In this document: one piece after another, positions 1 to 64,000 of the stretch
How the letters are laid out: every line of letters starts with the position of its first letter
Numbering within the stretch: the stretch's first letter is position 1
Source of the DNA: Deltaproteobacteria bacterium
Lineage (GTDB): Bacteria; Desulfobacterota; Deferrimicrobia; Deferrimicrobiales; Deferrimicrobiaceae
Direction of reading: 5' to 3'
DNA: 64,000 bases
NCBI GenBank assembly: GCA_021824125.1
Contig: JAKALO010000001.1
Coordinates: 9,722 to 73,721, forward strand
Notes under the pieces: generated by a model
The model's input: the letters and a program-made list of their open reading frames with translations, nothing else
Databases searched by the model: none
What the model was told of the DNA's origin: nothing
Made by a program: the position numbers and the translations under genes

Positions 1-634
1 GGACCTCCTCGTCGCTTTCCGTTTTTTCACCACCGGCGATGACCACGGAGGACGCGCACCCGTCGGTGACCTCCCGGAACGTTTCGGGGCTCCCCGTGTA
101 GGGGACCTTGACGATGTCCGCGCCCATCTCCGCGCCTACCCGCGCCGCGTGGCGCACGTAGCGAACGTCGTATTCGTTCCTGATCTTCGGGCCGCGGGTG
201 TAGATCATCGCGAGCAGCGGCATCCCCCAGCGCTGGCAGGCGCTGGAGACCGCGCCGAAATCCCGGAGCATCCGCGCTTCGTCGTCGGCGCCAAGGTTCA
301 CATGTATGGACACCGCGTCCGCGCCCATCTGCAGGGCGTCCTCCACCGTCGCAACGAGGACCTTCGTGTTCGAGTCCGGGGAGAGGTTCGTGCTGGCGGA
401 AAGGTGAATGATGAGACCCAGGTCTTTCCCGTAGCCGCGGTGGCCGAACATGGCGGCCCCCCGGTGCACCAGGGCGGCGTTGGCGCCGCCCTCGGCGATG
501 AGGTTGGCGGCTGGCGGAACCTGGACTAGCCCGGGGATGGGTCCGACGGTCACCCCGTGATCCATAGGCACGATCACCGTCCTCCGGGTGTTCCGGTCGA
601 TGATCCGCTCCATGCGGATTTTCTTTCCGATCAT
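1..634 (-). CDS. Class I aldolase family protein (DhnA / ADH-synthase type), C-terminus beyond window edge
   Basis: Minus-strand ORF with ATG at 634 ([36 protein letters not shown]...[19 protein letters not shown]...) preceded by SD-like GGAAGGGGAG. The sequence resembles DhnA-type class I fructose-bisphosphate aldolase / 2-amino-3,7-dideoxy-D-threo-hept-6-ulosonate synthases. The ORF runs off position 1. Confidence 0.65.
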
Positions 635-685
635 CTCCGCTCCCCTTCCGTCCGGCCGTTTATGGGAGAAACATGCCCGCCGGAT

Positions 686-2251
686 TTACTTGAAGACCCC
701 GCGAACCTTGAGAAGATCGTTCAGGTAGGTGGTGTTGTCCGCGTACTTGAGCGCCTCTTCGTATTTCACTTTGCCTGCCGAGACCATCTCCGCCAGGTTC
801 CAGTCGATGCTGACCAGCTCTTCGGTGTTCGCCTGCATAAGACCGCGCATCTGGTTGACCTTCCCTTCCCGGATGGCGTTCCGGACGCGGAGCGACGTGC
901 CCATCTTCTCCCACGCGAGCGTCCTGCCGGGCCCGTTCGCCCGGCGCAGGAGCCTCTGGGAGAACACCAGGAGCAGACTCTCCGCCAGTTGCGCGCGGAT
1001 CTGGGGCTGCTGGTTCCCCGGGAAGATGTCGATGATACGGTCCACCGAGGCCGTCGCGCTGTTGGCATGCAGCGTTCCCATGACAAGGTGCCCCGTCTCC
1101 GCCGCCGTCAACGCGATGGAGATGCTCTCGTAGTCGCGCAGCTCTCCGATGACTATAACGTCCGGGTTCTGCCGGAAGATGTGCCGCAGGCCGTCGGCGA
1201 AGGACAGCGTGTCGTTCCCCACCTCCCGCTGGTTGATGTTCGAGTTCTTGTGCCGGTGCGTGAACTCTATCGGGTCCTCTATCGTTATGACGTTGGCCTT
1301 CCGTTCCCGGTTGACCACTTCCACCAGGTTGGCGAGCGTGGTGGATTTCCCGTGGCCGTTGGGTCCGCTGATCAGGATGAGCCCCTGCGTCTTGAGCGCG
1401 TATTCACGGAGAAAATCCGGCAGCCCGAGCTCGGCCGCGCTCGGGATGGAGTCCGCGACGTGCCTCGCGGTGAACGCGATTGAGCTTCGTTGCCTGTAGA
1501 GGTTGCAGCGGAAACGTGCCACTCCTTCGAGCGAGTAGGCGAAGTCGAGCTCCTTGAAGTCCTGGAACGTGCGCCTTTGCTCGGGGGTCATGATCTCGTG
1601 GATCATCTGCTCGATTTCCGCCGGCTTGAACGCGGGCAGGGACAGTCGCCGGATCTCGTTGTCGACGCGGATCGACGGGATGGCGCCCGCGGACAGGTGC
1701 AGGTCCTGGCCCTTCCAGGACACCAGCGCTTCAAGGAGGCTTTCCAGGGTCTTCTCCACCTTGACCCTCTTTCCGGTCGCCTTCTCGCCCTGGAGCTTCA
1801 GATTCACCGTGCCGTAGCCGTGGGTCTGGAAGAACGCGAGCGCCTTCTCGAAGTGGACCGCGGAGAGGATCACCGGCTTTGTGCTGTGTCCCGACTGGAA
1901 CTCCACGTCCGAAAGGGCGGAGAGGTCGGTCGGGTCCACCATCCCGATGACCAGGCGCTTCCCCTCGAACCCGATGGGCAGGAGACGCCGCAGGCGGACG
2001 GTTTCGAGCTGGACCAGCCGTTGTATCGAGGAGGGGACCTCCACCTTGTCCAGGTTGATGTGCTGCATTCCCATCTGCTCGGAAAGGGTGTTCAGTAGCG
2101 CTTCCTCGCTGAGAACCCCCAGCCGGATGAGGTTTTCCCCAAGCGTACCCCCGAGCTGGCGCTGGGTCTTGAGCGCCTGCTGAAGCTGCTCTTCCTGGAT
2201 CAGGCCCGCCGCAACCAGTATCTCGCCTATCTTCAGCTTTTTATCCGTCAT
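686..2251 (-). CDS. PilT-family type IV pilus retraction ATPase with an N-terminal MshEN (T2SSE_N) domain
   Basis: 521-aa ORF. The C-terminal two-thirds carry PilT/PilU hallmarks (Walker A GPNGHGKSTT, ITIEDPIEF, GHLVMGTLHANSA). The N-terminal ~140 aa contain two tandem MshEN-type motifs (KIGEILVAAGLIQEEQLQQALKTQ and LGENLIRLGVLSEEALLNTLSEQ). Confidence 0.85.
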   Translation of the reverse strand: MTDKKLKIGEILVAAGLIQEEQLQQALKTQRQLGGTLGENLIRLGVLSEEALLNTLSEQMGMQHINLDKVEVPSSIQRLVQLETVRLRRLLPIGFEGKRLVIGMVDPTDLSALSDVEFQSGHSTKPVILSAVHFEKALAFFQTHGYGTVNLKLQGEKATGKRVKVEKTLESLLEALVSWKGQDLHLSAGAIPSIRVDNEIRRLSLPAFKPAEIEQMIHEIMTPEQRRTFQDFKELDFAYSLEGVARFRCNLYRQRSSIAFTARHVADSIPSAAELGLPDFLREYALKTQGLILISGPNGHGKSTTLANLVEVVNRERKANVITIEDPIEFTHRHKNSNINQREVGNDTLSFADGLRHIFRQNPDVIVIGELRDYESISIALTAAETGHLVMGTLHANSATASVDRIIDIFPGNQQPQIRAQLAESLLLVFSQRLLRRANGPGRTLAWEKMGTSLRVRNAIREGKVNQMRGLMQANTEELVSIDWNLAEMVSAGKVKYEEALKYADNTTYLNDLLKVRGVFK

Positions 2252-2325
2252 GCTCCCCCCAACCGTATATTGCGCATAGTTTCCCTCAAATCTAACGCAG
2301 AGAGGGAAAAATGGGCAATATCAAT

Positions 2326-3129
2326 TTACTCCCTGTTCCGGGAGCACACCCGCGCAAGCGCGCACAAGTCGCATTCGCCCCTTTGTTTCACGGTGCACTC
2401 CTTCAGGATTCCGATACGCGTCAGCGCGAAATCGAACCGCACCGGGTCCTCCGGGCACACATCCCGGAAGGCGGCGGTGATTTCCTCCGCCATCTTCCAA
2501 TCCGCCGTGCGCCGGCGCGTCATCCCCAGCCAGCGCCCTATCCGGGCCATGTGCGTGTCGACGGGAACGATCAGGTCGCGGGCGGGAAATGCCGGCCAGA
2601 TCCCGAAGTCGACCCCGTCGTCCCCCCGGGCCATCCACCGCAGGAACAGGTTGTGGCGTTTGCAGGCCGAGCCCTTCAGGGGATCGGGGAACAGAAAGGA
2701 TCGTTGCCTGGGCAGGGAAGGCCCCCATGCCCCCCGGAATTCCCCGAGAAACCGCGCAAGCCGTTCGCGGGTCCCGGCCCCCGGGCCTTTCGTCCCTCGC
2801 AGGTACAGGGATTCCAGGCTCCCGTGCTCGAGGTACATCGCCCGCAGGCAGCCCAGAAAAAGTCGCACCCCCTCCGGTGATATGAACCGGTGCCCCAACC
2901 CGGAGAGGCGCCCCGGGAAGACCGGGCGCGGACCTGCGAGGGCGGCGTGCGGCGAAGGACCCAGCGCGGCGAACAGCCGCTCGAGAAAAGCCTTGATCTG
3001 GGGTACGTTCCCGAAGGCGAACGACGCGGCGATGAAGGCGGACGACTCGATGTCCTCCCGCGAGCTATAGCGGTGGGGAAACATGACGGGATCGGAGGAA
3101 TGCGGCGCCGACCCGTGGGCGGCCAGCAC
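2326..3129 (-). CDS. TIGR02757 / DUF2400 family conserved hypothetical protein
   Basis: The C-terminal ~270 aa of a long minus-strand reading frame match the DUF2400 pattern (DPVMFPHRY...FIAASFAFGNVPQI...DTHMARIGRWLG). The frame upstream of ~3170 is an artefactual extension through hisG in another frame. The start is uncertain; candidates are GTG at 3129 or ATG at 3084, both weakly supported. Confidence 0.55.
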   Translation of the reverse strand: MLAAHGSAPHSSDPVMFPHRYSSREDIESSAFIAASFAFGNVPQIKAFLERLFAALGPSPHAALAGPRPVFPGRLSGLGHRFISPEGVRLFLGCLRAMYLEHGSLESLYLRGTKGPGAGTRERLARFLGEFRGAWGPSLPRQRSFLFPDPLKGSACKRHNLFLRWMARGDDGVDFGIWPAFPARDLIVPVDTHMARIGRWLGMTRRRTADWKMAEEITAAFRDVCPEDPVRFDFALTRIGILKECTVKQRGECDLCALARVCSRNRE

Positions 3130-3164
3130 CGCATTGAGCGCTTTTACGAGAGGAGCCGGGGCCG

Positions 3165-4052
3165 TTACGGTATCACCTTGTTCAACGGGTACTCGACGAT
3201 CCCGGACGCGCCAGTCTTCTTCAGCACGGGGATGAGCTCCCGGACGGTTTTCTCGTCCACGATCACCTCGAGGCTGAACCACCCGGCCTCGCTCAGGGAC
3301 GATATCGTCGGATTCTGAAGGGCCGGCAGCACCTTGATCACCCGTTCGAGGTCGGCGCGGGAGACGTTCATCTTCAGCCCCACCTTCTCCATCGCCCGGA
3401 GCGCGCCTGTGAGCAGCATGGCGATGTTCTCCATCTTCTGCCTTTTCCAGGGCTGCCTCCACGCATCCCGGTTCGCGATAAGCACGGTGGTCGACTCCAG
3501 GATCGTGTCGACGATCCGCAGGTTGTTCGCGTGCAGGGAACTGCCCGTCTCGGTCAGCTCGACGATCGCGTCCGCGAGCCGGGGCGCCTTGACTTCGGTC
3601 GCCCCCCATGAAAACTCCACCCGCGCGTTCACCTTCCTGCCCTTGAGGAAGCGGCGGGTGTACTGCACAAGCTCGGTGGCCACCCGCTTTCCCCGCAGGT
3701 CCTCGATGCGCCGGATCGGGGAGTCGTTCGGAACGGCCACGACCCACCGGACGGGGCGGAGCCCACCCTTGGCGTACTGGAGGGTGCACACCTCCTTGAC
3801 CTTCGCGTTCTGCTCCAGGACCCAGTCCCGCCCCGTCAGGCCGAGGTCGAGGATCCCGTCCTGGACGTAACGCGCCATCTCCTGTGCGCGGATCAGGAGC
3901 CCCGACAGCTCCTGGTCGTCGATTGACGGTATGTAGCTGCGGGACCCCACGGTAATCGTGAACCCGGCCTTGCGAAACAGGTTCAGCGTCGAATCCTGCA
4001 GGCTGCCCTTGGGCAACCCGATGCTCAGTACCTTGCGGGACGATTCCTTCAT
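3165..4052 (-). CDS. hisG: ATP phosphoribosyltransferase, long form with C-terminal regulatory domain
   Basis: 295-aa ORF ([19 protein letters not shown]...) with a HisG catalytic fold and a C-terminal regulatory domain. Confidence 0.9.
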
Positions 4053-4143
4053 GTCGTTCCTTCCTTGAAACGTGAAAAGCGCATTCTACTTTCGCGGATG
4101 CGCCAAGGCAACCTGGAATCGGGAGTCGCCGCGGACTGTCCAC

Positions 4144-5799
4144 CTACGGAGGGCATGGCTCCGTCGGGGATTTCGCCGCCGTGGACGGTTCCCCCGGCAC
4201 TCCGCCGATCTTGCGGATCGCATCCTCGGCGGCCTTCCGGACCTGGGGGTCCTTGTCGGCCAGGAGGTCACGGAGGGGGCGCATAACGCGGGTGAACCCG
4301 ACCTCCCCCAGCGCGGACGCCGCGCGGGCGCGAACCGCCGGGTTGTCGTCCTGGAGCGAGAGGAGAAGGGGTTCGACGACCACTTCACCCATCTGGGAAA
4401 GGACGAAGCTGGCGACGAAGCCTACCCGCTCGTCGGCCAGTAGGCGGATCAGCGGGTATATGGCCCTCGTGTCCTTGATCTGCCTCATGGTGCACAACGA
4501 GGCGATCCGTGTTCCGATGTCCTCCTCCTTGTTAAGGGTTTCAAGGCACCCCTCGAGCACCCGGTCACCCATCCCCTCGAGCACGTACTGCTTCCAGTAG
4601 TCGAGCTCCGGATCGTTGCTTCTGCGCAGCAGGGGGCGGAGGTTCGCGTCCCCGAACTGCCGGAGCGCCATGATGCATAGCCACCTGATCTCCGGGTCTC
4701 CGAGCCCGTTGACCAGTCCTTCGACCGACGCCGGGTCCGCGATCGCCATAAGGGCGGCGACCGTGGAGACCTTGACATCCGGGGAAGGGTCACGCAGCAC
4801 CTCGAGGAGAATGGGCATCGCCGCGCGGTATTTGCTCTTCCGGATCGACGTCGCGGCGCCGATCTTCTGCAGGACGTTCCCGCCGCGAAGCATCCGGAAG
4901 AGGATCGGGCGGCCCGCGTCGGGCATCCGCGCGAAGGCCTCTGTGGCCGCCTCGCGGACATTCGGATCGTTGTCGTCCAGGTAGGAGGCCACGTCCTCAA
5001 GTATGGACGGGTCCGCCGTCTCCCCCAGGGTAAGGCAGGCGTAATACCGCACCAGCGGTGAAGGGTCGGAAAGGATCTTGCGAAGGTAGAGCAGCGTTTC
5101 CCTGGTGCCCATGGCCCCCAGGGCGCGGATCGCCCCGACCCGTATGTCGACGTTCCCGTAGGAAAGGAGGGAGGTCAGGGCCGCGGTCGCGTCCTCCCCG
5201 AACTTGGGCAGGGACTCGATCGCCGCGTCGCGGACCGACGGGTAGACGCTGTCGACTTTCGCCATGACCAGCCGCAGCCCCCCCTCGCCCCCGAACTGGG
5301 CGACGGTCTGGATCGCCTGGACCTGGACCGACGGGTCCGAATCGTTGAGCGCGGCCTGGATGGATGGGGCAGCGGCCCGGGCGTCGAGCTGCCTCAGGAT
5401 GAAGAGGGCGTTCCGGCGGACGACCGGATTATTATGCTTCAGGGCAAGCACGGTCTTTCGGACGGATTCGTTGCCTATATTGATGAGCGCGCCGCTCGCG
5501 AGCCATCGAACCTCCTCGCTGTCGAGCGCCCCTATCAGCGTGTCCACCGATGCGGGGCCGAGGTCCACGAGGCGTTTCATGGCGTGGCTTCGAACGGCCA
5601 GGTCCCGGTCCTTCAGGAACGGCAGTATCTCCTTCGCCGCCTCCGTGCCCCCCTTGTCGAAGAGCACGTCGATCGCCTGCGTTTTCTCCTTCTGTGCGTC
5701 CTCCATCGGGATTTCCGCGCGCAGAATCGTGGAAGCCGAAAACAGGGACAGAAATAACACAAGCGGGAACGACAGGTGCAATCGGGCGCTTCGGTACAA
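4144..5799 (-). CDS. Secreted HEAT-repeat (PBS lyase HEAT-like) protein
   Basis: 551-aa ORF with an N-terminal signal peptide (LSFPLVLFLSLFSASTILRA). It contains more than ten repeats of the DPxxxVRxxAxxALG type typical of HEAT/PBS-lyase repeats. Confidence 0.7.
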   Translation of the reverse strand: MYRSARLHLSFPLVLFLSLFSASTILRAEIPMEDAQKEKTQAIDVLFDKGGTEAAKEILPFLKDRDLAVRSHAMKRLVDLGPASVDTLIGALDSEEVRWLASGALINIGNESVRKTVLALKHNNPVVRRNALFILRQLDARAAAPSIQAALNDSDPSVQVQAIQTVAQFGGEGGLRLVMAKVDSVYPSVRDAAIESLPKFGEDATAALTSLLSYGNVDIRVGAIRALGAMGTRETLLYLRKILSDPSPLVRYYACLTLGETADPSILEDVASYLDDNDPNVREAATEAFARMPDAGRPILFRMLRGGNVLQKIGAATSIRKSKYRAAMPILLEVLRDPSPDVKVSTVAALMAIADPASVEGLVNGLGDPEIRWLCIMALRQFGDANLRPLLRRSNDPELDYWKQYVLEGMGDRVLEGCLETLNKEEDIGTRIASLCTMRQIKDTRAIYPLIRLLADERVGFVASFVLSQMGEVVVEPLLLSLQDDNPAVRARAASALGEVGFTRVMRPLRDLLADKDPQVRKAAEDAIRKIGGVPGEPSTAAKSPTEPCPP

Positions 5800-5871
5800 G
5801 AAACCCTCCCGTCGTGAAGTCGTCTTACTGTATCTTTTTTATACACGCCAGGCAATTCATCCCGGGAACCC

Positions 5872-5911
5872 GGTCATGGATTTGGGCCCATGACCCGTAA
5901 ACCTGTACAAT
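5872..5911 (+). promoter_or_regulatory. Putative operator palindrome GGTCATGG-N8-CCATGACC overlapping a candidate sigma70 promoter (-10 TACAAT at 5906-5911) upstream of the DUF2064 gene
   Basis: Perfect 8-bp inverted repeat at 5872-5879 / 5888-5895, about 60 bp upstream of the ATG at 5952. A TACAAT hexamer lies 17 bp downstream of a weak TTGGGC. Confidence 0.3.
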
Positions 5912-5951
5912 GGAAGCGGAATAACCTTGGCCACCGCGGGGAAACCACGTA

Positions 5952-6773
5952 ATGGAACGCCTCGACACCTTGATCCTCTTCGGGAAAGCCCCCGTTCCCG
6001 GAACGGTAAAGACCAGGCTTTGCCCCCCTTTGTCGCCACGGGAAGCGGCCGGGCTTTACTCCTGCCTCCTGGAAGACGCCGCGGAAGAAGCCGGAAGACT
6101 CCGGGGGGTCCGCCGTTACATCTTCTTTGCCCCCCCGGAAGGCGAAGCCTACTTCCGCGCGGGAACATTCTCCGCCTTTCACATTCGTCCGCAGGCCGGG
6201 TCGGATCTCGGGGAACGGATGGAGAGGGCCACGCTGGCGGCGTTCGCCGGCGGGGCGCGCAGAGTGGTGGTCATCGGCGCCGATTGCCCCGCGCTGTCCG
6301 GAGGTATCATCCGTTCAGCCTTCCGTGAACTGTCGAACGCCGCCGGGGCGGTGTTCGGCCCCGCCGAGGACGGGGGGTACTACCTCGTCGGCCTTGGCGA
6401 GCCCGCCCCTTTCCTGTTCCGGGGAATCGAGTGGGGCTCCCCAACGGTTCTTGCGACATCCCTCTCGCGATGCCGGGATGCCGGGATCCCTTACGCCCTG
6501 CTGCCCGGCAAATCCGATGTGGACACCGCGGAGGACCTGGTGTCGCTCAGACGCTGGGCCCGCGCCCACGCCCGGCCCCCCTGCCCCCGGACGCGGTCAT
6601 GGCTTAAGAACTTCCTTCCGGCGATCACCTGCTCCGGGAGCGCGGTCTCGTTGCCGCGCCCGGACGAATCAGGGTCCGCCCCATCCCCAGGTCGACGATC
6701 TCGCTCCGCAGGATCACCTCCTTCAACCCTTTGCGTGGGACCTCGATCCCGAAGCTTCCGGTTTCCCCGTTGA
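5952..6773 (+). CDS. DUF2064 family protein (2-phospho-L-lactate guanylyltransferase-like fold)
   Basis: ATG at 5952 (MERLDTLILFGKAPVPGTVKTRL...VVVIGADCP...DGGYYLVGL...DVDTAEDL). The last ~60 aa are low-complexity and overlap the convergent gene at 6625-7305 by 149 bp. The true C-terminus may be affected by a frameshift. Confidence 0.65.
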   Translation: MERLDTLILFGKAPVPGTVKTRLCPPLSPREAAGLYSCLLEDAAEEAGRLRGVRRYIFFAPPEGEAYFRAGTFSAFHIRPQAGSDLGERMERATLAAFAGGARRVVVIGADCPALSGGIIRSAFRELSNAAGAVFGPAEDGGYYLVGLGEPAPFLFRGIEWGSPTVLATSLSRCRDAGIPYALLPGKSDVDTAEDLVSLRRWARAHARPPCPRTRSWLKNFLPAITCSGSAVSLPRPDESGSAPSPGRRSRSAGSPPSTLCVGPRSRSFRFPR

Positions 6774-7305
6774 GCAGCGCCCCCTCTCCCATAAATTCGG
6801 ACTTCGGGAAAAACGTTTTTTTCTCCCGCCGGCCGTCACGGTAGACGATCTCCACCACGACGCCGATCGACTTGAGGGACAGGTCGGGGACATCCTCCCC
6901 CTTGTTCGTCACCATCACGGAGAGAAGGACGCCCTTGTCCACTTTTTCCTGCTTCACCTCGATGGGAAGCTCCGGGTTCGGAACGACGGTCACCTTGTGC
7001 CCGACCCAAACCCCGTAGACGAGGAACAGGAGGAGGAAGGCGGCCAGCAGGGGACCGGCCACCTTGATCCACTTTCCGTGGAGGACCCACAGGTCGGCAA
7101 GGTACTCGATCCTGACCTTGCCTCGAAGGAGATTCCGGAAATCATCCTCTTTCCGCCTCGCGCGGGAAACGGCCGGCTTCCCCGAGGGGGGCAGGGCATG
7201 CTTGCAGTGCGGGCACACGGCTTCGGCCGCCGCGATCTGTATGGTGCAATACGGACAGGAGATGAACTCCTGGTCCTCCGTCGAAAGCCCGGCCTTCTTC
7301 TTCAC
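6625..7305 (-). CDS. Zinc-ribbon (MJ0042-like) single-pass membrane protein with a C-terminal beta-rich domain
   Basis: GTG start at 7305 preceded by AAAGGCGGA and lying 17 nt after the pepA stop. CPYC...CPHCKH zinc ribbon, one TM helix (VAGPLLAAFLLLFLVYGVWV), then an extracytoplasmic domain. The upstream extension to 7431 in the ORF track overlaps pepA and is rejected. Confidence 0.5.
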   Translation of the reverse strand: MKKKAGLSTEDQEFISCPYCTIQIAAAEAVCPHCKHALPPSGKPAVSRARRKEDDFRNLLRGKVRIEYLADLWVLHGKWIKVAGPLLAAFLLLFLVYGVWVGHKVTVVPNPELPIEVKQEKVDKGVLLSVMVTNKGEDVPDLSLKSIGVVVEIVYRDGRREKKTFFPKSEFMGEGALLNGETGSFGIEVPRKGLKEVILRSEIVDLGMGRTLIRPGAATRPRSRSR

Positions 7306-7321
7306 GGACGTCCGCCTTTGA

Positions 7322-8848
7322 TCATTGGGCCCGCTTCCTTCCCTCCTGCGACAGGAACTCGACGATGAGCCGCACCGGGGCGCCGGTAGGGCCCGGGGCG
7401 TACCCCATCCTTTCCTTCTCACGCCACGCAACGCCGGCGATGTCCAGGTGAACCCAGGGGGTGTCTCCGGCGAACTCCTTCAGAAAACAGGCGGCGGTGA
7501 TCGTGCCCGCCTCCGGTCCGCCGATATTCTTGAGGTCACCGATTTCGCTTTTGATCTGCTCGAAATACTCCTCGTGGAGCGGCAGCTCCCAGGCCTTCTC
7601 GCCGGACACCCCGGACGCCTCCTTAATCATGGAGAGAAGCTTTCCGTCGTTCCCGATCATGCCCATCGTCACGCTTCCCAACGCCACGACGCACGCACCG
7701 GTAAGCGTCGCCGCGTCGACCATCGCGGCCGGGCGGTACCGCTTCTTCGCCCAGGCCATGGCGTCCGCAAGGATGAGCCTCCCTTCCGCGTCCGTGGAGA
7801 GCACCTCGACCGTTTTCCCCGACATCATCCGGATGACGTCACCCGGCCGGTAGGCGGCGCCGGAAGGCATGTTCTCCACCGCCGGCACCACGGCGACGAC
7901 GTTTACCGGTATCCCGACTGCGGCGGCGGCGCGGACCGCGCCCAGCATCCCCGCCCCCCCGGCCATGTCGTACTTCATCTTTTCCATCCCCTCCCACTTC
8001 TTCAGGGAGATTCCGCCCGTATCGAATGTGACCCCCTTACCGACAAGCGCCGTCCAGGGCCCCCCGGGACGCCCACCGCGGAACTCCGCGACGATGAGTC
8101 GCGGGGGAGCATCGCTCCCCTTGCCGACAGCCAGGATCCCGCCCATACCCCACGCCTCGATCTCCTTTTTCCCGAACACCCGGACGCGGATCTTTTTCGC
8201 CGCAGCGGTACCAAGCCCTTTCGCCAGCGCCTTGGCGGCGCGGGCCAGCCCGTCAGGCCGCAGATCCCCGGGCGGAGAGGAAACAAGGTTCCGCGCCCAG
8301 TTGACCGCCTCTCCGACGCGGGCGCCATATTCAAGCCCTTTCCTGATGGGGGATGCGAGCAACCGGTTGTTCTCGACCAGCCGGAACCGCCCCACCCGGT
8401 TCTCCTTCTCCGACTTGTAGCGGTCGTACTCGTAATTGGACAGCGCCGCGCCGAGCGCGGCGAACCGCGCAGCGGCCTCCGGGTCCAAACCTCCGATCCC
8501 GGCGCCGTGAAGCACCGAAGCCACGGTCGCAAGCTTCAGCTTCCTCGCCAGCCGCACCACCGGAAGCGCGGCCTGCCGGACCAGGTCCAGTGAGAACTTT
8601 TCCTTTTTCCCGAGACCGAGGACCAGCACGCGGGGCGAGGCGACCCCCTTCACGGGGCGCAGGAGAAGCGTCTCCCCCCATTTACCCTGAAAGTCGCCGT
8701 CCCGTATCGCCGCGGTAATCGCGCCCTCGAGCGCCGCGTCCACCGCGCCGGTCGCGCCACCCGGTCTCTTCACTCCCTCGAAGAGGTTCACCACCACCAT
8801 ATCGGCCTTGTGCCGGACGATGTCCCCCATGACCAGTTCTATCTTCAA
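7322..8848 (-). CDS. pepA: Leucyl aminopeptidase (M17 family)
   Basis: M17 signature region (NTDAEGRL, VGKGVTFDTGG). The likely start is TTG at 8848 (MKIELVMGDIV...) with GGGAG upstream. The ORF track extends it to 8914. Confidence 0.85.
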   Translation of the reverse strand: MKIELVMGDIVRHKADMVVVNLFEGVKRPGGATGAVDAALEGAITAAIRDGDFQGKWGETLLLRPVKGVASPRVLVLGLGKKEKFSLDLVRQAALPVVRLARKLKLATVASVLHGAGIGGLDPEAAARFAALGAALSNYEYDRYKSEKENRVGRFRLVENNRLLASPIRKGLEYGARVGEAVNWARNLVSSPPGDLRPDGLARAAKALAKGLGTAAAKKIRVRVFGKKEIEAWGMGGILAVGKGSDAPPRLIVAEFRGGRPGGPWTALVGKGVTFDTGGISLKKWEGMEKMKYDMAGGAGMLGAVRAAAAVGIPVNVVAVVPAVENMPSGAAYRPGDVIRMMSGKTVEVLSTDAEGRLILADAMAWAKKRYRPAAMVDAATLTGACVVALGSVTMGMIGNDGKLLSMIKEASGVSGEKAWELPLHEEYFEQIKSEIGDLKNIGGPEAGTITAACFLKEFAGDTPWVHLDIAGVAWREKERMGYAPGPTGAPVRLIVEFLSQEGRKRAQ

Positions 8849-8942
8849 TTTACACGCTCCCGTCCGCGACGATGCGCCTCCCTGCAAATTATGGGGCCAA
8901 CGGATGGTTGTCAAGGATAGATGAAGAGGAAATCACGGACGG

Positions 8943-9156
8943 AGCGGCGCTCGAATGCCGCCGGATTTACCTGCCCGGGGCTCTGAGGAATCCATCGCGG
9001 AAATACGGCGAGCACCGAGAGCGCCGATGCGCCGCGACAGCGAGGCGCGCGACTGAGGCGTACTGCCTGTACGCCGCAAGGAGCGCAACGAAGCTGTAGC
9101 GGATGCAGCGGCGCTCGAATGCCGCCGGATTTACGGGATGGGTTCCTCAGAGCCCC
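8943..9156. repeat. Intergenic structured repeat element: two perfect 28-bp direct repeats (8943-8970, 9107-9134), each followed by one arm of a 14-bp inverted repeat (8977-8990 / 9143-9156)
   Basis: AGCGGCGCTCGAATGCCGCCGGATTTAC occurs twice, 164 bp apart. GGGGCTCTGAGGAA and TTCCTCAGAGCCCC are exact reverse complements. The interior carries further hairpins (GGCGTAC...GTACGCC). A related motif ATGCCCGCCGGATTTAC occurs at 673-689. Confidence 0.6.
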
Positions 9157-9851
9157 AGGTAGGCTTCCTTGACGTGGGGGTCGGCCAGGAGCTCCTTCCC
9201 CGTACCCTGGAGGACGACGCTGCCGTTTTCCAGGACATAGGCGCGGTCGCAGAGCGCAAGCGTCTGCCGAACGTTCTGCTCGACGAGGAGGACGGTCACC
9301 CCCTCCTTGTTGATCCGCTTGACGATGTTGAAGACGTCCTCGACGAGGATAGGGGCCAGCCCGAGGGACGGCTCGTCGAACATGAGCAACCTGGGCAATG
9401 CCATAAGCCCTCGCCCGATCGCGCACATCTGCTGCTCACCGCCGCTCAAAGTCCCCGCCGCCTGCTTCCTCCGTTCCTTCATCCTCGGGAAGAGTTCGTA
9501 GACCCACGCCAGGGTTTCCCTCCGCTTCTTTCTTGCCTCGGGGGCCAGGGACCCCATGACCATGTTCTCCTCGACGGACATCTCGCGGAATAGACGCCTC
9601 GCCTCCGGGACATGGACAACCCCGTGACCGATGATCCGGTCGGCGGGCAACCGGTCCAGCCGGACGCCGTCGAAAACGATCGTTCCGGCCTTCGGCCGCA
9701 GGAGCCCCGAGATGGTCTTCAAGGTGGTCGACTTCCCGGCCCCGTTTGCGCCCACGAGCACCACGATCTCCTTTTCGCGCACCTCGAAGGAGGAGCCCCA
9801 GAGCACCTGGAGGTCGCCGTAGAAGACGTCGATGGCGTCGACCTTAAGCAT
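9147..9851 (-). CDS. livF: Branched-chain amino acid ABC transporter ATP-binding protein
   Basis: 234-aa ABC ATPase (GANGAGKST, LSGGEQQM) and the last gene of the liv operon. Its stop codon lies inside the right inverted-repeat arm of the element above. Confidence 0.9.
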   Translation of the reverse strand: MLKVDAIDVFYGDLQVLWGSSFEVREKEIVVLVGANGAGKSTTLKTISGLLRPKAGTIVFDGVRLDRLPADRIIGHGVVHVPEARRLFREMSVEENMVMGSLAPEARKKRRETLAWVYELFPRMKERRKQAAGTLSGGEQQMCAIGRGLMALPRLLMFDEPSLGLAPILVEDVFNIVKRINKEGVTVLLVEQNVRQTLALCDRAYVLENGSVVLQGTGKELLADPHVKEAYLGL

Positions 9852-10563
9852 AGTCCGTCCCCAGGTAGGCCTCGATCACATCCTTGTTCTGCGCCACTTC
9901 CTGCGGAGTCCCCTCGGCGATGGTCTGACCGAAGTTGATCGCGTGGATGCGGTCGGAAATCGTCATTATCACGTGCATGATGTGCTCGATGATGATGATG
10001 GTGGTGCCGCTGTCCCGGATCTTCCTGATGAGATCGATCGCCTCCAGGAGCTCCGTCGGGTTGAGTCCCGCCGCCGTCTCGTCCAGCAGCAGGAGGTCCG
10101 GGCCGGTGGCCATCGCCCGCGTGATCTCCAGCCGCTTGCGCCCCGCGATCGGCAACGACCTGGCCAGCACGTCCTTTACGGAGGAGAGGCCGCAGAACTC
10201 GATGGCCTTGAGCGCCTTTTCCCGCGCTTCCTGCATCGCATTGCACCGGGAAAACGCCGCGGCGATGACGTTGTCGAAAACGCTCATGCGGCCCAGCGGC
10301 TTCACGACCTGGAATGTCCTCCCGATCCCCAGCTTGCAGATCCGGTGGGTCGGAAGATTGTGGATCTCCCGCTCCTTGTAGAGGACCCTGCCCGAAGTGG
10401 GACGGTGGTACCCGCTGATCATGTTGAAGGTGGTCGTTTTCCCGGAGCCGTTGGGGCCGATCAGGCCGAAGATTTCCCCCTGACTCACCTCGAACGTGAC
10501 GCCGTTCACCGCGGCAAGCCCGCCGAAGTACTTGACGAGTTTTTCAACCTTGAAGTAGGCCAC
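9844..10563 (-). CDS. livG: Branched-chain amino acid ABC transporter ATP-binding protein
   Basis: 239-aa ABC ATPase (GPNGSGKTT), GTG start, 8-nt overlap with livF. Confidence 0.9.
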   Translation of the reverse strand: MAYFKVEKLVKYFGGLAAVNGVTFEVSQGEIFGLIGPNGSGKTTTFNMISGYHRPTSGRVLYKEREIHNLPTHRICKLGIGRTFQVVKPLGRMSVFDNVIAAAFSRCNAMQEAREKALKAIEFCGLSSVKDVLARSLPIAGRKRLEITRAMATGPDLLLLDETAAGLNPTELLEAIDLIRKIRDSGTTIIIIEHIMHVIMTISDRIHAINFGQTIAEGTPQEVAQNKDVIEAYLGTDYA

Positions 10564-10573
10564 GTGCGGCTCC

Positions 10574-11578
10574 TTACACCGCGGTTTTCATGCGAAACAC
10601 GCTCTTCCTGATCTTCGGCCAGTCGCCCACGATCCCGTTGGGCAGCACCAGGATGACCACGACAACCAGGATTCCGAACCCGAGAACGTGCGCGCCGGTG
10701 ACCGCCTCGGCGAGCACACCGAGTGCGTCGGATCCAGTAACAATCGCGAGATACTTGAGGAGCCCGAAGAATCCGGAACGGAACAGCTCCTGGACCGTGA
10801 CCATGAGAAAAGCGCCCACCATCGGCCCGTAGACCGTCCCGACCCCTCCCACGATGCCCACGAGTATGGCCATGATGGAGATGTCGTGGAGGGAAAACAC
10901 CACCTCGGGATCGATGAACCCCATGTAGTTCATGTAGAGTGCTCCCGCCACCCCGGTCCAGAAGGCCGCGATGCCCAGCGAGAGCATCTTGTAGAAATGG
11001 GTGTCGATCCCGAGACTTTCCGCCGCGTCCTGGTCCTCCCGGATCGAGACGAAGTAATACCCGGGCTTGGCGTGGACGACCCAGTGGATGCTGAGCATGC
11101 TGAAGGCCGCCAGCGCCAGGGCCACGTAATAGTAGGGGACCTTCGACACGAAGGAGGGCATGATCAGGATGCCCACCATGCCGCCGGTGAATCCTTCCGC
11201 GATCGTCGCGGCGTGCCGCAGGACCTCGTTCAGCGCGAGGGTGGCCAGCGCGAAGTAGGCGCCCCGCATCCGGAAGCAGATCCAGCCGAATGGGAGCCCC
11301 ACCGCCACCGCGACGAATCCCCCGATGGCCAGTCCCCACCACGCGGAGACCTGGAGATGCGTGGACAGAAGCCCCGCGGCGTACGCGCCGCTGCCGAAAA
11401 AGGCGGCATCCCCGAAGGAAACCTGGCCGGTGTACCCGGCGATGAGGTTCCACGCCGACCCGATGACCACCCACATCAGGAACAGGATCATCAGGTGGCG
11501 ATAGTAATTGTCCTTGACGACGAGAGGAAAGAACGCGAGGACGGCCAGCACGAGCAGGGCCACCAGTTTCTTTTTCAC
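10574..11578 (-). CDS. livM: Branched-chain amino acid ABC transporter permease
   Basis: 334-aa polytopic membrane protein of the LivM type. Confidence 0.85.
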   Translation of the reverse strand: MKKKLVALLVLAVLAFFPLVVKDNYYRHLMILFLMWVVIGSAWNLIAGYTGQVSFGDAAFFGSGAYAAGLLSTHLQVSAWWGLAIGGFVAVAVGLPFGWICFRMRGAYFALATLALNEVLRHAATIAEGFTGGMVGILIMPSFVSKVPYYYVALALAAFSMLSIHWVVHAKPGYYFVSIREDQDAAESLGIDTHFYKMLSLGIAAFWTGVAGALYMNYMGFIDPEVVFSLHDISIMAILVGIVGGVGTVYGPMVGAFLMVTVQELFRSGFFGLLKYLAIVTGSDALGVLAEAVTGAHVLGFGILVVVVILVLPNGIVGDWPKIRKSVFRMKTAV

Positions 11579-11592
11579 GCGCCGGCTTCCCC

Positions 11593-12465
11593 CTATATTT
11601 TCGTCAGGCGCTTGAAGCCGCCGGGCAGGAAGAGCAGGACCAGCACGAAGATGGTCATCCCGATGATGTTCTCGTAATCCATGCTTATATAGGTGGCCCC
11701 GAAGCTCTCGGCGAGCCCGAGGGTGACCCCCCCGAAGATGGCCCCGACGGTCGACCCGAGGCCGCCGAGGATGGTGATGATGAAGGCCCTGGCAGTGAAC
11801 GGCCCTCCGATGTCAGGAAACACGTAGTACACGGGGGCGAGGAGGCACCCCGCGGCCGCCACGAGTCCCGAGCCGAGGCCGAACGTGATGATCGTGATCC
11901 GCCCGGTGTTTACCCCCATCAGGACCGCGGCGTCCTTGTCCTGGGCGGTCGCCCGGATCGAACGGCCGATGTCCGTCTTTATGAGGAAGAAGAACATGGC
12001 GACGGTAAAAGCGATGGCGATGATAAAGGAGATCCCCAGCGCGATGCTGAAGGAGATGTTACCCAGGAAAAACGTCGCGTTCGAGTAACCGGTGCTCACC
12101 GACTTGTAGTCCGACTTGAAGATGAACCGGATGATCTCGGTTAGAACCATACCGATCCCCACGGTCATGAGGACCTGGTTTTCGGGAAGGATCGTGTCCA
12201 CCTTCAGGAGGGGATTCAAAAGGAAGCGCTGGATCAGGCAGCCGAGGAGGAACAGGGCCGGCATGGCGACGAAGAGTGATATGTACGGGTCTACGCCGGC
12301 AAGGTGCAGGACGTAGGTGATGTACATCGCCACCATCATCAACTGGCCGTGCGCCAGGTTGATGATGCCCATGACGCCCATGATGAGCGTCATGCCGATA
12401 CCGATCAGCGCGTACAGCCCGCCCTTGAGGATGCCCGCGACGAGGGTCTGGAGAAAAACATCCAT
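11593..12465 (-). CDS. livH: Branched-chain amino acid ABC transporter permease
   Basis: 290-aa polytopic permease of the LivH type. Confidence 0.85.
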   Translation of the reverse strand: MDVFLQTLVAGILKGGLYALIGIGMTLIMGVMGIINLAHGQLMMVAMYITYVLHLAGVDPYISLFVAMPALFLLGCLIQRFLLNPLLKVDTILPENQVLMTVGIGMVLTEIIRFIFKSDYKSVSTGYSNATFFLGNISFSIALGISFIIAIAFTVAMFFFLIKTDIGRSIRATAQDKDAAVLMGVNTGRITIITFGLGSGLVAAAGCLLAPVYYVFPDIGGPFTARAFIITILGGLGSTVGAIFGGVTLGLAESFGATYISMDYENIIGMTIFVLVLLFLPGGFKRLTKI

Positions 12466-12498
12466 CAGAACTCCGGTGTCGGGCCCAGGAACCGGTTA

Positions 12499-12534
12499 AT
12501 AAAAAGGCCGGGCGGTTGTAATAAGGCCGCCCGA
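12499..12534 (-). terminator. Rho-independent terminator / intra-operon attenuator between livK and livHMGF
   Basis: On the minus strand a 7-bp GC stem (CGGGCGG/CCGCCCG, 11-nt loop) is followed by TTTTTATT. It sits 36 nt after the livK stop and before livH. Confidence 0.5.
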
Positions 12535-12569
12535 CCTGGACGGGTGTTCGACTTCCGCTTGCGGCTGGC

Positions 12570-13769
12570 CTACTTCCGTTCGTTCCACTTGGGAACGGGA
12601 AAAATGAATTTCTTGTCCGCGACTCCCTTGGGCCACACGGTCTCCAGGCTCCCCTTCTGCCACTGCACCAGGAAGGTGGGGATCTTGTTCTGCTGGGTCT
12701 TCTTGTCGTAGGAGACGAACTTCACGGGACCGAAGGCGGTCTTCATGTCGGTCGTCGCGAGGGCATCGCGGACGTCTTTCGGCGTGATCGTCTTCGCCCG
12801 CTTGAGGGCGTCGGCGACGACGTAAAGCGAAGCGTACGCCTCGGCGCCGTGGTACTCGGTGTCTTCCTTGTATTTCTTCGCGTACTTGTCGAAGTATTCC
12901 CGGGCGCCGGGGTAAGGGGCGGTTTCCACCCAAAGGGCGGCTGAGAACACGTACTCGGCCGCGTCACCCGCGTTCTTATGGAACTCGGGAAGCGTGAAGC
13001 CGGCCCCCCCCCCTATGAAGAGCTTGGGGTTGAGGTCCAGTTCCTTCGCCTGGCGCATCAGGAGGGACGCATCCATGACGTAGGAAACCATGTAGACCAG
13101 GTCGGGGTTCAACGACTTCACTTTCGTCAGAAGCGGCTTGAAGTCGACGGCTCCCTTGTGGTACCCCTCCTTCGCGACAACATCGATCTTGAGCTTCTGG
13201 CAATCCTCCTCGAACGACTTCGAGCTGGACTGGCCGAAGAGGGAATTCTCGTATAGGATGACGGCCGTCTTGGGCTTTACCACCTGCTCCAGGAAGGTGA
13301 CGACCGCAGCCGGGTATTCGCTGGCGGGCGGGTTGATCCGGAAGACGTAATCGTACCCGCTCTCCGTGATCTTGTCCGCCGACCCGGTGGTGACCATGAA
13401 GGGGACCTTGAACTGCTGGGCCACGGCAGTCGCCGCCGCGGTGACGGAACTGGAGTACCCGCCGGTCAGGACCGGGACCTTTTCCCGGGAAATCAGCTTC
13501 TCCACGGCGGACCGGCCCACGTCGGGCTTTCCCGTGTCGTCCTCGAAGAGAAGCTCCAGCTTTTTCCCGTTGACGCCGCCTTTGCCGTTGATCTCCTCCG
13601 CCGCCATTTCGAACGAGCGTTTCTCGATCTCGCCGAACTTCGCCTGCTCACCGGTCAGCGGGAGAACGATCCCGACCTTTAAGGTCTCGGCGGCCACGAC
13701 GACGCTTCCGATGCATAACCCCAGAACGACCGCGAATACTGCAAAGACCAGTTTTCTCCCTGTGCTCAT
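12570..13769 (-). CDS. livK: Branched-chain amino acid ABC transporter substrate-binding protein (LivK/LivJ family)
   Basis: ATG at 13769 with a GGAGGA SD and a signal peptide (MSTGRKLVFAVFAVVLGLCIGSVVVAA). Type I periplasmic binding fold. The ORF track start at 13850 is rejected. Confidence 0.85.
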   Translation of the reverse strand: MSTGRKLVFAVFAVVLGLCIGSVVVAAETLKVGIVLPLTGEQAKFGEIEKRSFEMAAEEINGKGGVNGKKLELLFEDDTGKPDVGRSAVEKLISREKVPVLTGGYSSSVTAAATAVAQQFKVPFMVTTGSADKITESGYDYVFRINPPASEYPAAVVTFLEQVVKPKTAVILYENSLFGQSSSKSFEEDCQKLKIDVVAKEGYHKGAVDFKPLLTKVKSLNPDLVYMVSYVMDASLLMRQAKELDLNPKLFIGGGAGFTLPEFHKNAGDAAEYVFSAALWVETAPYPGAREYFDKYAKKYKEDTEYHGAEAYASLYVVADALKRAKTITPKDVRDALATTDMKTAFGPVKFVSYDKKTQQNKIPTFLVQWQKGSLETVWPKGVADKKFIFPVPKWNERK

Positions 13770-13804
13770 TTGCTCCTCCGAAGGCCGATATTGTTGATAT
13801 TCCT

Positions 13805-13841
13805 GAAGTGAACCGCGGATCGATTTTAACCGGTTCACTTC
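13805..13841. promoter_or_regulatory. 12-bp perfect inverted repeat GAAGTGAACCGG-N13-CCGGTTCACTTC, 36 nt upstream of the livK start codon
   Basis: Seen directly. It lies between the fabG-like stop (13921) and the livK start (13769). No T-run follows on the minus strand, so an operator is more likely than a terminator. Confidence 0.35.
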
Positions 13842-13920
13842 GATGGACAAATGGATAATACCATAATAGTGACGGATACCAACCGCGATTTTTACAGGTA
13901 AAACAGGGCTTACCGTGGTC

Positions 13921-14679
13921 TCACCCCGGCATGTTCAGCCCACCGTTCACGCTCAGCACCTGCCCGGTGATGTAGGAGGCCTCGTCCGAAGCGAGGAAAC
14001 GGATGGCCGCCGCGATCTCCTCCGGCTTCCCCAGCCTCCGGAACGGGATCCCCCGCTTGATCGCCTCGATGACCTTTTCCCCGTCCCGCGTTCCGAAGTT
14101 TTCCGAGATGAAAGGGGTATCGGTCGGCCCGGGGCAGAGGCAGTTGACCCGGATCCCGTGCTGGGCGACCTCGCGCGCAATGGCCTTCGTGAACGCGATC
14201 ACGCCGCCCTTGGCGGCGGAGTATACCGCCTCGCCCGAACTTCCCACCCGTCCTGCGTCCGATCCCAGGTTCACGATCGAACCGCCTTCCTTCCCGTCGA
14301 TCATCGCCTCGAGGGCGACGAGCGTCCCGTGTATAACGCCCATGAGGTTGATCCCGAGCACCTTCTCCCAGTCCGCGGGAACGGTGGACAGGAACGGGGT
14401 GACCCGGTCCCACCCGGCGTTGTTCACCCAGATGTCCAGGCGGCCGAAGCTCTCCAGCACTTTCCTCCCCGCTTCCCGTACCTGCGGTAAAACGGCAACG
14501 TCCGTCCGGATGAAGAGGGCCCGCGCGCCGGCCTTCTGCCCCACCAGGCAGAGGTGATCCGCCATGTCGTCGCGAACGTCCGCGACCGCCACGTGGACCC
14601 CTTCGGCCAAAAACCGCCTGGCCGCCGCGAAGCCGATGCCGCGCGAGCCCCCGGTGACGACCGCCACTTTTCCTTTCAT
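13921..14679 (-). CDS. SDR-family oxidoreductase (3-oxoacyl-ACP reductase-like)
   Basis: TGGSRGIG Rossmann motif and catalytic YSAAK. Strong AGGAGG SD upstream. Confidence 0.85.
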   Translation of the reverse strand: MKGKVAVVTGGSRGIGFAAARRFLAEGVHVAVADVRDDMADHLCLVGQKAGARALFIRTDVAVLPQVREAGRKVLESFGRLDIWVNNAGWDRVTPFLSTVPADWEKVLGINLMGVIHGTLVALEAMIDGKEGGSIVNLGSDAGRVGSSGEAVYSAAKGGVIAFTKAIAREVAQHGIRVNCLCPGPTDTPFISENFGTRDGEKVIEAIKRGIPFRRLGKPEEIAAAIRFLASDEASYITGQVLSVNGGLNMPG

Positions 14680-14797
14680 TTACGTAAACCTCCTCCTTGG
14701 GGACAATCCCGATCCTTAGCGCCCGATATCGCCAGGAGCGTCCCACACCAAGCGTAACATTGACAATTCCCACTGGCTATACTACCGTTTTTCCCAT

Positions 14798-15526
14798 ATG
14801 TTTCCGGCGCGCCACTTCCTTGCCATCGGGGCCTTCTCCCTGCTGGCTATACTCCCCGCCTGCACCGAAAAACTGGCGAAGCAGACCGGGCTCACCGCAC
14901 AGGACCTGTACACAAGGGGTCAACAGAAATCCGCGGCTGGCAAGCCGGGCGCCGCAGGCGAGGCGTTCCAGGTCCTCCTCGAGCGGTTCCCCAACTCCCC
15001 CCTGGCCGCGAAAGCCCAGCTGGGCCTGGCCGATGCCCGCATGGAGAACAAGGAGGACCTCGAGGCGGAGGTCGCCTTCGACGATTTCATCCGCCTGTAC
15101 CCTGCGAACGACAACATATCCTACGCCCTATACCGGAAAGGGGAACTGCTCGCCAGGCAGGTGCCCGACACCGGCCGGGACCAGAGCAAGACCGTGGAGG
15201 CGGTGAAGGCGTTCACGCTGGCGCGTGAGAAAAACCCGAACGGACCCTACGCGGAAAAAGCCGCCGCGAAAATCGGCCGGCTGCGCAACCGGCTCGCGGA
15301 GCACGAGAGCAACGTGGCCTCCCACTACCTCCGCCGCAGGAATTACGAGAGCGCCGAGGTCCGCGCCAGGCGTGCGGTTTCGGACTACCCCGACACCACC
15401 GCCACCCCCCTCCTGATGTCCATCCTCGCGAAGGCGGTGGAGAAGCAGGGCAGGAAGGAGGAGGCAGGCGAGATACGCGGTACCCTCGCCGAAAAGTTTC
15501 CCTCTGGCGGAGGTAAAAAACCTTGA
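14798..15526 (+). CDS. bamD: Outer membrane protein assembly factor BamD-like TPR lipoprotein
   Basis: Lipobox LAILPAC followed by TPR repeats; length and layout fit BamD/YfiO. Confidence 0.65.
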   Translation: MFPARHFLAIGAFSLLAILPACTEKLAKQTGLTAQDLYTRGQQKSAAGKPGAAGEAFQVLLERFPNSPLAAKAQLGLADARMENKEDLEAEVAFDDFIRLYPANDNISYALYRKGELLARQVPDTGRDQSKTVEAVKAFTLAREKNPNGPYAEKAAAKIGRLRNRLAEHESNVASHYLRRRNYESAEVRARRAVSDYPDTTATPLLMSILAKAVEKQGRKEEAGEIRGTLAEKFPSGGGKKP

Positions 15527-16239
15527 ACCGCGACCTCTCTACGCTCATCACCATCGGGAAGCGTGCCTTCGAGGAAAGGGACTTCTTCCGCGCGGAGAAA
15601 CTGCTGCGCGAGGCGCTGGGGGGCGGGGCGAACTACCCGGACATCCACTACATCCTGGGCCTGATCTATCACCAGTGGGGAAAACTCCACCAGGCAATCG
15701 AGTATCTCGAGAAGTCCATCGAGCTCAATCCGGGATACACGGAGGCGCTGCTTTCCCTATCCATAACCCTCAACGACATGGGCCGGTACGAGGAGGCGAA
15801 GGCCGTCTACCAGCGGGCGAGCGCATCCGTATCGCCCCCCGGCGAGCACACGCGGTGCGGCCTGTTCCGCGGGAAGATCGCGAACCTGCACGCGGAGCTC
15901 GGCGGTCTGTACGTCGCGCTGGGGCAGACCGAGGACGCGATCCATGAGTACCGGAAAGCCCTGTCCGTCGCCCCGGAGTACCCGGACCTTCGCATACGCC
16001 TTGCGGCGGCCCTGCGGGAGGCGGGCCTTCTGGAGGAAGGACTGGCGGAGATCGTGCACGTCCTGGAAAACCGCCCCGGTGAAGTCTCGGCGCTGATCCA
16101 GCAAGGGATCCTGCTCTACCTGCTGGGAAAAAAGGAGAATGCCCGCCGTGCGTGGGAGGAGGCCCTGTTCCGCGACCCGCTGAACAAGCTCATCCAGCTC
16201 TACCTGCACACCCTGGAGCGGGAAGCCTCCGGGGCTTAA
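15523..16239 (+). CDS. TPR-repeat protein
   Basis: TTG start overlapping the bamD stop, with a GGAGG SD. Multiple TPR units (YHQWGKLHQAIEYLEKSIELNPGY...). Confidence 0.6.
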   Translation: MNRDLSTLITIGKRAFEERDFFRAEKLLREALGGGANYPDIHYILGLIYHQWGKLHQAIEYLEKSIELNPGYTEALLSLSITLNDMGRYEEAKAVYQRASASVSPPGEHTRCGLFRGKIANLHAELGGLYVALGQTEDAIHEYRKALSVAPEYPDLRIRLAAALREAGLLEEGLAEIVHVLENRPGEVSALIQQGILLYLLGKKENARRAWEEALFRDPLNKLIQLYLHTLEREASGA

Positions 16240-16250
16240 CCCCTCCGGGG

Positions 16251-18881
<2,631 letters not shown>

Positions 18882-18898
18882 TGTCGGCTTTTGTCCTC

Positions 18899-19348
18899 TC
18901 ATTCCTGGATGTCGGCAAAAAAAACCCCGATCGCCTTCCTGCACGCGTCCGGGGGAAACCCCCGCCCCGCAAGGAAACGGAACGCCTTCGCGGCCCCCTC
19001 ACGCCCGGGAGCAAGCCCGCCCCGGAACTTCTTACGCAGGGCGGCCGAAGCCGCGGCCAGCTCCTCCTCCGCCGAGGATGAGTTCCGCAACGCCTCCTCG
19101 ACCAGCGCGGGGGGAAACCTGCGCGCCCGAAGGGTCCATGCTATCTTCCCGGAGCCGTAGCCTCGCGTTTCGCGGTACGAACGGACCAGATGATCGCACA
19201 ACTTGGGGTCGTCCGCCAACCCGAGCTCCCGTAGCCTGCGTATGACACTTGCCGCCTCGACGTCCGGAAACCCTTTTTTCGAAAGCCTTTCCCGGATCTC
19301 CCCCTCGCTCAGGGACCGCCGGGAGAGCATCCACAAAGCGGCCCGCAT
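18899..19348 (-). CDS. recX: Regulatory protein RecX
   Basis: Three-helix RecX repeats. ATG at 19348; an alternative TTG at 19411 would overlap pilT. Confidence 0.75.
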   Translation of the reverse strand: MRAALWMLSRRSLSEGEIRERLSKKGFPDVEAASVIRRLRELGLADDPKLCDHLVRSYRETRGYGSGKIAWTLRARRFPPALVEEALRNSSSAEEELAAASAALRKKFRGGLAPGREGAAKAFRFLAGRGFPPDACRKAIGVFFADIQE

Positions 19349-19379
19349 CGCCCCGCCGGGCGTCCCTTCCGGGGTCCTG

Positions 19380-20507
19380 CTACTTCTTCGGCTGCTGCTC
19401 GTTCTTGTCAAAATCCTCCCAGCTCAGGTCGGATGTCGAGGACACCCCGCGGACGCGGAGCGCGAAGTCGTCCGGGTTCGACGCCTGCCGGAGCGCCTCC
19501 TCCAGGGTGATCAGCCCATCCTTGTGGAGCATCATGAGCGACTGGTCGAACGTCTGCATACCGTAGCTCGTGAATCCCTGCGAGATCGCCTCACGGATCT
19601 TCTTGGTTTTATCCTTGTCCTCGATGTACTCCTTGACCCTGGCGGTGTTGATCAGGACCTCGATAGCCGGGACGCGCCCCTTCCCGTCGGCCTTCGGCAC
19701 CAGGCGCTGGGAGATGACCGCCTTGAGTATGGAAGCCAGCTGGATCCGGACCTGCTTCTGCTGGTAAGGCGGGAAGGCGGCCACGACGCGGTTGATCGTC
19801 TCGCCGGCGTCGAGCGTGTGGAGCGTCGACAGGACGAGGTGCCCCGTCTCGGCGGCCGTGATGGCCGTCTCGATCGTCTCGAGGTCGCGCATCTCGCCGA
19901 CGAGGATAACGTCGGGGTCCTGGCGAAGGGCGCTCTTCAGCGCCCCCGAGAGCGAAACGGTGTCCACTCCCAGCTCCCTCTGGTTGATGATGCTCTTCCT
20001 GTCGCGGAGGAGGAACTCGATGGGGTCCTCGATCGTGATGATGTGGCAGCTGCGATGGCAGTTGATGTATTCGACGATGGAGGCCAGCGTCGTGGACTTC
20101 CCGCAGCCCGTTGTCCCCGTGCACAGGACCAGCCCGCGGGTTTCCATCGCGACCTTCTCGATGACCTTCGGCAGGTGCAGCTCCTCGAAGGACTGGACCC
20201 CGACCGGGACGACGCGGAGCACCATCCCGATGGTGCCCCGCTGGACGAAGATGTTGACGCGGAACCTCCCGAGCCCCGATACGCTGTAGGCGCAGTCCAG
20301 CTCCTGAAGGTGTTCGAACTTCTTGCGCTGTTCGTTGGTCAACATGCTCGCCGACATTGCCTGGAGGTCTTCCGCCCGCAGCGGCTCCTTCACCTTGAGT
20401 GGGACGAGCGTCCCGTGGATACGGAAAACCGGGAGCAGGCCCACCTTGAGGTGGACGTCGGAGGCCCCGTTCCGAACAGCCGACTTGAGGATCTCGTTCA
20501 GTTCCAT
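19380..20507 (-). CDS. pilT: Type IV pilus twitching motility ATPase PilT
   Basis: 375 aa. Canonical PilT motifs (GTTGCGKSTT, IITIEDPIEF, GHLVLSTLHT). SD AAAGGAG. Confidence 0.9.
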   Translation of the reverse strand: MELNEILKSAVRNGASDVHLKVGLLPVFRIHGTLVPLKVKEPLRAEDLQAMSASMLTNEQRKKFEHLQELDCAYSVSGLGRFRVNIFVQRGTIGMVLRVVPVGVQSFEELHLPKVIEKVAMETRGLVLCTGTTGCGKSTTLASIVEYINCHRSCHIITIEDPIEFLLRDRKSIINQRELGVDTVSLSGALKSALRQDPDVILVGEMRDLETIETAITAAETGHLVLSTLHTLDAGETINRVVAAFPPYQQKQVRIQLASILKAVISQRLVPKADGKGRVPAIEVLINTARVKEYIEDKDKTKKIREAISQGFTSYGMQTFDQSLMMLHKDGLITLEEALRQASNPDDFALRVRGVSSTSDLSWEDFDKNEQQPKK

Positions 20508-20521
20508 TCAGGGGGCTCCTT

Positions 20522-21553
20522 TCAGGGGGTTCCTTCCTTCGCGGCGCCACCGGAATCACCGATGCCGTAATGCGCCAGTATCTTCTTGCGCAGCTCGGAA
20601 GCGATTTCCGGGTGCTCCTTGAGGAAACCCCGGGCGTTCTCCCTCCCCTGCCCGATCCGCTCGCCGCCCAGGGAATACCACGCGCCGCTCTTCTCGACCA
20701 TGTCGAGCCCGGTCCCGACGTCCAGCAGGTCCCCTTCCCTCGAGATACCCTCCCCGTAGAGAATGTCGAACTCCGCCTCGCGGAACGGGGGGGCGAGCTT
20801 GTTCTTGACCACCTTCACGCGCGTATGGCTGCCTATGACCGCGTCGTCCTTCTTGATCTGCGTCACCCGGCGTATGTCCATCCGGACGGAGGCGTAGAAC
20901 TTGAGGGCGTTGCCGCCGGTCGTCGTCTCCGGATTGCCGAACATCACCCCGATCTTCATCCGGATCTGGTTTATGAATATGACCGCCGTATGCGACTTGC
21001 TTATCGTGGCCGTGAGTTTCCGCAGGGCCTGGGACATCAGGCGGGCCTGGAGGCCCATATGAGAGTCGCCCATCTCCCCCTCGATCTCCGCCTTGGGGAC
21101 GAGCGCGGCGACGGAGTCGATGACCAGCACGTCCAGCGCGCCGCTCCGCACGAGCATCTCGGCGATCTCGAGGGCCTGCTCCCCGGTGTCCGGCTGGGAG
21201 ATCAGCAGGTCCTCCGTTTTCAGGCCCAGCCTTCTAGCGTACCCGAGATCTAGCGCGTGCTCGGCGTCGATGAAGCCCGCGATGCCGCCCTGCCGCTGCG
21301 CCTCCGCGACGATGTGCAGCGCCAGCGTCGTCTTGCCGGAGGACTCCGGACCGAAGATCTCGGTCACCCTCCCGCGGGGGATGCCGCCGACCCCCAGCGC
21401 CACGTCGAGCGACAGCGCCCCGGTTGATATGACGGCGATGTCCTTCGCGGGGACGTCCGCACCGAGGCGCATGATCGCGCCCTTCCCGTAGTTCTTCTCG
21501 ATCGCCGAAAGCGCCATGTCGAGCGCCTTGCGGCGGTTCGCATCCTGGCTCAT
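20522..21553 (-). CDS. recA: Recombinase RecA
   Basis: 343 aa, unmistakable RecA ([40 protein letters not shown]). Confidence 0.95.
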
Positions 21554-22146
21554 GTTCCCTTCTCCTCCCCTTCCGTCTGCACAGGTCTCGCCGCCAGCGG
21601 CACGTCGCGCAACACGAAGTACGAAGCTCCCCGGGGTGACAGCCGGCTCTCGTACAAACGGTACGAGGCAACCCGGACAACGCCGAACCGTTTCGCGGAA
21701 ACGGCCCTTGCGAATTCATCGCCCCACCCCGGCGGGAGCCCGTCTCTTGCGCGACCAACCGTGATGTGCGGGTGGAAAGGTCTCCCCTCGCGGGGAAAAC
21801 CTGCGCCGGAAAGCGCGTTTTCCATATTCTCATGCAACTTCCCGACCAATTCAAGCGATTCCCGGATGCCGACCCAGATGACGCGCGGCGCGCGCAGCGA
21901 AGGAAAACCGCCGGCACCCTCCACGAAGAACTCGAAAACCGGAACGTCTCGCACGGCTTCGGCAAGCAGGGCGGCGATCCGGTCGACGCGATCCCCGGAG
22001 GTTTCCCCGAGAAACTTCAGCGTTACATGGAGGTTTTGCTCCGGCGTCCAGGAGACCCGGGGGCGCCTGGCCATCAGCGGCGATACAGCATCGACGATCG
22101 CGCGTCGGCATTCCGGCGGGAGGCCTATCCCGACGAACATCCTCAT
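21550..22146 (-). CDS. thpR: RNA 2',3'-cyclic phosphodiesterase (2H family, LigT/ThpR)
   Basis: Two HxT/S motifs ([14 protein letters not shown]). ATG at 22146. The stop overlaps the recA start (ATGA). Confidence 0.8.
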
Positions 22147-22147
22147 T

Positions 22148-22648
22148 TCACGCCCCCTGCCCTCCCTCGACAAGGGACAGGAGCTCGGCAAGGGCCCAGG
22201 CGACGGTTCCCCGCCGGACGGTTTCGCGGTCCCCGGGGAACCGACGCCGGTGCGACCGCCGGACCTCTCCCGCGGAAATCGCGAGACACACGGTTCCCAC
22301 CGGTTTGTCGGGCGTCCCGCCGCCGGGGCCGGCGATCCCGGTGATCCCCACCCCGATGTCCGCGCCGAACCGTGCCGCCGCGCCATCCGCCATCGCGGCC
22401 GCGACCGCCTCGCTCACGGCGCCCGAGGACTCTATCAGCGACGCCGGCACGCCGAGGTCCCTCGCCTTGGAGGCGTTCCCGTACGCGACGACCCCTCCTG
22501 CGAAATAGGCGGAACTCCCCGGAATGTCCGTGACCGCCGCGCAGAAGCCTCCCCCGGTGCACGACTCGGCCACGGCCAGCGTACGTCCCGTCCGGACGAG
22601 CGCCGCCCCGAGGCGCATGGAAAGATCGCGGATCACCGCGTCAGCCAC
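22148..22648 (-). CDS. CinA C-terminal domain protein / nicotinamide-nucleotide amidohydrolase PncC-like
   Basis: 166 aa (LAVAESCTGG...GITGIAGPGGGT). Confidence 0.8.
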   Translation of the reverse strand: MADAVIRDLSMRLGAALVRTGRTLAVAESCTGGGFCAAVTDIPGSSAYFAGGVVAYGNASKARDLGVPASLIESSGAVSEAVAAAMADGAAARFGADIGVGITGIAGPGGGTPDKPVGTVCLAISAGEVRRSHRRRFPGDRETVRRGTVAWALAELLSLVEGGQGA

Positions 22649-23109
22649 ATGATCCCCCGGTAAGCCAGGTTGGCGTACACCCCCGCGACCAGGTCGTCGG
22701 CGACAACGTAAAAAGCCCCTTCTTTCCTGTCCGCCCAGGCGGCGGGGCCGAATTTAAGGATATCGAAAAACCGGAAGAGGAAAAACAGGAGCAGGGCCGG
22801 CTTCCAACCCCAGGGTATCCAGGTCGCCGCGAGGAGCATCCCCGCAATCTCGTCGATGACCACCGAGGAAGGGTCCTTCTTCCCCGTTTCCCGCATCTCG
22901 ACGCTCACCGAGGGAACCGACAGGAGGAGCACGGCCCCAAGAATCCCGAAATGCGCAATTCCCGTTCCGCCCCCCAAATACCAGAGGGGCAGGGCCAGGA
23001 GGGAGCCGATCGTCCCGGGGATGAAGGGGGAAAAACCGACCCCCATGCCGGAGGCCACCGCCCTCCAGACCGCGACTGCCCGAAAACGCTTCCCTTGAAT
23101 AATTGCCAT
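22633..23109 (-). CDS. pgpA: Phosphatidylglycerophosphatase A
   Basis: ATG at 23109. PgpA membrane protein (GFSPFIPGTIGSL...VVIDEIAGM). It lies upstream of an AT-rich divergent promoter region at 23110-23195. Confidence 0.8.
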   Translation of the reverse strand: MAIIQGKRFRAVAVWRAVASGMGVGFSPFIPGTIGSLLALPLWYLGGGTGIAHFGILGAVLLLSVPSVSVEMRETGKKDPSSVVIDEIAGMLLAATWIPWGWKPALLLFFLFRFFDILKFGPAAWADRKEGAFYVVADDLVAGVYANLAYRGIMWLTR

Positions 23110-23195
23110 AATTAGGGTATCAATTTTACATCGATAATAAACAATCGTAATAAATAAAACAGGGTGTCTGACAGAAGGGGCGGCCTGCCGCAACA

Positions 23196-24740
23196 ATGAC
23201 GGAAGGCGAACTCATAGGACGAATCACCCGGGCGATCGCTGAACTCGCCAAGGGGATGAAAAGCGTGGGCTTCTACCCTCCGGGGCACCCGACGCTGATA
23301 CAGATCATCTCCAAGATCATTTCGAATTTCGAGGAAATCCCGCTTCCGGAGGCCGGCCTTGAAATAGACGTGACCAGGAACGCCCTTCTGTTCCAGGACA
23401 CTCCGCTCCCCGCGCCGAACAAGACAGTGATCGACCTGAACAGGGAACTCTACATAAGGCAGGCCAGCAAGATCATCTTCCTGCCCAACCTGAAGCCCAG
23501 CGAGATGGTCGAGTTCCTGGGGATCCTTTCCCGCGACATCCAGGAGATCCAGGACGAAGGGGGGATCGAGCGATTGCTCCTCCGGAAGAAAGTCTCCCGG
23601 ATCTGGGCGAACCGTGTGGACTACCTGGGATTGACGGAAATGCTGAAAAAAGAGGAGGCCGGATCCGAAGACCCCGAAGGCGACGGCATGGAAAACGGCG
23701 AACTCCAGGATTCCCTCGATGACATCGCTCCCGAGGAATTGACCATAGGGGACATCATCTCGATGATCGAGAAGGAGTCCGACCCCGTTGCCTACCGCGA
23801 CCACCTGATCGCCCTTTCCCGCGCCCTGTACAACGAGCGCATGGACCGGAAGATAGAACACGCCTCCCGTGCGCTCATGATCTTCGCGGGCCACGTCCAG
23901 CAGCCGCCGATGCAGAATCCGGAGATCGCCAATCTCGCGCGACTCGGGATCAAGGAGATGGCGTCGGACGAGCTGGTCGCCCATTACATCCATCTTCTCC
24001 GGGACAAGGGCGGAAAGGGCCGAAGGGAGGTGGAGACCGTGCTCACGGCGTTCGAGGACCGCGCCGTGAAACCGCTCCTGAAGACGCTTGCGGACGAGGA
24101 GGACCTTCTCCTGCGGAAATCGATCGTCGAGATCGTCGTCAGGATCGGCAGGCCCGCGGTTCCCGCCATCCTCGAGAACCTGAACGATGCCCGGTGGTTC
24201 ATGGTCCGGAACATGGTGACGATCCTGGGGAGCCTCGGCCTCCCGGACCTCGCCCCGCACGTGGCGACAACCCTGTCGCATCCCGATCTTCGCGTCAAGA
24301 AGGAGGCGATCAAGGCCCTTTCCAAGCTCCCCCACCCTTCCGCGGTCACCTCCCTGGGGGAGCTCTGCTTCTTCCCGGAGGAGACCGTGGCGCTCACAGC
24401 CACCGCGGCCATGTCCGCCAAGAAGGAGTCCGAGGCCGTCCTGACGCTTTACAGGCGGGCGGTCGAGAAACGGTTCTTTTTCCCCAACTACCGGCTCGCA
24501 CACGAGGCGATCGACTCGCTGAGGACGATCGGCACCGACGAGGCGATCACCGCCCTGGAGGAGATTCTTAGAACGTCGGCGATCCGGGAGACGCAACGAT
24601 TGCGCGCGATGAAATCCCACGCGCTGAGAAGCATCTCAAAGATACGGGGGGAAAAAGCCAGGGAAGCGCTCCAACGTTGCGCCAAGGCCCCGGAGGGATA
24701 CCTGAGGATGGAAGCGGAGCGTCTTTTAAAGGTCACATAG
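23196..24740 (+). CDS. Protein with a DUF3391-like N-terminal domain fused to C-terminal HEAT repeats
   Basis: 514 aa. The N-terminal ~130 aa align with the N-terminus of the adjacent HD-GYP protein. The C-terminal half has PBS-lyase-type HEAT repeats. Confidence 0.6.
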   Translation: MTEGELIGRITRAIAELAKGMKSVGFYPPGHPTLIQIISKIISNFEEIPLPEAGLEIDVTRNALLFQDTPLPAPNKTVIDLNRELYIRQASKIIFLPNLKPSEMVEFLGILSRDIQEIQDEGGIERLLLRKKVSRIWANRVDYLGLTEMLKKEEAGSEDPEGDGMENGELQDSLDDIAPEELTIGDIISMIEKESDPVAYRDHLIALSRALYNERMDRKIEHASRALMIFAGHVQQPPMQNPEIANLARLGIKEMASDELVAHYIHLLRDKGGKGRREVETVLTAFEDRAVKPLLKTLADEEDLLLRKSIVEIVVRIGRPAVPAILENLNDARWFMVRNMVTILGSLGLPDLAPHVATTLSHPDLRVKKEAIKALSKLPHPSAVTSLGELCFFPEETVALTATAAMSAKKESEAVLTLYRRAVEKRFFFPNYRLAHEAIDSLRTIGTDEAITALEEILRTSAIRETQRLRAMKSHALRSISKIRGEKAREALQRCAKAPEGYLRMEAERLLKVT

Positions 24741-24750
24741 GGAGAGATCC

Positions 24751-26142
24751 ATGGACCGGCGCGAACAGGAACTTCTGATCACCAAGCTCATAAGGGCGCT
24801 CGGGACGTCCCTCAAGAACCGTGGGATATATCCCGCCACGCACCCCCAGGTGCGGAACCCCGTCGAAAAAATCCACCAGGACCTTCTCCTCTTTTTCGTC
24901 GACAGGAACGAACTGGTCCTCGTCATCACGGACGGCACGCTGGTCTTCGAGGGAGTCCCTATCTTCAGCCTGACCTCCTCCCTGGAAAACTTCATGGACC
25001 GCCTCGGCAGGATCGGGGTGCCCGCGATCATCTTCGACAAGGGTCTCACCGTGGGCGACATCGACACCTTCGTGAGATTCCTCCACGAAACCAGGGAACA
25101 GGGGCTGCCTCCGAAAAGGATCCAGGAACTCCTGGAACAGGCCGGGGCCGCCCACATACGGGTCAAGCCGATGGAGGAGGAGGAGGAGGACGACTACGCG
25201 ATAGCCCACCAGGTCTACGACAACGCCGTTTCCGTCGTGGTCTCGATCCTGCGGGACGTGCGCATGGGCCGGATACCCTCGGGAGCCGAGTCCGAACAGG
25301 TGGTCAAGGACATGAGCAGCATGCTCACGCGGAACCGTGACGCCATGCTCGCGCTGACGCTCATCAAGAACTACGACGAGTACACATACAACCACTCCGT
25401 CAACGTGGCCGTCCTATCCCTGGCCATCGCCGACGCCATGTCGCTTCCCGGCGAGACCAAGGTCGACGTTGGCGTCGCGGGGCTCCTGCACGACATCGGA
25501 AAAACGCAGCTTGCCCTGGAGCTCATCCGCAAGCCCGGAACGCTGAGCGTGAAGGAGTTCGAGGAGATCAAGAAACACCCGGACGAGGGGTTCCTCCTCC
25601 TCACGAAGATGTCCCACATCCGGCCGTCCTCCGCCTACATGGTCCTCGAGCACCACATGCGGTTCGACAAGACGGGGTATCCCCAACCCAACCCGGAACA
25701 TACCGTAAACCCCAACTCGAACATCATCCCGGTCGCCGACTGCTACGACGCGCTGACTACGATGCGCTCCTACCAGAAGGCCAGATATCCGCAACAGGCC
25801 CTCGATATCATGACGAAGATCGCCGGCAAGTCCCTCGACCCGGAAATCGTGTCCCTGTTCGTGAATACGATGGGCGCATACCCCGTGGGAACGATGGTCC
25901 GCCTGAACACCATGGAGATCGGCGTGGTATCGGGATCCGGGCGCGACGGAGAAAAAGGCCGGAAAGTCGTGGTGCTGTTCGACCGGGACGGGAAACCGCT
26001 CCCATGCCCGGAACAGGTGGATCTCGTCGAGGGGGGCAAGGCGACGGAAACGGACCAACGGGCCATCCTGGGAACGGTGAACCCGAACCTCTACCCGTCG
26101 ATGCCGAGCGAAAACCTGTTCCTCTCCGCCGCCCCCGCGTAA
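24751..26142 (+). CDS. HD-GYP domain c-di-GMP phosphodiesterase with a DUF3391-like N-terminal domain
   Basis: 463 aa. HD-GYP signature (HHMRFDKTGYPQ). Confidence 0.85.
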   Translation: MDRREQELLITKLIRALGTSLKNRGIYPATHPQVRNPVEKIHQDLLLFFVDRNELVLVITDGTLVFEGVPIFSLTSSLENFMDRLGRIGVPAIIFDKGLTVGDIDTFVRFLHETREQGLPPKRIQELLEQAGAAHIRVKPMEEEEEDDYAIAHQVYDNAVSVVVSILRDVRMGRIPSGAESEQVVKDMSSMLTRNRDAMLALTLIKNYDEYTYNHSVNVAVLSLAIADAMSLPGETKVDVGVAGLLHDIGKTQLALELIRKPGTLSVKEFEEIKKHPDEGFLLLTKMSHIRPSSAYMVLEHHMRFDKTGYPQPNPEHTVNPNSNIIPVADCYDALTTMRSYQKARYPQQALDIMTKIAGKSLDPEIVSLFVNTMGAYPVGTMVRLNTMEIGVVSGSGRDGEKGRKVVVLFDRDGKPLPCPEQVDLVEGGKATETDQRAILGTVNPNLYPSMPSENLFLSAAPA

Positions 26143-26185
26143 TCCCGCGTTCCACCAGGCCGGCCCGTAAGTCGGGCGAACGTGG

Positions 26186-26761
26186 TCAGGCGTCTCCGCG
26201 GCTCCACTCCGCAAGCGCGCAGGCAACCGAGGCCCTCACCGACTCGTTCTCCGCGTCGGCCTGCAGGAGCACCTTCTCCCACCCGTCTTTCCCCGCCGTG
26301 AGCGCGTACGCCACCACGGCCTTGCCGGCGACCTCGGGGTCGGGGTTGGCGAGGTACCTCTCGATGATGGGCGCCAATTCCTTCCGGCGTGATTTTCCGA
26401 GGGTCTCTAAGATGTTCCCGAGCACGACCCCCTGTTCGCGGGGAAGTCGATCGACGAGGGCCTTCAGGACCGGCACGGTGGGTGAAAACGCGAGCACGCG
26501 GGCGGCCGCCCCCCGGACCTCCGCTTCGCGGTCGGAAAGGGCGGCAAAAAGCAGGTAGACCCCCTCCGTGCCGCCGATGTCCTCGGCGGAGAAGACCACC
26601 CGCATGCGCTCTTCGAGTGTCCCCGTCCGCAGCGTCTGCAGGCAGGAGGGAACCGAACGCTTCGCGCGCAACCGGTCCATCGCGGCGGAAGCCGCTTCCC
26701 GCACCCCCGGTGAAGGGTCCGTCAGCAATTTCCGAAGAGTTTCCTCGATCCGGTCCACCAC
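26186..26761 (-). CDS. HEAT-repeat protein
   Basis: 191 aa with repeated DPxxxVRxxA motifs. GTG start. Confidence 0.55.
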   Translation of the reverse strand: MVDRIEETLRKLLTDPSPGVREAASAAMDRLRAKRSVPSCLQTLRTGTLEERMRVVFSAEDIGGTEGVYLLFAALSDREAEVRGAAARVLAFSPTVPVLKALVDRLPREQGVVLGNILETLGKSRRKELAPIIERYLANPDPEVAGKAVVAYALTAGKDGWEKVLLQADAENESVRASVACALAEWSRGDA

Positions 26762-26903
26762 GGCCTTTTCCCCCTTTCCGGGATGCGTATAGTCTTACCG
26801 GAGGCGGGCCGCTTCGTCAATCCGGCGCGGCGGGCGGTCATCCGTTCCACGGGTTGACGGTCCCACGGAAACGCACGTACACTCTCCTGCAGGGGGACGT
26901 GGA

Positions 26904-27335
26904 ATGGTCGATTTGAAGGGCAGGCTGCTCGCGCTCGATTTCGGCAGTCACCGCATCGGGGTCGCGGTGTCCGACCCGCTCGGCATCACCGCCCGGCAGC
27001 TGGAGGCGATCCGGCGGGAGGGAGACCGTAAAGACATCGAGGCGATTCTTTCCTTGTCGAGGGAGCACGGGGTGGAGACGGTACTGGTCGGCCTCCCGCT
27101 TCTCCCCGACGGCAACGAAGGATCGCAGGCGGTCAAGGCGCGGCGGTTCGGGGAGAAGATCAGGGAGCTTACCGGCCTGCCGGTCGCCCTCCGGGATGAA
27201 CGGTTTTCCACGGCGCAGGCGGAGCGCCACCTCATCGAATCCGGCGTCCGGCGCGAAAAGCGGAAAGAGGTCCGGGACAGCCTCGCCGCCGCACTGATCC
27301 TGCAGTCCGCACTGGATGCCCGGAGCCGGAAGTAA
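26904..27335 (+). CDS. ruvX: Holliday junction resolvase-like protein RuvX/YqgF
   Basis: 143 aa (LLALDFGSHRIGVAVSD). Confidence 0.85.
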   Translation: MVDLKGRLLALDFGSHRIGVAVSDPLGITARQLEAIRREGDRKDIEAILSLSREHGVETVLVGLPLLPDGNEGSQAVKARRFGEKIRELTGLPVALRDERFSTAQAERHLIESGVRREKRKEVRDSLAAALILQSALDARSRK

Positions 27336-27343
27336 GTCCCCGG

Positions 27344-28342
27344 ATGGTTTCCCAGCGGATCAAGGTATTTCTCGCGATATTTCTCGCCGCGGCGGTCGCC
27401 TTCTCTTTCCTTCTCATGGACACCCCCCCCTCGAAGGAATGGAAGCCGACCAACGTTATCGTCCCTAAAGGAAGCCGCTCCTCCGAGGTCGCCCGCCTGC
27501 TGGAGGGCGAGGGCGTGCTTGCGCACCCCCTGGTCTTCCGGGCGCTGGTCCTTGCGACAATGTCTGGGAGGAGCCTGAAGTTCGGCGAGTACGCATTCCA
27601 GAACCCCCCGTCCACCGTGGAGGTATGGAGGAAGCTTTACCGGGGCGAGGTGGCCAGATACTCCGTGCTGGTGCCCGAGGGATCGAACCTTTACGATATC
27701 GCGATGATCCTCGACGAGCTGTACCTCGCCGATCCTGAGGAATTCCTGGAAACCGCATCCTCCCCGGATTTCTTAAGACGACTGAACATCCCCGGAAAGA
27801 CCGCGGAAGGATTCCTTTTCCCGGACACCTACCTGCTGGACAAATCGATGTCCGCCGAGGACATCATCGATGTCATGGCCCGGCGGTTCCGCCGAAAGTT
27901 CCTCCCCGAATGGGAGGAGCTGGCGCGCAAGGACGGGTTCTCCCTCCTGGAGATCGTGACAATCGCCTCGATCATCGAGAAGGAGACAGGAATCTCCGAC
28001 GAGGGGCCCCTCGTGTCCGCCGTCATCCGGAGGCGCCTTTCCCTCAAGATGCCGCTCCAGATGGACCCCACGGTCGTCTACGGCCTGAGGCGTTTCGGCG
28101 CCGAACTGACGAAGAAGGACCTTCGGACCCAGTCGCCGTACAACTCGTACCTGAACCGCGGGCTTCCCCCGGGGCCGATCGCAAACCCGGGTCTTTCGGC
28201 GATCAAGGCCGCCCTTTTCCCCGCCGACACGGATTACCTGTACTTCGTGTCCCGCAACGACGGGTCCCACAAGTTTTCCAGGACGCTCGACGAACACAAC
28301 CTGGGGGTGGTTTCTTTCAGGAAGGGCGAAACGCCGAAATGA
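27344..28342 (+). CDS. mltG: Endolytic murein transglycosylase MltG (YceG family)
   Basis: 332 aa with an N-terminal TM helix and the YceG domain. Confidence 0.9.
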   Translation: MVSQRIKVFLAIFLAAAVAFSFLLMDTPPSKEWKPTNVIVPKGSRSSEVARLLEGEGVLAHPLVFRALVLATMSGRSLKFGEYAFQNPPSTVEVWRKLYRGEVARYSVLVPEGSNLYDIAMILDELYLADPEEFLETASSPDFLRRLNIPGKTAEGFLFPDTYLLDKSMSAEDIIDVMARRFRRKFLPEWEELARKDGFSLLEIVTIASIIEKETGISDEGPLVSAVIRRRLSLKMPLQMDPTVVYGLRRFGAELTKKDLRTQSPYNSYLNRGLPPGPIANPGLSAIKAALFPADTDYLYFVSRNDGSHKFSRTLDEHNLGVVSFRKGETPK

Positions 28343-28356
28343 GACGGGCGGGCGGC

Positions 28357-28755
28357 CTACTCCTCGACCTCGCCCGCGGGAACTTTCTTGATCCCCTCTT
28401 CCGGCTCCTCGCGCATGTACTTCTCCTCGCGCTCGAGCTTCTCCTGGCACTCTACGCAGTACTTTGCGAAGGGGACCACCTTCAGCCGCCCCTTGGGGAT
28501 CTTTATGCTGCATTCGTCGCACAGCCCGTAGGTGCCGTCCTCGATCCGGTCGATGGCGTCGTCGATCCGGCCCAGCTTCTTCTTTTCGCGGTCGGTGAGG
28601 ATCATGTCCAGTTCCCGCGTGCGCTCCTCAGTCACCGAATCCAGGATGTCCCCGATGTCGGTCATCACCCCCTCGGTCGACACCTTCGATCGCCTGGCGA
28701 TTTCCCGCACGAGATCCTCGCGCATGCGGAGCAGCATGTCCTTGATCGACTTCAT
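28357..28755 (-). CDS. DksA/TraR-family C4 zinc-finger protein
   Basis: 132 aa with a coiled-coil region and C-x2-C...C-x2-C (CDECSIKIP...CVEC). Confidence 0.8.
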   Translation of the reverse strand: MKSIKDMLLRMREDLVREIARRSKVSTEGVMTDIGDILDSVTEERTRELDMILTDREKKKLGRIDDAIDRIEDGTYGLCDECSIKIPKGRLKVVPFAKYCVECQEKLEREEKYMREEPEEGIKKVPAGEVEE

Positions 28756-28795
28756 GCGATCTATCCCCCCAGACAGGAGATTAAAAAATTACGTT

Positions 28796-28823
28796 AGTAT
28801 AACCGGAGTCGACCGCCTGTCAA
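28796..28823 (-). promoter_or_regulatory. Putative sigma70 promoter for the dksA-like gene (-35 TTGACA at 28823..28818, 16-bp spacer, -10 TATACT at 28801..28796)
   Basis: Read directly on the minus strand. The -35 overlaps the rimO stop codon. A GGGGGGA SD precedes the ATG at 28755. Confidence 0.5.
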
Positions 28824-30172
28824 CCGGTTTCGCGAACGGTTGTCGCGAACAGGTCGCATTCCCGGGCTCCGGTAACCCGGGCCCGGCAGAAACGGCCGGC
28901 GGAACCCCGGTACCCCGAAAGCGAAACGCCTCCGTCCACTTCCGGCGCCTGCCCCCGATGACGGCCGGTCGCGCGTCCACCGGGCCGGGTTTTTTCCACC
29001 AGCACCTCGATTTCCCTGCCGACCATGGCGGAGTTCCTTGCGGCGAGGATGTCCGCCTGCGCATCCTGGATCCGGCGGGCCCGCTCCATCTTCACCGCCT
29101 CGGGCACCTGGGGGCGCATCGAGAAGGCCGGAGTCCCTTCCTCGCGGGAATACGGGAACACACCGAGGTAATCCCAACGCGCCTCGTGGACGAACCGGAT
29201 GAGCCGGTCGAACGCCCTTGCCGTCTCCCCGGGAAAACCTACGATAAGGGAAGTCCGGAGGAAAACCCCCGGTAGCCGCTCCCGGAGCCGTGCGACGAGC
29301 CTGCGTACATCGTCAGGGGCGTAGCGCCGCCCCATCCTTCCCAGGACCTCCGCATCGATGTGCTGGACGGGGATGTCCAGGTAGGGGCACAGTTTCTTCT
29401 CCGTGGCCAGGAGGTCGATCAGGGGCCCGTCCACCCTTCCCGGGTAAAGGTACAGCAGCCGGACCCACCGGATTCCAGGCACCGCGCAGATCTCGCGCAC
29501 CAGGGGGACGAGGGCGCCTTTCTCCCCGCGTTCCGTTCCGTACGAGGTGATGTCCTGCCCGATCAGGTTGATCTCGCGCGCTCCCCGGCGCACGAGCATC
29601 CGGGCCTCCGCGAGGACGGACGCCTTCCCCCTGCTTTTCAGCGGCCCGCGGATAGCCGGTATCGTGCAGTAGGAGCAACGGTTGTCGCACCCCTCGAGGA
29701 TCTTCAGGAACGCGGATGCGCTGCCCTCCGCCGGAACCCGGTGGCGGTAGGCGTCGTCTTCGAGCGCCTCGCCGGCAAAACCGCCGCGGGGCGCGTCCCC
29801 GGCAACCAGCCTCAGGACCAAACCGGGGATCTCCGGGATGTCTCCCGGCCCCACGAACAGGTCCACCTCGGGAAGCAGCTTCGGAAGGTCGTCCCGGTAT
29901 CGCGTCGCCAGGCAACCCGCAACGACCAGGTGCCGGATCCTTCCCTTATCCCTCGCCCGGGCGAGGGAGAGGATCTCACCGATCGATTCCTCCTTCGCGT
30001 CCCGGATGAAGCCGCACGTGTTGACGATGGCGACGTCCGCGCGGCCGGCGGAGACGACCCGGCACCCCCCCTCGGTCAGGAGCCCCGTCATCACCTCGGT
30101 GTCCACCGTGTTTTTCGCGCACCCAAGCGTCAGGATCCGCACCGTCGGGGGATGCGCCGTTTTCGGGGTCAT
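28820..30172 (-). CDS. rimO: Ribosomal protein S12 methylthiotransferase RimO (MiaB-like MTTase)
   Basis: 450 aa with a radical-SAM CxxxCxxC (CDNRCSYC), an N-terminal MTTase domain and a C-terminal TRAM domain. Confidence 0.8.
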   Translation of the reverse strand: MTPKTAHPPTVRILTLGCAKNTVDTEVMTGLLTEGGCRVVSAGRADVAIVNTCGFIRDAKEESIGEILSLARARDKGRIRHLVVAGCLATRYRDDLPKLLPEVDLFVGPGDIPEIPGLVLRLVAGDAPRGGFAGEALEDDAYRHRVPAEGSASAFLKILEGCDNRCSYCTIPAIRGPLKSRGKASVLAEARMLVRRGAREINLIGQDITSYGTERGEKGALVPLVREICAVPGIRWVRLLYLYPGRVDGPLIDLLATEKKLCPYLDIPVQHIDAEVLGRMGRRYAPDDVRRLVARLRERLPGVFLRTSLIVGFPGETARAFDRLIRFVHEARWDYLGVFPYSREEGTPAFSMRPQVPEAVKMERARRIQDAQADILAARNSAMVGREIEVLVEKTRPGGRATGRHRGQAPEVDGGVSLSGYRGSAGRFCRARVTGARECDLFATTVRETG

Positions 30173-30837
30173 CCGTCGACGACCTTGACGCCTTCCGGCT
30201 TCCGGAACCGGAACATCCCGTCGGGCAGGGAGGAGTCGAGCACGGTCTCATCAAGGAAGAGGTGGTTCGACCCGCCGAGGCGGTCGTAGATGTGGACCTC
30301 TCGCACCACCAGGTCGGCGTCCCCGACCACAAGGTCGATGCGGCGCACCTCCGGCGCCCCGTCGCCGCGCGGAACGAGACGCAACGCCGTCTCCCCCTTT
30401 CCCTTCAGGGACACCGACTCCTCGACCCGGAACATCGCCGTGATATCCCCCTTCCCGAACAGAAGGAGGAGCGGGACTTTCCCGCCGAGCGCCTTTTCGT
30501 CGATCTTCCGCCGGAAGAGCTGCGGGGAGTCCGCGGGCCTGAAGTACAGGTGCTCCCCGTCCGCGAGGAAAACCTGGGCGTCCTTGCCCCGGTAATCCCA
30601 GCGCATCTTTAGGGGTCGCTCGAAGAATACGCGCCCGGAGGCCTTCCGGACGATGCCGAGGTTCTGCAGCGGAACCTCCTGGCGGAACCCGGCGGAAAAC
30701 GTCCTCGCCGCGGAGTACTTCCGCGCGACCTCACGCAACAGGGCCTCCCCCGCAACCTCCGCGGCCGCGTGTGCCGCGGAAAGCATGAAAACCAGGAGGG
30801 CCGAAAGCACGGCCCCCGATACCTGGTGCCTGGACAC
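30169..30837 (-). CDS. lolA: Outer-membrane lipoprotein carrier protein LolA-like
   Basis: 222 aa with a signal peptide and LolA fold features. Conserved ftsK-lolA adjacency. Confidence 0.7.
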   Translation of the reverse strand: MSRHQVSGAVLSALLVFMLSAAHAAAEVAGEALLREVARKYSAARTFSAGFRQEVPLQNLGIVRKASGRVFFERPLKMRWDYRGKDAQVFLADGEHLYFRPADSPQLFRRKIDEKALGGKVPLLLLFGKGDITAMFRVEESVSLKGKGETALRLVPRGDGAPEVRRIDLVVGDADLVVREVHIYDRLGGSNHLFLDETVLDSSLPDGMFRFRKPEGVKVVDG

Positions 30838-30849
30838 GAAATTCTCCTT

Positions 30850-31452
30850 TCAGGTCGTCACGCCGACCGCCCGCAGCGATTGCAGCAGGGAATCGTGCGA
30901 CACGTAGCGGATCCCGTTCATCCCGACGCGCCGGGCCCCTTCCGCGTAGGCCTCGATGTCGTCGATGTAGACGCACTCCCCCGGAGGCACGCCGAGCTTG
31001 GCGAGAGCGTCGCGATAGATCCCCTCCGACGGCTTCATCTCCTTGACATCGAAGGAGAGGGTCACGGAGTCGAAGAGGTTGAAAATCTCCACATTCCTGA
31101 TGTAGCGCTCGTAATGCCACTCGTTCGTGTTCGACAGGAGGCCGATCCGGTATCTGCCCTTCAGGTTCCTTATCAGGCCGATAGTCGCGGGGATCGGCGT
31201 GAAGATGCCCGTGTACGCATCGAAGAACTCATCGCCGGATATCGACAGCCGGCACTTGCGCGCCGCCTCCCGGAGGAACCCGTCGGACGACACGAGCCCG
31301 CTCTCGTACCGGCGGTGCAGGTCCGAGCCGAAGATCCCTTCCCTCATGTCCTCGAGGGACATGTCCGTATGCGGCAGCAGCTTCCGCAGGAAGAGGTCGT
31401 TGTCGAACGCGCAGATCACGTTCCCGAAGTCGAACACGACCGACCGTATCAC
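30850..31452 (-). CDS. HAD-family hydrolase
   Basis: GTG start at 31452 with an AAGGAG SD. HAD motif I (VVFDFGNV). Confidence 0.7.
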   Translation of the reverse strand: MIRSVVFDFGNVICAFDNDLFLRKLLPHTDMSLEDMREGIFGSDLHRRYESGLVSSDGFLREAARKCRLSISGDEFFDAYTGIFTPIPATIGLIRNLKGRYRIGLLSNTNEWHYERYIRNVEIFNLFDSVTLSFDVKEMKPSEGIYRDALAKLGVPPGECVYIDDIEAYAEGARRVGMNGIRYVSHDSLLQSLRAVGVTT

Positions 31453-31456
31453 CGCC

Positions 31457-33598
31457 CTACTCCTTGCGGGCCACGTAGACTTCCCGGGGCTTCCCGCCCT
31501 CGGACGGGCCGACGATCCCCTGGCGCTCCATTTCCTCGACGATCCGGGCGGCGCGGTTGAACCCGATCTGGAGGCGGCGCTGGAGGAGAGAGACGGACGC
31601 TCGGCCGGCCTGCACAACGACCTCCACCGCATCGTCGAACTTCGGGTCCCGGGAGGGGTCGGGTTCCTCTTCCTCCGCCGCCAGCGCGGTTATGGAAGGC
31701 TCGTAGACGGGAGCCCCCTGCCCCTTGAGGTGATCCACGACGCGCTGGATCTCCCCCTCACCCACGTAGGGGCCGTGGATGCGCAGTATCCCACCGACCC
31801 CCGGCTGCAGGAAGAGCATGTCGCCGAATCCCAGGAGCGTCTCCCCGCCGGACTGCTCCAGTATGGTCCGGGAGTCGTACTGGGACGCCACCTTGAAGGA
31901 GATCCGCGCCGGGAAGTTAGCCTTGATGATCCCTGTTATGACGTCCACCGAGGGCCGCTGGGTGGCGAAGATGAGGTGGATCCCGGCTGCGCGGGCCATC
32001 TGGGTCAGGCGGGTGATGGAATCCTCCACGTCCCGGCGCGAGGTCGTCGTCATCATGAGGTCGGCCAGCTCGTCGATAACGATGACGATCTGGGGGAGGC
32101 GCGCAAGCTCCTCCTCCTCACCGTTCCGCCCCTTCACCCGGAACGCCGACCGGGACCGCTTCTCCACCAGCTGGTTGTAGGCGTCGATGTGCCGGACCCC
32201 GTTCTCCACCATGCTCTTGTACCGCCCCGTCATCTCCCCCACCGCCCACTTGAGCACGTGCCCCGCGTCCTTCGGCTGCGTGACGACGCTGCGGTACAGG
32301 TGGGGGATCCCCTCGTAGGGGGTGAGCTCGAGCATCTTGGGATCGACGAGGATGAGGCGGACCTCCTCCGGCGTCGCGCGGAAGAGTATCGACAGGATCA
32401 TGGAGTGGAGCGCGATGCTCTTGCCCGAGCCCGTCGCCCCGGCGATCAGCAGGTGGGGCATCTTCGAGAGGTCGCGGACCACCGGCTCCCCGAAGATGTC
32501 CTTCCCGAGGGCGAGCGAAAGCGGGGACTCGGACTCCGCGTACGCCTTGCTGCCCAGGATCTCCCGGAGCACGATGGGGAAGCGCTCATCGTTGGGGATC
32601 TCGAATCCCATCACGCCCTTCCCGGGGATGTTGGGAACGACGCGGACCGACTCGCACCGCATGGCGAGGGCGAGGTCGTCCCCCATCGCGACCACGCGGT
32701 TAGCCTTGATTCCCGGCGCGGGCTTGAACTCGTAGGTGGTGACGAGGGGGCCGGTCCGGATCTCCGTGATCGCCCCGTCGATCCCGTACTGCGCCAGCTT
32801 CTCGATCAGCGCGCGCGCGTTCCGCTGCAGGGCCTCCTCGTCCGCTCCGTTCCCCGAGACCGGCGGCGGCTCCAGAAGGTCCAGGGAAGGGAGGACGAAT
32901 TCCTTGCCCGCGGCGCGGGGGGCCTGGGCCGACTCGGCCGCCGGCGCCGGTGCAACGATGCGCGGGGGCGCATCCTTCGGGGGTTCACGCGGGGTCTTAT
33001 CATCCCATTCGTCCTTCCTCGAGGAGAGCTTCTCCTTCACCATCGCCCGGACCTGCTCCGGGCTCTTCTTCTTCCGCCAGAGGGAGGGGAGGCCGCTGAG
33101 GGGAAGGCCGGTGAGCAGCATAAGCGAGAAAAGCAGCAGGGCGGTGAGGCAGAGGAGACCCCCCACGGGGTTCAGCAGCCACCCGATGAAGTTGACCCCG
33201 AGCAGGTATCCCACGATCCCCGGCAGGAAGATGTCCTGGTCGATAATCCGGATGTGGCCGGTGAAAAAGCTCAGGATCCCGAGCAGGGAGACCACGGCGA
33301 GCAGCCCCCCCGCCGCCCGGCCCCATCTCCCGGTGATTCCCTCGCCACGGAAGGTCCAGTAGGCAAGCGCAAGGCAGAGGAGCGGAAAGCCGATAGCCCC
33401 GATGCCGAAGAGCTGGAGGAGCAGGTCGGAGAGGATCGCTCCAACCCAGCCTCCCCAGTTGCGGACTTCCCCGCCGCCGGAATTCCAGGAGGAAAGGGAC
33501 GGGTCGACCTGGTGGAACGAGACCAGCGCGACAGTCAGGAAAACCCCGATCGTCAGGAAGAGGATGGCGAGGGCGTCCCGCCGGATCTTCTCGCTCAC
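31457..33598 (-). CDS. ftsK: DNA translocase FtsK
   Basis: 713 aa with N-terminal TM segments, a Pro-rich linker, a Walker A motif (GATGSGKS) in the ATPase domain and a C-terminal gamma domain. Confidence 0.9.
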   Translation of the reverse strand: MSEKIRRDALAILFLTIGVFLTVALVSFHQVDPSLSSWNSGGGEVRNWGGWVGAILSDLLLQLFGIGAIGFPLLCLALAYWTFRGEGITGRWGRAAGGLLAVVSLLGILSFFTGHIRIIDQDIFLPGIVGYLLGVNFIGWLLNPVGGLLCLTALLLFSLMLLTGLPLSGLPSLWRKKKSPEQVRAMVKEKLSSRKDEWDDKTPREPPKDAPPRIVAPAPAAESAQAPRAAGKEFVLPSLDLLEPPPVSGNGADEEALQRNARALIEKLAQYGIDGAITEIRTGPLVTTYEFKPAPGIKANRVVAMGDDLALAMRCESVRVVPNIPGKGVMGFEIPNDERFPIVLREILGSKAYAESESPLSLALGKDIFGEPVVRDLSKMPHLLIAGATGSGKSIALHSMILSILFRATPEEVRLILVDPKMLELTPYEGIPHLYRSVVTQPKDAGHVLKWAVGEMTGRYKSMVENGVRHIDAYNQLVEKRSRSAFRVKGRNGEEEELARLPQIVIVIDELADLMMTTTSRRDVEDSITRLTQMARAAGIHLIFATQRPSVDVITGIIKANFPARISFKVASQYDSRTILEQSGGETLLGFGDMLFLQPGVGGILRIHGPYVGEGEIQRVVDHLKGQGAPVYEPSITALAAEEEEPDPSRDPKFDDAVEVVVQAGRASVSLLQRRLQIGFNRAARIVEEMERQGIVGPSEGGKPREVYVARKE

Positions 33599-35251
33599 CT
33601 ATAACTCCAGGACCACGGGCAGGATGACCGGCTTCCGGTCGAGCCGCTTGTTGAAGTACCTGCGCAGCGCCCTGCGGATGTCGGTCTGGATCTCCGCCGG
33701 GTCCTTCCTGGTCTCGACGCCGCTCTCCTCCCACGCATTGAGGACGACCTCCCGGGCCTCCTCGACGCTCGCCTCGGAGCCGTTCTCCGTGACCACGCCC
33801 CGGGTCACTATGTCCGGTCCGTACACGATCTCGCCGGTGGCGGAGGACAGGGCCAGCACCACCATAACCACGCCGACCTTGGAGAGCTGGTAACGGTCCT
33901 TGAGGACGAAGCTCTCCACGTCCCCGACTCCCTTGCCGTCCACGAAGAAGCGGCCGACCTCGATCTTCCCGGCCCTGGACATCTCGCCGCCGCGAAACTC
34001 CAGGATGTCGCCGTTCAGAGCCATCTCGGCGTGCGGCACCCCCGCCTCCCTCGCCAGGTTCCTGTGCCGGACGAGAAACCTGGGCTCTCCGTGGACAGGG
34101 ATGAAGTATTTCGGCGCGACGGCGCCGATCATGATCTTCAGCTCCTCGCGGCTGGCGTGGCCGGAGACGTGGACCTCGGAGATCTTCTCGTGCAGCACCT
34201 CGGCCCCCGCCAGGAAGAGGTGGTTGATCACGCTGGCGATCGCCCGCTCGTTCCCCGGGATGAACTTTGAGGAGAGAACCGCCGTGTCCCCTTCCCGGAC
34301 CCTGATGTACTTGTGCTCCCGGAGCGCCATCAGCGTCAGGGCGGAGCGCGGCTCCCCCTGGCTCCCCGTCGTCAGCACGACCACGGTGGCGTCCGGCATC
34401 GTTTCCGCATCCTCGACGGGAAGCAGTATATCGGGCCGGGGAAGCTTCATGTATCCGAGTTCCAGCGCCGTGGCGACGTTCCTCACCATGCTCCTGCCGC
34501 AAAGGGCGACCCGTCGGCCGCGACGGGCGGCGGCGGAGAGGACCCCCTGTATCCGGTGTATGTTGGAGGAGAACATCGCGACGATAACGCGCCCCGGGGC
34601 TGCCTCGAAGATCTCGGAAAGGGCCTCGCCGACGAACGCCTCCGACAGGCTGTGCCCTTCCCGCTCGACGTTCGTGGAGTCCGAGAACAGCGCCGTGACC
34701 TTCTCACCGGGGGCGAGTCGCGCCAGCCTTTCGATGGCCGTGGGCACGCCGTCCGGCGGCCGGGGGTCGATCTTGAAATCACCGGTGTGCACGAACACGC
34801 CTTCCCCGCACCGGAAGATGTAGCCCACTCCGTCGGGTATGCTGTGGCAGACCGGGAAGGACTCGACGTCGAAACTCCCCACCCGGAACCTCCCGGACCT
34901 CTCGATCGGGACGAGCCTCGCCGACCCGTCAAGGCCGTGCTCCGCGAGGCGATGCCGGAGAAGGCCCAGGGTCAGTGGAGTCCCGTAGACCGGGACGTCG
35001 AATTCCTTTAGAAGGAAGGAAACCGCCCCGATGTGATCCTCGTGGCCGTGGGTCAGCAGAAGCCCGGAAAGGCGATTTGCCGTCTCCTTCAGGACGCCGA
35101 AGTCCGGGATGACATAGTCGACCCCCAGCATCGTGTCGTCGGGGAACATCAGGCCCGCGTCCACCATAATGGCCGATTCCCCATCGTCGAACAGCATGGA
35201 GTTCAACCCGATCTCGCCAAGCCCTCCCAGCGGAACCACCCGCAGCGGCAA
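33599..35251 (-). CDS. rnj: Ribonuclease J
   Basis: 550 aa. Metallo-beta-lactamase HGHEDH motif plus beta-CASP and C-terminal domains. TTG start with an AGGAG SD. Confidence 0.9.
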   Translation of the reverse strand: MPLRVVPLGGLGEIGLNSMLFDDGESAIMVDAGLMFPDDTMLGVDYVIPDFGVLKETANRLSGLLLTHGHEDHIGAVSFLLKEFDVPVYGTPLTLGLLRHRLAEHGLDGSARLVPIERSGRFRVGSFDVESFPVCHSIPDGVGYIFRCGEGVFVHTGDFKIDPRPPDGVPTAIERLARLAPGEKVTALFSDSTNVEREGHSLSEAFVGEALSEIFEAAPGRVIVAMFSSNIHRIQGVLSAAARRGRRVALCGRSMVRNVATALELGYMKLPRPDILLPVEDAETMPDATVVVLTTGSQGEPRSALTLMALREHKYIRVREGDTAVLSSKFIPGNERAIASVINHLFLAGAEVLHEKISEVHVSGHASREELKIMIGAVAPKYFIPVHGEPRFLVRHRNLAREAGVPHAEMALNGDILEFRGGEMSRAGKIEVGRFFVDGKGVGDVESFVLKDRYQLSKVGVVMVVLALSSATGEIVYGPDIVTRGVVTENGSEASVEEAREVVLNAWEESGVETRKDPAEIQTDIRRALRRYFNKRLDRKPVILPVVLEL

Positions 35252-35300
35252 ACGCGTCTCCTTTGAATGCCTTGAAAGATAAACGTTATCACAATCCCGC

Positions 35301-36032
35301 TTATCCGCGGGACGGCGTGCCGGCCTCCGCCTCCTCCAGCGCGGAAAGGACCCGACGCCGGGCCTCCCCGGCGATCTCCTGCCTGGACAGGGGCATGCCC
35401 GCCGTGAAAACCAGCGGCTCGAGCACCCGCACGACCATGTCCGCCGGCCGGAAGATCAGGGCCCCCTTGGGAAGGGCGCGTCGTCCCCCGTCGATGTAAA
35501 CCGGAAGAACCGGGACTCCCGCTTTCTGGGCGAGGTAGAACGCACCCGGCTTGAATTCGCCGATCGTTCCGTCTGCGCTGCGCGTCCCCTCGGGGAAGAT
35601 GACGACCACCTCCCCGTTCCGGATCCGCCGGACCGCCTCGCGCATCAGGTGAACCGAGTCGCGGGGATCTTCCCGGTCGACGAAAAGGTTGCCTGCATAG
35701 ACCATGGACTTCCCGAAGATGGGGATCTCCCCAAGCTCCCGCTTGGCCAGGAACTTGATCTCCTTCCGGTTCCGGAAGACCGAGATAAACAGGGGGATGT
35801 CCAGCAGGCTCTGGTGGTTCGAAACCAGGATCGCCCCGCCTTCCGGCAGGCGCTCCAGCCCTTCCACCCGAACCCGCCACCCGCCGATCCGGATGACCTG
35901 CCTGCCCCACCACGCCATGACCTTCGCCGGGGAGCCCGACGGGGAGCCGACTACCCCGCAAAGACACGCTGCCAGCGAGCCTGCAAAGGTGAGCAGGATT
36001 ATCGCGACGGACCTGATCGCGCCCGTGATCAC
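35301..36032 (-). CDS. plsC: 1-acyl-sn-glycerol-3-phosphate acyltransferase
   Basis: Acyltransferase motifs NHQSLLD and FPEGTR. GTG start at 36032 (or TTG at 36035) overlapping the radC stop, with GGGAGGAAG upstream. Confidence 0.75.
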   Translation of the reverse strand: MITGAIRSVAIILLTFAGSLAACLCGVVGSPSGSPAKVMAWWGRQVIRIGGWRVRVEGLERLPEGGAILVSNHQSLLDIPLFISVFRNRKEIKFLAKRELGEIPIFGKSMVYAGNLFVDREDPRDSVHLMREAVRRIRNGEVVVIFPEGTRSADGTIGEFKPGAFYLAQKAGVPVLPVYIDGGRRALPKGALIFRPADMVVRVLEPLVFTAGMPLSRQEIAGEARRRVLSALEEAEAGTPSRG

Positions 36033-36643
36033 CAACCCGCTTCCTCCCGGAAGCTGTAGAACGAATTGTCGCCTATTATGACATGATCGAGCACGGCGAT
36101 TCCGACGATTCCTCCCGCCGACCGCATCCTTTTCGTCGCCTCCCGGTCCTCGGGGCTGGGGGAGGGATCGCCGCTCGGGTGGTTGTGGACCAGGAGGATC
36201 GCGGCGGCGCGCTCCCGGACGGCGGGCGCGAACACTTCGCGGGGGTGGATGAGGCTCCCGTTCAGGATGCCCGTCGAGACGCGGACGTCGTGCGTACGCC
36301 TGTTCTTGACGTCCAGCAGTACCGCCAGGAAGACCTCGACCTGGTAGTCGGCCATGAGGTAGCGGTACCGCTCGAACACGTCGGCCGCCGACCGGAACGG
36401 CTCGGGGGGCGCGGAAGGAGCCGAGAGCGCCCGGCGGACGAGTTCCACCGTGGCTTCCCAGCGCGCGCGCGGCCCCGCGTCGGCCCCTTCCTCCCCGACA
36501 GCCGCCCCCCGCATTACCTCCCACTCCTCCCCGAAGGCGGCGCGAAACAGGTCCTCTTCCCCCACGGCCTCCAGCGGCCTTCCGTTCCGCCCCGGGTCCT
36601 TCCGCATCGCGCCCCCTTCCCTCCCCGAATGGATGAGGGGCAT
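36029..36643 (-). CDS. radC: RadC-family JAB/MPN domain protein
   Basis: 204 aa with the JAMM motif (HNHPSGDPSPSPED). Confidence 0.85.
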   Translation of the reverse strand: MPLIHSGREGGAMRKDPGRNGRPLEAVGEEDLFRAAFGEEWEVMRGAAVGEEGADAGPRARWEATVELVRRALSAPSAPPEPFRSAADVFERYRYLMADYQVEVFLAVLLDVKNRRTHDVRVSTGILNGSLIHPREVFAPAVRERAAAILLVHNHPSGDPSPSPEDREATKRMRSAGGIVGIAVLDHVIIGDNSFYSFREEAGW

Positions 36644-36694
36644 TCAAGTTCCATTCCAAAATATCCCGCCGGGAACCCGCCCCTTTCGGCGATA

Positions 36695-37651
36695 ATGATG
36701 GTTATGGATTTCGAAGAAGCCAGATCGGCGGTCCGCCTGTTTCGCGCGGGGGTGGAATCGGTTCTCCTTGGGAAACGCGATGCGGTCGACCTCGCGATCT
36801 CGTCCTTCCTCGCCGGCGGGCACATCCTGCTGGAGGACGTCCCGGGAACGGGGAAGACCACGCTGGCGCGGGCCATGGCCGCGGGAATCTCGGGGAAGTT
36901 CCGCCGCGTGCAGTTCACGAGCGACCTGCTTCCCCAGGATGTCCTGGGCGTTCACATCTTCGATCCCGAGAAACGCGGCTTCACCTTCTCGCCCGGCCCA
37001 CTGTTCGCGAACATCGTTCTCGCGGACGAGATAAACCGTAGCAATCCGAGGGCGCAGAGCGCCCTGCTCGAGGCGATGAGCGAGCGGCAGGTTACTATCG
37101 ACAACCGGACCTATCCCCTGCCCGACCCTTTCCTGGTCATAGCCACGCAGAACCCCTTCGACCAGCACGGGACCTATCCCCTCCCCGAGTCCCAGCTCGA
37201 CCGTTTCAATCTCCGCCTGCGGCTATCCTACCCGGACCGGGATTCGGAACTGCACCTGATCCGGGAAAGCAACCTCTTCACCAGCCGGGACGGGATCCCG
37301 GCCGTCCTCCACCCCGGGCAGGTGACCGAGTGCCGCGCCCTGCTCGACCGGGTCACGGTCCGCGAACCGGTCCTCTCCTACGTTTACCGGATCGTCGAGG
37401 CGACGCGGGTGCACCACGCGGTCCGCCTCGGGGCATCCCCCCGCGGGGCCATCGGGCTGAAGACCACCTCGCAGGCCTTCGCGTTCCTTTCGGGCCGGGA
37501 TCACGTCGTTCCCGGAGACGTAAAACGGGTGGCGCCCGCCGTCCTGTGCCACCGCATCTTCCTGAAAGGGTCCCCGGAGGCGGATACCGCCACCGACTCG
37601 GCCGCGGCGGTCCTGTCCGAGATCCTCGAGGCGATCCCCGCGCCGGCATGA
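36695..37651 (+). CDS. MoxR-family AAA+ ATPase
   Basis: Start at the ATG cluster 36695 (MMVMDFEEA...). Walker A GTGKTT. The long upstream frame from 36083 is rejected. Confidence 0.9.
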   Translation: MMVMDFEEARSAVRLFRAGVESVLLGKRDAVDLAISSFLAGGHILLEDVPGTGKTTLARAMAAGISGKFRRVQFTSDLLPQDVLGVHIFDPEKRGFTFSPGPLFANIVLADEINRSNPRAQSALLEAMSERQVTIDNRTYPLPDPFLVIATQNPFDQHGTYPLPESQLDRFNLRLRLSYPDRDSELHLIRESNLFTSRDGIPAVLHPGQVTECRALLDRVTVREPVLSYVYRIVEATRVHHAVRLGASPRGAIGLKTTSQAFAFLSGRDHVVPGDVKRVAPAVLCHRIFLKGSPEADTATDSAAAVLSEILEAIPAPA

Positions 37652-38610
37652 AGCCGTCTCTCTCCGGCCTCCGGCGGAGATTCAGACTTCCGCGCAGGCT
37701 CCGGGTCACGTTCGAGGGGAAGGGATTCATCCTCCTCACCCTCGGTGTGGGGGTCGCCGCGGTAAACACCGGCAACAACCTTCTCTACATCGCCCTCAGC
37801 ATGAACCTGAGCCTCATCGTCATCTCCGGGATTCTCTCCGAGTGGTGTATCCGCGGGGTCGCCGTCCTTGTGCGCCATGCCTCGGAGGCGTTCGTGTCCC
37901 GCGAGAGCCTGTTGGCCATCACCTGTACGGCAATGGGCAAACGCTTCCCCCCGACTGCGCTCTCCGTATCCCTGACACTGGATGGATCGCAACTAACGGC
38001 ACGGTTCCCGGAAATCCCAGCCGGCGGCGAATCCACCCGCATACTCTCCGTCCGACCCGCGCGCCGGGGAACGCTGTCCCACGGCTCCTGCTCCATCTCC
38101 ACGCTGTTTCCCTTCGCGCTCTTCGAAAAATCGATGGACGTCCTGCCTCGGGCTTCCCTCGTTGTCTACCCCGAACCGGCGGAAGCCGGCTCGCCGCCAC
38201 CGGGCGAGAGCACCCCCGAGCCCGCGGGGAACGACGGGATTCCGGGCAGGGAGGGATCCGGGATCCGTGGAGCGAGGGAGCACGCCGCCGCGGACCCTGT
38301 CCGGGACATCCACTGGAAGGCGTCCGCACGGATGGGGAGATGGATGGTCAAGGAGCGGGAACGGGAATCGGCCCCCGTGGCGGACCTGCGGCTTCCCGTC
38401 ACTTGTCCCCCGATCGAGTTCGAGCGGCTTGTTTCCCGGGCGTGCGCTTTCGTCCTCCGCTGCGAACGGGAGGGGCGGCCGTATCGTTTGTGGCTCGGCG
38501 ACAGCCTCCGCGTGGACGCGTCCAGGGGGGGGCTAAGGGCGCAGGCGCTGGCCTTCCTTGCGTTCGTCGGCGCGAACGGCGCCCCGCCGGGAGACGGAGC
38601 CGCATCATGA
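37648..38610 (+). CDS. DUF58 domain protein (MoxR-associated)
   Basis: ATGA overlap with the moxR stop. Two TM helices followed by a DUF58-like region. Confidence 0.75.
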   Translation: MKPSLSGLRRRFRLPRRLRVTFEGKGFILLTLGVGVAAVNTGNNLLYIALSMNLSLIVISGILSEWCIRGVAVLVRHASEAFVSRESLLAITCTAMGKRFPPTALSVSLTLDGSQLTARFPEIPAGGESTRILSVRPARRGTLSHGSCSISTLFPFALFEKSMDVLPRASLVVYPEPAEAGSPPPGESTPEPAGNDGIPGREGSGIRGAREHAAADPVRDIHWKASARMGRWMVKERERESAPVADLRLPVTCPPIEFERLVSRACAFVLRCEREGRPYRLWLGDSLRVDASRGGLRAQALAFLAFVGANGAPPGDGAAS

Positions 38611-40686
38611 GATGCGCCCCGGCCTCCTCCCGGTCCCGCACGGGTTTCCTATGGTGGGTCCTGCGCGCCCAGTGGGCGTGGGGGCTCCTGTCGCTGACCC
38701 TGCTGACGGAAGTGTCGCGGCCGGCGGCGCTTTCCGCGGCGGCGGCCTTCCTCGCGGGAACCGTCCTGGACCGTTCGGCCCGGAAAAGGGACGGGTGGCG
38801 CCGCATGGGCGCCCCGCTCGCCCTGCTCGCGTTCGGCGCGGCGGCGGCCGACCTCTTCCTCGGAAGCGGGGACCTGCTCTTTTCCGCTTCCGTCCTCGTC
38901 CTCGGGATTCAGTCGATCAAGTTCATACTGCCTAAAGATTCCCGCGACGGCTGGCAGCTGTCCGCCGTCTCCTTCCTCGAGTTCGTGGCTGCCTCGGCGG
39001 CGACGGCGGAAATACAGTTCGCGGCGTTCGCCTTCCCGTTCCTCGGCCTGTGCGCCGGCGCGATGTGGGCCCTTCAAATCGAGCGAAGGGGGGAGGAGGG
39101 CGACGAGACGGCTCGCCTCGCCCGGCCCCGCTTCGCGGCGAGACTTCTCCTTCTCTCCGCGGCGGCAGGAATCCTTATGACCGTGATTCTATTCGCGGTC
39201 ACCCCCCGGATCGGGATCGGGCAGATACTGCGACGGCTCGGGCGCGCGGAAGGACTCTCCGGCTTCTCCGACACGATCTCCCTGCGGGAGGTCACGGGGG
39301 TAAAGGCGGACCGTCGTGTCGTGGCGAGGGTGGAATTCCCGGAGCTTCCCCCGGGCGTCTCTCCCGCCGGTCTCTACCTGCGCGGCGCCACCTACTCCCT
39401 GTTCACGGGAACCGCATGGATCCGCCCCGAGAGGTACCGGTTCCGGGTCCCGAGGAGCGGGTTCCACTACTTCGTCGCCTCGCCGCCCGCCGGGACACGC
39501 CTGGCGACGGCGGAGATCTCGCTGGAGGCGATGGACAACCCCGCCCTTTTCGTCTACGGGGAACCCTGTCTCTTCGAGGGAAGCCTGGGGGAGGTCTGGA
39601 CTGAGGGACGAGGAAGTTTCTCCCTCGGGTTTCCGGGCCATCCCGCGCTGCGCTACCGGCTGCAGTTCTCGCCGGACGCAAGGCGCCGCGCCTTGCCGGG
39701 GCCGCCGGACGCCGTCGACTACTTGCGGCTGCCTCCCCGGGCACGACGACATCCGGGAGCTCGCCGTCAGGGTCACCGCGGGAGGGAAGACCGACGCCGA
39801 ACGCGCCGAACTCGCGTTGCGGCACTTCGGCGCCGGGTTCCGGTACACGGTCGTCGACCCCGCTTCATCCATCCGCGAATTCCTCTTCGACAGTAGGGCG
39901 GGTTTCTGCGAACACTATGCCTCCGCCCTGGCCCTGCTCCTTCGTGCGGCGGGGATCCCTTCGCGGGTCGCCGCCGGATACCTCGGGGGGGAATGGAGCG
40001 ATGTCGGGAAATACCTGATCGTCCGGCAGTCCGACGCGCACGCGTGGACCGAGGGCTGGATCGGGGGAAGGTGGGTCACGCTTGACGCGACCCCCTATCT
40101 CGGGGAGCGATCCCCCTTCTACTCGCGAACCGGAACGATCGGGATCTACATCGACTGGGCGCGACAGCGGTGGAACAAGTACGTGGTCAACTACTCACTG
40201 AAGATGCAGGCGGAAGGGGTGGCGGGCGGATGGGCGGCTATCGGCCGGGCAAGGGCCGAGATCGGGAACGCGTTCGCGGCGGGAAAGGACTTCCGCCTGC
40301 GGGCGGGCAGGCTCGCGGCGCTTCTGCTCGCGCTGGCGGCCTGCATGGTTCTACTCTTTAAATTCCTGGGCGGCGCCGGGCGCGAAGGGGAATCGGCGGC
40401 CGGCGGGAAAAGCGCGGTCCTTCCCCCGCGACCCTACGCCAGGCTGATTCGCCGCCTTGCGGCGGCCGGGTACCGCGGGTCGCCCGGGGCAACCGTGGAG
40501 GAGATGGTTACCGGAGCCGTGAAGGGACGTCCCGCGCTGGCCCGGGACGCACTCCGGTTCCTTGCCCTCTATCACCGGGAGCGCTTCGCCGCCCGTCCGC
40601 TCTTACCCGGCGAATTCAGGGAGTCCGCGCGGCTCGCGGACCGCATCGGCAGGGAAATCCGCCGGCCCGTGGCGGGGGCAAGGTAA
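38606..40686 (+). CDS. Transglutaminase-domain membrane protein (TgpA-like), apparently frameshifted near 39735
   Basis: ATGA overlap with the DUF58 stop. The N-terminal polytopic membrane region continues in frame A to about 39740. The TGc core (GFCEHYASALALLLRAAGIPSRVAAGY...DAHAWTE) is in frame B from about 39745 to 40686. The switch point is a CCCCGGG run. Confidence 0.65.
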
Positions 40687-41126
40687 TCCCCGCTTTTCCC
40701 GCCGGTCTTCCGAAGCAGCCGGATTCCCGTGATCTCGATCCCGCGGTCGACGGGCTTCACCATGTCGTATATGCTCAGCGCGGCGGCCGAAACGGCGGTG
40801 AGCGCCTCCATCTCGACCCCCGTGGGGGCGACCGTACGCACGCGGGATACCACCCGGATGCTCCCGGTTCCCGGAAGGGAGAAATCGACCGTCGCCTGGG
40901 ACAGGGGGATGGGGTGGCAGAGGGGAAGGATCCGCGGCGTCGCCTTGGCGGCCATGATTCCCGCGATGCGCGCCACGGCCAGGACGTCCCCCTTGGGGAT
41001 CTTCCCTTCGCGGACCATCCTCCAGGAGGAGGGAGAAAGGAGGACCCACCCTTCCGCCACCGCCTCGCGTTCCGTCGCCGGTTTTCCCGAAACGTCGGCC
41101 ATGACGGCCGTACCAGGGTTTTTCAC
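40572..41126 (-). CDS. moaC: Cyclic pyranopterin monophosphate synthase MoaC
   Basis: GTG start at 41126 with a GGGGAAAGGCGGA SD. A ~35-aa non-conserved C-terminal tail overlaps the tgpA 3' end by 115 bp. Confidence 0.8.
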   Translation of the reverse strand: MKNPGTAVMADVSGKPATEREAVAEGWVLLSPSSWRMVREGKIPKGDVLAVARIAGIMAAKATPRILPLCHPIPLSQATVDFSLPGTGSIRVVSRVRTVAPTGVEMEALTAVSAAALSIYDMVKPVDRGIEITGIRLLRKTGGKSGDYLAPATGRRISLPMRSASRADSLNSPGKSGRAAKRSR

Positions 41127-41207
41127 TTTATTTCCGCCTTTCCCCGATCTGAAAACGACCGTGGTATCCTACCCGAATAATTTTCGATCTCCACCCGAAG
41201 GAGCGAG

Positions 41208-42680
41208 ATGCACGTCCGCTTCGTCTATCCCGTCGCCCTTTCCTGCCTCATCCTCCTGTGCGCCCCGCAAGTCGCGGCGCCGGCGGAAAGGGCGGCGATC
41301 TACCCCGGAACGCCGGGGCCGGAAATCGATTCCCATATTCTATTCGAGACCGTCTTCCCGCTCAATGAACTCCTTCCGTCGCGCTGGACCGCCGCGCAGC
41401 GGAAAGAAGTCGCCTACATCCTGGAGCGCATGAAAAAGGACAACCGGATCTTCATCCTCCTGCAGGTCGCGATCGACCCGATCGGCAGGAAGGAGGACAA
41501 CGAGCGGATGGGCATGGAGATATCCCAGGCCATCGCCGATCGGCTGCGGGAGTCCGGCATCCGGCGGGACCGGATCCTGGTCGTGCCGGCCGCGGTGGAC
41601 GTGAGACTCTTCGACGAACCGCGGTGGGGCGGCTTCGCCGGGCGGCAGAAGGCGGTCATCCGCGGACTTCGGGGGGGACCGTGGCTCCAGGTCCGTGAAA
41701 CCCCGGTGACCTTCCGCGAGGAGCTTCCCCCGGAGGGCGTTATCCGCATCATCGACCCGGTCGAGGAGAAAACCGACCACGCCCGCCACGTCCTGAGGGG
41801 AACCGCTGCCGAGGGGGTGCGCACGGTGTCCATCTCCGTCGGCCAGGAAACGAAGACCGCGACGGTCTACCAGGACGGATTCGAGGCGCCCGTGTCCCTG
41901 CAGGCCGGCGTGAACCACATCGTGGTCACCGGACTCGACCCGTACGGCCGCGCCTTGCGGGCATCCCGGGAGATACTGTACACGCCCCCCAAACCCTCCA
42001 TCGTGCTGACCTCCCCGCCCGCGGGCTCCGTGGTCGACATCACGCGCTCCCCGGTCGTCGCGGTGCGCGGGAAAATAAGGAGCCGGAACCCCCTTGCGAC
42101 CGCGTACCTGATCCAGAACGACATCCCGCTCCGCCTCCGCATCGGGGAGGACGGATCCTTCGAGCAACCCGCGGCTCTCATCACGGACGAGGACGTCTTC
42201 ACGGTCGAGGCACAGGACCTGGAAGGGCGCACCGGGGTCAGCGAGCAGCGGAAGGTCGGCGCGCGTGGGATCGCCGAGCGGCCGCTCATGGCGATTCTTT
42301 ACTGGGACGAGGACGACATAGATATCGACCTCCACATCGTCGACGCGAAGGAGTTCCACACCTATTTCGACGCGCCCGACATCTACGAAAGCGCCACCGC
42401 CATCCAGGAAGGAAAGCTTCTCCTGGACAACCGCAAGGGGTTCGGGCCCGAGGTCTTCACGATAGACAGGAACGTACCCGGGGTCTTCACCTTCTCGGCT
42501 GAATATTACCGCGGGAAAAAGGCGTGCCGCGTCTACCTGACCGTCGTGCTGTTCGCCGGCTCGCCCTCCCGCAAGATCGTACGCGTCTTCGGCCCCATCG
42601 TGCTTTCCCCGGCGAAGCGGACCGCACGGCTGGTACAGGTGTCGCTTCCGGGGGGAAACATAGTGGAGTTGCCACACTAA
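41208..42680 (+). CDS. Secreted protein with a C-terminal YfaP/DUF2135-like domain
   Basis: 490 aa with a signal peptide. The C-terminal ~120 aa resemble DUF2135 as I recall it; this is unverified. GAAGGAG SD. Confidence 0.5.
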   Translation: MHVRFVYPVALSCLILLCAPQVAAPAERAAIYPGTPGPEIDSHILFETVFPLNELLPSRWTAAQRKEVAYILERMKKDNRIFILLQVAIDPIGRKEDNERMGMEISQAIADRLRESGIRRDRILVVPAAVDVRLFDEPRWGGFAGRQKAVIRGLRGGPWLQVRETPVTFREELPPEGVIRIIDPVEEKTDHARHVLRGTAAEGVRTVSISVGQETKTATVYQDGFEAPVSLQAGVNHIVVTGLDPYGRALRASREILYTPPKPSIVLTSPPAGSVVDITRSPVVAVRGKIRSRNPLATAYLIQNDIPLRLRIGEDGSFEQPAALITDEDVFTVEAQDLEGRTGVSEQRKVGARGIAERPLMAILYWDEDDIDIDLHIVDAKEFHTYFDAPDIYESATAIQEGKLLLDNRKGFGPEVFTIDRNVPGVFTFSAEYYRGKKACRVYLTVVLFAGSPSRKIVRVFGPIVLSPAKRTARLVQVSLPGGNIVELPH

Positions 42681-42698
42681 CCGGTTCGAGGAGAAACC

Positions 42699-43211
42699 AT
42701 GAGGCGATCCGCCGCAACCATCGTGCTCTTCATCTGCCTGTTCCTCCCCTCCGCGATCATGGCGGCGGAGGAATCCCTTGAAGCGGTCGAAACCGACCTC
42801 GCCGCCGTCCTGAAGGAGATGGACGCGATGTCGTCCGAGCTCGACCGCATCGAGGAATTCACCGCCGCGCCCAAGGCCACGGCGCTACGCATCGAGATCC
42901 TGAAGGTCGGAGACCTTCCCGGACCGGTGTCCGGAAGGCTCCACCTGGGGGGAAGCGTGGAGCATGAAAAGGAGTGGTCGAGGTCGGAGCGGGATCTGTT
43001 CGCCGGCGGCGCCCCGCTCGTCCTGCAGGTCCCTGTTCTCCCCGGGGCATACGCCGGCCGCATCGAGGTCGCCCACCCCGCGTGGAAGACCACTCCCGCG
43101 GCCGATTTCCAGGCGAACGCGCGGAAAGGGGAGACGGTCGTTCTCAAGCTCCTTCTTGCCGCTCCGCCGGGGAAAGCCGATCCCGTCCTGTCGCAGGCGG
43201 CGGGGAAGTAA
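42699..43211 (+). CDS. Secreted hypothetical protein
   Basis: 170 aa with a signal peptide. No recognisable domain. Confidence 0.5.
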   Translation: MRRSAATIVLFICLFLPSAIMAAEESLEAVETDLAAVLKEMDAMSSELDRIEEFTAAPKATALRIEILKVGDLPGPVSGRLHLGGSVEHEKEWSRSERDLFAGGAPLVLQVPVLPGAYAGRIEVAHPAWKTTPAADFQANARKGETVVLKLLLAAPPGKADPVLSQAAGK

Positions 43212-43214
43212 ATC

Positions 43215-46200
43215 TTGAAGGCCGCCTGGCTGCGCACGATCACCGGGGCTCTGCTTGTCGCATCCCTGCTCCCGTGCGCGGGGGCGGCGGGCGGGGATTC
43301 GCCGGGGAGATTGCGGGCTGATTCACCCGAGGCGTTACTCGAACGCGGAATGCCGCTTCCCGCAAGCCGCGAGTTCCTCGTCCTCCCCCCCCCGTCGCGC
43401 GCGAAGTCCCCCCTCCTCCCGGAACTCATGCGACGCCTGTCCAGAGCCGGTTACGACAACGTCGCCCTTTCCCTGTTCGAGGAGACCGGCCCTCATCTTG
43501 CCGAACCTGTCCGTTCGGAGGCGTGCCTCGAAGCAGGCAGAATCCTCTGGCAACTCAAGGAATACGGGAAAGCGTCCGATGCGTTCCGAAAGGTATCCCG
43601 GAAGTCCGGGGCCGCACCCCTGGCCGCCTTCTACCAGGCGAGGCTCCTCGCCGCGGCGGGGAAAGCTCCCGCGGCGCTGCAGGCGCTGTCCGCCGCGCCG
43701 CAGGGCGGCAAAAGAAGCCTGCTCGAGGGCGAGATCGAGATGGCCAGGCAGAACCCCGGCGCTGCCCTGGCGGCCTGGGCCGGCGCGCCGTCCGGAACGG
43801 ACGCGGGATTCCTGGCGAGGCTCCTTTCGCTGTCCCGCGTGGAAAGCGGGGAAGGGATTCGGGAGCTCAAGGCCATCGCAGACAACGCGTCGACGGGGTC
43901 GTTCCCCCGGCAGGCGGCCGCCCGGAAGGCCCTCGCGTCCGCTCTCCTGGGAAGGAAGGATTACGACGGCATGTTGTCCACCGCGCTGAAAGCGCTCGAA
44001 ACCGCCGGGCGCTGGAAGACCGCCGCCGGAAAACCGCTCCAATGGGACGGGACGAGGGAAGGCGCGGCGCGATCGTGGAGATATCTTGCCTCCCTCTTTC
44101 CGTACGACGAGGATGCGCAGAAATTCCTGGCCGTCGGACACCGCTTCTTCGCCGCGACCGCCCTGTACGAAGGGTTGCAAGCCACGGAGGCGGACAGCCG
44201 GGATTTCACCCGCCGCCTGGCAGCCGCGATCGAAAGGGTCTCCCTCGAAGAGAAGGCCGTCGCCGTAAAGCGTTCGCGCGCGGAGGAAATCCGGAAGGAA
44301 ATGCTCGCACGTCGGCGTAAAGCGGTGGAGATGCGGGACCGGCTCCGGAACGCGGCCGGGTCCCTGGGGGTCGAAGCCTGGGGAAGCAGGACCGACCCTC
44401 GAAGAGCCGCCCTTATAGGAGAAACGGGCAGGAAGCTCGCGGCCTTCCGGGACCGCCTGGCCCGCGTTCGCGGGGCCGCGGCGGCGGCGACGGCGAGGGC
44501 TCGCGCGGAGTCCCTTCCGCCGGAAGACCTGAGGATGCTCTTCTACTCACAGGAGCAGGTCGCGAAGCTGGGGGACAGGCTTGACGCTCTCGAGGGGAAA
44601 ACCGCGTTCCTGCGCGTGATCATATGGAACCGCTGGAAATCGGAGTACGTGACACGTCTGTCCGTCCTTCTCGGCAAGGCGGAAGAAACCGCCAGGGCCC
44701 TCGGCGAGGCGGCCGACAGGGCGGGCAAGGCCGTTCCCCCGCTCCACGCGGAGCAGGACAACCTTCTGGCCTGGAAGAAATCGCTGGACCTGTTCCGGAA
44801 AAAGATCGTTTCCGGCGACGCGATCCTTGAAAGAGGGAAGGCGGCGGCGAAGGCCCGGGCGTTGGGCTCCCTTGCGGAGTCCGGACGGGAACTCCTCTAC
44901 GGGATATCCCGGGAAGAGCGCGGGATAAGGTATTTTGCCGCCCGGGCGTCCACCGAATGGCGGATCGAGGATTCGGAAAGGCAGCCTGGCGCCAAAGCGC
45001 TTCCCCCCCCGCGGCGCGCGGAACTGGGAAAGGAGGCGATCCGGCACTGGGAGGCGATCCTCCCTCCCCCGGGAGACCGCGACGATCCCGCCGACGAGAT
45101 CCTGTACGCGTTGGCGGAGCTGAGATTCGAGCAGGAGGAAGCCAGGTTTTTACAAAAGGAGGAAGCAGGCAGTCAGCCCCCCGATTACTCGGCACCCCGG
45201 GCCTTGTTCCGCAGGGTGATCGAAGAGTTCCCGGGAAGCCCCTACACCGAGCATGCGCTATACGGGCTCGCGCTTTCCTGGCAGGAGGAGGGCGCCGTGG
45301 ACAACGCCACCGCCGCCATGAAGGGACTTCTCGCCAGGTTCCCCGGAACCCGCTACGCCGACGAGATCCATCTTCGCCTCGGCGAGTACGCGTTCGACGA
45401 ATACGAGTTCGGGAGGGCCGAGGAGTTCTACCGGAAGGTATCCCGGGAAGCACCCCCCGAGATCCGCGTAACCGCCCTCTTCAAGCTCGGGTGGTCGCTG
45501 TTCCTCCAGGGAAGGCCCGGGGAAGCGGTGGACCCCTTCCTCGCAGGCCTCCTGCTTTCCCCCGCCGCACGGAAAACGGGGGGTGTTCCCCGGGAAGCGC
45601 TCGCCATGCTGGCCCGCTCCCTTGTCGAAGCCGGCATGGAGAAGGAAACGGAAACGCTCCTTGCGCGGCGGGACGCCTCCGGGCATGGACCGGCCGTGCT
45701 CATTGAGATCCAGCGCATCCTTGACGGCCAGAACCGGTACGACGAGGCGACGGCGTTCGCCGACCGGCTCGGAAGCGCGTACCCCTACGCGGCGGAGCGA
45801 CTGGACGCCGAACTCGTCGCGGCGGAAGCGCTCCGGAAAACGGGGAAGGACGACGAGAGCCACGCGCGGCGGGGAAATTTCCACAAGGTCTTCGGGCCCC
45901 GAAGCGCATGGCAGAAATCTTCCGCGAGGAGTCCCGTGGAATCGGCGCGGGCCAACACGGTTTCCGAGGAGGGACTGCGAAGCTCCGCCTTTTACTTCCA
46001 TGCCCGCTCGCGGCAGTCCCCGCCGGGGGACCGTGGGACGATCCTTGGTCTTTATGATGCCCACCTTTCGCTTTTCCCCTCCTCCCCCATGACCGGGGAA
46101 ATCGCTTACCAGCGGGCATGGCTGCTTTTCGAGGACGGGAAAAAAGGCGAGGCGAAAACGGCCTTCGAAGCCGTTGCGCTTCTGCCGGGGGGAACCCGGG

Positions 46201-47642
46201 GTGAGGCCTCCTGGTACATGGCCGTCCAGTGCGCCAAGGACGTTTCCTCGATTACGGACGCCGCTTCGCAGGGCGAGGTGGTCCGCCTCAGTCGTGAGTA
46301 CGAGCGGTTCTTCCCCGGCGGGGAGCGCCTCTATTCTTCCCTCATGGACCGCGCGCGGGCGCACATGAACCTGCGCCGGTTCGACGAGGCGGCAAGGGCG
46401 TCGGAACGCTCCGCCACCCTTGCCAAGTCACCCCCCGAGCTCCGCGCGGCGCTCCGTCTGGCGGGAGACGCCCGGTTCGAGAGGGAGGAGTACGGGGAGT
46501 CGGAAAAGGCCTTCCGCGCTCTGCTCGCGGCGGACCCGCCGCCGGAAGAGGCAAAGGAGGCGGAGAAATGGGTCGGTTTTTCGATGTTCCGCCGGGCGGA
46601 AAAAATGCCCGCGGAAAAGGCGGGCGACGCGGCGGCGCTTTTCGCACGCGTGGACGAGGAATTCCCCTCCCTGGAGATCGCGCCGACCGCCCGCTTCCGC
46701 GCGGGAACGTCGTACGCATCGGCGGGCAGGCCCGCGGAGGCGATCGCGGCGTTCCTTTCCCTGGAGTCTCCGCGCGACGACTCCCCCCTTTCCCTGGATT
46801 CGACCAGGTGGCTGGCGCGGATATACGAAAAATCCGGCGATAACGTCGCATCCGCGGTTCGTTACGAGCGCCTCGCCGCCGTCGAACGGAACCCCGAGGA
46901 AAGGATAAAGATTCTCCTGAAAACCGCCGATCTGTTCTCCATGGGAAAGGACGAGCCGCGAGCGAGGAAAAACCTCCTGGCAGTCGCGTCCATGCCGGGC
47001 GCCCCACCCGACCTGCGGGTCCGGACCCTGTTTCGGGCCGGGGAGAGCGCCTTGATGGAAGGGAAGCCCGAGGAGGCGGAACGGCATTACAGGGAAACGG
47101 TCGCGGCGCACCGCGCCGCCCCGGAAACCTCGCCGGAGGTTGCCGGGAAAGCGCTCTTCCGGATGGCCGAGTCCCGTTTCGCGAGTTACCAGGCACTCAA
47201 GATCGCCCCGCCGCTCGAAAAAACATTCGTGGCCAAGCAGAACTCCCTGGAGGAATGCGCGAAACTATACCTCGAAGCGATCTCCCTGGGCGATGCCGTG
47301 ACGGTGTCGTCGTCGCTTCACCGTCTCGGTGAGGCGTTCGAGGACTTCCGGTCCGCAATCCTCGCCTCCCCTCCCCCGAAAAGGATGTCCGACCGGGAGC
47401 GCGAGGAGTACGTTTTCCTCCTTGAAGAAAAGGCGGCCCCCCTCGAGGAAAAGGCGGTGGAGGCCTACCAGAGGAACCTCCGGCAGGCGGTCGCGGCGGA
47501 TACCCGGTCCGACTGGGTGGAAAAGAGCCTCCGGAGACTGAAAACCCTTCGTCCCGCCCGTTTCGGGAAGAAAGGTGAATATTCCTTTCCCGTGGTGACC
47601 GTCCCCGACTTCCGGGGGATGATCGAGAGGAGCACCCGGTGA
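43215..47642 (+). CDS. Giant secreted TPR-repeat protein (GltD/AgmU/NfsD-like)
   Basis: 1475 aa, TTG start, signal peptide, TPR-like helical repeats and coiled-coil stretches. GTGA overlap with the next gene. Confidence 0.7.
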   Translation: MKAAWLRTITGALLVASLLPCAGAAGGDSPGRLRADSPEALLERGMPLPASREFLVLPPPSRAKSPLLPELMRRLSRAGYDNVALSLFEETGPHLAEPVRSEACLEAGRILWQLKEYGKASDAFRKVSRKSGAAPLAAFYQARLLAAAGKAPAALQALSAAPQGGKRSLLEGEIEMARQNPGAALAAWAGAPSGTDAGFLARLLSLSRVESGEGIRELKAIADNASTGSFPRQAAARKALASALLGRKDYDGMLSTALKALETAGRWKTAAGKPLQWDGTREGAARSWRYLASLFPYDEDAQKFLAVGHRFFAATALYEGLQATEADSRDFTRRLAAAIERVSLEEKAVAVKRSRAEEIRKEMLARRRKAVEMRDRLRNAAGSLGVEAWGSRTDPRRAALIGETGRKLAAFRDRLARVRGAAAAATARARAESLPPEDLRMLFYSQEQVAKLGDRLDALEGKTAFLRVIIWNRWKSEYVTRLSVLLGKAEETARALGEAADRAGKAVPPLHAEQDNLLAWKKSLDLFRKKIVSGDAILERGKAAAKARALGSLAESGRELLYGISREERGIRYFAARASTEWRIEDSERQPGAKALPPPRRAELGKEAIRHWEAILPPPGDRDDPADEILYALAELRFEQEEARFLQKEEAGSQPPDYSAPRALFRRVIEEFPGSPYTEHALYGLALSWQEEGAVDNATAAMKGLLARFPGTRYADEIHLRLGEYAFDEYEFGRAEEFYRKVSREAPPEIRVTALFKLGWSLFLQGRPGEAVDPFLAGLLLSPAARKTGGVPREALAMLARSLVEAGMEKETETLLARRDASGHGPAVLIEIQRILDGQNRYDEATAFADRLGSAYPYAAERLDAELVAAEALRKTGKDDESHARRGNFHKVFGPRSAWQKSSARSPVESARANTVSEEGLRSSAFYFHARSRQSPPGDRGTILGLYDAHLSLFPSSPMTGEIAYQRAWLLFEDGKKGEAKTAFEAVALLPGGTRGEASWYMAVQCAKDVSSITDAASQGEVVRLSREYERFFPGGERLYSSLMDRARAHMNLRRFDEAARASERSATLAKSPPELRAALRLAGDARFEREEYGESEKAFRALLAADPPPEEAKEAEKWVGFSMFRRAEKMPAEKAGDAAALFARVDEEFPSLEIAPTARFRAGTSYASAGRPAEAIAAFLSLESPRDDSPLSLDSTRWLARIYEKSGDNVASAVRYERLAAVERNPEERIKILLKTADLFSMGKDEPRARKNLLAVASMPGAPPDLRVRTLFRAGESALMEGKPEEAERHYRETVAAHRAAPETSPEVAGKALFRMAESRFASYQALKIAPPLEKTFVAKQNSLEECAKLYLEAISLGDAVTVSSSLHRLGEAFEDFRSAILASPPPKRMSDREREEYVFLLEEKAAPLEEKAVEAYQRNLRQAVAADTRSDWVEKSLRRLKTLRPARFGKKGEYSFPVVTVPDFRGMIERSTR

Positions 47643-48823
47643 GAGAGAGCGCCGCCCTTCTTGGAGCAATCGTGGCCGCCCTTGCGCTTTCCTCGTGCGC
47701 AACGCAGAAGATCGTTCTGGCGCCGACCCCGTCGGTGGAGGCCCGGAAGGAGCCTTCCTTGCCTTCCGCCCGCGTGGACGCCGTCAAGGCAACCCCGGTT
47801 CCCGTGCCGACCCCCTCCAAACCGGCGCCGGATTATTCCCGGATGTATTCGGAAGCAATCTCCCGCACAAAGGAGGCTTTCCAGCGAGGCTCGGTGAAGG
47901 AGGCGATCCCCCTCTGGAAAGCGCTTGAGGAGAGTCCCTGGCATGGTGAAGCCGTTTTCCATCAAGGGATTATCCTTCACCTCGCCGGGGACCTCGAGGG
48001 AGCGGCCGCCGCCTATCGCCGTGTCGGGGATCTTCCCCCCGTCTACGAGCCCGCCGCCGCCAACCTCCTGGGGATCTACCTCCTTCGCGGGAACCTCCGC
48101 GAGGCCCGCATCCTGGTGGACCGGTTATTGCCGCCGGGATCCGAGCCGGCCCCCGGCATGCTCCCCGAGCTGCAGTCCAACATCGGGGCGGCGCTGGTGG
48201 AATTCCGCGATCCCGACAGGGCGGCGCGCATTTTCCTCGCGATGCAAGCCAAGGGAATCGCCCCTCCCTCGGTCTCCTGGAACATGGCGGTCCTTGCATA
48301 CCGGAACGGAGACGTGGTGACCGCCCGCCGGATGGCGTCTATGGTCCCGTCCGAGGTCGGAAGTCTTTGGCCCGTCATCGCGTCGCGTTTCGCCTGGGAG
48401 AGGGAGTCCGGCAAGGTCCCGCCGCCGGGCGACGTGCCCGCCGCGGAGCGGAGGATCTCCGCGCTCGCCTGGAACCTCGCGGCTTTCGATGAATACAGGA
48501 AAGGGAACCTCCAGGGAGCGGAGGGCATCCTCGCGCGGAACAAGGAGAATAATGCCCATGTCAGTGAAATAGTCAGCAATCTCGGGCTGATGCAACTGGA
48601 ACAGGGGAAGTGGAAGGAAGCGCGGGAAAACCTGGAGAAAGCGGTGGGGGACGACCCGGGACTGCCGGAGGGATGGCTCAACCTCGGCGTCTACCGGGAG
48701 GTATACGAGGGCAATCCGTCGGAAGCGCTGAAGTGTTTCAATCGTTATGTTATGCTTAACGGTTCGAGGAAGGACGAGGTCAGGCAGTGGATCGAGTGGC
48801 TCCAAAAACCCTCGCCGCGGTAG
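47639..48823 (+). CDS. TPR-repeat lipoprotein (GltE/AglT/NfsE-like)
   Basis: 394 aa with lipobox LALSSC followed by TPR units. Confidence 0.7.
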   Translation: MRESAALLGAIVAALALSSCATQKIVLAPTPSVEARKEPSLPSARVDAVKATPVPVPTPSKPAPDYSRMYSEAISRTKEAFQRGSVKEAIPLWKALEESPWHGEAVFHQGIILHLAGDLEGAAAAYRRVGDLPPVYEPAAANLLGIYLLRGNLREARILVDRLLPPGSEPAPGMLPELQSNIGAALVEFRDPDRAARIFLAMQAKGIAPPSVSWNMAVLAYRNGDVVTARRMASMVPSEVGSLWPVIASRFAWERESGKVPPPGDVPAAERRISALAWNLAAFDEYRKGNLQGAEGILARNKENNAHVSEIVSNLGLMQLEQGKWKEARENLEKAVGDDPGLPEGWLNLGVYREVYEGNPSEALKCFNRYVMLNGSRKDEVRQWIEWLQKPSPR

Positions 48824-49083
48824 CGGTAATCCTTCTGCTCGCGGTTTCTCCCGCGCCCGGGGAAACGGGGAAGGATAGGTCGCCGGCCAAGGGGGCGGGA
48901 AAGACGGACGGTAAAGCGGTCCATCGCCTGGACGAGGTCCGGATCCTGGGCAGCGTCGAACATCCAGGCATCCTCTTCTTCCTTCCCCGCGCGAAATTCC
49001 GGCTCCTTCCGGTCCGGGAGGAGCATGGCCCGAGGGAACGCATCCTCCGGACCGACCGGGGAAACGAGGAGATTCCGGAATGA
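48787..49083 (+). CDS. Small secreted/membrane protein (GltF/NfsF-position ORF)
   Basis: 98-aa ORF with a GTG start. Overlaps the preceding gene by 37 nt and the next by ATGA. Confidence 0.4.
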   Translation: MDRVAPKTLAAVAVILLLAVSPAPGETGKDRSPAKGAGKTDGKAVHRLDEVRILGSVEHPGILFFLPRAKFRLLPVREEHGPRERILRTDRGNEEIPE

Positions 49084-50003
49084 ACGGGGAGCTCCGTCTC
49101 GAAGGGCTGGCGATACCCCCGTGTTCCGTTCAGCAGCGGTTCCTCCGCTTCGCGCTCCTGATGTCGATCACCCTTCACGCAGCCGGCATTCTCACCTCCC
49201 CCTACTGGAACACGCGTCCGGCGGCGCGGGAGGAACTCATGATGGTCGACATCGCGGACATTCCGGCCGCGGAAATGCCGAAGATCCCCGAGATCCCGTT
49301 CACGGCGCCTCCGCCGCCCTCGCCGGCGGAAGCCCATCCCGCGCCGAAAGAGGCTGGCCCCCTCCCCGCGCAGCCGCCTCCGCCACCGACGCGCGAGATG
49401 ATACGGGAAAAGATCGCCACGCGCGGGCTCCTTAAGGTGCTATCCCCGGGAAAAGCCGGAGAGGCGGTCGCCGGCGCCGACCCGTTCGCAGGCATAAAGA
49501 TCCCGAGGGAAATCCGCGTCGCATCGAGGGAACCCGCCACGTCGAACGCATACGAGGTTTCCCGGCAGGATGCGGAGCCGCCCAGGGAAAAAGCCCACGG
49601 CATAGGCAACCAGGTGGCGTCGTCGACGCGGGCGGGCCGTGCCCTCTCCTCCCGGGTGTTCCGGACCGACGCGGGCCTGGAGGGCGAGATCAGCGGCGGG
49701 ATCGAGGACGAAAACCGCGACTCCGGGGTGATCGCGTCAACCGTAAGCCAGTACCGCAGCGGGATCAAATACGCCTACAACAAGGAACTCCTGAAAAACC
49801 CCTCCTTGAGCGGAAAGATCGTCGTGGCTTTCGTCATCCTGCCGAACGGTTCGGTGCAATCCGCGGAGATCCGCCAAAGCAGCGTAAACTGGCCTCCCCT
49901 CGAAGACGCCGTGCTGAAAAGGCTCCAGCACTGGAAATTCCCGAAATCGAAAGGGACCCCGGTGCGGGTCGTGTTTCCCTTCGTGTTCCATCCAGAGATG
50001 TGA
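49080..50003 (+). CDS. TonB C-terminal-domain protein (GltG/PglI/NfsG-like)
   Basis: 307 aa with an N-terminal TM helix, a Pro-rich spacer and a C-terminal TonB-C-like domain. Confidence 0.7.
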   Translation: MNGELRLEGLAIPPCSVQQRFLRFALLMSITLHAAGILTSPYWNTRPAAREELMMVDIADIPAAEMPKIPEIPFTAPPPPSPAEAHPAPKEAGPLPAQPPPPPTREMIREKIATRGLLKVLSPGKAGEAVAGADPFAGIKIPREIRVASREPATSNAYEVSRQDAEPPREKAHGIGNQVASSTRAGRALSSRVFRTDAGLEGEISGGIEDENRDSGVIASTVSQYRSGIKYAYNKELLKNPSLSGKIVVAFVILPNGSVQSAEIRQSSVNWPPLEDAVLKRLQHWKFPKSKGTPVRVVFPFVFHPEM

Positions 50004-51184
50004 CCGCCAGCGTGGAAAAGATCCGGGTCTACACCTGGTTTCCTGCCCTGGTCGTCCTTGCGGCCTTGTGTGCCGCGGACTTCCCCGCCCACGCCGCCGA
50101 TAAGCAGCGACCCGGCCGGAGCCGGAAGTCCCGGAAGGCCCCGCCAAGACCCGCGGTCGGGGGGGTGGCGGACTATTTCTTCGAGGACGCACCTCTCCCC
50201 GACTCCGTGACAGGGGTTCCGCCGGTCGAGGCGTCCGTGAGCGACGTGGATCAAGCACGCCCGTCCCCGGGCGGGCCGGTTCCGCCCCCTGCCTGCGACC
50301 GTACGCCGAATCCGTGCGAGCGCCTCTCGTGGGTCGAGCAGGTGATGTCGATCCGCGACCGGAAGGCGATCCCGCACCTCCGGGCGATGGCCGTCGACGA
50401 CGCCCACGAGCGCGTCCGTGAAAGGAGTCTGGGCGCCCTGGTGATCCTCGGGGACACCGGTGCGGCGCCTCTCTTCCTCGGCCGCCTCTCGGGCGACCCT
50501 TCCCCGGCGGTCAGGCGGGCCGCGGCCGAGGGGATCGGCCTGCTGAGGATACCCGTCCCCCCGGACAGCCTGGCGGAGCCGCTGATCAAGGATTCGAATC
50601 CGCTTGTCCGCGCCGAATGCGCCCGCGCGATCGGCCGGTCGGCCTTCGTCCAGGCGGGACCGGCACTCATGGTCGCCATCCTGAAGGACCCCTCCCCGGA
50701 AGTCCGGGCCCTCTCCGCAGAGGCGCTCGCCGGCATGAAGACCCCGTGGGGGACTGAAGCGCTGAAGCAGGCGGCGCGGGACGAGGACCCGATCGTACGC
50801 CTCTACGTCCTCCGGGGGCTCGTGGAATTCTCCCCGACCGCCGCCGGACCGCTGTTCAAGGAAGTGTGGGACACCACGAGCGACCCCGAGCTGCGCATCG
50901 AGGCCTTTCGCGGGCTCCTTCGCTCCGGGGAGGGGAAGAAGTGGAGCGAGTCCGGTCTCTCCGACAGCGATGCGCGGATCCGCTTCCTAGCCCTGCGGGA
51001 GTGGCTTTCAAACCTTAACTTCGATCCCCGGAATCCCTACACCCGCAACAACAACTTCCTCCCGCGGATCGAGCCGTTTCTCGCGGACTCCTCGCGGGGG
51101 ATCCGCGAACTCGCGAAGGGGTATCTCGAGAACCTGGGGTTCACGGTCCGCCAGTCCGGGTTCGTCTACATCCTCCAGAAGTAA
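50000..51184 (+). CDS. Secreted HEAT-repeat protein
   Basis: 394 aa, GTG start overlapping the upstream stop, signal peptide, multiple PBS-lyase HEAT-like repeats. Confidence 0.65.
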   Translation: MTASVEKIRVYTWFPALVVLAALCAADFPAHAADKQRPGRSRKSRKAPPRPAVGGVADYFFEDAPLPDSVTGVPPVEASVSDVDQARPSPGGPVPPPACDRTPNPCERLSWVEQVMSIRDRKAIPHLRAMAVDDAHERVRERSLGALVILGDTGAAPLFLGRLSGDPSPAVRRAAAEGIGLLRIPVPPDSLAEPLIKDSNPLVRAECARAIGRSAFVQAGPALMVAILKDPSPEVRALSAEALAGMKTPWGTEALKQAARDEDPIVRLYVLRGLVEFSPTAAGPLFKEVWDTTSDPELRIEAFRGLLRSGEGKKWSESGLSDSDARIRFLALREWLSNLNFDPRNPYTRNNNFLPRIEPFLADSSRGIRELAKGYLENLGFTVRQSGFVYILQK

Positions 51185-51223
51185 ACAAGTGCCACCCGTT
51201 ATTGGACCGGATATCGGTCCCAA

Positions 51224-51401
51224 GCCCGCATTTCTCACCGGACTCCGTAGCGAGGCGGTGGAGACGGGCGTGGATACAAGGCGCACGAACTTCGGGCGAC
51301 GCAGGCGTAGTTGAAACTACGTCGAGGAGAACGAAGGAGTGCAACGCAGTAGACATGCCCGTATCCGCCGCCGCAGCAGGAGGCTGGTGAGAAATGCGGG
51401 C
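51224..51401. ncRNA. Candidate structured small RNA (6S-like size) or MITE-like element closed by an 18-bp stem
   Basis: GCCCGCATTTCTCACCGG (51224-51241) pairs with CTGGTGAGAAATGCGGGC (51384-51401): 17 Watson-Crick pairs plus one G.U. The enclosed 142 nt contain internal hairpins. Lies between the HEAT-protein stop and comM. Confidence 0.25.
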
Positions 51402-51542
51402 TAGGTATCCGTCCAGGTTTGAGCGGCATACGGGAGCGCCCTGCCGGACCTTATCCGGATGGTCCCGGCGCACGGTACGCTCCTTGCTGCCCTTTCCCCT
51501 GCGACCAGGCCGTTTCCGGCCAATCTTTCGCGGAAGGGCCCC

Positions 51543-53102
51543 ATGCTCGTTCGAATCCTCTCCTCGACCCTGTGGGGGATCGACGCGATCCCCGTCGAGG
51601 TGGAGACCGACATTTCGCAGGGCCTTCCCTCGTACACGATCGTGGGGCTGCCGGGCAGCCCGGTCCGGGAAAGCGCCGACCGGATCCGCGCCGCCATCCG
51701 GAACTCGGGCCTTCCATTCCCGGGACGCAAGGTTACCATCAACCTCGCGCCCGCCGACATCCGCAAGGACAGCGCGCTTCTCGACCTCCCGATAGCCCTG
51801 TCCATCCTGTGCGCCGAGGGGGCCATCCCGGGCGACGCTCTCGCCAAATACCTGGTCGCAGGCGAGCTTTCCCTCGACGGAGCCCTGAAGCCGGTCCGCG
51901 GGGTCCTTTCGCAGGGGATCCTGGCCCGCCGCCTCGGGCTCGCGGGAATCATGGTCCCTTCCGCCAACGGCGCCGAGGCGCTCCTCGTCCCGGAAATCGA
52001 CGTCATCCCCGCCGCGACTTTGAGGGACGCCGTTTCCGCCTTTTCGGGAGACGGGACCCCGCGGGCGCGCGAGGCGCCGGAACCCGTATCCGCAGCGACC
52101 GCGGAAACGGGACTTTCCGACCTTCGCGACGTCGTCGGACAGCCCGTCGCGCGGCGGGCCCTCGAAATCTCGGCCGCCGGGAACCACGCGCTCCTTCTTG
52201 CCGGTCCCCCGGGATGCGGAAAGACGATGCTCGCCGAGAGGATGCCCGGAATCCTGCCGGACTTCGAGGAAGGCGAGGCGCTGGAAACCGCGCGCGTGTA
52301 CAGCGCGTCGGGCGAGCCTCCATGGCCGCACATCCTGTCCCGCCGGCCATTCCGGGCGCCGCACCATTCCATCACCCAGGCCGGCCTGATCGGGGGAGGG
52401 AACCCGCCGCGGCCCGGCGAGATCACCTATGCCCACGGAGGCGTCCTGTTCCTGGACGAGTTCTCCGAGTTCCGTCCCGAGGCGAGGGAGGCGCTCCGCC
52501 AGCCGCTCGAATCAGGCGAGATCCGCATCGCGCGGGCAGGCAACGTGTACTGCTTCCCGTGCCGGTTCCTCCTTGTCGCGGCGACGAACACCTGCCCCTG
52601 CGGCAATTCCGGCCACCCGAAAAAGATCTGCCGCTGCTCCCCGCGGCTGCTTTCCCGTTTCTCCGGGAAATTCTCCGGCCCGCTCCTGGACCGGATCGAC
52701 CTTTCGGTTTCCGTCCTTCCCATGGCGGGCCACGACTGGTGCGGTCCCGGGGAAGGCGAGGCGTCGGCGGCGGTCCGGGCTCGCGTGAAGAAGTGCCGCG
52801 AGGCCCAGGAGAGGCGGTACGCCGGGAAGCCCTGCCGGACGAACGGAACCGCGCGCGCCCCCTTTTCCGGGCTGGTTGCCCTCTTCTCCCCGGATGCCCG
52901 CACTTTCCTCACGCGGGCCGCCGACCGGCTGGGCTTTTCGGGGAGGGCCCTGGGAAAGATATGTCGCGTGGCACGCACGATCGCGGACCTCGCCGGCGAA
53001 CAGACGGTAGCGCTCCCCCACGTCGCGGAAGCCGTCCAGCACCGGCTGCCCGACTTCGCCCTTCATGGCGGCAAGAAAACAGCGGGACAAGGCCGGGGAT
53101 GA
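51543..53102 (+). CDS. comM: YifB/ComM-family Mg-chelatase-like AAA+ ATPase
   Basis: ATG at 51543. Lon-protease-like N domain, Walker A GPPGCGKT and ChlI-like C-terminal domain. Confidence 0.9.
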   Translation: MLVRILSSTLWGIDAIPVEVETDISQGLPSYTIVGLPGSPVRESADRIRAAIRNSGLPFPGRKVTINLAPADIRKDSALLDLPIALSILCAEGAIPGDALAKYLVAGELSLDGALKPVRGVLSQGILARRLGLAGIMVPSANGAEALLVPEIDVIPAATLRDAVSAFSGDGTPRAREAPEPVSAATAETGLSDLRDVVGQPVARRALEISAAGNHALLLAGPPGCGKTMLAERMPGILPDFEEGEALETARVYSASGEPPWPHILSRRPFRAPHHSITQAGLIGGGNPPRPGEITYAHGGVLFLDEFSEFRPEAREALRQPLESGEIRIARAGNVYCFPCRFLLVAATNTCPCGNSGHPKKICRCSPRLLSRFSGKFSGPLLDRIDLSVSVLPMAGHDWCGPGEGEASAAVRARVKKCREAQERRYAGKPCRTNGTARAPFSGLVALFSPDARTFLTRAADRLGFSGRALGKICRVARTIADLAGEQTVALPHVAEAVQHRLPDFALHGGKKTAGQGRG

Positions 53103-53103
53103 A

Positions 53104-54099
53104 CTACCGCTTGTCCGCGATGTCCCAGAAGATCTTTTCGACGTAGTTCCTGAAGCCGTGGATGAAGGCGCAGCGCCGGTTGAAGCGGGCGAGGGAGCCG
53201 CAGGCGTATACCCCGGGAACGGTGGTTTCACCCGCCGGGGAAATCAGCGGGTACCCGTTCGGCCCGGCGCGGAGTTCGCCCCCCTCCACGGGAATCCAAC
53301 TGGGCACGTACCCCGTCGCGCAGAGGATCCAGTCGTACTCCCTCTCGTCCCCCGAGAGGAAACGCACACGCCGTTGCGCGACGGCGACGGCGGGGTCGGC
53401 TTCGCGGAGACGGACGATCCCGAAGCGGATCAACTCCTTGAGGAGGCTCTCGGAGGCCCCCCGTATGTCCTCCAGTTCGCCCGTTTCGCTGAAGTAGCGC
53501 ATCGGGCCCCGCGTGGAGAGGGTCACCCTGGACGCGCCGGAGAGTTCGATGGCGATCTCGGCCGCGGAATTCCCGCCGCCGATGACCAGGACTCGCTTCC
53601 CCGCGTACGCCATGCAATGGACGAAGTCGTGGGAATGCAGGACATGCGGGTTCGTCGCGATCCCCGGAATCTCCGGGAAGCGGGGGACCGAGGACGCCCC
53701 CGACGCCAGGACGAGGAAACGGCAGGAAACCTCCCCCCCGCTGGTCTCGACGGAGAAACCACCCGGAACGACGGACGCCCGGGTCGCCGCCACGTTCTCG
53801 CTCACCGCCAGGGCCTGCTCCCGGGAGAAGGCCTCCACGTAACAGAGAAAATCCTCGCGGGAAGGGAAGGGCTTGCGGACTCCGGGGAGCTCCCAGATGG
53901 GATGCCGGAGCGTAAGCGACGTCCAGTCGGTCCCGGGGATCGCGGGGGAGAGGAGCACCATGCCCGTACGCATCGCCCTCCAGGACTGCCCGATCTTCCC
54001 CCTTTCGAGGATGCGGTAGTCGATCCCGTGCTCCCGGAGCCGGTACCCAAGCAGCAACCCCGCGGGCCCGCCGCCTACGATCAGGACTTCCTTCCTCAT
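53104..54099 (-). CDS. FAD-dependent pyridine nucleotide-disulfide oxidoreductase (YpdA / thioredoxin-reductase-like)
   Basis: Two Rossmann GxGxxG/A motifs (VGGGPAGL, IGGGNSAAE). Confidence 0.8.
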   Translation of the reverse strand: MRKEVLIVGGGPAGLLLGYRLREHGIDYRILERGKIGQSWRAMRTGMVLLSPAIPGTDWTSLTLRHPIWELPGVRKPFPSREDFLCYVEAFSREQALAVSENVAATRASVVPGGFSVETSGGEVSCRFLVLASGASSVPRFPEIPGIATNPHVLHSHDFVHCMAYAGKRVLVIGGGNSAAEIAIELSGASRVTLSTRGPMRYFSETGELEDIRGASESLLKELIRFGIVRLREADPAVAVAQRRVRFLSGDEREYDWILCATGYVPSWIPVEGGELRAGPNGYPLISPAGETTVPGVYACGSLARFNRRCAFIHGFRNYVEKIFWDIADKR

Positions 54100-54160
54100 C
54101 GGATGTCCCCTCCATCTTCCTCAAGTATATGAATATACCATCCGTAACGGACATTTCGTG

Positions 54161-54189
54161 TTGACATAAACCGGATGGTTCCTTATATT
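54161..54189 (+). promoter_or_regulatory. Putative sigma70 promoter of the rplU-rpmA-obg operon (-35 TTGACA 54161-54166; -10 TTATAT/TATATT around 54183-54189)
   Basis: Perfect -35, 16-17-bp spacer, AT-rich -10, about 40 nt upstream of the rplU ATG. Confidence 0.55.
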
Positions 54190-54225
54190 AAGCAGTTCCT
54201 ATTGCAGCGGGATGGGGGTAGCGCA

Positions 54226-54540
54226 ATGTATGCCGTGATCCGTTCCGGCGGGAAGCAGTACCGGGTTTCCCCCGGAGATATAGTAAACGTGGAAAAACTC
54301 GAGGTCGAGGCCGGCGTTTCGGTCGAGCTTACCGACGTTCTGCTCGTTTCCACCGACGATGGAACGACCGTGGGAACGCCTGTGGTGCCAAACGCGAAGG
54401 TCATCTGCCAGGCGCTCGGCGACGGGAAGGCGAAAAAAGTCGTCATCTACAAGTACAAGAAACGGAAGGGGTTCGCCCGCAAGCAGGGGCACCGCCAGCC
54501 GTTCACGAAGCTTTCAATCCAGGAGATCCGGGTAGGCTAA
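54226..54540 (+). CDS. rplU: 50S ribosomal protein L21
   Basis: ATG at 54226 ([14 protein letters not shown]...). Confidence 0.95.
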
Positions 54541-54563
54541 AGCCGGGCGGGAAGGGTCGGGAA

Positions 54564-54821
54564 ATGGCGCACAAAAAAGGTGTCGGAAGCTCCCGGAACG
54601 GACGTGACAGCCACAGCAAGCGGCTCGGCGTAAAGCGTTTCGGCGGGCAGCACGTAACCGCCGGATCGATCATCGTCCGTCAGCGCGGCACGGCCGTGCA
54701 TCCCGGCGACAACGTGGGGATGGGAAGGGACCACACCCTGTTCGCACTGATCGAAGGCACGGTCCAGTTCAACCGTTTAGGCAAGGACCGCAAGAGGGTA
54801 TCCGTCCTCGCCCTTTCGTAG
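54564..54821 (+). CDS. rpmA: 50S ribosomal protein L27
   Basis: [16 protein letters not shown]... Confidence 0.95.
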
Positions 54822-54836
54822 AAGTCTTCCCCTTTC

Positions 54837-55847
54837 ATGCACTTCATCGACGAAGCCGCCATCACCGTCCGCTCGGGAGACGGCGGACGGGGATGTTGCA
54901 GCTTCCGGAGGGAGAAATTCGTCCCACGCGGGGGACCCGACGGGGGCAACGGGGGCAACGGCGGTAGCGTCGTCCTCCGTGTCAGCCCTCACCTCTCCAC
55001 CCTGCTCCATTTCCGGTACCGGAAAATCTTCAAGGCGAAGCGCGGCCAGCACGGCATGGGGAAGAAAATGCACGGGAAGAACGCCCCGGACCTGGTCATC
55101 TCCGTCCCGGCGGGAACCCTCGTCCGGGACGTGGGAACCGGAGATGTCATCCGCGACCTCACGGCCCCCGGGGAGACCCTGACGGTGGCATCCGGCGGGC
55201 GGGGCGGGCGGGGCAACGCCTGCTTCGTCTCGTCGACCAACCAGGCGCCGGACCGTGCCGATCCGGGGGCTCCGGGTGAGGAACGGGCGCTGCGCCTCGA
55301 GCTCAAGCTGATCGCCAGCATCGGGCTGGTGGGGCTGCCCAACGCCGGCAAATCGACCCTTATCTCCAGGATCTCCCGCGCCAGGCCGAAGATCGCCGAC
55401 TACCCGTTCACGACCCTTTTCCCCGTCCTTGGAGTCGTGTCGCACCGGGACGAGGAGTTCGTAGTCGCGGACCTGCCGGGGCTTATCGAGGGTGCGCACC
55501 GCGGAGTCGGGCTCGGTCATCGCTTCCTCAAGCACGCCGAACGGACGGAGGGGCTCGTCTACGTGGTGGACGCATCCGACCCACCGGAAAAGATCGTGGC
55601 GGCCTACCGCACCGTTCGGGAAGAGATCGGCAAGTTCCGCCCCGGGATGGAAACCCGCCCCTCGATTCTCGCGTTCACCAAGATGGACCTGACCGGCTCC
55701 CGGGAATCCGCGGAAAAGACCGGCGCCCTGTTGAATTTGCCGGCGGGGAGCGTCTATTATATTTCCGCGGTCACCGGCGACGGGATAATGGGCCTCCTCG
55801 ACGGAATGGCGGCACTCCGGAAAACGGGACCATCCGATGAAACCTGA
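54837..55847 (+). CDS. obg: GTPase Obg/CgtA
   Basis: Obg fold with G motifs GLPNAGKST and DLPG. Confidence 0.95.
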   Translation: MHFIDEAAITVRSGDGGRGCCSFRREKFVPRGGPDGGNGGNGGSVVLRVSPHLSTLLHFRYRKIFKAKRGQHGMGKKMHGKNAPDLVISVPAGTLVRDVGTGDVIRDLTAPGETLTVASGGRGGRGNACFVSSTNQAPDRADPGAPGEERALRLELKLIASIGLVGLPNAGKSTLISRISRARPKIADYPFTTLFPVLGVVSHRDEEFVVADLPGLIEGAHRGVGLGHRFLKHAERTEGLVYVVDASDPPEKIVAAYRTVREEIGKFRPGMETRPSILAFTKMDLTGSRESAEKTGALLNLPAGSVYYISAVTGDGIMGLLDGMAALRKTGPSDET

Positions 55848-57006
55848 CACGTCCTCGCCTCGCTCCGCCATCCTCGGGTCCGGGAAGATCCGCCGGATCA
55901 TCGTGAAGCTCGGAAGCGGCACGTTGACCGACGAGTCGCTGGGCCTGCGCGAGCGGACGATCCGGTCCCTGGCGGCACAGGTCGCCAGGATCAGGGAATC
56001 CCGCGGCATCCAGGTCGTCGTGGTTACGTCCGGGGCCATCGCGGCCGGTCGGAAAAAGCTGGGGATGGTCGAACGCCCACGCACGATCGCGCTGAAACAG
56101 GCGGCTGCCGCGGTCGGGCAGACGACCCTTATGCGGGCTTACGAGCGCGCGTTCGAAAAACGTGGGATCAAGGTGGGGCAGCTCCTCCTCACCCACGAGG
56201 ATTTCGGGAACCGCGAGCGGTACCTGAACGCCAAGAACACGCTCGAGGCCCTGCTCTCACACGGCATAGTCCCGATCATCAACGAGAACGACACGGTGGC
56301 CACCGAGGAGATCCGGCTCGGGGACAACGACCACCTGGCCGCCCTCGTGACGCAGTTGATAGGAGCCGACCTGCTCCTGCTTTTGACCGACAGCGACGGG
56401 CTCTACACCCGGGATCCGCACCGGTACCCCGACGCCCGGCGGATCCCCCTCGTCGTAAAAGTGGACGAGGAGCTCGTCCGGTCCGCCGGGAGCATCCGGG
56501 GCGGCTCCGTGGGTATAGGCGGCATGGGATCCAAGCTCCTGGCCGCCCGGCTCGTGAGCGACTGGGGGACGCCCGTGGTCATCGCGGGAGGTCTGTCGGG
56601 GAGATCGATCCTGGACGTCCTCGCCGGAAAGGACACCGGGACCCTTTTCCTCCCACGCGGGACCGCCAGGGCCCGCAGAAGGAAGCTTTGGATCGCCCAC
56701 GCCATGCAGTCTCACGGCACGATCACGGTCGACGACGGGGCGAAGAACGTTCTCATGGAGGGCGGCAAGAGCCTCCTGCCCGCGGGAGTCGTGGACGTTT
56801 CGGGAATGTTCCGGAAGGGCGACGCGGTCTCCATCTGCGACCGGAGAGGCCGGGTCTTCGCCCGCGGGATCACCGCGTGGGACAGCGAGCAGGTGGAGCG
56901 GGGGAAGGGACGGAAAAGCGCCGAGGTCCGGGCGATCCTGGGGGAGGACATCCCCGCGGAAATGGTCCACCGCGACAACCTGACGATATTGCAGGGGGCA
57001 CGATGA
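55837..57006 (+). CDS. proB: Glutamate 5-kinase
   Basis: Amino-acid kinase domain and a C-terminal PUA domain. Confidence 0.9.
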
Positions 57007-58262
57007 CGACTATCCGGGAAAGCGTCGAGGTGGTTTGCAGGGCGGCGAAGGAAGCGGCGTCGCAGATCGCGAAGGCGGACGCTTCCAGGAAGAACGCCGC
57101 GCTCTCGGGCATGGCGAAGGGATTGAGGGAGCGGGCGAACTGGCTCAAGGAGGAAAACCGGAAGGACATGGACGCCGGGAAGGCCAAGGGGCTTCCCCCG
57201 GCCATGCTCGACCGCCTCCTGCTGACCGACGCGAGAATACTGCAGATGGCGGACGGCATCGCGGAGGTGATCGCCCTGCCCGATCCCGTCGGGGAAGTCC
57301 TGAGGATGGGGCGGCGGCCCAACGGCCTTTGGGTCGGGCGGATGCGGATCCCCCTCGGAGTCATCGGCATCATCTACGAGTCGCGGCCGAACGTGACGGC
57401 CGACGCGGCGGCGCTGTGCGTGAAATCCGGGAACGCCGTAATCCTCCGCGGCGGCTCGGAGGCGATACACTCCAACAGCGCGATCGCGCGGATACTGAGG
57501 GAGGCCCTCTCCGTGACCGGCCTGCCCGCGGACGCGGTCTCGATCATCGATCGGACCGACCGCGAAGCCATCGACGTGATGCTCGCAGCGGAGGAGCAGA
57601 TCGACCTCATCATCCCACGCGGCGGGGAAGGGCTCATCCGCAGCGTCGCGGAGAAGTCGCGCATCCCCGTCATAAAGCATTACAAGGGGGTCTGCCACGT
57701 CTACGTCGATGAGGGGGCCGACATCCGGCAGGCCATCCAGATCTGCGTCAACGCGAAGGTGCAGCGCCCCGGCGTCTGCAACGCGATGGAGACGCTCCTG
57801 GTGCACGGGATCGCCGCTCCGGAGTTCCTCCCCCCGGCGGCCGCCGAACTGATGAAGAACGGGGTCGAGCTGCGGGGCTGCCCGGATACCTTGCGGCTCG
57901 TCCCGTCGGCAATGCCGGCGTCCGAAGAGGACTGGGGGACCGAGTACCTCGACCTGGTCCTCGCGGTCAGGGTCGTCGGGTCGATGGACGAGGCGATCGG
58001 TCACATTCGCCGCCACGGCTCGCTGCACACCGAGGCGATCCTCACGAGGGACCACGCCCGGGCGATGCGGTTCGTGCGCGAGGTGGACTCCTCGCTGGTC
58101 CTCGTCAACGCCTCCACGCGGTTCAACGACGGATTCCAGCTGGGCCTGGGAGCGGAGATCGGAATCAGCACCACGAAGATCCACGCGTTCGGCCCGATGG
58201 GGCTTACGGAACTGACCACGACGAAGTTCATCGCCTTCGGGGACGGCCAGGTCCGGGAATAA
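57003..58262 (+). CDS. proA: Gamma-glutamyl phosphate reductase
   Basis: ATG at 57003 overlapping the proB stop (ATGA). ALDH fold. The upstream frame from 56688 is rejected. Confidence 0.9.
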
Positions 58263-58263
58263 C

Positions 58264-58947
58264 GTGACCCGTCCCCCGACACCCGTCGCCCTTTTCGGGG
58301 GCACCTTCGATCCCTTCCACAACGGGCACCTAAGGATGGCGGTCGAGGTGAAGGAGACGCTCCGGGTTTCGCGCGTCGTCATCTTTCCGTGCCGCCAGCC
58401 GCCCCACAAGCCCAGGCGGCCCGTATCGGAGTCAAGGCACCGCCTCGCGATGGTCGCCGCGACGGCGGCGGGATTCCCCTGGATGGAGGCCTCCGACATC
58501 GAAATCCGGCGCGATGGTCCTTCCTATTCCCTTCTCACCGTGCGGGAGTTCCTGCGGGCGGAGCCGTTTTCCGAGCCGGTCTTCGTCCTGGGGGCGGACT
58601 CCTTCGCCGAGGTTTCCACCTGGCACCGGCACGAGGAGTTCCTCTCCTCCTGCGATTTCGTCCTGCTCCCCCGCCCCGGCACGCCCCCCGATCCCGTCCC
58701 TCCGGCCGGCATCCGTATTGAAAAGGAGGACCCGGGTTGCTATAGTTGGAAAGGTGTCGGTTACCGCCTGCCGGGCGGGCGGCGGCTTTTCTGCCCGTCG
58801 CTGCCGGCCTTGGACATTTCATCGAGCTCCATACGAGAGAAGGTCCGGACGGGTAGGTGCATCCGGGGTCTCGTCCCGCCGGAAGTGGAGCGGTACATTT
58901 ACGACCACGGACTTTATGCGGACACGGGGGAGGAAAGACGGCCATAA
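58264..58947 (+). CDS. nadD: Nicotinate-nucleotide adenylyltransferase
   Basis: GTG start. Nucleotidyltransferase motif (GGTFDPFHNGH). Confidence 0.85.
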   Translation: MTRPPTPVALFGGTFDPFHNGHLRMAVEVKETLRVSRVVIFPCRQPPHKPRRPVSESRHRLAMVAATAAGFPWMEASDIEIRRDGPSYSLLTVREFLRAEPFSEPVFVLGADSFAEVSTWHRHEEFLSSCDFVLLPRPGTPPDPVPPAGIRIEKEDPGCYSWKGVGYRLPGGRRLFCPSLPALDISSSSIREKVRTGRCIRGLVPPEVERYIYDHGLYADTGEERRP

Positions 58948-59294
58948 CGACACGGGAAACGCTGGTCCGTTGCGCGCGGCTGGCCCAGGATAAAAAAGCC
59001 GCCGACATCCGGGCGCTGGACGTCCGGGAACGATCCACCTTCACCGACTACTTCCTCCTCTGCTCGGGGATGTCCGACCGGCAGGTCACCGCGGTCGCCC
59101 ATCACGTCGAGGAGTCGCTCAAGAAAGAGGGGCTCAAGCCGCTCGGGATCGAGGGTATCCGGGAGGGGCGATGGGTCCTGCTCGACTACGGCGATTTCGT
59201 GGTGCACGTCTTTCTTTCCAGCGTCAGGGAGTTCTACGACTTCGACCGGTTGTGGGGATCCGCCCCCGAGATCCCCCTCCCCCAGGAGCAATAA
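58944..59294 (+). CDS. rsfS: Ribosome silencing factor RsfS (Iojap family)
   Basis: Conserved core (LAQDKKAADIRALDV...). No canonical start codon follows the strong SD GGAGGAAAG at 58929-58937; the nearest in-frame codon is ATA at 58944. Start uncertain. Confidence 0.7.
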   Translation: MTTRETLVRCARLAQDKKAADIRALDVRERSTFTDYFLLCSGMSDRQVTAVAHHVEESLKKEGLKPLGIEGIREGRWVLLDYGDFVVHVFLSSVREFYDFDRLWGSAPEIPLPQEQ

Positions 59295-59311
59295 CCCGGA
59301 GGAACCCGCAC

Positions 59312-60643
59312 ATGGCGGTCCGACTGCTCTTCCTGCTCTTCGTAGTCATCCTGGTGGGGTTTTCCTACATCTCGCTGCTTAACGGGCAGCACGTCCAGTT
59401 CTTCTACTCCGCCACGCGGCAGATCGAGGTCACCGTCAGCGAGCTGGCGATCCTCGCCTTCTCGCTGGGCGCCGCCATGGTCGTGCTCGGCACGCTGGTG
59501 AAGGACGTCACTATGGCGTCGATGAACTGGAAGGAGCGCAGGGAAAAACAGCGCAGGGAGGCCGCGCGCTCGCGGGTGGCCAAGGCGTCCGAGCTGTTCC
59601 AGCGTGGGATGCTGTCCGGGGCGGCCAAGGAACTGGAGAGGAGCCTGTCCGTCAATCGCGACGACAAGGAGGCGCTCGACCTCCTCTCATCCGTGGAGAC
59701 CGAGAGGGGGAATCACCTGGAAGCCGTCAAGTCCCTGACCCGCGTCAAGCAGATCGATCCCTCCGACCTTTCCGTTTTCATCCGGCTTGCCGCCCTCTAC
59801 CGCCGGATGAACGACCTGGACAACGCTTTCTCCCTCCTGAAGGCGATAGAGGACTCCGAAGGGGAAAACCCGCGCGCATGGGAAGGGATGCGGGATATCC
59901 ATATCCTCCGAAAGGAGATGGTCCCCGCGTACGCAATGCAGAAGAAGATCATGAAGTACAAGGGCAAGGAGGCGACCCCGGAAGACCAGGCTCTTTTCGA
60001 CGCCCTCCGCTACGAGAAGGCGGTCGTCCGGATGGGCGAGGGAAAAGCGGACGACGGGGAGCGCCGGCTCCGCGAACTCATCAAGGACCAGCCGCGGTTT
60101 TCCCCGGCGTACATCGCCCTTTCCGAACATATGCGTTCCCGCGGGAACCTGGAAGAAGCTTCCCAGGTCCTGCTCCGGGGCTACCGGGCGACCCGCAACG
60201 CGGTTTTCCTGATCAAACTCGAAGACATGGGCGTGGAAACGGAAAGCCCGCAGTCGGTTATCGGCGTCTATACCGACCTGCTGCAGGAGTTCCCCTCCGA
60301 TTACGACGCGAACCTGTTCATGGGAAAGTTTTTCCTGCGCCTCGAGATGAACGACGAGGCGGTGGAACAGTTGTTGAAGGCGGAGTCGATAGAGCCGGAG
60401 CGGGAATCCGTTCACATCCTTCTTGCCGAAGCGCTCCGGCGCAGGGGTCGTTATGAGTCCGCCTGCCAGCACTACCAGCGCGCCTTCGGCTACAAGCGGC
60501 GCTACCTCATCCCTTTCCGATGCACGGGATGCGGAAAGGCCACCATCAAGTGGGCGGCCAGGTGTCCCGAATGCGGCAGCTGGAACAGCCACTCGATCGA
60601 CCACGGCCACAGGGAATACATCACCCCGGCCTCCGTGCGCTGA
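59312..60643 (+). CDS. lapB: Lipopolysaccharide assembly protein B-like (LapB/YciM: N-terminal TM, TPR repeats, C-terminal rubredoxin-like zinc ribbon)
   Basis: ATG at 59312 with a GGAGGA SD. The C-terminal CTGCGK...CPECGSW metal-binding knuckle is typical of LapB. Confidence 0.8.
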   Translation: MAVRLLFLLFVVILVGFSYISLLNGQHVQFFYSATRQIEVTVSELAILAFSLGAAMVVLGTLVKDVTMASMNWKERREKQRREAARSRVAKASELFQRGMLSGAAKELERSLSVNRDDKEALDLLSSVETERGNHLEAVKSLTRVKQIDPSDLSVFIRLAALYRRMNDLDNAFSLLKAIEDSEGENPRAWEGMRDIHILRKEMVPAYAMQKKIMKYKGKEATPEDQALFDALRYEKAVVRMGEGKADDGERRLRELIKDQPRFSPAYIALSEHMRSRGNLEEASQVLLRGYRATRNAVFLIKLEDMGVETESPQSVIGVYTDLLQEFPSDYDANLFMGKFFLRLEMNDEAVEQLLKAESIEPERESVHILLAEALRRRGRYESACQHYQRAFGYKRRYLIPFRCTGCGKATIKWAARCPECGSWNSHSIDHGHREYITPASVR

Positions 60644-60659
60644 CGACTCGACCCGGTCG

Positions 60660-61391
60660 GTGACACGGCCGCATCGCGCCCCGTTCGCGCCTCTCTTTGC
60701 GGAGTTCGCCCACCTTTCGGCGTTTCTCACCCGTCCGCCCGCCGACCTGTCCGCCGCCGCCATCCTGGGTTGGCCCGCCTACAAAGGGGGGGAATGTCTA
60801 CGGTGCGGCGCCTTCACGGGGGTCGCCTTCCCCCGCGGATGCTCCGGCGGCTGTCCCTCCTGCACTCCCCCGCCCCCCTTCACCTTCGCGCGCTCCCTGT
60901 TCGCCTACGAGGGACAAGTCCGGGAAGGTATCCGCGCCGCGAAATACGGGAGAAGGGCCGTGGCCGTCGAAGCCCTGGCGGTACGGCTGCACGGGGCCGT
61001 GCGCGACAGGTGGTCCGACCTATTTCCGTTCGGTTTCCGGCCGGCGGTAGTCCCCGTTCCGATCCATCCCCTGAAATATTTCCTCAGGGGGTTCAACCTC
61101 CCCGCGTTCGTCGGACGCGCGCTCGCGCGCCGCGCCGGATGGGCGTTCGCTCCCCTGGCGCTCAGGAGGGGCTGGGACGCCCGTCCCCAGGCCGGCTCCC
61201 GCCTCACGGACCGGAGGGAAAACGTGCGGGACGCGTTCCGCGTCCCCGCAGGCGTGCGAACGCTGTCGGATGTCCTGATCCTGGACGATGTGTACACCTC
61301 GGGCGCCACTGCCGCCGCCTGCGCCGGCGCCTTGAAAACGGCGGGCGCGCGGCATATAGTGGTCCTGACGGTTGCCCGCACCGTCCTCTGA
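60660..61391 (+). CDS. comF: ComF-family phosphoribosyltransferase-domain protein
   Basis: Zinc-finger-like N-terminus (CLRCGAF...CSGGCPSC) and a PRTase motif (VLILDDVYTSGAT). GTG start at 60660 is tentative. Confidence 0.7.
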   Translation: MTRPHRAPFAPLFAEFAHLSAFLTRPPADLSAAAILGWPAYKGGECLRCGAFTGVAFPRGCSGGCPSCTPPPPFTFARSLFAYEGQVREGIRAAKYGRRAVAVEALAVRLHGAVRDRWSDLFPFGFRPAVVPVPIHPLKYFLRGFNLPAFVGRALARRAGWAFAPLALRRGWDARPQAGSRLTDRRENVRDAFRVPAGVRTLSDVLILDDVYTSGATAAACAGALKTAGARHIVVLTVARTVL

Positions 61392-61415
61392 ACCCGTAAA
61401 GGCCCCGGAGTCCCG

Positions 61416-62219
61416 ATGGTCCGCCCGTTCAAGGCTGCCGCACTGCAGTTCCGCATCGACATGGGTAACGTTGAAGCGAACACGGCAAGGGCGTTCGCGC
61501 TCCTCGGGGAGGCCGCCGGCAGGGGCGCCTCGCTGTGCGTCCTTCCCGAGATGTGGAGCACCGGGTTCGCCTATGAGCGGCTGCACGCGCTTGCCGGGGC
61601 CACCCCGAAAATCCTTTACGACCTGCGAAAGTTGGCCGCCGAAAAGCGGATCGTGATAGCCGGCTCCCTCCCGGAGCGGGTGGGCAGGGCCGTCTACAAC
61701 ACGCTCCACGTCGTCAACGCGACAGGCGTGATCACGGGCCAATACCGGAAAACGCACCTGTTCCAGCCATCGGAGGAGCACCTCCACTTCCGGAGGGGTA
61801 CTTCCGCCTCCGTGGCGCACACCGACGTCGGGATCCTCGGCCCCCACATCTGCTACGATCTCCGCTTCCCGGAGCTTTCCCGTAAATATTACCTGGAGGG
61901 TGCGACACTGTTCTGCGTCAGCGCGCAGTGGCCCACGGTCCGCAAGGGCCACTGGGAACTGCTGAACGCGGCCCGGGCGGTGGAAAACCAGCTCTTCGTC
62001 GTGGCGGCCAACGCCGTGGGGAAATCGGGTGATTTCCGTTTTTCCGGCGGCTCCCTTATCCTCTCCCCGTGGGGGGAGCGACTCGCCGAGGGAGGGGAGG
62101 AAGAGGGGCTGGCTATGGCGGTGATAGACCCCGCGCAGGCAGCGGAGGCCAGAAGGAGGATCCCGTGCGCGCAGGACCGGAACGAACGCGCCTACCGGAA
62201 GACCCGGAAAAAAAGATAA
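61416..62219 (+). CDS. Carbon-nitrogen hydrolase family protein (nitrilase/amidase superfamily)
   Basis: Catalytic triad context: E in VLPEMW, K in YRKTHLF, C in HICYDLRFPE. Confidence 0.85.
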   Translation: MVRPFKAAALQFRIDMGNVEANTARAFALLGEAAGRGASLCVLPEMWSTGFAYERLHALAGATPKILYDLRKLAAEKRIVIAGSLPERVGRAVYNTLHVVNATGVITGQYRKTHLFQPSEEHLHFRRGTSASVAHTDVGILGPHICYDLRFPELSRKYYLEGATLFCVSAQWPTVRKGHWELLNAARAVENQLFVVAANAVGKSGDFRFSGGSLILSPWGERLAEGGEEEGLAMAVIDPAQAAEARRRIPCAQDRNERAYRKTRKKR

Positions 62220-62695
62220 TCCCCGTCGGCCGGGCCGCCCCCCTTTTCTCCCGCCTGCGGAGGGAAGGGAAGCGGATCGTCTTCACCAACGGGTGCTTCG
62301 ACATCCTGCACGCGGGTCACGCCAAGTACCTCCGGAAGGCGGCGTCGCTTGGCGACGCGCTGATCGTGGGCCTGAACGGCGACGCGTCCGTGCGGAGGCT
62401 CAAGGGCGAGGGGAGGCCCATCCAGGGGGAGGCCGACCGGGCCTACCTGCTTGCGTCGCTCGCCTGCGTCGCCTACGTGGTGATCTTCCGCGAGGACACC
62501 CCTGCCCGGCTGATCGAGCGCGTGGTTCCGCACGTCCTCGTGAAGGGGGGCGACTGGAAAGGCAGGACCATCGTGGGCGCGGACTTCGTGCACGCGCGGG
62601 GGGGCTCCGTGAGGACCGTGCGTTTTCTGGCCGGGAGGTCCACGACCTCCATACTCCGGCGGGCAGCGGGAGCCGGAAGGAATAGCCAATCCTGA
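62165..62695 (+). CDS. D-glycero-beta-D-manno-heptose 1-phosphate adenylyltransferase (RfaE domain II / HldE C-terminal type cytidylyltransferase)
   Basis: VFTNGCFDILHAGHAKYL nucleotidyltransferase motif. GTG start at 62165 is tentative. Confidence 0.75.
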   Translation: MRAGPERTRLPEDPEKKIIPVGRAAPLFSRLRREGKRIVFTNGCFDILHAGHAKYLRKAASLGDALIVGLNGDASVRRLKGEGRPIQGEADRAYLLASLACVAYVVIFREDTPARLIERVVPHVLVKGGDWKGRTIVGADFVHARGGSVRTVRFLAGRSTTSILRRAAGAGRNSQS

Positions 62696-62711
62696 ACCAG
62701 GAGTCAATACG

Positions 62712-63428
62712 ATGGATAAAATGAGAACCTCCATTTTCCTGCCGCTGGCGGTTTTCCTGGCGTGCCTGCCGTTGGCCGAAGGGCTCTGCGCGGACGGGCC
62801 TGCCCAGGTCCGCGTGGACCTGCATGCTCTCGTGAAGGAAACGCAGCGGGAAAACCAGGCGCCAAAGGAGCTCGGCCTGGTATGGTGGATCCCCACGCAG
62901 TACTGGCGGGCAGCTTTCACCACCGCCGACCCGAATACCGGCACGGAGCAGATCGAGAAGTTCGAGAAGGTGCTCTCGCCATATATCCTGGTCGCGGCGG
63001 TCCAAGGGCAGATCGGCCCGCTCGGGGGCATCCAGTGGACCCAGGAAGACCCATTGCGCTCAAACCTGGCGTTGGTCGACCGGGACGGCCTCGAATACCG
63101 GCCCCTTTCGGGCAATGCCGTCTCCCCGGACGCAAAAAACCTCATCTCCATATTGAGGCCCGTGGTGGCGAACATGCTCGGCCCGATGGGCGAACACCTG
63201 TATTTCATGTACTTCCCCGGCATGACGGACGGAAATACGCCGATCGCCGACCCGCTGGCGGAAGGGACCTTTTCGATCCGGATGGGGAAAGTAACGCACA
63301 AGTGGCGGCTGCCGCTCGGCGCGATGCTGCCCAAGAAGCAATGCACCGTCGACAACGAGCTGTTCAGCGGCGCGTGGAAATATTGTCCGTTCCACGGCAA
63401 GGAACTGGTGCTCGCACCTTCGCGTTGA
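62712..63428 (+). CDS. Secreted hypothetical protein
   Basis: 238 aa with a signal peptide. No recognisable domain. Confidence 0.5.
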   Translation: MDKMRTSIFLPLAVFLACLPLAEGLCADGPAQVRVDLHALVKETQRENQAPKELGLVWWIPTQYWRAAFTTADPNTGTEQIEKFEKVLSPYILVAAVQGQIGPLGGIQWTQEDPLRSNLALVDRDGLEYRPLSGNAVSPDAKNLISILRPVVANMLGPMGEHLYFMYFPGMTDGNTPIADPLAEGTFSIRMGKVTHKWRLPLGAMLPKKQCTVDNELFSGAWKYCPFHGKELVLAPSR

Positions 63429-63471
63429 CCGGGATAGGGTTGGATACCTTGCCTGATAGGGGAACTGACCA

Positions 63472-64000
63472 CTAAGCCCCGGAGCTGATCTTCCGCAGCG
63501 CGGAAAGGAAGAGGGCCACCTGCTTCATGGTGGTGAACGGCCCGGGACTGATCCGCACCGTCCCCTCAGGGAAGGTCCCCAGGGTCCTGTGCGAGTTTGG
63601 GGAGCAGTGCAGGCCAGCGCGGACCATGATCCCGAACCGCCGCTCGAGGCGCAGCCCCGTTTCCGCGGGGTCCATCCCCTCCACGAGGAAAGAGAGAACG
63701 GAAGCGGACCGTGCGGGGTCTCGCGGCCCGAACAAGGTCACCCGCGGGATTTTCGCCATCCCGTCCAGCAGGACCCCCATGATCTCCATTTCCTTGCGGC
63801 GTATCTTCTCCACCCCCATGCGAAGGAGCCATGCGAGGGAAACGCTCAAGCCCGCCATCCCAACGCTGTTCTGGGTCCCCGACTCGAGGGCGTCCGGGTA
63901 GAAGTCCGGCTGGCGATCGTTCTCCGACCGGCTCCCGGTACCTCCCTCTATGAGCGGCACGAGCGGCACTCCCTTGCGGACATACAGGAAGCCGGTTCCC
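63472..64000 (-). CDS. Class V aminotransferase / cysteine desulfurase-like protein, C-terminal part (5' end beyond window)
   Basis: The minus-strand ORF continues past position 64000. The C-terminal small-domain sequence is typical of NifS/IscS/SufS-like PLP enzymes. Confidence 0.7.
   Translation of the reverse strand, partial: GTGFLYVRKGVPLVPLIEGGTGSRSENDRQPDFYPDALESGTQNSVGMAGLSVSLAWLLRMGVEKIRRKEMEIMGVLLDGMAKIPRVTLFGPRDPARSASVLSFLVEGMDPAETGLRLERRFGIMVRAGLHCSPNSHRTLGTFPEGTVRISPGPFTTMKQVALFLSALRKISSGA

Follow-up and report, generated by a model that had tools for sequence, protein, structure and literature searches.

A predicted c-di-GMP-sensing MshEN domain fused to a PilT-type ATPase in a member of the Deferrimicrobia

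The window analyzed in this study (i.e., the whole 64,000-nucleotide stretch of a Deferrimicrobiaceae contig) contains, at 686..2251 on the minus strand, a real open reading frame of 521 aa (stop codon at 686–688), which represents an MshEN-PilT fusion gene. The identical 521-aa protein was found on nine contigs, drawn from independent assemblies in NCBI and ENA, and more than 120 clusters (70–100% identity) share a common length of 520–522 aa as well as a common Pfam domain pair, MshEN and T2SSE. Sequence profiles and AF2 modeling predict a two-module motor, in which an MshEN domain (aa 5–144) is connected through a disordered tether of ~25 residues to a PilT-type ATPase (aa 169–516). The flexible inter-domain linker (aa 145–168; 1748..1819, minus strand) presented pLDDT values <50 at aa 155–161 and differs in length between homologues; the full-length AF2 model (pLDDT 87.7) is continuous and confident. 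A join of two separate genes, introduced by assembly or gene calling, was considered and rejected, as the same frame is present in the >120 clusters and on independent contigs and the model is continuous.

Genes encoding a HEAT protein, HisG, and a DUF2400 protein are located upstream on the same strand, as described in an earlier sequence-only reading of this DNA, which had proposed c-di-GMP-gated pilus retraction. The neighbors here and in orthologues are housekeeping genes (hisG, DUF2400, and ADH synthase), with synteny kept only within the Deferrimicrobia, and one orthologue is encoded on the complete chromosome CP070783.1; no pil genes, prepilin motifs or pilins, or GGDEF genes were found within the 64-kb window. 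The HD-GYP-type protein (Pfam HD_5) that had been reported in the window is encoded at 24751–26142; its gene is ~22 kb away and unlinked, and provides weak contextual support for gated retraction. Support of the same weak kind comes from the other PilT-family gene in the window (19380–20507); this gene had been taken for a canonical PilT, but it is found in a recA-pilT-recX-alaS arrangement and has no AIRNLIRE-like motif, and it is not a canonical pilus-operon pilT. These surroundings also bear on an alternative explanation, according to which the fusion protein is a c-di-GMP effector acting away from type IV pili; its PilT-like ATPase, which would be a pseudo-ATPase in degenerate members, would have been co-opted for some other task, e.g., secretion, the uptake or processing of DNA, or exopolysaccharide signaling of the kind suggested for PilB of M. 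xanthus. In favor of this view, the gene is an orphan found in variable, non-pilus contexts, and non-pilus PilT paralogues have been postulated, e.g., the recA-linked Geobacter PilT1, an arrangement matched in the window; however, pilT is often unlinked to pil clusters, and the host lineage (MBNT15/Deferrimicrobia) encodes type IV pili and has no flagella (PMC9386147).

The C-terminal module matched the PilT/PilU profile TIGR01420 with 399.5 bits (cut-off, 319.1), with aa 169–506 corresponding to profile positions 2–340 of 343, while the scores for the PilB equivalog TIGR02538 (191.6 bits vs. a cut-off of 675.65) and the GspE equivalog TIGR02533 (143.1 bits vs. a cut-off of 630.25) fell far under their thresholds. 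This module includes a PAS-like PilT N-terminal domain (N2D; aa 169–270; 1442..1747, minus strand), which was delineated with TIGR01420 and aligned end-to-end with 5fl3 and 6ojx, as well as a PilT C-terminal ATPase domain (CTD; aa 271–521; 689..1441, minus strand), which was assigned based on its catalytic boxes and Foldseek. Intact catalytic boxes on the minus strand include a Walker A box (GPNGHGKS; 1343–1366), an Asp box (EDPIE; 1265–1279), a Walker B box (DVIVIGELRD; 1133–1162), and a His box (TGHLVMGTLH; 1067–1096). Both the presence of a PilT-type His box and the lack of a tetracysteine had been noted previously, and both were borne out here; the only Cys of the protein is C249, and CxxC is absent. 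A motif similar to AIRNLIRE (RVRNAIRE; 866–889, minus strand) is identical at five of eight positions and keeps the R-N-x-I-R-E core; AIRNLIRE is said to have been assigned a role in retraction by Aukema et al. in 2005. The second module is thus predicted, from sequence and model, to represent a full PilT-type hexameric ATPase (N2D and CTD) with a complete set of catalytic boxes.

Among solved motors, the best sequence matches were to PilTs (E = 1.8e-90 for 5fl3 and 1.4e-89 for 6ojx, both over aa 167–506), followed by PilU (3.6e-71) and by PilB (9e-47), which aligned over aa 280–438 only. The AF2 core also fitted the PilT structures 5FL3, 6OJX, and 3JVV with Foldseek target-normalised TM scores of 0.88–0.94. 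With T. thermophilus PilT2 (5FL3), G. metallireducens PilT4 (6OJX), and P. aeruginosa PilT (3JVV), the core shares 40–45% identity along the entire N2D and CTD; unlike canonical PilT, it has the Walker A sequence GPNGHGKS instead of GPTGSGKS and is not encoded beside pilB or pilC at this locus. In addition, canonical PilT proteins are ~340–380 aa long and carry nothing before the N2D, while 168 residues of the 521-aa protein described here represent the MshEN domain and linker. Because the Pfam pair MshEN and T2SSE is also that of PilB and MshE, and because the N-domain profile is nearest the PilB N-domains of Geobacter and Myxococcus, the possibility that a PilB/MshE-type assembly ATPase was misread as a PilT, or that two genes were artificially joined, was also considered. 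A misread assembly ATPase was rejected based on the profile scores, the short PilB alignment span, the missing tetracysteine, and a tree in which PilB is split from all other sequences with 100/100 support; we consider either form of this explanation extremely improbable. The fusion of MshEN to a PilT-type rather than a PilB/GspE-type core, as claimed previously, therefore stands by sequence, profile, fold, and tree; the N-terminal region matches MshEN models, the core does not group with PilB or GspE, and the matches to PF05157, NF053729, and TIGR01420 all exceed the curated cut-offs.

The N-terminal module contains two tandem motifs followed by an alpha/beta subdomain. NCBIfam model NF053729 ("c-di-GMP_motif") matched aa 7–59 with 61.3 bits (cut-off, 38; E = 5e-17), a match far beyond chance, and Pfam MshEN (PF05157) matched aa 61–138 with 45.5 bits (cut-off, 23.1). 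Motif I (aa 7–30; KIGEILVAAGLIQEEQLQQALKTQ; 2162..2233, minus strand), which is supported by NF053729 and by the 24-residue motif, is separated by a five-residue spacer (aa 31–35; RQLGG; 2147..2161, minus strand) from motif II (aa 36–59; TLGENLIRLGVLSEEALLNTLSEQ; 2075..2146, minus strand), consistent with the 24-5-24 spacing rule of MshEN motifs (Wang 2016; PMC5013675). The motifs are followed by an MshEN_C (N1D-type) alpha/beta subdomain (aa 61–144; 1820..2071, minus strand; PF05157; AF2 pLDDT 87–97). The AF2 model of the N-domain (pLDDT 91.3) shows a four-helix bundle and an alpha/beta subdomain, and its top fold match in the PDB was 5HTL, i.e., MshE with c-di-GMP (TM 0.70/0.75; E = 3e-11), which was also matched by sequence (2e-17). 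Like V. cholerae MshE, the protein thus combines a four-helix bundle and N1D with 24-5-24 spacing, and probably follows the same logic, with a receptor for c-di-GMP attached to a hexameric pilus ATPase; unlike MshE, PilB, and GspE, it has a PilT-type ATPase with a PilT N2D, no Zn tetracysteine, and a Thr at the position of MshE Arg38.

Two intact c-di-GMP-binding motifs had been claimed for this protein. While both copies are present with exact 24 + 5 + 24 spacing, motif II departs from the consensus at position 1; it had previously been quoted without its first residue, which is Thr36 (Arg38 in V. cholerae MshE). Motif I opens with Lys instead of Arg and otherwise conforms fully (K-I-G ... 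L..AL..Q); motif II fits except at position 1, where Thr is outside both the relaxed [RKPN] and the extended R/K/L residue sets. Alignment to the c-di-GMP contacts of V. cholerae MshE, which had been suggested as a check, showed 9 of 12 contacts to be identical; the three changes are L10 to Ile (conservative), R9 to Lys, and R38 to Thr. At position 1, R, K, and L have been validated, and Pro is found in a weaker site, PilF GSPII-C (PMC11731258). Specifically, T. thermophilus PilF GSPII-B (K167/L196) binds c-di-GMP with a Kd of 6 nM and GSPII-C (Pro335) with a Kd of about 460 nM (PMC11731258). These MshEN-type sites without Arg at position 1 provide a precedent for Lys7 and for tolerance at position 36, although PilF, unlike the protein described here, is an ATPase of the assembly type that carries three GSPII domains in tandem. 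With Thr36 in place of the Arg "lid" that covers one guanine, affinity could be low. Besides c-di-GMP, MshEN can accommodate 3'3'-cGAMP as a ligand.

Conservation was assessed among 121 close homologues (≥70% identity). K7, I8, G9, L12, G16, L23, L27, and Q30 were each kept in at least 119 of these homologues and T36, G38, L41, L52, L56, and Q59 in all 121, while position 37 is occupied by L, V, or I and G45 is present in 109. Ligand-contact positions overall were 99–100% conserved, while positions 14, 19, 24, 25, 28, 29, 31, 48, 54, and 55 vary freely. Across 13 divergent representatives of the same phylogenetic clade (clade M, see below), for which sites were scored by alignment and HMM because a strict motif regex under-calls there, key positions were 80% identical, as compared to 33% for non-key positions in the same stretch. 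NF053729 also exceeded its cut-off in P0124, P0127, P0141, P0121, P0131, and P0147. This pattern points to purifying selection concentrated on the predicted ligand site, and the N-domain probably binds c-di-GMP, judging from motif conservation. An MshEN domain that no longer senses c-di-GMP and serves only as a PilB-style N1D docking module, on a motor that is constitutive or otherwise regulated, would be consistent with a Thr36 outside the residues validated at position 1, with the many known non-binders (XpsE, PilF GSPII-A, and P. aeruginosa PilB), and with the existence of an MshEN-PilT with degenerate motifs and no NF053729 match in Egicoccus. However, if the domain served for docking alone, it would be hard to see why the ligand contacts are its most conserved positions, in the close homologues as well as in divergent members; moreover, the known non-binders carry several G/L/Q substitutions, none of which is present here, and K, L, and P are tolerated at position 1. 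We thus consider loss of sensing unlikely.

In a bootstrapped tree, the ATPase core was placed within a clade of its own, designated here as clade M (support 99/100), while PilB was separated from the rest with 100/100, PilU formed a clade with 100/100, and canonical PilT formed a clade with 78/100 support. The phylogeny proposed earlier as a check therefore agrees with the previous assignment in that the core is apart from PilB; the core also falls outside both canonical PilT and PilU. Clade M is an ancient, distinct, and widespread branch of the PilT/PilU family; MshEN is carried by nearly all of its members, and the fusion is the ancestral state within the clade. As the core is located outside the canonical PilT clade, retraction activity cannot simply be transferred to it. 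Some clade-M members show degenerate Walker A/B boxes and a retained c-di-GMP motif, which hints that part of the clade may act as a sensor or scaffold and not as a motor. While the degenerate ATPase motifs in these members and the distinctness of clade M from canonical PilT are also consistent with an effector acting away from type IV pili, the protein described here keeps the full set of catalytic boxes and a motif resembling AIRNLIRE, and arrangements parallel to this fusion are found inside pilB-pilT-pilC and pilT-pilU clusters; on balance, recruitment to a non-pilus process appears doubtful.

Elsewhere in clade M, gene neighborhoods are different and for the most part unrelated to pili, with a PilB-like gene located four genes away at one clade-M locus. 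In Egicoccus, the gene order is pilB–MshEN-pilT–pilC; the PilB encoded at this locus has a tetracysteine (CARC...CQAC), and the motifs of the MshEN-PilT are clearly degenerate. In a Ca. Sumerlaeaceae locus, a separate MshEN gene with a c-di-GMP motif overlaps the start of pilT-pilU, which looks like an intermediate, split form. Independent or split versions of MshEN and PilT are thus present in other phyla, and the fusion identified here is not a one-off.

A c-di-GMP-sensing MshEN domain on a PilT-type motor acting on type IV pili represents the best overall explanation, one that we hold with slightly better than even confidence. One c-di-GMP molecule would be held per MshEN_N bundle by Leu/Ile triangles, with further contacts predicted for the backbone amides of G9/E10 and G38/E39 and for Q30/Q59. 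As in MshE and PilB, the bound ligand may reorient or stabilize the N-domain, the state of which could govern docking of the PilT-like hexamer on the type IV pilus platform (PilM/PilC) as well as ATP turnover; the N1D-type subdomain would correspond to the part that PilB/GspE-type ATPases use for docking on their machine. c-di-GMP would thus act directly on a retraction-type motor. By analogy with MshE, we would tentatively expect the motor to be engaged when the ligand is bound; the reverse, in which c-di-GMP keeps it off, has almost the same probability, and the sign of the regulation is close to a toss-up. We put the chances that the protein acts on type IV pili by depolymerizing them at around even. 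The "c-di-GMP-gated pilus retraction" proposed previously thus represents a putative function suggested by domain architecture. c-di-GMP binding to C. perfringens PilB2 left its ATPase rate unchanged (reviewed in PMC11656802), so "gating" may not act on catalysis.

A more speculative and quite unlikely possibility is that clade M represents a third functional class of type IVa pilus motors, in addition to PilB and PilT/PilU, i.e., a PilT-fold hexamer that would have acquired the N1D/MshEN docking-and-sensing module of PilB. Depending on c-di-GMP, such a motor could vie with PilB for the docking site on PilM/PilC, and the second messenger would then directly control motor exchange, and with it the change from extension to retraction or back; where a lineage has no canonical PilT, the clade-M protein may even be a single bidirectional motor. 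Under the same assumption, members with dead Walker boxes and intact c-di-GMP sites could act as non-catalytic plugs that block the platform.

The way in which c-di-GMP balances the extension of pili against their retraction is under active study. The c-di-GMP inputs known so far act on the extension motor (MshE/PilB through MshEN) or through separate adaptors (FimX, PilZ), and MshEN is normally found only on pilus-building ATPases, while here it is found on a retraction-type ATPase. PilT and PilU have been described as lacking MshEN and as improbable targets of c-di-GMP regulation (PMC4624772); a functional MshEN site in the protein described here would represent a direct second-messenger route to a retraction-type motor, against this assumption, and some bacteria may thus link c-di-GMP directly to such a motor. 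Indirect control has been described for FimX-PilZ-PilB and for the PilZ protein XC_2249 with PilT/PilU in Xanthomonas (PMC4624772). The fusion resembles these systems in providing a c-di-GMP input to type IV pilus motors, retraction ATPases included; unlike in these systems, where the receptor is a separate protein, the predicted receptor is covalently fused to the motor. Since members of MBNT15/Deferrimicrobia are non-flagellated and are predicted to reduce iron and to depend on pili in making contact with surfaces and minerals, this regulation may matter ecologically. The fusion also represents a natural construct for the mechanics of N1D/MshEN, with the same domain on a motor of opposite polarity.

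MshEN-PilT proteins form a large and old family, which was absent from the sequence-only reading. A GTDB scan, which was not a census, yielded at least 600 matches. Our literature search found no description of an MshEN-PilT fusion. Supplementary Table 4 of Wang 2016 (PMC5013675) places all proteins under "MshEN-T2SSE", with PilB/MshE examples, and none of the four PilT paralogues of Geobacter is reported to have an N-terminal domain. In practice, a database entry of "MshEN + T2SSE" should not be equated with "PilB-like". Tandem PilT-PilT fusions, each of which matches the search profile twice, were also identified by profile search.

The open reading frame at 686..2251 (-) encodes a 521-residue protein in which an N-terminal MshEN domain precedes a PilT-type ATPase core. 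Independent NCBI and ENA assemblies contain the identical 521-aa protein on nine contigs, and >120 protein clusters with 70-100% identity to it (520-522 aa; named source organisms mostly "Deltaproteobacteria" or Candidatus Deferrimicrobiaceae MAGs) all carry PF05157 and PF00437; an assembly or gene-calling artefact is therefore excluded. Domain searches placed MshEN (Pfam PF05157) at aa 61-138 (45.5 bits; cut-off 23.1), NF053729 "c-di-GMP_motif, MshE-related" (NCBIfam) at aa 7-59 (61.3 bits; cut-off 38), T2SSE (Pfam) at aa 282-493 (E 1.5e-45), and TIGR01420 "PilT/PilU family type 4a pilus ATPase" (NCBIfam) at aa 169-506 (399.5 bits; cut-off 319.1), while the NCBIfam equivalogs for PilB (191.6 bits; cut-off 675.65) and GspE (143.1 bits; cut-off 630.25) fell far short. 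In sequence searches against solved structures, aa 167-506 aligned end to end with Thermus thermophilus PilT2 (1.8e-90) and Geobacter metallireducens PilT4 (1.4e-89); the PilU match was weaker (3.6e-71), and the PilB alignment was confined to aa 280-438 (~1e-46). All four catalytic motifs are intact, namely Walker A (GPNGHGKS), the Asp box (EDPIE), Walker B (DVIVIGELRD), and the His box (TGHLVMGTLH), and the protein carries RVRNAIRE, which is AIRNLIRE-like. With a single cysteine and no CxxC, as well as a PilT-type His box, the core agrees with the sequence-only reading, which had proposed an MshEN domain on a PilT-type rather than a PilB/GspE-type ATPase without tetracysteine; a failure to match MshEN models and a grouping of the core with PilB/GspE were both looked for, and neither was found. 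The full-length AlphaFold2 model (pLDDT 87.7) superimposes its core on PilT structures with a target-normalised TM of 0.88-0.94 and shows a disordered linker (pLDDT <50 at aa 155-161) between MshEN and the PilT N2D and CTD.

The N-terminus reads KIGEILVAAGLIQEEQLQQALKTQ – RQLGG – TLGENLIRLGVLSEEALLNTLSEQ, i.e., two 24-residue motifs with a 5-residue spacer, the 24-5-24 layout that Wang et al. (PMC5013675) derived from the structure of MshE crystallised with c-di-GMP. Both motif copies were thus correctly recognised from the sequence, although motif II had been quoted without its first residue, which is Thr and not Arg. With an offset of two residues, twelve contacts of Vibrio cholerae MshE could be mapped (R9 to K7, L10 to I8, G11 to G9, L25 to L23, L29 to L27, Q32 to Q30, R38 to T36, L39 to L37, G40 to G38, L54 to L52, L58 to L56, and Q61 to Q59). 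Motif position 1 provides a side-chain "lid" that stacks on guanine, and its consensus has been widened to R/K/L; PilF GSPII-B, with Lys and Leu at this position, binds c-di-GMP at 6 nM, and GSPII-C, with Pro at position 1 of motif II, at ~460 nM (PMC11731258). Thr36, a putative lid residue outside the R/K/L set, therefore occupies a demonstrably tolerant position. The N-domain matches MshE 5HTL (2e-17), PilB N-domains, and PilF GSPII domains in sequence searches; for a profile of the family N-domains, the nearest matches are Geobacter and Myxococcus PilB N-domains (~1e-40 to 1e-39), followed by MshE (8e-32). The AlphaFold2 model of aa 1-150 (pLDDT 91.3) presents the expected four-helix bundle and alpha/beta subdomain, and in the PDB it most resembles c-di-GMP-bound MshE (5HTL; TM 0.70/0.75).

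Two conservation measures place the predicted c-di-GMP site under selection. Across 121 sequences with >=70% identity, K7, I8, G9, L12, G16, L23, L27, Q30, T36, G38, L41, L52, L56, and Q59 are 99-100% conserved, and the interspersed surface positions 14, 19, 24, 25, 28, 29, 31, 48, 54, and 55 vary freely; in 13 divergent representatives of clade M (the PilT/PilU-family clade containing this protein), key positions are 80% identical to it versus 33% elsewhere in residues 5-60. Position 1 of motif II is R or K in most clade M lineages and Thr in 121/121 sequences of the Deferrimicrobia group; the Thr is derived and has become fixed in that group. A rival reading to be weighed against this conservation is that the MshEN domain serves as a docking domain without sensing.

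Clade M was recovered in a neighbour-joining tree of 70 cores (100 bootstraps), with 19 sequences and 99/100 support; PilB separated from all others in 100/100 replicates, and the PilU and canonical PilT groups were recovered in 100/100 and 78/100, respectively. A PilB-type reading is excluded by this split, together with the sub-threshold PilB/GspE equivalogs and the partial PilB alignment. MshEN is present in 17/19 clade M sequences, whose typical Walker A is G-x-x-G-H-G-K, and NF053729 scored above cut-off in the six members tested. Of 56,697 relatives retrieved from 1.84 billion representatives clustered at 50% identity, the 150 best include 28 that join an MshEN-like N-domain to a PilT core; their identity to the protein studied here spans 56% to the low 30s. 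MshEN-bearing PilTs also fall outside clade M; several lineages have therefore gained or retained the fusion. In Egicoccus sp. (Actinomycetota; locus L011, 4618-9630), a 531-aa MshEN-PilT with canonical PilT motifs and degenerate c-di-GMP motifs is flanked by a tetracysteine pilB on one side and pilC on the other, in a classic pilB-pilT-pilC cluster. In Ca. Sumerlaeaceae (locus L082, 5935-9739), a stand-alone MshEN protein of 457 aa has a well-scoring c-di-GMP motif (55.4 bits; cut-off 38) and an unassigned C-terminal half; its gene runs 4 nt into the start of pilT, and a pilU-like gene comes next. The MshEN gene and pilT together form the same combination in split form.

Four clade M homologues (P0147, P0136, P0143, and P0130) have degenerate Walker A/B motifs (GHGGGT, GHGRST, GQDKST; ...DELAD, ...PDLTD) and keep a full-scoring c-di-GMP motif. 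P0147 (locus L005, 8001-9572; Walker A GHGGGT) scores 253 bits against TIGR01420, below 319, and passes NF053729; its stop codon is overlapped by the gene of a conserved 362-aa protein without a Pfam match. These members may be pseudo-ATPase c-di-GMP sensors or scaffolds. Tandem PilT-PilT double-ATPase fusions (~710-760 aa, one 1024 aa; homologues P0122, P0125-P0129, P0133, P0134, and P0276-P0394), named "PilT" in Chondromyces crocatus, C. apiculatus, Polyangiales, and Myxococcota, are very common; linking two subunits of a hexameric motor covalently is unusual and seems unstudied.

MshEN and PilT modules are each textbook. We found no discussion of their combination in the literature searched: a 2023 review enters PilT as "no binding", the architecture table of Wang 2016 holds only "MshEN–T2SSE", with PilB/MshE as examples, and databases name these fusion proteins simply "PilT/PilU family". 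MshEN-PilT is a widespread, unstudied domain shuffle of putative function, which runs against the stated assumption that PilT/PilU, without an MshEN domain, are unlikely c-di-GMP targets (PMC4624772).

These analyses show that the protein joins two modules through a flexible linker: an entire MshEN receptor fold, whose predicted ligand site is selectively conserved, and a PilT-fold ATPase from a separate clade with its full set of catalytic boxes. One c-di-GMP molecule would bind per subunit and alter the conformation or stability of the N-domain, as proposed for MshE and PilB, which may in turn alter motor engagement with the pilus platform or motor activity. Because the motor is PilT-like, its most likely output would be pilus depolymerisation. 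Mechanistic homology with MshE suggests that the ligand-bound form would be the engaged form; physiological intuition, with high c-di-GMP favouring piliation and attachment, suggests the opposite direction.

Genes for a HEAT-repeat protein, HisG, and a TIGR02757/DUF2400 protein lie 5' of the fusion gene on the same strand, confirming the minus-strand run described previously, and orthologous loci (e.g., on the complete 2.3-Mb chromosome CP070783.1) share the arrangement hisG–DUF2400–fusion gene–ADH synthase. Directly 3' are genes for ADH synthase (2-amino-3,7-dideoxy-D-threo-hept-6-ulosonate synthase) and type II dehydroquinate synthase (2-634 (-) of the window; locus L001, 11618-13419), an archaeal-type aromatic amino-acid entry in a bacterium. 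Other clade M members have unrelated neighbourhoods in the loci compared; one has a PilB-like MshEN-T2SSE gene four genes away. Searches of the 64-kb window for pilins, pil machinery, and GGDEF genes found none, a setting in which the rival reading of a function outside pili has to be considered; the host lineage (MBNT15/Desulfobacterota_E/Deferrimicrobia) reportedly lacks flagella and encodes type IV pili (PMC9386147).

A second PilT-family ATPase (375 aa; 19380-20507 (-); TIGR01420 467 bits) had been called canonical; the family assignment held, but the gene is recA-linked and its product lacks an AIRNLIRE-like motif. The row recA (20522-21553 (-)), pilT, recX (18899-19411 (-)), and alaS (16251-18944 (-)), spanning 16251-21553, is the arrangement of Geobacter PilT1/GSU0146, a proposed partner of recombination or DNA-uptake machinery and not of pilus retraction. 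The predicted HD-GYP protein (463 aa; 24751-26142 (+)) was also verified (Pfam HD_5, E 2.4e-24; LLHDIGK and HHMRFDKTGYP); its gene is unlinked, ~22 kb from the fusion gene, and its N-terminal ~200 aa gave no Pfam match at E ≤ 1e-5. HHMRFDKTGYP stands in place of the usual HHE..DG.GYP, and catalytic competence is uncertain. The window also encodes four separate HEAT-repeat proteins (4144-5799 (-), 23196-24740 (+), 26186-26761 (-), and 50000-51184 (+)), one with an N-terminal signal-like sequence and one directly 5' of the HD-GYP gene.

Follow-up and report, generated by a model that had tools for sequence, protein, structure and literature searches.

ERIC and YPAL repeats are imperfect palindromes over their whole length that are transcribed into long RNA hairpins and lie near or overlap gene ends. 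ERIC has conserved termini and duplicates a TA target, and De Gregorio et al. reportedly observed orientation-dependent effects of ERIC/YPAL-type elements on mRNA. Delihas (2007; PMC2759123) describes ERIC/IRU (RU-1, 127 bp) and YPAL (RU-2, 168 bp) of enterobacteria and yersiniae as MITE-like and found in multiple intergenic regions. REP elements are defined by the tetranucleotide GTAG (or CGTC) at the foot of a 20–40-nt imperfect palindrome (PMC3733652). In Geobacter metallireducens, 24 multicopy palindromic intergenic elements, Gmet_R1001–R1024, remain unnamed and are annotated as “predicted short RNA elements” (Aklujkar et al., 2009; PMC2700814, Additional file 4); tandem arrays are not mentioned for this set (PMC2700814). 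One of them, Gmet_R1005, sits between dapAB and dapL.

The locus considered here lies between livF and pepA in a 64-kb window (the whole stretch of DNA that was analysed), and the element found there is termed E1, whereas E2 denotes the second family member in the same window. The livF gene is the minus-strand ORF 9147–9851 (Pfam ABC_tran), its stop codon being TCA at 9147–9149 on the plus strand, and pepA (Peptidase_M17) starts near 8848, likewise on the minus strand. A pepA promoter-like box (CTTGACAACC, ~15–17 nt, CATAAT/TAATTT; 8880–8913, minus strand) was recognized by its conservation in relatives, and CTTGACAAC is conserved 5' of pepA in six of the contigs compared (L006, L007, L008, L035, L036, and L238); a consensus promoter scan found no site at this box under the spacing rule of the scan. 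The box is located downstream of E1 on the minus strand, and E1 therefore lies between the end of the liv operon and a putative pepA promoter. No intrinsic terminator, i.e., a hairpin directly followed by a U-tract, was detected on either strand by the terminator scan of positions 8500–9600, and the E1 hairpin is followed by GUAAAUCC on the minus strand. The consensus scan found no plus-strand promoter for E1.

The initial annotation of this DNA had reported a 28-mer direct repeat and a 14-bp inverted repeat whose right arm includes the livF stop codon, and all three observations stand: the exact 28-mer AGCGGCGCTCGAATGCCGCCGGATTTAC occurs at 8943–8970 and 9107–9134, and the exact 14-nt inverted repeat is formed by GGGGCTCTGAGGAA (8977–8990) and TTCCTCAGAGCCCC (9143–9156). 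The repeat search extended the 28-mer to a 35-nt direct repeat (8936–8970 and 9100–9134; identity 33/35, spacing 164), and the 14-nt inverted repeat is the best part of 41-nt arms (8970–9010 and 9123–9163) that are 85% complementary. The arms of E1 align over ~95 nt with ~80% identity, and thus the segment 8970–9163 is one long imperfect hairpin with its center near 9066. The interior had been described as GC-rich with additional hairpins; hairpin structure is indeed present, in the form of a single long hairpin that occupies the whole interior.

The core of E1 is a full ~160-nt palindromic unit, GGAATCC...GGGTTCC, which occupies 8987–9146 on the plus strand, abuts the livF stop codon, and was delimited by homology to two metagenomic family members (L117 and L116, see below) and by the covariance model R1. 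Its predicted minimum free energy (MFE) is −102.5 kcal/mol on the plus strand vs. −88.5 kcal/mol on the minus strand. Three features follow one another within the unit: a degenerate inverted counterpart of the 28-mer box (GGAAATACGGCGAGCACCGAGAGCGCCGATGCGCCGC; 8999–9035, minus strand; arm alignment and inverted repeats), including a conserved box GGCGAGCACCGAGAG that is identical in L117; the apical stem-loop GGCGTAC-TGCCT-GTACGCC (9057–9075, plus strand; folds and inverted repeat), with the symmetry center near 9066; and the 3' box of the unit, the direct repeat X-b (GCGGATGCAGCGGCGCTCGAATGCC...; 9100–9134, plus strand; repeat search and unit homology), conserved in L116 and L117. The box itself holds a small hairpin, GCGGC-N8-GCCGC. 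X-b and its inverted counterpart flank a ~65-nt center and pair in the long hairpin, as in a REP-type inverted doublet with a spacer, although X-a, described next, is a possible alternative partner of the counterpart.

Upstream of the full unit lies a partial one, the 35-nt direct repeat X-a (8934–8970, plus strand; repeat search and nhmmer), which is a copy of the 3' box of the unit. The family profile matches 8934–8983 at profile positions 122–170, i.e., its last ~50 positions (nhmmer, E 2.6e-4), and therefore the full unit is preceded on the plus strand by the 3' third of another. The locus thus reads as one full ~160-nt unit plus the 3' third of a neighboring unit, or ~1.3 tandem units, with the partial copy spanning 8934–8986. 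The 28-mer is seen twice because the 3' end of the unit is tandemly duplicated, 164 nt being the array period; accordingly, the repeated unit is not the 28-mer, as originally proposed, but a hairpin of ~160–175 nt in which the 28-mer is one conserved box. On the right, the outermost arm of the hairpin (9147–9163, minus strand; ORF, Pfam ABC_tran, inverted repeat) consists of the last five livF codons and the stop codon (..Y L G L *). The outermost left arm is a junction segment, CCTGCCCGGGGCTCTGA (8970–8986, plus strand; inverted repeat and arm alignment), which is an inverted copy of the final ~17 nt of livF and also resembles the unit–unit junction of L117 (...CCACGGGGCTCCC followed by GGAGTCC). 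The LivF C-terminus AYLGL* is also found in L006, L007, and L238 and is thus native, so that 8970–8986 copies the gene in inverted form, and not the gene end the element.

Several MAG and metagenome assemblies (ENA ERZ272375xx, GCA_027403915.1, and GCA_027346775.1) have contigs that encode LivF, and on all of these contigs the element is identical apart from a single SNP in L032; PepA homologs bearing a source name are labeled Candidatus Deferrimicrobiaceae. E1 is absent from the orthologous site of L006 (PepA 89% identical), where the stop codon is followed by 30 nt and the promoter-like box CTTGACAACC only; by comparison with this empty site, the 35-nt direct repeat belongs to the unit and not to the target. 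In L005, 27 nt separate the called livF stop from the pepA start and no promoter box is seen; three contigs (L008, L035, and L036) have unrelated livF–pepA spacers, and three others (L007, L033, and L237) have two genes inserted at the site. No similarity to E1 was detected in these spacers of the relatives. The L238 site (83% identical) consists of the stop codon, AAAACCCATCCC, GTAAATCCGACGGCATTCGAGCGCCGCT (27/28 identical to the 28-mer), ~28 nt, and the promoter, and thus retains only the livF-proximal 12-nt tail and the 28-mer of E1; this 75-nt stretch is 70/75 identical to the window vs. 81% for the whole livF gene. As judged from these assemblies, the livF–pepA site exists in empty, fragment-only, and filled states. 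The L238 fragment may be either a remnant, left by deletion between direct repeats, or a precursor.

Two hundred shuffles of the segment 8900–9170 yielded none as stable as the native sequence, whose MFE is −144.9 kcal/mol on the minus strand and −157.7 kcal/mol on the plus strand (z −8.8 and −9.8, respectively); the folding stability of E1 is far beyond chance. In a 200-nt sliding scan of the 64 kb, the only MFE outliers are the E1 site (z −6.9) and 51201–51420 (z −6.7), everything else being at −3.2 or weaker. Two further inverted repeats of the window, 45441–45595 and 62026–62225, were rejected as long hairpins (z −2.0 and −0.6).

The first relatives of E1 came from a 63-aa ORF called inside it by gene callers. 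Its translation matched P0122, a 75-aa ORF on a 1.7-kb JGI contig (L116), and the HMMER search of 1.84 billion representatives yielded P0123, a 419-aa “protein” of seven 58-aa repeats on the contig L117; another match of the representative search, P0124, was rejected as an unrelated SRCR-like repeat protein. Apart from spurious ORFs in other copies of the element, the 75-aa ORF lacks homologs, and on this evidence no ORF in the element is supported as coding. L116, from a second metagenome, is a single copy between a gene with an SNase domain and a riboflavin synthase-like gene, with a ~120-nt core ~88% identical to that of E1 (estimated by eye). L117, from a third metagenome, contains 7.0 tandem 174-nt units that are 99% identical among themselves; the array runs from the TAG with which an ammonium transporter gene stops to a point 27 nt short of the following gene. 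An nhmmer profile built from E1, L116, and one L117 unit matches all three at E 1e-31 to 1e-46.

The covariance model R1, run with filters off, scores E1 at 202 bits over 8970–9157 and identifies two more distant members. E2, a diverged ~210-nt hairpin at 51207–51412 on the plus strand (50.7 bits, E 3.6e-9, vs. 11.5 bits on the minus strand; folding z −12.5), is flanked by a HEAT-repeat gene that stops at 51184 and a comM/Mg-chelatase-like gene that starts at 51459, both with Pfam matches. Although they share a genome, E1 and E2 are only distantly alike (alignment z 2.3). The other member, at 556–739 of the Desulfobacteraceae MAG contig L029 (58.9 bits), lies between hsp20 and an rlpA-like gene and also comprises ~1.3 units, with a partial tandem copy in which 568–626 is repeated at 728–785. 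There are thus two family members in the 64 kb, and the 28-mer box is found at one locus only. The flanking genes of the five members (liv/pepA, HEAT/comM, amt/ATP-grasp, hsp20/rlpA, and SNase/ribE) have no functional theme in common. The members other than E1 lie between co-directional genes on either strand, and the proposed rule that ties the motif to the 3' ends of minus-strand genes therefore fails. Assemblies are broken inside E1 in L004 and inside E2 in L235 and L236, whose contigs end within the element.

The initial annotation had derived its case for a family solely from a related copy of the motif at 673–689. The letters are there, including a 13-nt exact match (GTAAATCCGGCGG, minus strand), but the match is one of chance: with up to three mismatches allowed, 0.65 occurrences of the 16-mer are expected per window, and blastn gives an E-value of 1.0. 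L005, which is without the element, already reads GTAAATCCGGAAGGCATG at the orthologous gene end, and hence 673–689, where the MshEN/T2SSE ATPase gene has its stop codon, is native sequence. The genome-wide search for copies that had been suggested yielded no real ones either. The box pattern GTAAATCCGGCGGC-N8-GCCGC has 22 singleton matches in unrelated taxa among 185,579 species genomes, which is the chance level, and the exact 27-mer has no match in the JGI metagenomes. On one of these 22 contigs, L029, the chance match and a true family member are 1.2 kb apart. The suggested Rfam scan was equally without a match: in Rfam 15, nothing reached the gathering threshold in the window, E1 had no hit at E ≤ 10, and E2, L116, and L029 had only noise. 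The broad guess of a REP/MITE-like or RNA-structural family in place of an ordinary spacer nonetheless fits the data, given the absence from relatives, the homologs elsewhere, and the covarying hairpin, whereas its specifics do not.

Searches with other queries added no further members. R1 found no convincing copy in ~128 kb of Deferrimicrobiaceae relatives, where the sole hit under E 0.1 (19 bits, E 0.017) falls in L238 DNA called as a DeoC gene, no copy in the 10 kb beyond the window start, and none apart from L029 in ~0.7 Mb of other metagenome contigs. A PepA-based search for related metagenome loci returned mostly distant homologs, three patterns run against viral contigs gave only chance matches (checked with nhmmer), blastn against plasmids gave none, and a six-frame concatenated protein query for spurious ORFs in other copies returned nothing.

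The strand on which the hairpin folds better is the same in all five family members, and the unpaired positions on that strand are purine-rich. The MFE values for the favored and opposite strands are −140.7 and −126.0 kcal/mol in E1, −101.1 and −76.9 in L116, −104.2 and −94.5 in L117, −132.9 and −107.7 in E2, and −77.6 and −60.5 in L029. The favored strand is sense to both flanking genes in four of the five members (L116, L117, L029, and E2); in E1 it is the plus strand, antisense to livF and pepA.

A five-sequence alignment supports one hairpin of 62 pairs, in which 80.3% of cells are standard pairs vs. 36–42% in slid controls. Changes on both sides are observed in 35 of the 62 pairs vs. 8–13 for the slid controls, and none of 500 shuffles reaches these values. 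The stems change completely from member to member, being AU-rich in L029, and the outer stems of E1, L116, L117, L029, and E2 are kept only as pairs; the alignment thus indicates a hairpin conserved via compensatory changes. Two unpaired motifs are kept: the 5' arm carries CAAGGCG, which E1 has as CGAGGCG, and the 3' arm carries CAACGCAG, which E1 has as CAACGAAG. A G-U pair is conserved in four of the five members. Conserved unpaired loops combined with compensatory stems are the signature of a functional structured RNA.

We favor, with about even confidence, the reading that E1 is a member of a dispersed, non-coding, hairpin-forming family of REPIN/MITE-like palindromic repeats, whose units tend to duplicate in tandem and come and go at gene ends, and that it incidentally closes the liv operon with a very stable hairpin. 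In behavior the family would be akin to REPINs/BIMEs and to hairpin-forming MITEs such as ERIC and YPAL. Either one unit or several in an array would have entered the interval that separates the livF stop codon from the pepA promoter, and the present state of the site, one full unit with the 3' third of its neighbor, would account for both the 28/35-nt direct repeat and the long inverted repeat. The recognized substrate would be the folded single strand in one orientation only, whose internal purine-rich loops (CAAGGCG opposite CAACGCAG) and apical hairpin may be bound by a trans-acting factor, e.g., an HUH/Y1-type or other structure-specific enzyme. The copy number could have been changed through recombination or slippage between the direct repeats. 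The liv transcripts would read into a hairpin of ~−126 kcal/mol (8970–9163, minus strand) starting within the last livF codons, which would be expected to stop 3' exonucleases, to hinder read-through into pepA with its own promoter, or both. A terminator or stability role for E1 is plausible. The anatomy of E1, its absence from the orthologous site of relatives, its family membership, the covariation, and the strand asymmetry are observations; how the units move, which factor acts on them, and how transcripts respond are inferences.

Several observations argue against this favored reading. No trans-acting enzyme, transposase, or RAYT is present among the Pfam-listed genes, which cover ~43 kb of the 64-kb window and ~10 kb beyond its start. 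Unlike classic MITEs, the units have no target-site duplication and their ends are not conserved. E1 and E2 have diverged, whereas an active transposon would be expected to leave near-identical copies, and the relatives lack a convincing copy throughout ~128 kb. Because the favored strand of E1 is antisense to both neighbors, it is the less favorable one that liv transcripts contain, and the hairpin has no U-tract. The conserved unpaired loops and compensatory stems likewise speak against it.

The last of these points leads to a serious rival, possible if clearly short of probable, according to which the family is a structured RNA with a function for the host, either a cis element in intergenic or 3'-UTR positions (a processing site, a stabilizer, or a hairpin bound by RNase III or another protein) or an independent small RNA, with the better-folding strand being the functional one and the copies duplicated and kept by selection. 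The covariation far above controls would be explained in this way, as would the retention of CAAGGCG, CAACGCAG, and the G-U pair while the stems change completely, for instance in AU-rich L029. All five members and 22 of the 24 Geobacter elements agree in which strand folds better, four of the five members are sense to both flanking genes, and the Geobacter relatives were annotated as predicted short RNAs by Aklujkar et al. Against the rival reading, E1 is antisense to its neighbors and has no plus-strand promoter under the consensus scan, and the flanking genes do not share a functional theme. Seven 99%-identical tandem copies and the 1.3-unit remnants look like DNA-level amplification, presence and absence vary among close relatives at one site, and Rfam contains no match.

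It is unlikely that E1 is a strict REP/BIME cluster of three alternating REP units (X-a, the degenerate inverted copy, and X-b) mobilized by a RAYT (TnpA-REP) elsewhere in the genome. Alternating copies of a ~30-nt box with a small hairpin do jointly form one large stem-loop, in an extragenic position at an operon end; REP dimers with conserved 20–100-nt spacers and tandem clusters are on record (PMC3733652), and GTAG precedes X-b at 9096–9099. This tetranucleotide is not conserved, though (GGAG in L116, CAGC in L117, none at X-a), there is no CGTC tag, and the small hairpin of the box is not kept in L117 and is weakened in L238. Moreover, the conserved unit is the whole 160–175 nt, the “spacer” included, the 64 kb with the adjoining 10 kb hold one cluster of the box, and no RAYT was seen among the Pfam-listed genes (~43 kb of the window and ~10 kb beyond its start).

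Slightly less credit still is due to a DNA-level site, a cruciform or hairpin to which nucleoid, topoisomerase, or recombination proteins would attach, much as gyrase and IHF do to BIMEs, with no part played by the RNA. A long imperfect palindrome between co-directional transcription units, where supercoiling accumulates, would suit this role, and the assembly breaks inside E1 (L004) and E2 (L235 and L236) suggest that the DNA is structurally awkward; such breaks, however, are expected of any long palindrome, no protein-binding consensus was identified, and a single-stranded, strand-specific form is favored by the asymmetry between strands and by conservation of the G-U (G-T) pair. A one-off local inverted duplication of the livF 3' end and its downstream hairpin by fold-back or template switch, with neither family nor function, is very improbable. 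In its favor, the left outer arm 8970–8986 is an inverted copy of native livF codons, the livF-proximal piece stands alone in L238, and the public scans gave no further copies of the 28-mer. It is excluded for E1 as a whole by the ~120-nt core, whose homologs occur in other, unrelated loci and organisms (nhmmer, E 1e-32 to 1e-45; covariance model, 59–192 bits), but the outermost 17 nt and the partial unit may have arisen in this way.

Whichever reading applies, an odd repeat pair has become a defined family, represented by five seed members and a covariance model. Rfam does not include this family, and its only previous trace is in alignments that supplement Geobacter genome papers. Elements of this kind interrupt metagenomic assemblies, with contigs ending inside both E1 and E2, and yield spurious ORF calls (63 aa in E1, 75 aa in L116, and the 419-aa “protein” of seven repeats). 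Located exactly at gene ends, they could alter mRNA stability or read-through. Covarying stems, conserved unpaired motifs, and strand preference together make the choice between selfish DNA, functional RNA, and both a testable one.

The comparison with known systems removes several candidates. A CRISPR mini-array was rejected: there are two 28-nt repeats 136 nt apart, the intervening DNA is palindromic and homologous between loci, and the window has no other arrays. Rejected by inspection were an integron attC site (no R'/R'' GTTRRRY core), a dif/Xer site (no consensus), 6S and SRP RNAs (no Rfam match, no central bubble), a retron msd (no RT gene nearby), and a tRNA-derived att site (8-nt loop, no T-arm). 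PATEs, non-autonomous derivatives of IS200/IS605 elements, whose transposition is single-stranded and guided by hairpins, resemble the present family in having a strand-specific hairpin as the likely recognized form and neither terminal inverted repeats (TIR) nor a target-site duplication (TSD), but the family differs from them in lacking subterminal left- and right-end hairpins, and no TnpA or TnpB is encoded nearby. The 28-mer box ends in TTAC, the IS608 target tetranucleotide; TTAC is not conserved in L116, L117, and L029. With MITEs the family shares a short (160–215 nt), non-coding, dispersed, and polymorphic unit, found at five loci and with three site states. Terminal inverted repeats matching an autonomous IS were not found, the outer stems being unconserved and no related IS detected, and neither was a target-site duplication, the unit being flanked by inverted and not direct sequences (CTCTGA–unit–TCAGAG).

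ERIC and YPAL are likewise intergenic mobile units, of 127–168 bp (PMC2759123), whereas the present family occurs in other taxa, has no sequence similarity to them, and shows variable termini and no target duplication. REPINs and BIMEs (Bertels and Rainey, 2011, PMC3116915; Di Nocera et al., 2013, PMC3733652) are similar in being extragenic, often at operon ends, without TIR or TSD, and in combining inverted short boxes with a conserved spacer into one large stem-loop that occurs singly, as a dimer, or in tandem clusters. The present family departs from them in having no conserved GTAG/CGTC tag, a larger unit, its highest conservation in the internal loops and the “spacer,” a low local density, and no RAYT in the Pfam-listed ~43 kb of the window and the ~10 kb beyond.

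The Geobacter elements, the nearest relatives described so far, are, like the present family, multicopy, intergenic, and non-coding, and they form long imperfect hairpins; the central palindrome of the Geobacter set is GRCGTAGC...GCTACGCC. In reverse complement, R1003 and R1010 have the same apex as E2, CGCAGGCGTAG..CTACGTCGAGGAG (z 5.5–6.3), E2 carrying GGCGTAG..CTACGTC with 24 flanking and stem bases identical to both; E1 and L116 carry GGCGTAC..GTACGCC, and L117 and L029 differ. The strand asymmetry is also common to both sets, as 22 of the 24 Geobacter elements fold better as the reverse complement, and R1002 and R1017 hold the same internal-loop words as the present family, TCAAGGCGATC...GATCAACGCAGAG, around a 4-bp stem. 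The annotated Geobacter elements are shorter, ~113 nt vs. 160–215 nt. A profile HMM of the 24 elements does not detect E1, L116, L117, or L029, finds no member at E ≤ 1 in 2.15 Mb, and finds E2 weakly when searched against the five elements alone. Motif and architecture therefore point to a link at the superfamily level and not to demonstrated family membership. Our tentative, still doubtful, extension of this link is that all of these elements represent an unnamed, widespread class of strand-specific structured hairpins of ~110–215 nt in Desulfobacterota (Deferrimicrobiaceae, Desulfobacteraceae, and probably Geobacter), in which the internal loop (CAAGGCG opposite CAACGCAG) and the apical hairpin form a candidate protein-binding site, and which would be either a new hairpin-mobilized element with its own enzyme or a new class of tandem-amplifying non-coding RNA.

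A second long hairpin in the window, of approximately 215 nt at 51203-51418 (E2; z -12.5), matches the covariance model built from members of the dispersed hairpin repeat family at 50.7 bits, on the plus strand only. E2 is a distant relative within the family of E1, the hairpin unit with a partial copy between livF and pepA. On one side of E2 is a HEAT-repeat gene (stop at 51184); on the other, a comM/Mg-chelatase-like gene begins at 51459. An inverted repeat at 45441-45595 (26 nt, 81% complementary, 103-nt gap), lying within a 1475-aa TPR-like ORF, was ruled out as a full hairpin (z -2.0).

Family copies were also found on two metagenome contigs. On L117 (ENA ERZ25084491, ctg350155), seven tandem units of 174 nt each, 99% identical, are located at 4990-6206 and occupy the entire spacer from an ammonium transporter gene to a CP_ATPgrasp gene; the array was called as a 419-aa protein (P0123), the reading frame remaining open across it because 174 is divisible by 3. 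On L116, the copy (about 1100-1289, within the spacer 930-1351) is enclosed by a larger outer palindrome, ACTCCGGAGGGGGGTCCCC ... GGGGAGCCCCCCTGCGGAGT, and folding of the full spacer of 422 nt gives a z of -6.3. A string resembling the 28-mer of E1, CAGTAAATCC..CATTCGAAGAGCGCACTCCGG, lies directly past the stop codon of the SNase gene. The L116 spacer may consist of nested elements. A further, weak match to the model, at 9877-9999 of the relative's locus L238 (19 bits, E 0.017), falls within a DeoC gene and is probably a false positive.

The motif GTAAATCCGGCGGGCAT at 674-689, which overlaps the MshEN/T2SSE ATPase gene at its stop codon, had been regarded in the initial annotation as a related copy of the element (673-689), a view that does not hold: it is native sequence, with an orthologous counterpart in L005 that reads GTAAATCCGGAAGGCATG. 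The SNase stop codon in L116 is likewise overlapped, by GTAAATCC. Its recurrence there looks like coincidence, although the motif was met at stop codons three times.

The livF-pepA spacer is a hot spot among relatives. In L007, L033, and L237 it has gained a radical-SAM gene and a CMD-domain gene on the opposite strand, and in L035 (~548-800) it carries unrelated repeated hairpins, GGGGACAT../GGAGTGTCCCC. Upstream of pepA, a conserved box, CTTGACAACC, is followed downstream by an AT-rich hexamer (8880-8913, minus strand); this arrangement recurs upstream of pepA in L006, L007, L008, L035, L036, and L238. Together, box and hexamer are probably the pepA promoter, which the promoter scan missed because of its spacing rule.

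GC skew along the window (1-64000, plus strand) is about -0.05 until ~40 kb and about 0 thereafter. Genes were listed for the first ~20 kb, where they lie on the minus strand, and from ~41 kb onward, where most are on the plus strand. These changes in skew and gene direction may mark a replication-related switch.

Contigs of other, independent assemblies break within both hairpins: L004 ends at ~8998, inside E1, and L235 and L236 start at ~51373, inside E2. Such breaks reflect either population copy-number variation or the behavior expected of long palindromes.

Follow-up and report, generated by a model that had tools for sequence, protein, structure and literature searches.

A previously undescribed N-terminal domain shared by a HEAT-repeat protein and an HD-GYP protein, and its possible role in pairing them

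Two adjacent genes in the window analyzed here (64,000 nucleotides of a contig from a Deferrimicrobiaceae bacterium), referred to as A and B, encode a HEAT-repeat protein and an HD-GYP protein that begin with homologous N-terminal domains, and a third gene, C, encodes a smaller HEAT-repeat protein (Table 1). The shared domain, termed the N-dom, is a previously undescribed and unannotated domain of ~140 aa with a predicted alpha/beta fold. Across many uncultured bacteria the two genes are found together with almost no exceptions, suggesting that their products function as a single complex. The mechanism we favor, and hold with about even confidence, is that the two N-doms heterodimerize and tether a HEAT scaffold to what is predicted to be a catalytically competent c-di-GMP phosphodiesterase.

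HD-GYP phosphodiesterases are the less understood class of c-di-GMP-degrading enzymes. According to the main census of their architectures many carry undefined N-terminal domains, and one such domain is now delimited as a large family with a confident predicted fold. No description of the N-dom A/B module was found in the searchable literature. The mechanism would offer a concrete, testable account of how an enzyme of c-di-GMP metabolism is integrated into a larger protein assembly, as well as functional context for thousands of genes annotated merely as 'HEAT repeat domain-containing protein', which is also the sole annotation of P0187, a protein 100% identical to A.

Table 1. Features of the A, B and C genes, with positions in the window.
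Feature	Position	Strand	Description
Gene A	23196..24740	+	514 aa; N-dom, linker and HEAT repeats; open reading frame
N-dom of A	23214..23657	+	aa 7-154 by HMM; signature Y27-P28-x-x-H31-P32, G122-G123
HEAT-repeat region of A	24051..24695	+	aa ~286-500; Pfam HEAT_2
Shine-Dalgarno-like GGAGAG	24741..24746	+	directly after the TAG stop of A, 4 nt before the ATG of B
Gene B	24751..26142	+	463 aa; N-dom, helical linker, predicted HD-GYP phosphodiesterase, short C-terminal extension; open reading frame
N-dom of B	24763..25179	+	aa 5-143 by HMM; signature Y27-P28-A-T-H31-P32
Helical linker of B	25159..25272	+	aa ~137-174; sole DUF3391-matching stretch of B, sub-threshold
HD-GYP catalytic domain of B	25348..25893	+	aa ~200-381; from alignment with PmGH and 83 B-type relatives
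C-terminal extension of B	25903..26139	+	aa 385-463; conserved in 83 relatives
Gene C	26186..26761	-	191 aa; small HEAT-repeat protein, convergent with B; open reading frame

The shared N-terminal domain

The original prediction for this region held that the HEAT and HD-GYP proteins align over about residues 5-130, that their genes are adjacent and co-directional, and that a third HEAT gene lies convergent to them. All three claims were borne out: the genes are separated by a 10-nt gap, C is on the minus strand, and the similarity is slightly longer than proposed, extending over about residues 5-154 of A and 3-143 of B (~140 residues). BLASTP of A 10-123 against B 10-132 gave 23% identity (E=6e-5), the Smith-Waterman score of the two N-termini was 80 compared to 29.4+/-5.3 for shuffled sequences (z=9.5; 0 of 2000 shuffles reached 80), and hhalign between A-type and B-type family alignments gave E=2.6e-5 with a probability of 75% over 101 columns. 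Additionally, an HMM made from 99 distant HEAT-type N-doms, which included no relatives of A or B and no HD-type sequences, gave B a score of 85 bits (per-sequence E 2e-28), with scores of 57-114 bits for each of the 11 HD-type representatives. The shuffle control and this independent HMM rule out chance similarity, and the case that these alignments make for homology of the two domains is solid.

The domain carries the signature L17, Y27-P28-x-x-H31-P32, K40, L64, L85, I94, F107 and G122-G123, and its family comprises 3705 clusters at 50% identity; Pfam-A (2025 copy) and NCBIfam 20.0 contain no matching model. An AlphaFold2 (AF2) model of residues 1-145 of B was predicted with confidence (pLDDT 90.1, pTM 0.85) and contains the elements H3-24, H32-48, E54-60, E63-66, E69-71, H76-88, E92-96, H101-113, H121-130 and E136-139, a predicted topology of two helices followed by beta-beta-beta-alpha-beta-alpha-alpha-beta. 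This model had no significant structural match in the PDB. The top Foldseek matches were the GAF-containing PelD and NlhH, all non-significant (E 0.15-0.7, TM 0.17-0.22), and with a best E of 0.15 at a TM of 0.22 and no Pfam GAF match, identity of the N-dom with GAF was rejected.

The original prediction also tentatively identified the shared domain as DUF3391 (PF11871), the domain of Bd1817-type proteins, here additionally fused to HEAT repeats. The fusion stands, since 63 of the 80 N-dom proteins scanned carry HEAT_2 (HD_5/HD is found in 9, and MshEN/T2SSE or GGDEF/AAA in others), while the identity with DUF3391 does not and is considered highly improbable. The list of the best 150 N-dom matches is skewed to HEAT-type proteins because the query profile contained more A-type than B-type sequences. 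It is true that B (E=0.045) and two relatives match DUF3391 weakly and that the N-dom sits in the same place, N-terminal to HD-GYP. Like B, members of the Bd1817 family (DUF3391-HD-GYP; 3TM8; PA4108, VC2497) consist of a cytoplasmic N-terminal domain of ~120-140 aa, a long helix and a C-terminal HD-GYP domain, and the linker helix of B bears a weak resemblance to the helices at the C-terminal end of the DUF3391 model. However, the match in B scores 14.7 bits, below the cutoff of 27.8, and covers only residues 137-174, at model positions 92-129 of 136, which is the linker and not the shared domain. The same sub-threshold linker match occurs in just 3 of 11 HD-type proteins (B, P0029 and P0047) and is absent from the other 8, PF11871 does not match A, and DUF3391 was found at E<=1e-3 in none of 80 N-dom family members. 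The predicted fold also differs, as the N-terminal domain of Bd1817 (3TM8) has four beta-strands with a 3-10 helix and then two long alpha-helices. DUF3391 conserves Gly12, Met14, Trp22, Phe29 and Phe35, whereas the N-dom lacks the G-x-M...W pattern at its N-terminus and conserves Y-P-x-x-H-P instead. Finally, DUF3391 occurs almost exclusively as DUF3391-HD-GYP, whereas the N-dom is found mainly on HEAT proteins and has a near-obligate partner gene; no sequence or structure match connects the two families.

The HD-GYP domain of B

Pfam places HD_5 (2.4e-24, 86.4 bits, cutoff 27.2) and HD (3.8e-11, 43.7 bits, cutoff 22) at aa 204-366 of B. The catalytic domain contains D209-x-Y-T, H215, H247-D248-x-G-K, K261-P, H276-P, H300-H301, G-Y-P 308-310 (HHMRFDKTGYP) and D329-x-Y-D-A, and these include every metal ligand of the HD superfamily (acidic loop residue, H, HD, H, HH, D). 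In an alignment of 83 B-type relatives with PmGH (4MCW), the metal- and substrate-binding positions of B were at least 90% conserved. The canonical HD-GYP motif is HHExh(D/N)GxGYP, of which B keeps HH, D and GYP but has Met in place of Glu and Lys in place of the first Gly. The whole B family departs from the motif at these two positions (consensus HH.r.dr.GYP). On the basis of these residues B is predicted to be a catalytically competent phosphodiesterase, with c-di-GMP as its putative substrate.

The closest catalytic cores in the PDB are those of the GAF-HD-GYP protein PmGH (4MCW, 1.6e-18) and V-cGAP3 (5Z7C, 7.4e-17), with metal and substrate residues aligned; these matches cover the catalytic core only, and the N-terminal domains of both proteins are unrelated to that of B. 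The second of them is a 3'3'-cGAMP phosphodiesterase, and some HD-GYPs cleave cyclic dinucleotides other than c-di-GMP. B also differs from both in having HHM..DK.GYP rather than HHE..DG.GYP and in its ~80-aa C-terminal extension. This extension follows the pattern L...E.g.v....v..l.d..G..l..p....l....r.I...v.P in the 83 relatives and had no match in Pfam or other databases.

Conservation of the A-B pair

All 89 evaluable loci had an N-dom-HEAT gene followed by an N-dom-HD-GYP gene on the same strand (30/30 genome loci, 55/55 metagenome loci and 4/4 others), so that co-occurrence of the HEAT and HD-GYP genes is near-obligate; dereplication at 72% identity leaves 46 distinct pairs. One exception was found later, an A-type gene at locus L128 that is apparently frameshifted and has no HD-GYP gene downstream. 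Orthologs of A were present at 35 Deferrimicrobiaceae-like genome loci (58-88% identity), and the paired loci also include a Geobacteraceae relative and Geothermobacter L036, which has about 25% identity to A. Cultured relatives in Geobacter and Geothermobacter may allow experiments. The reciprocal view gave the same picture, as the N-dom HD-GYPs P0047, P0106, P0095 and P0157 each have a HEAT gene upstream and the HD-GYP gene is likewise preceded by a HEAT gene in the divergent pairs L129-L131. As for scope, the metagenome scan used a 12-sequence subset of a 61-sequence HEAT-type alignment as its query, and index searches queried with just the N-doms, or with a diverse alignment, brought up mainly fragments or close Deferrimicrobiaceae relatives, with little taxonomic breadth.

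The median distance from the stop of A to the start of B is 1 nt, and in 85 of the 89 loci the genes overlap or lie within 30 nt, with start codons assigned heuristically. These short junctions and the GGAGAG sequence are consistent with translational coupling of A and B. A promoter scan found a lone promoter-like site near A, which overlaps the A start codon, and a terminator scan gave nothing exceeding shuffled expectation. At motif position 31 the two partners were H/H in 70 pairs, N/N in 13, H/N in 4 and N/H in 0, a co-variation that stems largely from one divergent clade.

The HEAT repeats of A were recognized at about aa 290-500, by HEAT_2 (7.8e-20, 71.4 bits, cutoff 27.7) and HEAT_PBS (2.2e-10, 40.4 bits, cutoff 20.9). 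Within the HEAT region, L-x-D-x-R-W-[YF]-x-V-R-N is conserved over 61 diverse HEAT-type relatives, and A itself has RWFMVRNM at aa 333-340. The ORF at 4144-5799 of the window is also matched by the HEAT HMM and was rejected as a part of the module, being a generic secreted HEAT protein. An anti-phage defense system was rejected as well, as PADLOC gave only generic weak matches (HEAT-ARM_XIII at 15-25 bits and the Cas3 HD domain at 17-19 bits).

A possible role in c-di-GMP signaling

N-doms also occur in twos outside the A-B pair. P0062, a protein of 1438 aa with 16 cluster members in Desulfobacterales, has the architecture GGDEF-AAA-N-dom-N-dom-HEAT, and no HD-GYP was found within ~1 kb of its downstream sequence. 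P0044 (302 aa) consists wholly of two tandem N-doms and neighbors a gene for an MshEN/T2SSE ATPase, and in another case two adjoining PilB-like ATPase genes each begin with an N-dom. The tandem copies arose recently and independently by duplication, as is expected from a dimeric unit. An AF2 model of the P0044 tandem reached a pTM of 0.55, with domain 1 at a pLDDT of 50-65 from a shallow alignment in which all single-domain rows fall on domain 2. The fusions to GGDEF and MshEN-ATPases support a connection of the N-dom to c-di-GMP that would be independent of B, and together with the HD-GYP residues of B they uphold the c-di-GMP turnover context suggested in the original prediction.

The model we propose is that the region forms a conserved three-gene c-di-GMP signaling module. 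A and B would be co-transcribed and translationally coupled, and their paralogous N-doms would pair as a pseudo-symmetric heterodimer, so that the HEAT protein A would be held stoichiometrically on the enzyme B. A could then be a regulatory or targeting subunit that positions, gates or reports c-di-GMP hydrolysis. In the original prediction the HEAT protein would serve the HD-GYP protein as scaffold, adaptor or decoy, and the near-obligate, coupled pairing fits such a partnership. In favor of the proposed model are the homology of the N-doms, the reciprocal pairing and short junctions, the recurrence of N-doms in twos, the conserved HD-GYP residues of B, the fusions to GGDEF and MshEN-ATPases and the co-variation at position 31. 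Locus L128, P0062 and the departure of B from the canonical HD-GYP motif weigh against it.

A possible but doubtful alternative is that the N-dom is a sensor of a small molecule or signal and that A and B bind the same ligand separately, without contacting each other, so that a single signal would control both the output of the HEAT scaffold and c-di-GMP hydrolysis. The N-dom does occupy the usual place of sensors in HD-GYP proteins (GAF, REC, DUF3391), N-terminal with a helical linker after it, its conserved polar loop Y-P-x-x-H/N-P and the G-G could form a ligand site, and it is reused with outputs as varied as HEAT, HD-GYP, a PilB-like ATPase and GGDEF-containing proteins. Its weak top structural matches are GAF-type sensor domains, and adjacency and shared domains are also expected if A and B sense one ligand independently. 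However, the GAF resemblance is non-significant, a HEAT solenoid is by itself no obvious signaling output, and independent sensing leaves unexplained both the regular occurrence of N-doms in twos (in adjacent genes or in tandem) and the near-obligate, translationally coupled pairing.

Activity of HD-GYP enzymes has been reported for their dimeric form, and a role in promoting dimerization has been proposed for N-terminal domains. This favors yet another reading, in which A is a catalytically dead paralog whose N-dom competes with that of B for B-B homodimerization and which titrates phosphodiesterase activity into inactive A:B heterodimers. The shared N-dom, paired occurrence and coupled expression serve this explanation and the tethering model equally, but we regard it as unlikely. 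A simple decoy would have no use for a HEAT solenoid that is large, strongly conserved and marked by a motif of its own (D-x-R-W-Y-V-V-R-N), or for a conserved third HEAT gene, and coupling at roughly 1:1 would leave the enzyme constitutively inhibited.

A broader idea, which we raise tentatively and which may well prove wrong, is that N-doms represent a novel type of adaptor in c-di-GMP networks, working as an obligate pair that would physically couple HD-GYP phosphodiesterases, GGDEF cyclases and c-di-GMP-responsive pilus/secretion ATPases (MshE/PilB-like) to HEAT scaffolds. The pair would be a composite unit, possibly with a nucleotide or signal site formed at the interface by the Y-P-x-x-H/N-P loops. 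If true, this would be a widespread and so far unrecognized mechanism of local c-di-GMP signaling.

RpfG, a REC-HD-GYP protein controlled by phosphorylation of its REC domain, works by forming physical complexes with other c-di-GMP proteins, namely GGDEF proteins, a PilZ adaptor and pilus motor ATPases. A similar network is suggested by the fusions of the N-dom to GGDEF and to PilB/MshE-like ATPases. The A/B module differs in that it has no REC domain and in that the partner is a HEAT protein sharing the N-terminal domain of B itself.

The third gene may supply a further HEAT partner. In CpcE/CpcF two HEAT proteins function as a heterodimer, which sets a precedent for joint action of A and C. 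The repeats of A and C are of the same HEAT_PBS/HEAT_2 type as those of CpcE/CpcF and NblB, and NCBIfam gave weak matches to NblB, CpcE and CpcF; however, these scores are far below family cutoffs (e.g. 28.5 vs 300 bits), there is no phycobilisome context here and those families have no N-dom. C was recognized by HEAT_2 (2.9e-15, 56.8 bits) and HEAT (34.7 bits) in Pfam, and the HMM of 99 HEAT-type N-doms does not match it. A C-like gene lies downstream of the pair in 61 of 76 loci, among them 27/27 genome loci and 34/46 metagenome loci. An HMM built from 35 metagenome C-like proteins (median length 192 aa) aligns with C over its full length at 149 bits, whereas in generic HEAT controls the best-scoring stretch reaches 42-50 bits.

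The locus and its shared N-terminal domain

All three of the predicted open reading frames were found, encoding a HEAT-repeat protein (A), an HD-GYP protein (B) and a small convergent HEAT-repeat protein (C). The window has a GC content of ~65%, and the genes around the locus are housekeeping genes: pilT, recA, a 2H-phosphoesterase-like ORF, cinA-C and pgpA upstream, and ruvX, mltG, a dksA-like gene and rimO downstream. Pfam identified HEAT_2/HEAT_PBS repeats from about residue 290 of A, HEAT_2/HEAT repeats in C and HD_5/HD at residues 204-366 of B, and the sequence GGAGAG lies just 5' of the B ATG. Neither Pfam nor NCBIfam gave an above-threshold match in the first ~135 residues of A and B.

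Features of the A-B-C locus (window coordinates)
Feature	Coordinates	Strand	Description
A	23196..24740	+	514 aa; N-terminal domain and HEAT repeats
B	24751..26142	+	463 aa; N-terminal domain and HD-GYP; start 10 nt past A stop
B C-terminal extension	25903-26139 (residues 385-463)	+	conserved, ~80 residues
C	26186..26761	-	191 aa; HEAT repeats; convergent with B

The proposal that A and B have a common N-terminal domain (hereafter N-dom) was borne out by four concordant tests. BLASTP aligned A 10-123 with B 10-132 (23% identity, E=6e-5), and the local alignment score was 80 compared to 29.4+/-5.3 for shuffled sequences (z=9.5); none of the 2000 shuffles scored as high. Small family alignments of A and B matched each other in hhalign with E=2.6e-5 and a probability of 75%. 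Most decisively, an HMM built solely from 99 distant HEAT-type N-domains, leaving out A relatives and all HD-type proteins, scored 137 bits on A, 85 bits on B and 57-114 bits on 11/11 HD-type representatives; C gave no match to this HMM. By HMM the domain spans residues 7-154 of A and 5-143 of B. Positions L17, Y27, P28, H31, P32, K40, L64, L85, I94 and F107 were invariant in the joint alignment, and G122-G123 was nearly invariant among diverse members.

The shared domain is not DUF3391, contrary to the tentative assignment made from the sequence. The match in B reached 14.7 bits against a cutoff of 27.8 and covered only residues 137-174, which align with the final helices of the model and form the linker here, and Pfam gave no DUF3391 match in A. 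The same weak linker match appeared in just 2 of 10 further HD-type relatives, and DUF3391 was detected at E<=1e-3 in 0 of 80 N-dom family members. DUF3391 is the N-terminal domain of Bd1817 (PDB 3TM8), has conserved residues Gly12/Met14/Trp22 and is nearly confined to the architecture DUF3391-HD-GYP (10.1101/2021.11.05.467447). Its fold consists of four beta-strands and then two long helices (10.1101/2021.11.05.467447), whereas the AF2 model of B 1-145 (pLDDT 90.1, pTM 0.85) opens with two helices in the predicted order alpha-alpha-beta-beta-beta-alpha-beta-alpha-alpha-beta. A Foldseek search of this model against the PDB gave no significant match (best E 0.15, TM 0.22, to the GAF-containing PelD), and the N-dom profile found no relevant match among PDB sequences at E<=10. 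N-dom is therefore uncharacterised among the libraries compared.

When 1.84 billion cluster representatives were searched exhaustively with the profile, 3705 N-dom proteins were found at E<=1e-3, of which 648 reached E<=1e-10. The domain is almost always N-terminal, and protein lengths cluster at ~450-560 and ~710-760 aa. Pfam analysis of 80 of these proteins found HEAT_2 in 63, HD_5/HD in 9 and rare combinations with MshEN/T2SSE, GGDEF and AAA, though A-type sequences were more numerous in the query profile, which skews the list toward HEAT-type proteins. The repeat region of HEAT-type members carries a strong signature, L-x-D-x-R-W-[YF]-x-V-R-N-x3-[IL]-L-G, and all named relatives are annotated solely as "HEAT repeat domain-containing protein" or as hypothetical.

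HEAT-repeat proteins seem abundant in this region of the genome. A 551-aa all-HEAT-repeat protein with a signal-peptide-like N-terminal segment (MYRSARLHLSFPLVLFLSLFSASTILRAE) is encoded at 4144-5799 (-) of the window; it was considered as a part of the module and scored 186 bits on the A-type HEAT HMM, but it has no N-dom and is therefore regarded as a generic secreted HEAT protein outside the module. A stop-to-stop frame at 49436-51181 (+) gave a weak HEAT-region match (E 2.5e-11, 38.6 bits).

Near-obligate pairing of the HEAT and HD-GYP genes

The original prediction noted that A and B are adjacent and co-directional, and this arrangement proved to be kept in all 89 loci that could be evaluated for co-occurrence. 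Relatives were collected from genomes (35 loci, mostly Deferrimicrobiaceae or "Deltaproteobacteria" MAGs, with A identities of 58-88%) and from metagenomes, where a scan for DxRWYVVRN returned >589 relatives and 80 loci were kept. N-dom, HD-GYP cores and HEAT regions were then located in six-frame translations of the loci with purpose-built HMMs. Counting only loci with enough downstream sequence, an N-dom-HEAT gene was followed by a same-strand N-dom-HD-GYP gene in 30/30 genome, 55/55 metagenome and 4/4 other loci, and dereplication at 72% identity left 46 distinct A/B pairs. The median distance from A stop to B start was 1 nt, and 85 of the 89 junctions overlapped or were <=30 nt, with start codons assigned heuristically. 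Across the 35 genome loci, wherever the contig sufficed, the order recA- cinA- pgpA- / A+ B+ C- / ruvX+ mltG+ was kept. In a Geothermobacter MAG (L036) a 744-aa N-dom-HEAT gene is followed by a 391-aa N-dom-HD-GYP gene whose start overlaps the stop of the HEAT gene, and a distant 728-aa relative (L037/L038) has the same arrangement.

The reverse comparison agreed, as a HEAT gene preceded 4/4 independently looked-up N-dom HD-GYP genes; a fifth contig (L124, P0070) has too short an upstream sequence and is outside the count. In an attempt to falsify the rule, three N-dom proteins that lack Pfam domains were examined, and two of them (L129/L130, L131) were ordinary A-B pairs. The one exception to the pairing was L128 (5001-7669), where GMP synthase is next and there is no HD-GYP gene. 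The A-type gene there comes in two pieces, one of 463 aa with the N-dom and one of 434 aa with the HEAT repeats, and the 463-aa piece runs into a Gly-rich low-complexity tail, which suggests a frameshift. Pairing of A and B is thus near-obligate and coupled. If A and B were instead parallel sensors, each independently sensing one ligand, this rule would be left unexplained, and we consider that reading unlikely.

Other genes were seen beside some of these loci. An 812-aa P-loop protein (GPHGSGKST; PrkA-like by eye) is encoded directly upstream of, and on the same strand as, the N-dom-HEAT gene of L036 (1997-4435). A PilZN1+PilZ protein, a c-di-GMP receptor, is encoded ~1.4 kb upstream of the divergent, opposite-strand A-B pair in L129 (2518-3582, -) and L130 (1152-2225, -), which may be coincidental.

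Domain pairs, catalytic residues and a candidate mechanism

N-dom recurs in twos, and this is the most informative result on mechanism. P0062 (L120 967-5283, Desulfobacterales; 1438 aa, 16 cluster members, many full length) has the layout GGDEF (24-180), AAA_16 (206-373), N-dom (662-813), N-dom (842-984) and HEAT (~1279-1405), and is in effect a diguanylate cyclase fused to a HEAT-type partner; no HD-GYP gene was found in the ~1 kb of sequence available downstream. P0044 (L126 2797-3705, L127 866-1774) has 302 aa and consists solely of two tandem N-doms. Its gene lies directly upstream of an MshEN+T2SSE ATPase gene, and the cluster also encodes a prepilin peptidase and a T2SSF protein. A model of the P0044 tandem reached a pTM of 0.55, its first domain being almost without aligned homologues. 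In L121, adjacent genes (2085-5645 and 6001-8874) encode PilB/MshE-like ATPases with an N-dom at each N-terminus. The P0044 and L121 contexts link N-dom to c-di-GMP-responsive pilus or secretion motors and, independently of B, c-di-GMP proteins are part of every paired context (phosphodiesterase, cyclase, MshEN receptor).

The paired N-doms resemble each other (32% identity in P0062, 53% between the L121 ATPases) more than they resemble A- or B-type domains, so pairing arose several times by independent duplications, as expected if the functional unit is a dimer. The cases with both domains in one chain are Rosetta-stone evidence that N-doms associate with each other. Co-variation at the motif His position (A/B partners H/H 70, N/N 13, H/N 4, N/H 0) is a further but weak hint of pairing; the N/N pairs, however, all fall in a single divergent clade. 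The interchange of His and Asn argues against a role as a metal or haem ligand.

The catalytic core of B matched PmGH (4MCW) at 1.6e-18 and V-cGAP3 (5Z7C) at 7.4e-17. In 83 full-length B-type proteins, D-x-Y-T..H-S-V-N-V, H-D-x-G-K, K-P, H-P, H-H, G-Y-P and D-x-Y-D-A-x-T-x-R-x-Y were at least 90% conserved, the K-P being the region of the c-di-GMP-contacting Lys. Two positions differ from the canonical HHExh(D/N)GxGYP across the family, and B itself has HHMRFDKTGYP. We take B to be a presumably competent enzyme. Unlike PmGH, B has a C-terminal extension, with the pattern G.yP.Gt.Vr L...E.g.v....v..l.d..G..l..p and no match in Pfam.

A mechanism can be proposed, to which we give roughly even odds. 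A and B would be made from one transcript in near-equal amounts and would associate physically through their paralogous N-doms into an enzyme-scaffold heterodimer. The HEAT solenoid, possibly with C, would then localise or gate hydrolysis of c-di-GMP, the presumed substrate of B, regulation presumably acting in that direction. The HD-GYP census lists REC, GAF, DUF3391, DUF3369 and membrane sensor domains and many HD-GYPs with undefined N-terminal domains (10.1101/2021.11.05.467447). Open-access full-text literature on HD-GYP or c-di-GMP phosphodiesterases with HEAT repeats, or on DUF3391, yielded no description of the module. The module is thus viewed as an HD-GYP phosphodiesterase system that combines an undescribed domain with an obligate HEAT partner.

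The third gene and a divergent clade

A convergent HEAT gene (median 192 aa) lies <=1 kb from the HD-GYP gene in 27/27 genome, 34/46 metagenome and 0/3 other loci. Specificity was checked because the HEAT HMM also matches generic HEAT proteins, such as the 551-aa protein of the window. An HMM of 35 metagenome C-like ORFs matched C end-to-end with 149 bits, compared to best single stretches of 42.5 bits in the HEAT region of A and 50 bits in the generic protein. C is therefore a specific and frequent, though not universal, third component. That A acts as a decoy leaves both this gene and the conserved HEAT solenoid unexplained, and we regard it as improbable.

Among the 12 metagenome loci without a convergent HEAT gene, 11 belong to a divergent clade (L092-L117), in which the gene is missing at all evaluable loci; the twelfth, L091, is outside it. 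The Y-P-x-x-H-P motif is replaced in this clade by Y-P-x-N-N-P on the HEAT side and by H-x-x-x-N-x on the HD-GYP side, and the clade may represent a separate subtype.

The gap between C and ruvX is ~150-200 bp in the window (26762-26903) and other relatives and ~1.1 kb in many Deferrimicrobiaceae relatives (L002, L003, L005-L013, L020, L026, L028, L030, L032, L034), which therefore points to an extra gene or insert in some genomes.

What the first reader, a model, noticed from the sequence alone, without database searches (positions are those of the whole stretch)
41208..51184. Seven-gene operon of secreted TPR, TonB-C and HEAT proteins resembling a Glt/Nfs G1-type envelope-spanning module
Seven plus-strand genes are translationally coupled by GTGA/ATGA overlaps. 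In order they are: a secreted DUF2135-like protein, a small secreted protein, a 1475-aa secreted TPR giant, a 394-aa TPR lipoprotein, a 98-aa overlapped ORF, a TM + Pro-rich + TonB-C protein, and a secreted HEAT protein. The order and domain types of genes three to six mirror GltD(AgmU)-GltE(AglT)-GltF-GltG(PglI) and NfsD-E-F-G of Myxococcus. In Myxococcus those proteins work with a TolQR-like motor (AglRQS) to move an envelope complex. No ExbB/ExbD or TolQ/TolR gene lies in the window, so the energising motor would have to be encoded elsewhere. Such modules are little studied outside Myxococcales, and the flanking DUF2135-like, 170-aa and HEAT proteins are not part of the described Glt set.
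Basis: partly seen in the sequence, partly recalled or inferred. Interest (0 to 1): 0.7.

Follow-up and report, generated by a model that had tools for sequence, protein, structure and literature searches.

The report
Motor-less Glt-type envelope operon
This seven-gene operon of an uncultured Deferrimicrobiota bacterium encodes a periplasmic protein complex related to the core of the Myxococcus gliding and spore-coat machines, but it lacks its own proton motor genes and carries three extra proteins, so it is a new variant of a known system whose job is still unknown.

Summary
Seven plus-strand genes sit at the stated coordinates, and all seven are kept in the same order in 15 species-level relatives (Candidatus Deferrimicrobiaceae-type MAGs).

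- Residues 653-1468 of the 1475-aa TPR protein align end to end with the GltD-position protein of a true Glt/Nfs cluster (hhalign 99.6%; unrelated TPR controls at most 3%).
- The 307-aa protein carries the curated AgmX/PglI (GltG/GltJ) C-terminal domain (87.5 bits, cutoff 40), which has a TonB-CTD fold.
- The lipoprotein is weakly GltE-like.
- The 98-aa ORF is a real conserved gene. It sits where Geobacter-type "core complexes" carry a small extra gene.
- A sister cluster (L025) has exbB-exbD-exbD between the small gene and the transducer gene, followed by the same HEAT gene.

The window and 10 kb beyond each end hold no motor gene. All 90 full-length family members carry a TonB/TolA-type SxxxH motif in the membrane helix, which suggests a motor acting in trans.

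The OmpA-like/Ig/DUF2135-like protein, the 170-aa protein and the HEAT protein have no Glt counterpart. No outer-membrane Glt parts are present, so gliding is unlikely. I rate it a new variant of a known kind, of moderate interest.

The parts
41208..42680 (+). g1, a 490-aa secreted accessory protein. It has an OmpA_C-like alpha/beta domain (residues ~44-161), two Ig-like (Glucodextran_B-type) domains (180-258 and 264-353) and a DUF2135-like beta-sandwich (358-486). It has no Glt counterpart.
   Evidence: Pfam Glucodextran_B matches all 8 family members. The AF2 model has pLDDT 88.8 and shows four domains. The family profile hits an OmpA-like PDB chain, 9v99, at E 0.0013. The full-length homologue P0158 passes Pfam OmpA, and the ~240-aa homologues P0211 and P0214 pass Pfam DUF2135. 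hhalign against GltA, GltB, GltC and GltH gives probability below 2%.
42699..43211 (+). g2, a 170-aa secreted protein of unknown fold. The N-terminal part looks helical by eye. It is specific to this lineage.
   Evidence: It has no Pfam or NCBIfam hit. It is conserved, with a signal peptide, in all 8 loci that reach this far upstream. It has no counterpart in the Glt-type clusters.
43215..47642 (+). g3, a 1475-aa periplasmic TPR protein with a TTG start and a type-I signal peptide. Residues 1-~640 are a lineage-specific extension. Residues ~650-1468 are the GltD-like body.
   Evidence: TPR and YbgF-like hits. The N-terminal signal peptides in the family have no conserved Cys. The N-terminal 640 residues have no detectable homologue among Glt proteins.
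45171..47618 (+). The GltD-like region of g3 (residues 653-1468).
   Evidence: hhalign of the g3 family gives 99.6% (810 columns) against the L032 GltD-position protein, 99.9% against the L031 1641-aa protein and 100% against L008 TPR952. Controls score 1-3%. tblastn of L008 TPR952 gives 29% identity over 868 aa, E 7e-63.
47639..48823 (+). g4, a 394-aa TPR lipoprotein (lipobox LSSC, Cys20). It is GltE-like in position and weakly in sequence.
   Evidence: The lipobox is conserved in homologues. hhalign against L032 GltE gives 96.6%, E 5e-10, with controls at most 7%. NCBIfam GltE scores only 27.2 bits against a cutoff of 225.
48787..49083 (+). g5, a 98-aa small secreted protein with a near-invariant motif, RLxEVxIxGSxEHPxVLFFLPRAKFRLLP. 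It occupies the slot of GltF, which is also the slot of the 'additional gene' of Geobacter-type core complexes.
   Evidence: It is present in all 16 loci. It matches the L025 79-aa ORF at 96.4% and the L031 100-aa ORF at 82%, but L032 GltF at only 15.9%. G55, P60 and R68 are invariant when GltF is included. It does not hit the CglF model. The position of the unlisted Geobacter gene (Gura_3074 / GM21_0441) comes.
49080..50003 (+). g6, a 307-aa TonB/TolA-type force transducer. It has a membrane helix (residues 17-43) with S29-x3-H33, a Pro-rich linker with a conserved helix at 105-114, and an AgmX/PglI-type TonB-CTD (190-303).
   Evidence: NF033768 scores 87.5 bits (cutoff 40) and Pfam TonB_C 32.2 bits. 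An AF2 model is available. Foldseek top hits are TonB C-terminal domains 6sly, 5lw8 and 7zc8. S29 and H33 are at least 90% conserved in 86 sequences, and SxxxH occurs in 90 of 94.
50000..51184 (+). g7, a 394-aa secreted HEAT-repeat protein. It is an accessory part that is also kept in the motor-containing sister cluster.
   Evidence: HEAT_2 scores 145.6 bits. Homologues have signal peptides. L025 has a homologue directly after its g6-like gene (35% identity; hmmsearch E 1.7e-67). P0169 is a fusion of the g1-like module with HEAT repeats.

Best explanation
The operon encodes the periplasmic part of a Tol/Ton-like force-transduction machine. It belongs to the Glt 'core complex' lineage. That lineage gave rise to the Myxococcus gliding (Agl-Glt) and spore-coat (Agl-Nfs) machines.

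Proposed working, with each step marked as shown or inferred:
1. g6 is anchored in the inner membrane by a TonB/TolA-like helix that carries Ser29-x3-His33. It reaches across the periplasm through a Pro-rich linker and ends in an AgmX/PglI-type TonB-CTD. This architecture is shown.
2. The g6 linker and CTD dock on the GltD-like TPR body of g3. The lipoprotein g4 (GltE-like) binds g3. The small protein g5 adds a beta-strand to the g6 CTD, as GltF does to GltG in the published AlphaFold model of the Myxococcus complex. This is inferred by homology and position.
3. Energy comes from a TolQ/ExbB-ExbD-type proton motor. In this lineage the motor genes have been lost from the cluster, so a motor encoded elsewhere must serve it. 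The conserved SxxxH motif suggests a canonical ExbBD or TolQR motor. This is inferred.
4. g1 (OmpA-like, Ig, DUF2135-like), g2 and the HEAT protein g7 are lineage-specific partners. g1 and g7 probably act together. The output is probably a cell-envelope task such as tethering or moving something at the wall or outer membrane, not gliding. This is inferred and the task is unknown.
For: Homology:
- g3 residues 653-1468 match GltD-position proteins colinearly and specifically.
- The comparison cluster L032 is validated by NCBIfam hits to GltC, GltE, CglF, GltG and CglE.
- g6 matches the AgmX/PglI domain above its curated cutoff, and its CTD has a TonB-CTD fold.
- g4 is GltE-like above the TPR background.

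Link to a motor:
- L025 has g3-like, g4-like, g5-like, ExbB, ExbD, ExbD, g6-like (43% identity) and a g7-like HEAT gene, in that order. Its second ExbD carries the membrane-embedded Asp.
- More distant relatives also carry ExbB-ExbD(-ExbD) in the cluster: L007, L008, L028, L031 and L034.
- Geobacter core complexes have the same order.

Precedent for a motor in trans: the Myxococcus Glt G1 and Nfs clusters lack motor genes and use AglRQS encoded elsewhere. AglR binds both GltG and NfsG (PMC3169522; PMC3858216).

Motor docking:
- SxxxH is present in 90 of 94 family members. The exceptions are three N-terminally truncated fragments and the motor-linked P0115.
- The motif is absent from GltG-type proteins that sit next to dedicated motors.
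- The SHLS motif is the motor-binding element of TonB and TolA, and it allows use of a heterologous motor (PMC12204202).

Docking model: in the published AlphaFold model, the GltG linker lies in a GltD crevice, the GltG CTD sits on GltD, GltE binds the GltD C-terminus, and a GltF strand pairs with the GltG CTD (PMC11761067).

All seven genes are co-conserved in 15 species. A g1-HEAT fusion exists.
Against: - No motor gene lies within about 84 kb, and I could not search the rest of the genome.
- g6 lacks the FHA domains of GltG and matches the GltG model only over its last 93 residues.
- g4 and g5 fail the curated GltE and CglF models.
- GltC and all outer-membrane Glt parts (GltA, B, H, K) are absent, so the outer-membrane contact point is unknown.
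- M. xanthus GltD itself could not be obtained. The GltD comparison rests on proxy clusters.
- The SxxxH contrast between the motor-less and motor-linked lineages rests on a single motor-linked sister sequence.
- No protein-protein contact was computed here.
Confidence: 0.6

Rival explanations
1. The complex is a passive scaffold with no motor. After the exbB-exbD-exbD genes were lost, it became a static periplasmic tether linking inner membrane, peptidoglycan and outer membrane. g6 serves as the membrane anchor, g1 as the OmpA-like wall contact and g4 as the outer-membrane lipoprotein. No proton motive force is involved.
For: No motor gene lies in or near the cluster in any of the 15 species. 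g6 has lost the N-terminal cytoplasmic extension seen in the motor-linked sister P0115. g1 has an OmpA_C-like domain and g4 has a lipobox.
Against: A polar Ser-x3-His pair inside a membrane helix is kept in every full-length member (90 of 94). That is hard to explain for a plain anchor, and it is the known motor-docking motif of TonB and TolA. Glt G1 and Nfs show that motor genes need not be linked to the cluster. In the profile alignment, the position of the OmpA-type peptidoglycan-binding Arg is not conserved in g1.
Confidence: 0.2
2. The operon is part of the neighbouring MoxR-DUF58-TgpA (transglutaminase) system, in the manner of the Bat aerotolerance operons that combine MoxR, DUF58 and TPR proteins. 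On this view the TPR and HEAT proteins are substrates or partners of that AAA+/transglutaminase module.
For: MoxR, DUF58 and TgpA lie upstream in the window and in most relatives. In L018 and L020 TgpA is directly upstream and co-directional with g1. g3 gives a very weak hit to a Leptospira BatC TPR model (E 0.015).
Against: In the window a divergent moaC gene separates the two sets. In L016 the MoxR-TgpA set is absent at this position while g1-g7 are intact. Gene order is conserved on both sides across the whole family (comM, rplU, obg and so on), so adjacency carries little weight. The motor-linked and Glt-type relatives show no MoxR or TgpA genes in the flanks available.
Confidence: 0.07
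3. g6 is an ordinary TonB that energises TonB-dependent outer-membrane receptors for nutrient uptake. Its neighbours are functionally unrelated periplasmic proteins.
For: g6 hits Pfam TonB_C and TIGR01352. It has a Pro-rich linker, an SxxxH motif and a TonB-CTD fold.
Against: Its best family is AgmX/PglI at 87.5 bits, against 32-35 bits for generic TonB_C. It is always in the same tightly packed operon with GltD-like and GltE-like proteins. The window contains no ExbB/ExbD gene. The sister cluster places a dedicated motor between the TPR genes and the transducer gene.
Confidence: 0.05
4. It is a true gliding-motility or spore-coat machine of the Myxococcus type.
For: The gene order and homology match GltD, GltE and GltG.
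Against: No homologues of GltA, B, C, H or K are present, and no FHA domain. g5 fails the GltF/CglF model. Luciano et al. argue that the core complex alone does not drive motility. A described member of the phylum is predicted to have only twitching motility (PMC9386147).
Confidence: 0.03

Closest known systems
Glt 'core complex' of Geobacter, Gammaproteobacteria and Fibrobacter (Luciano et al. 2011, PMC3169522)
   Same: The gene order is the same: GltD-like giant TPR, GltE-like TPR, a small extra gene, then a GltG-like TonB-CTD transducer. The GltD-like body and the AgmX/PglI CTD are homologous. The function is unknown and is not gliding. The sister cluster L025 and the clusters L007, L008 and L028 show the full core layout with ExbB-ExbD-ExbD.
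   Different: The motor trio is missing from the cluster, and there is no separate GltC homologue. g3 carries an extra 640-residue N-terminal extension. Three added genes are present: an OmpA-like/Ig/DUF2135-like protein, a 170-aa protein and a HEAT protein. The transducer has a short cytoplasmic end and an SxxxH motif. The host phylum, Ca. Deferrimicrobiota, is different.
Myxococcus xanthus Agl-Glt G1 cluster (GltD-E-F-G-H) and Agl-Nfs (NfsD-H)
   Same: The order is giant TPR, TPR lipoprotein, small secreted protein of about 90 aa, then a transducer with an AgmX/PglI CTD. The sizes are close: 1191, 471, 89 and 640 aa in M. xanthus against 1475, 394, 98 and 307 aa here. The motor is encoded elsewhere in the genome.
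   Different: There is no GltH/CglE, no GltA/B/C/K and no FHA domains in the transducer. g4 and g5 fail the GltE and CglF equivalog models. There are extra g1, g2 and g7 genes. Nothing suggests motility or sporulation.
Tol-Pal system (TolQ-TolR-TolA-TolB-Pal-CpoB)
   Same: There is an inner-membrane transducer with SxxxH, a periplasm-spanning linker and a TonB/TolA-type CTD. g3 contains a CpoB/YbgF-like TPR (72 bits). g1 contains an OmpA-like domain, as Pal does.
   Different: There is no TolB and no TolQR in the cluster. The YbgF hit is below its cutoff of 90 bits. g1 is not a lipoprotein, and the peptidoglycan-binding Arg position is not conserved in it. The TPR protein is about five times larger than CpoB.
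TPR / tolQ-like / two tolR-like / non-canonical transducer clusters of the PVC group (PMC12204202)
   Same: The layout is a TPR gene followed by a 5:2-type motor with two different TolR-like subunits and a membrane-tethered transducer whose helix carries the SHLS motif. Their function is also unknown.
   Different: Those transducers end in a vWA domain, not a TonB-CTD. Here the motor genes are absent from the cluster.

Membership tests
Myxococcus-type Glt/Nfs G1 module | A GltD/NfsD-type giant periplasmic TPR protein | tested here: met
   The g3 family (residues 653-1468) against the GltD-position protein of L032 gives hhalign 99.6%, E 3e-24, with 810 colinear columns. Four TPR controls score 1-3%. 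L032 is validated by NCBIfam. M. xanthus GltD itself was not available, and NCBIfam has no GltD model.
Myxococcus-type Glt/Nfs G1 module | GltE (NCBIfam NF033758 equivalog, cutoff 225 bits) | tested here: not met
   g4 scores 27.2 bits over 89 residues, no better than its hits to Tgl, PilW or PrsT. Remote similarity to L032 GltE is 96.6%, E 5e-10.
Myxococcus-type Glt/Nfs G1 module | GltF/CglF (NCBIfam NF033764, cutoff 90 bits) | tested here: not met
   Neither g5 nor any close family member hits the model, even at E up to 10. Only a shared motif is seen, with G, P and R invariant in the MAFFT alignment. hhalign against L032 GltF gives 15.9%.
Myxococcus-type Glt/Nfs G1 module | GltG (NF033760, cutoff 650 bits) with cytoplasmic FHA domains | tested here: not met
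   g6 scores 73.9 bits, over the last 93 residues only. Only about 16-20 residues precede the membrane helix, and there is no FHA domain.
Myxococcus-type Glt/Nfs G1 module | AgmX/PglI C-terminal domain (NF033768, cutoff 40 bits) | tested here: met
   g6 residues 214-303 score 87.5 bits. The NCBI name of the identical protein is 'AgmX/PglI C-terminal domain-containing protein'.
Myxococcus-type Glt/Nfs G1 module | Outer-membrane and connector parts (GltA/B, GltH/CglE, GltC) | tested here: not met
   tblastn of L032 GltA, B, C and H against the window gives no hit at E up to 0.1. hhalign of g1, g2 and g7 against these proteins gives below 2%. The rest of the genome was not searchable.
Glt 'core complex' (Luciano 2011) | gltD, gltE and gltG homologues in one cluster in that order, with a small extra gene after gltE | tested here: met
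   The order g3-g4-g5-g6 matches Gura_3076-3075-[3074]-...-3070 and GM21_0439-0440-[0441]-...-0445, and also L008 and L025.
Glt 'core complex' (Luciano 2011) | aglR-aglQ-aglS (ExbB-ExbD-ExbD) inside the cluster | tested here: not met
   None is present in the window, within 10 kb beyond it, or in any of the 15 related species loci. The trio is present in the sister cluster L025.
Glt 'core complex' (Luciano 2011) | A gltC homologue | tested here: not met
   No hit to L032 GltC. The g3 N-terminal 640 residues against GltC-type proteins give probability of at most 12.6%.
TonB/TolA periplasmic force transducers | An N-terminal membrane helix with the Ser-x3-His motor-docking motif | tested here: met
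   S29 and H33 are present and at least 90% conserved in 86 sequences. SxxxH is found in 90 of 94. The full SHLS spacing (Leu and Ser further down the helix) does not match exactly, by inspection of the sequence.
TonB/TolA periplasmic force transducers | A Pro-rich or disordered linker followed by a TonB/TolA-type C-terminal domain | tested here: met
   Pfam TonB_C scores 32.2 bits (cutoff 24.6) and TIGR01352 35.5 bits (cutoff 27.1). The AF2 CTD has pLDDT above 90, and the Foldseek top hits are TonB C-terminal domains.
TonB/TolA periplasmic force transducers | A cognate ExbBD or TolQR motor in the genome | not testable with these tools
   Only the window plus 10 kb on each side could be read, and no motor lies there.
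Tol-Pal | TolB, the Pal lipoprotein and CpoB (TIGR02795, cutoff 90.1 bits) | tested here: not met
   The CpoB-type hit in g3 scores 72.4 bits, below the cutoff. No TolB-type hit was found. g1 is OmpA-like but has a type-I signal peptide and the Arg position is not conserved.

The most novel reading that the evidence does not exclude
A Glt-core-derived periplasmic machine, specific to the phylum Ca. Deferrimicrobiota, has shed its dedicated AglRQS-type motor. It has re-wired its transducer onto the cell's canonical TonB/TolA-type motor through an SxxxH helix motif. It has also recruited a new set of partners: an OmpA-like/Ig/DUF2135-like protein, a small protein, a periplasmic HEAT protein, and a 640-residue extension of the GltD-like protein that may be a fused GltC equivalent. 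If so, it is a distinct envelope system with its own function, still unknown and unrelated to gliding.
Probability: 0.3. Interest if true: 0.65.

Novelty: new variant of a known kind. Interest (0 to 1): 0.5.

Why it matters
The role of the Glt 'core complex' outside the myxobacteria has been open since 2011. This cluster shows three things. The core reaches a further phylum. It can persist without its own motor genes. It can take on new periplasmic partners, including a DUF2135-type module and a periplasmic HEAT-repeat protein, neither of which has a known function.

The contrast between the motor-less lineage (SxxxH always present) and the motor-linked relatives (absent) gives a concrete, testable idea of how such machines switch power sources. 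The organisms are uncultured, so direct tests need heterologous systems. That limits the immediate pay-off.

Tried and rejected
- Direct comparison with M. xanthus GltD, E, F and G sequences was not possible. No tool returns them, and NCBIfam has no GltD model. I used a validated Glt/Nfs-type metagenomic cluster, L032, as a proxy.
- A word-indexed search with a g3 profile returned no named GltD.
The scan with the g6 family worked.
- The two Polyangiaceae loci it returned (L026, L027) carry only the C-terminal domain in other contexts and were not used.
- A metagenome scan with the motor-linked P0115 found no further members of the L025 type, only more distant Glt-like clusters. So the 5' end of that sister cluster remains unknown.
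- Direct Pfam detection of DUF2135 and OmpA in g1 failed. Only transitive evidence was obtained.
- The Foldseek search of the g1 model was dominated by generic tandem Ig hits. The AFDB library was not available.
- The idea that the g3 N-terminal 640 residues are a fused GltC got no support (probability at most 12.6%).
- The promoter and terminator scan gave nothing above chance.
- comM downstream was rejected as part of the system. It follows g7 in the family, but a TrxB-like gene follows g7 in L025.

Full report
**Observation.**
All show the high third-position GC of real genes in this 65% GC genome. The packing is tight. g3/g4, g5/g6 and g6/g7 overlap by 4 nt (GTGA, ATGA, GTGA). g4/g5 overlap by 37 nt. 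The gaps g1-g2 and g2-g3 are 18 and 3 nt. Pfam and NCBIfam confirm TPR repeats in g3 and g4, TonB_C in g6 and HEAT repeats in g7. Signal peptides (g1, g2, g3, g5, g7) and a lipobox (g4) were read by eye from the N-terminal sequences, and they recur in the homologues. The flanks are a divergent moaC gene upstream and comM/yifB downstream. MoxR, DUF58 and a TgpA-like transglutaminase gene lie further upstream.

**Source and conservation.**
Identical proteins occur on MAG contigs labelled 'Deltaproteobacteria bacterium'. Close relatives are labelled Candidatus Deferrimicrobiaceae, a family of the phylum Ca. Deferrimicrobiota, formerly MBNT15. So the lineage is not Desulfuromonadota.

A scan of one genome per species returned 16 loci of the g6 family. 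In the 15 motor-less ones the cluster keeps the order g1-g7 as far as each contig reaches, followed by comM. None has an ExbB or ExbD gene. The sixteenth is the motor-linked L025, described below. The 98-aa ORF g5 is present in every locus. It has a signal peptide, a variable spacer and a near-invariant motif, RLxEVxIxGSxEHPxVLFFLPRAKFRLLP. It is therefore a gene and not an artefact of overlap.

**Relation to Glt.**
NCBIfam places g6 in the AgmX/PglI C-terminal domain family (87.5 bits, cutoff 40). That is well above its scores on generic TonB_C models (32-35 bits). The GltG model matches only over its last 93 residues. NCBIfam has no GltD model, and M. xanthus sequences could not be fetched.

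I therefore used a metagenomic cluster, L032, as a stand-in. Its eight genes hit OMP_myx_plus (twice), GltC (196 bits), GltE (73), CglF, which is GltF (67), GltG (230) and CglE, which is GltH (132, above its cutoff). A 1030-aa TPR protein sits in the GltD slot.

Profile comparisons run locally gave the following:
- The g3 family, residues 653-1468, aligns with that GltD-slot protein over residues 113-1030 of 1030. Probability is 99.6%, E 3e-24, with 810 colinear columns.
- g3 also aligns with the equivalent proteins of L031 (99.9%), L008 (100%) and L007 (99.0%).
- GltC, GltE and two unrelated TPR proteins scored 1-3%.
- g4 aligns with GltE at 96.6% (E 5e-10), against at most 7% for controls. 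It scores only 27 bits on the curated GltE model.
- g5 matches the small ORFs in the same slot in L025 (96.4%) and L031 (82%), but not L032 GltF (15.9%).
- g1, g2 and g7 have no Glt counterpart.

g5 fails the CglF model. MAFFT nevertheless lines up the GltF segment VTVEGELTKPEGSYVLNRNRTRF with g5's VRILGSVEHPGILFFLPRAKFRL, with G, P and R invariant. The first 640 residues of g3 match nothing among the Glt proteins.

**The motor.**
Relatives outside the family carry a TolQ/ExbB gene and one or two ExbD genes inside the cluster. These are L007 and L034 (Chitinivibrionales type), L008 (Nitrospiria), L028 (Fibrobacterota) and L031.

The key case is L025. Its order is g3-like (36% identity), g4-like lipoprotein, a 79-aa g5-like ORF, ExbB, ExbD, ExbD, g6-like (43% identity, with a longer cytoplasmic end), and a g7-like HEAT protein (35% identity). 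Its second ExbD carries the membrane Asp typical of working stators.

This is the order Luciano et al. listed for Geobacter: GltC, GltD, GltE, an unlisted gene, AglR, AglQ, AglS, GltG. The window operon is this core layout with the motor trio removed, and g5 sits in the slot of the unlisted 'additional gene'. Because all outgroups have the motor in the cluster, its absence here is most simply a loss from the cluster.

The window, plus 10 kb beyond each end, holds no ExbB or ExbD gene. The rest of the genome could not be searched.

**The transducer.**
The AF2 model of g6 (86-sequence alignment) shows four parts:
- a confident membrane helix (residues 17-43);
- a disordered Pro-rich stretch;
- a short conserved helix (105-114);
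- a C-terminal domain (190-303, pLDDT above 90).

The best PDB matches of that domain are TonB C-terminal domains 6sly, 5lw8 and 7zc8.

Ser29 and His33 in the helix are at least 90% conserved. SxxxH occurs in 90 of 94 family members. The exceptions are three truncated fragments and the motor-linked P0115. The motif is missing from GltG-type proteins that sit beside dedicated motors, namely L032, L007 and P0117. In TonB and TolA this motif binds the motor and permits use of the other system's motor (PMC12204202).

This supports, but does not prove, the idea that g6 draws on a canonical ExbBD or TolQR motor encoded elsewhere. Myxococcus gives a precedent for unlinked motors: AglRQS serves both Glt and Nfs, and AglR binds GltG and NfsG.

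**Accessory proteins.**
A full-library search with g1 found 477 relatives.
- A full-length homologue (P0158) passes Pfam OmpA.
- Proteins of about 240 aa that match g1's C-terminal half pass Pfam DUF2135.
- The g1 family profile weakly hits an OmpA-like PDB chain (E 0.0013). In that alignment the usual peptidoglycan-binding Arg position is not conserved.
- The AF2 model (pLDDT 88.8) shows an alpha/beta domain, two Ig-like domains and a terminal beta-sandwich. Foldseek gave only generic tandem-Ig matches.
- The g1-type module occurs fused to g7-like HEAT repeats in P0169.
- It also occurs at the end of ~1000-aa proteins; in the one whose sequence was read (P0161) there are N-terminal TPRs, an SxxxH helix and a long disordered linker.

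The fusion links g1 with g7 and with transducer-like settings. g2 remains without any match.

**Mechanism.**
The steps shown are the domain architectures, the homologies, the gene order and its conservation, and the motor linkage in relatives. The steps inferred by analogy with the AlphaFold model of the Myxococcus complex (PMC11761067) are these:
- the g6 linker and CTD dock on the GltD-like body of g3;
- g4 binds g3;
- g5 adds a strand to the g6 CTD.

Also inferred is that a motor in trans drives the assembly. The output is unknown. Gliding is unlikely, because GltA, B, C, H and K and the FHA domains are absent, and the core complex alone is not thought to drive motility.

**Rivals.**
- A passive, motor-free tether fits the missing motor, the OmpA-like domain and the lipoprotein. 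It does not explain the conserved SxxxH motif.
- A functional tie to MoxR-DUF58-TgpA fits the frequent adjacency. It is weakened by the intervening divergent moaC gene, by L016 (where that set is missing), and by the generally conserved gene order on both sides.
- An ordinary TonB is contradicted by the domain family and the fixed operon context.

**Verdict.**
The closest known system is the Glt core complex, already described in 2011. This is a new variant of it: no motor genes in the cluster, an extended GltD-like protein, three added proteins, and a TonB/TolA-type docking motif. Interest is moderate.

Noticed in passing
window 51223-51412 (between g7 and comM): A near-perfect hairpin of about 190 nt lies here. 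RNA MFE is -154 kcal/mol for the 276-nt intergenic stretch, z = -11 against shuffles. It is single-copy in the window and is found only in same-species contigs (L001-L004). There is no significant Rfam match. It could be a strong terminator or insulator, or the remnant of a palindromic element.
   Followed up: partly
window ~37842-40686 (TgpA-like transglutaminase gene): The gene is split into two reading frames near position 39700 in the window and in contigs L001 and L002. It is one continuous ORF in L003 and L004 of the same species. This is either a frameshift variant or an assembly error.
   Followed up: partly
window 36749-40686; L018 and L020 upstream of g1; L016: MoxR, DUF58 and TgpA precede the operon in most relatives. 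In L018 and L020 they lie directly upstream and co-directional, with no moaC between. In L016 a RadC-like gene and RNase J take their place.
   Followed up: partly
P0169, P0161, P0163, P0165 and similar (hits of g1): The g1-type module (two Ig domains plus a DUF2135-like sandwich) occurs fused to HEAT repeats in P0169. It also forms the C-terminal end of ~1000-aa proteins. P0161 and P0165 have N-terminal TPRs, and in P0161, the one read in full, there are also a membrane helix with SxxxH and a long disordered linker. That is a TonB/TolA-like layout with a different head domain.
   Followed up: partly
P0138 and P0141 (weak hits of the g3 profile): These proteins of about 2500 aa combine YbgF-type TPRs with alpha-2-macroglobulin domains. 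DUF2135 (YfaP) genes are neighbours of alpha-2-macroglobulin genes in E. coli (from memory), so the pairing may not be a coincidence.
   Followed up: no
window 4144-5799 (- strand): This is a second large HEAT-repeat protein (551 aa) elsewhere in the window, next to hisG and a type II/IV secretion ATPase gene (686-2251, - strand).
   Followed up: no
L012 and L015 record titles: Two MAGs that carry the complete cluster are labelled Actinomycetota and Gemmatimonadota in their records. Their genes are 50-65% identical to the Deferrimicrobiaceae-type clusters and fully syntenic, so the labels are probably binning or naming errors.
   Followed up: no
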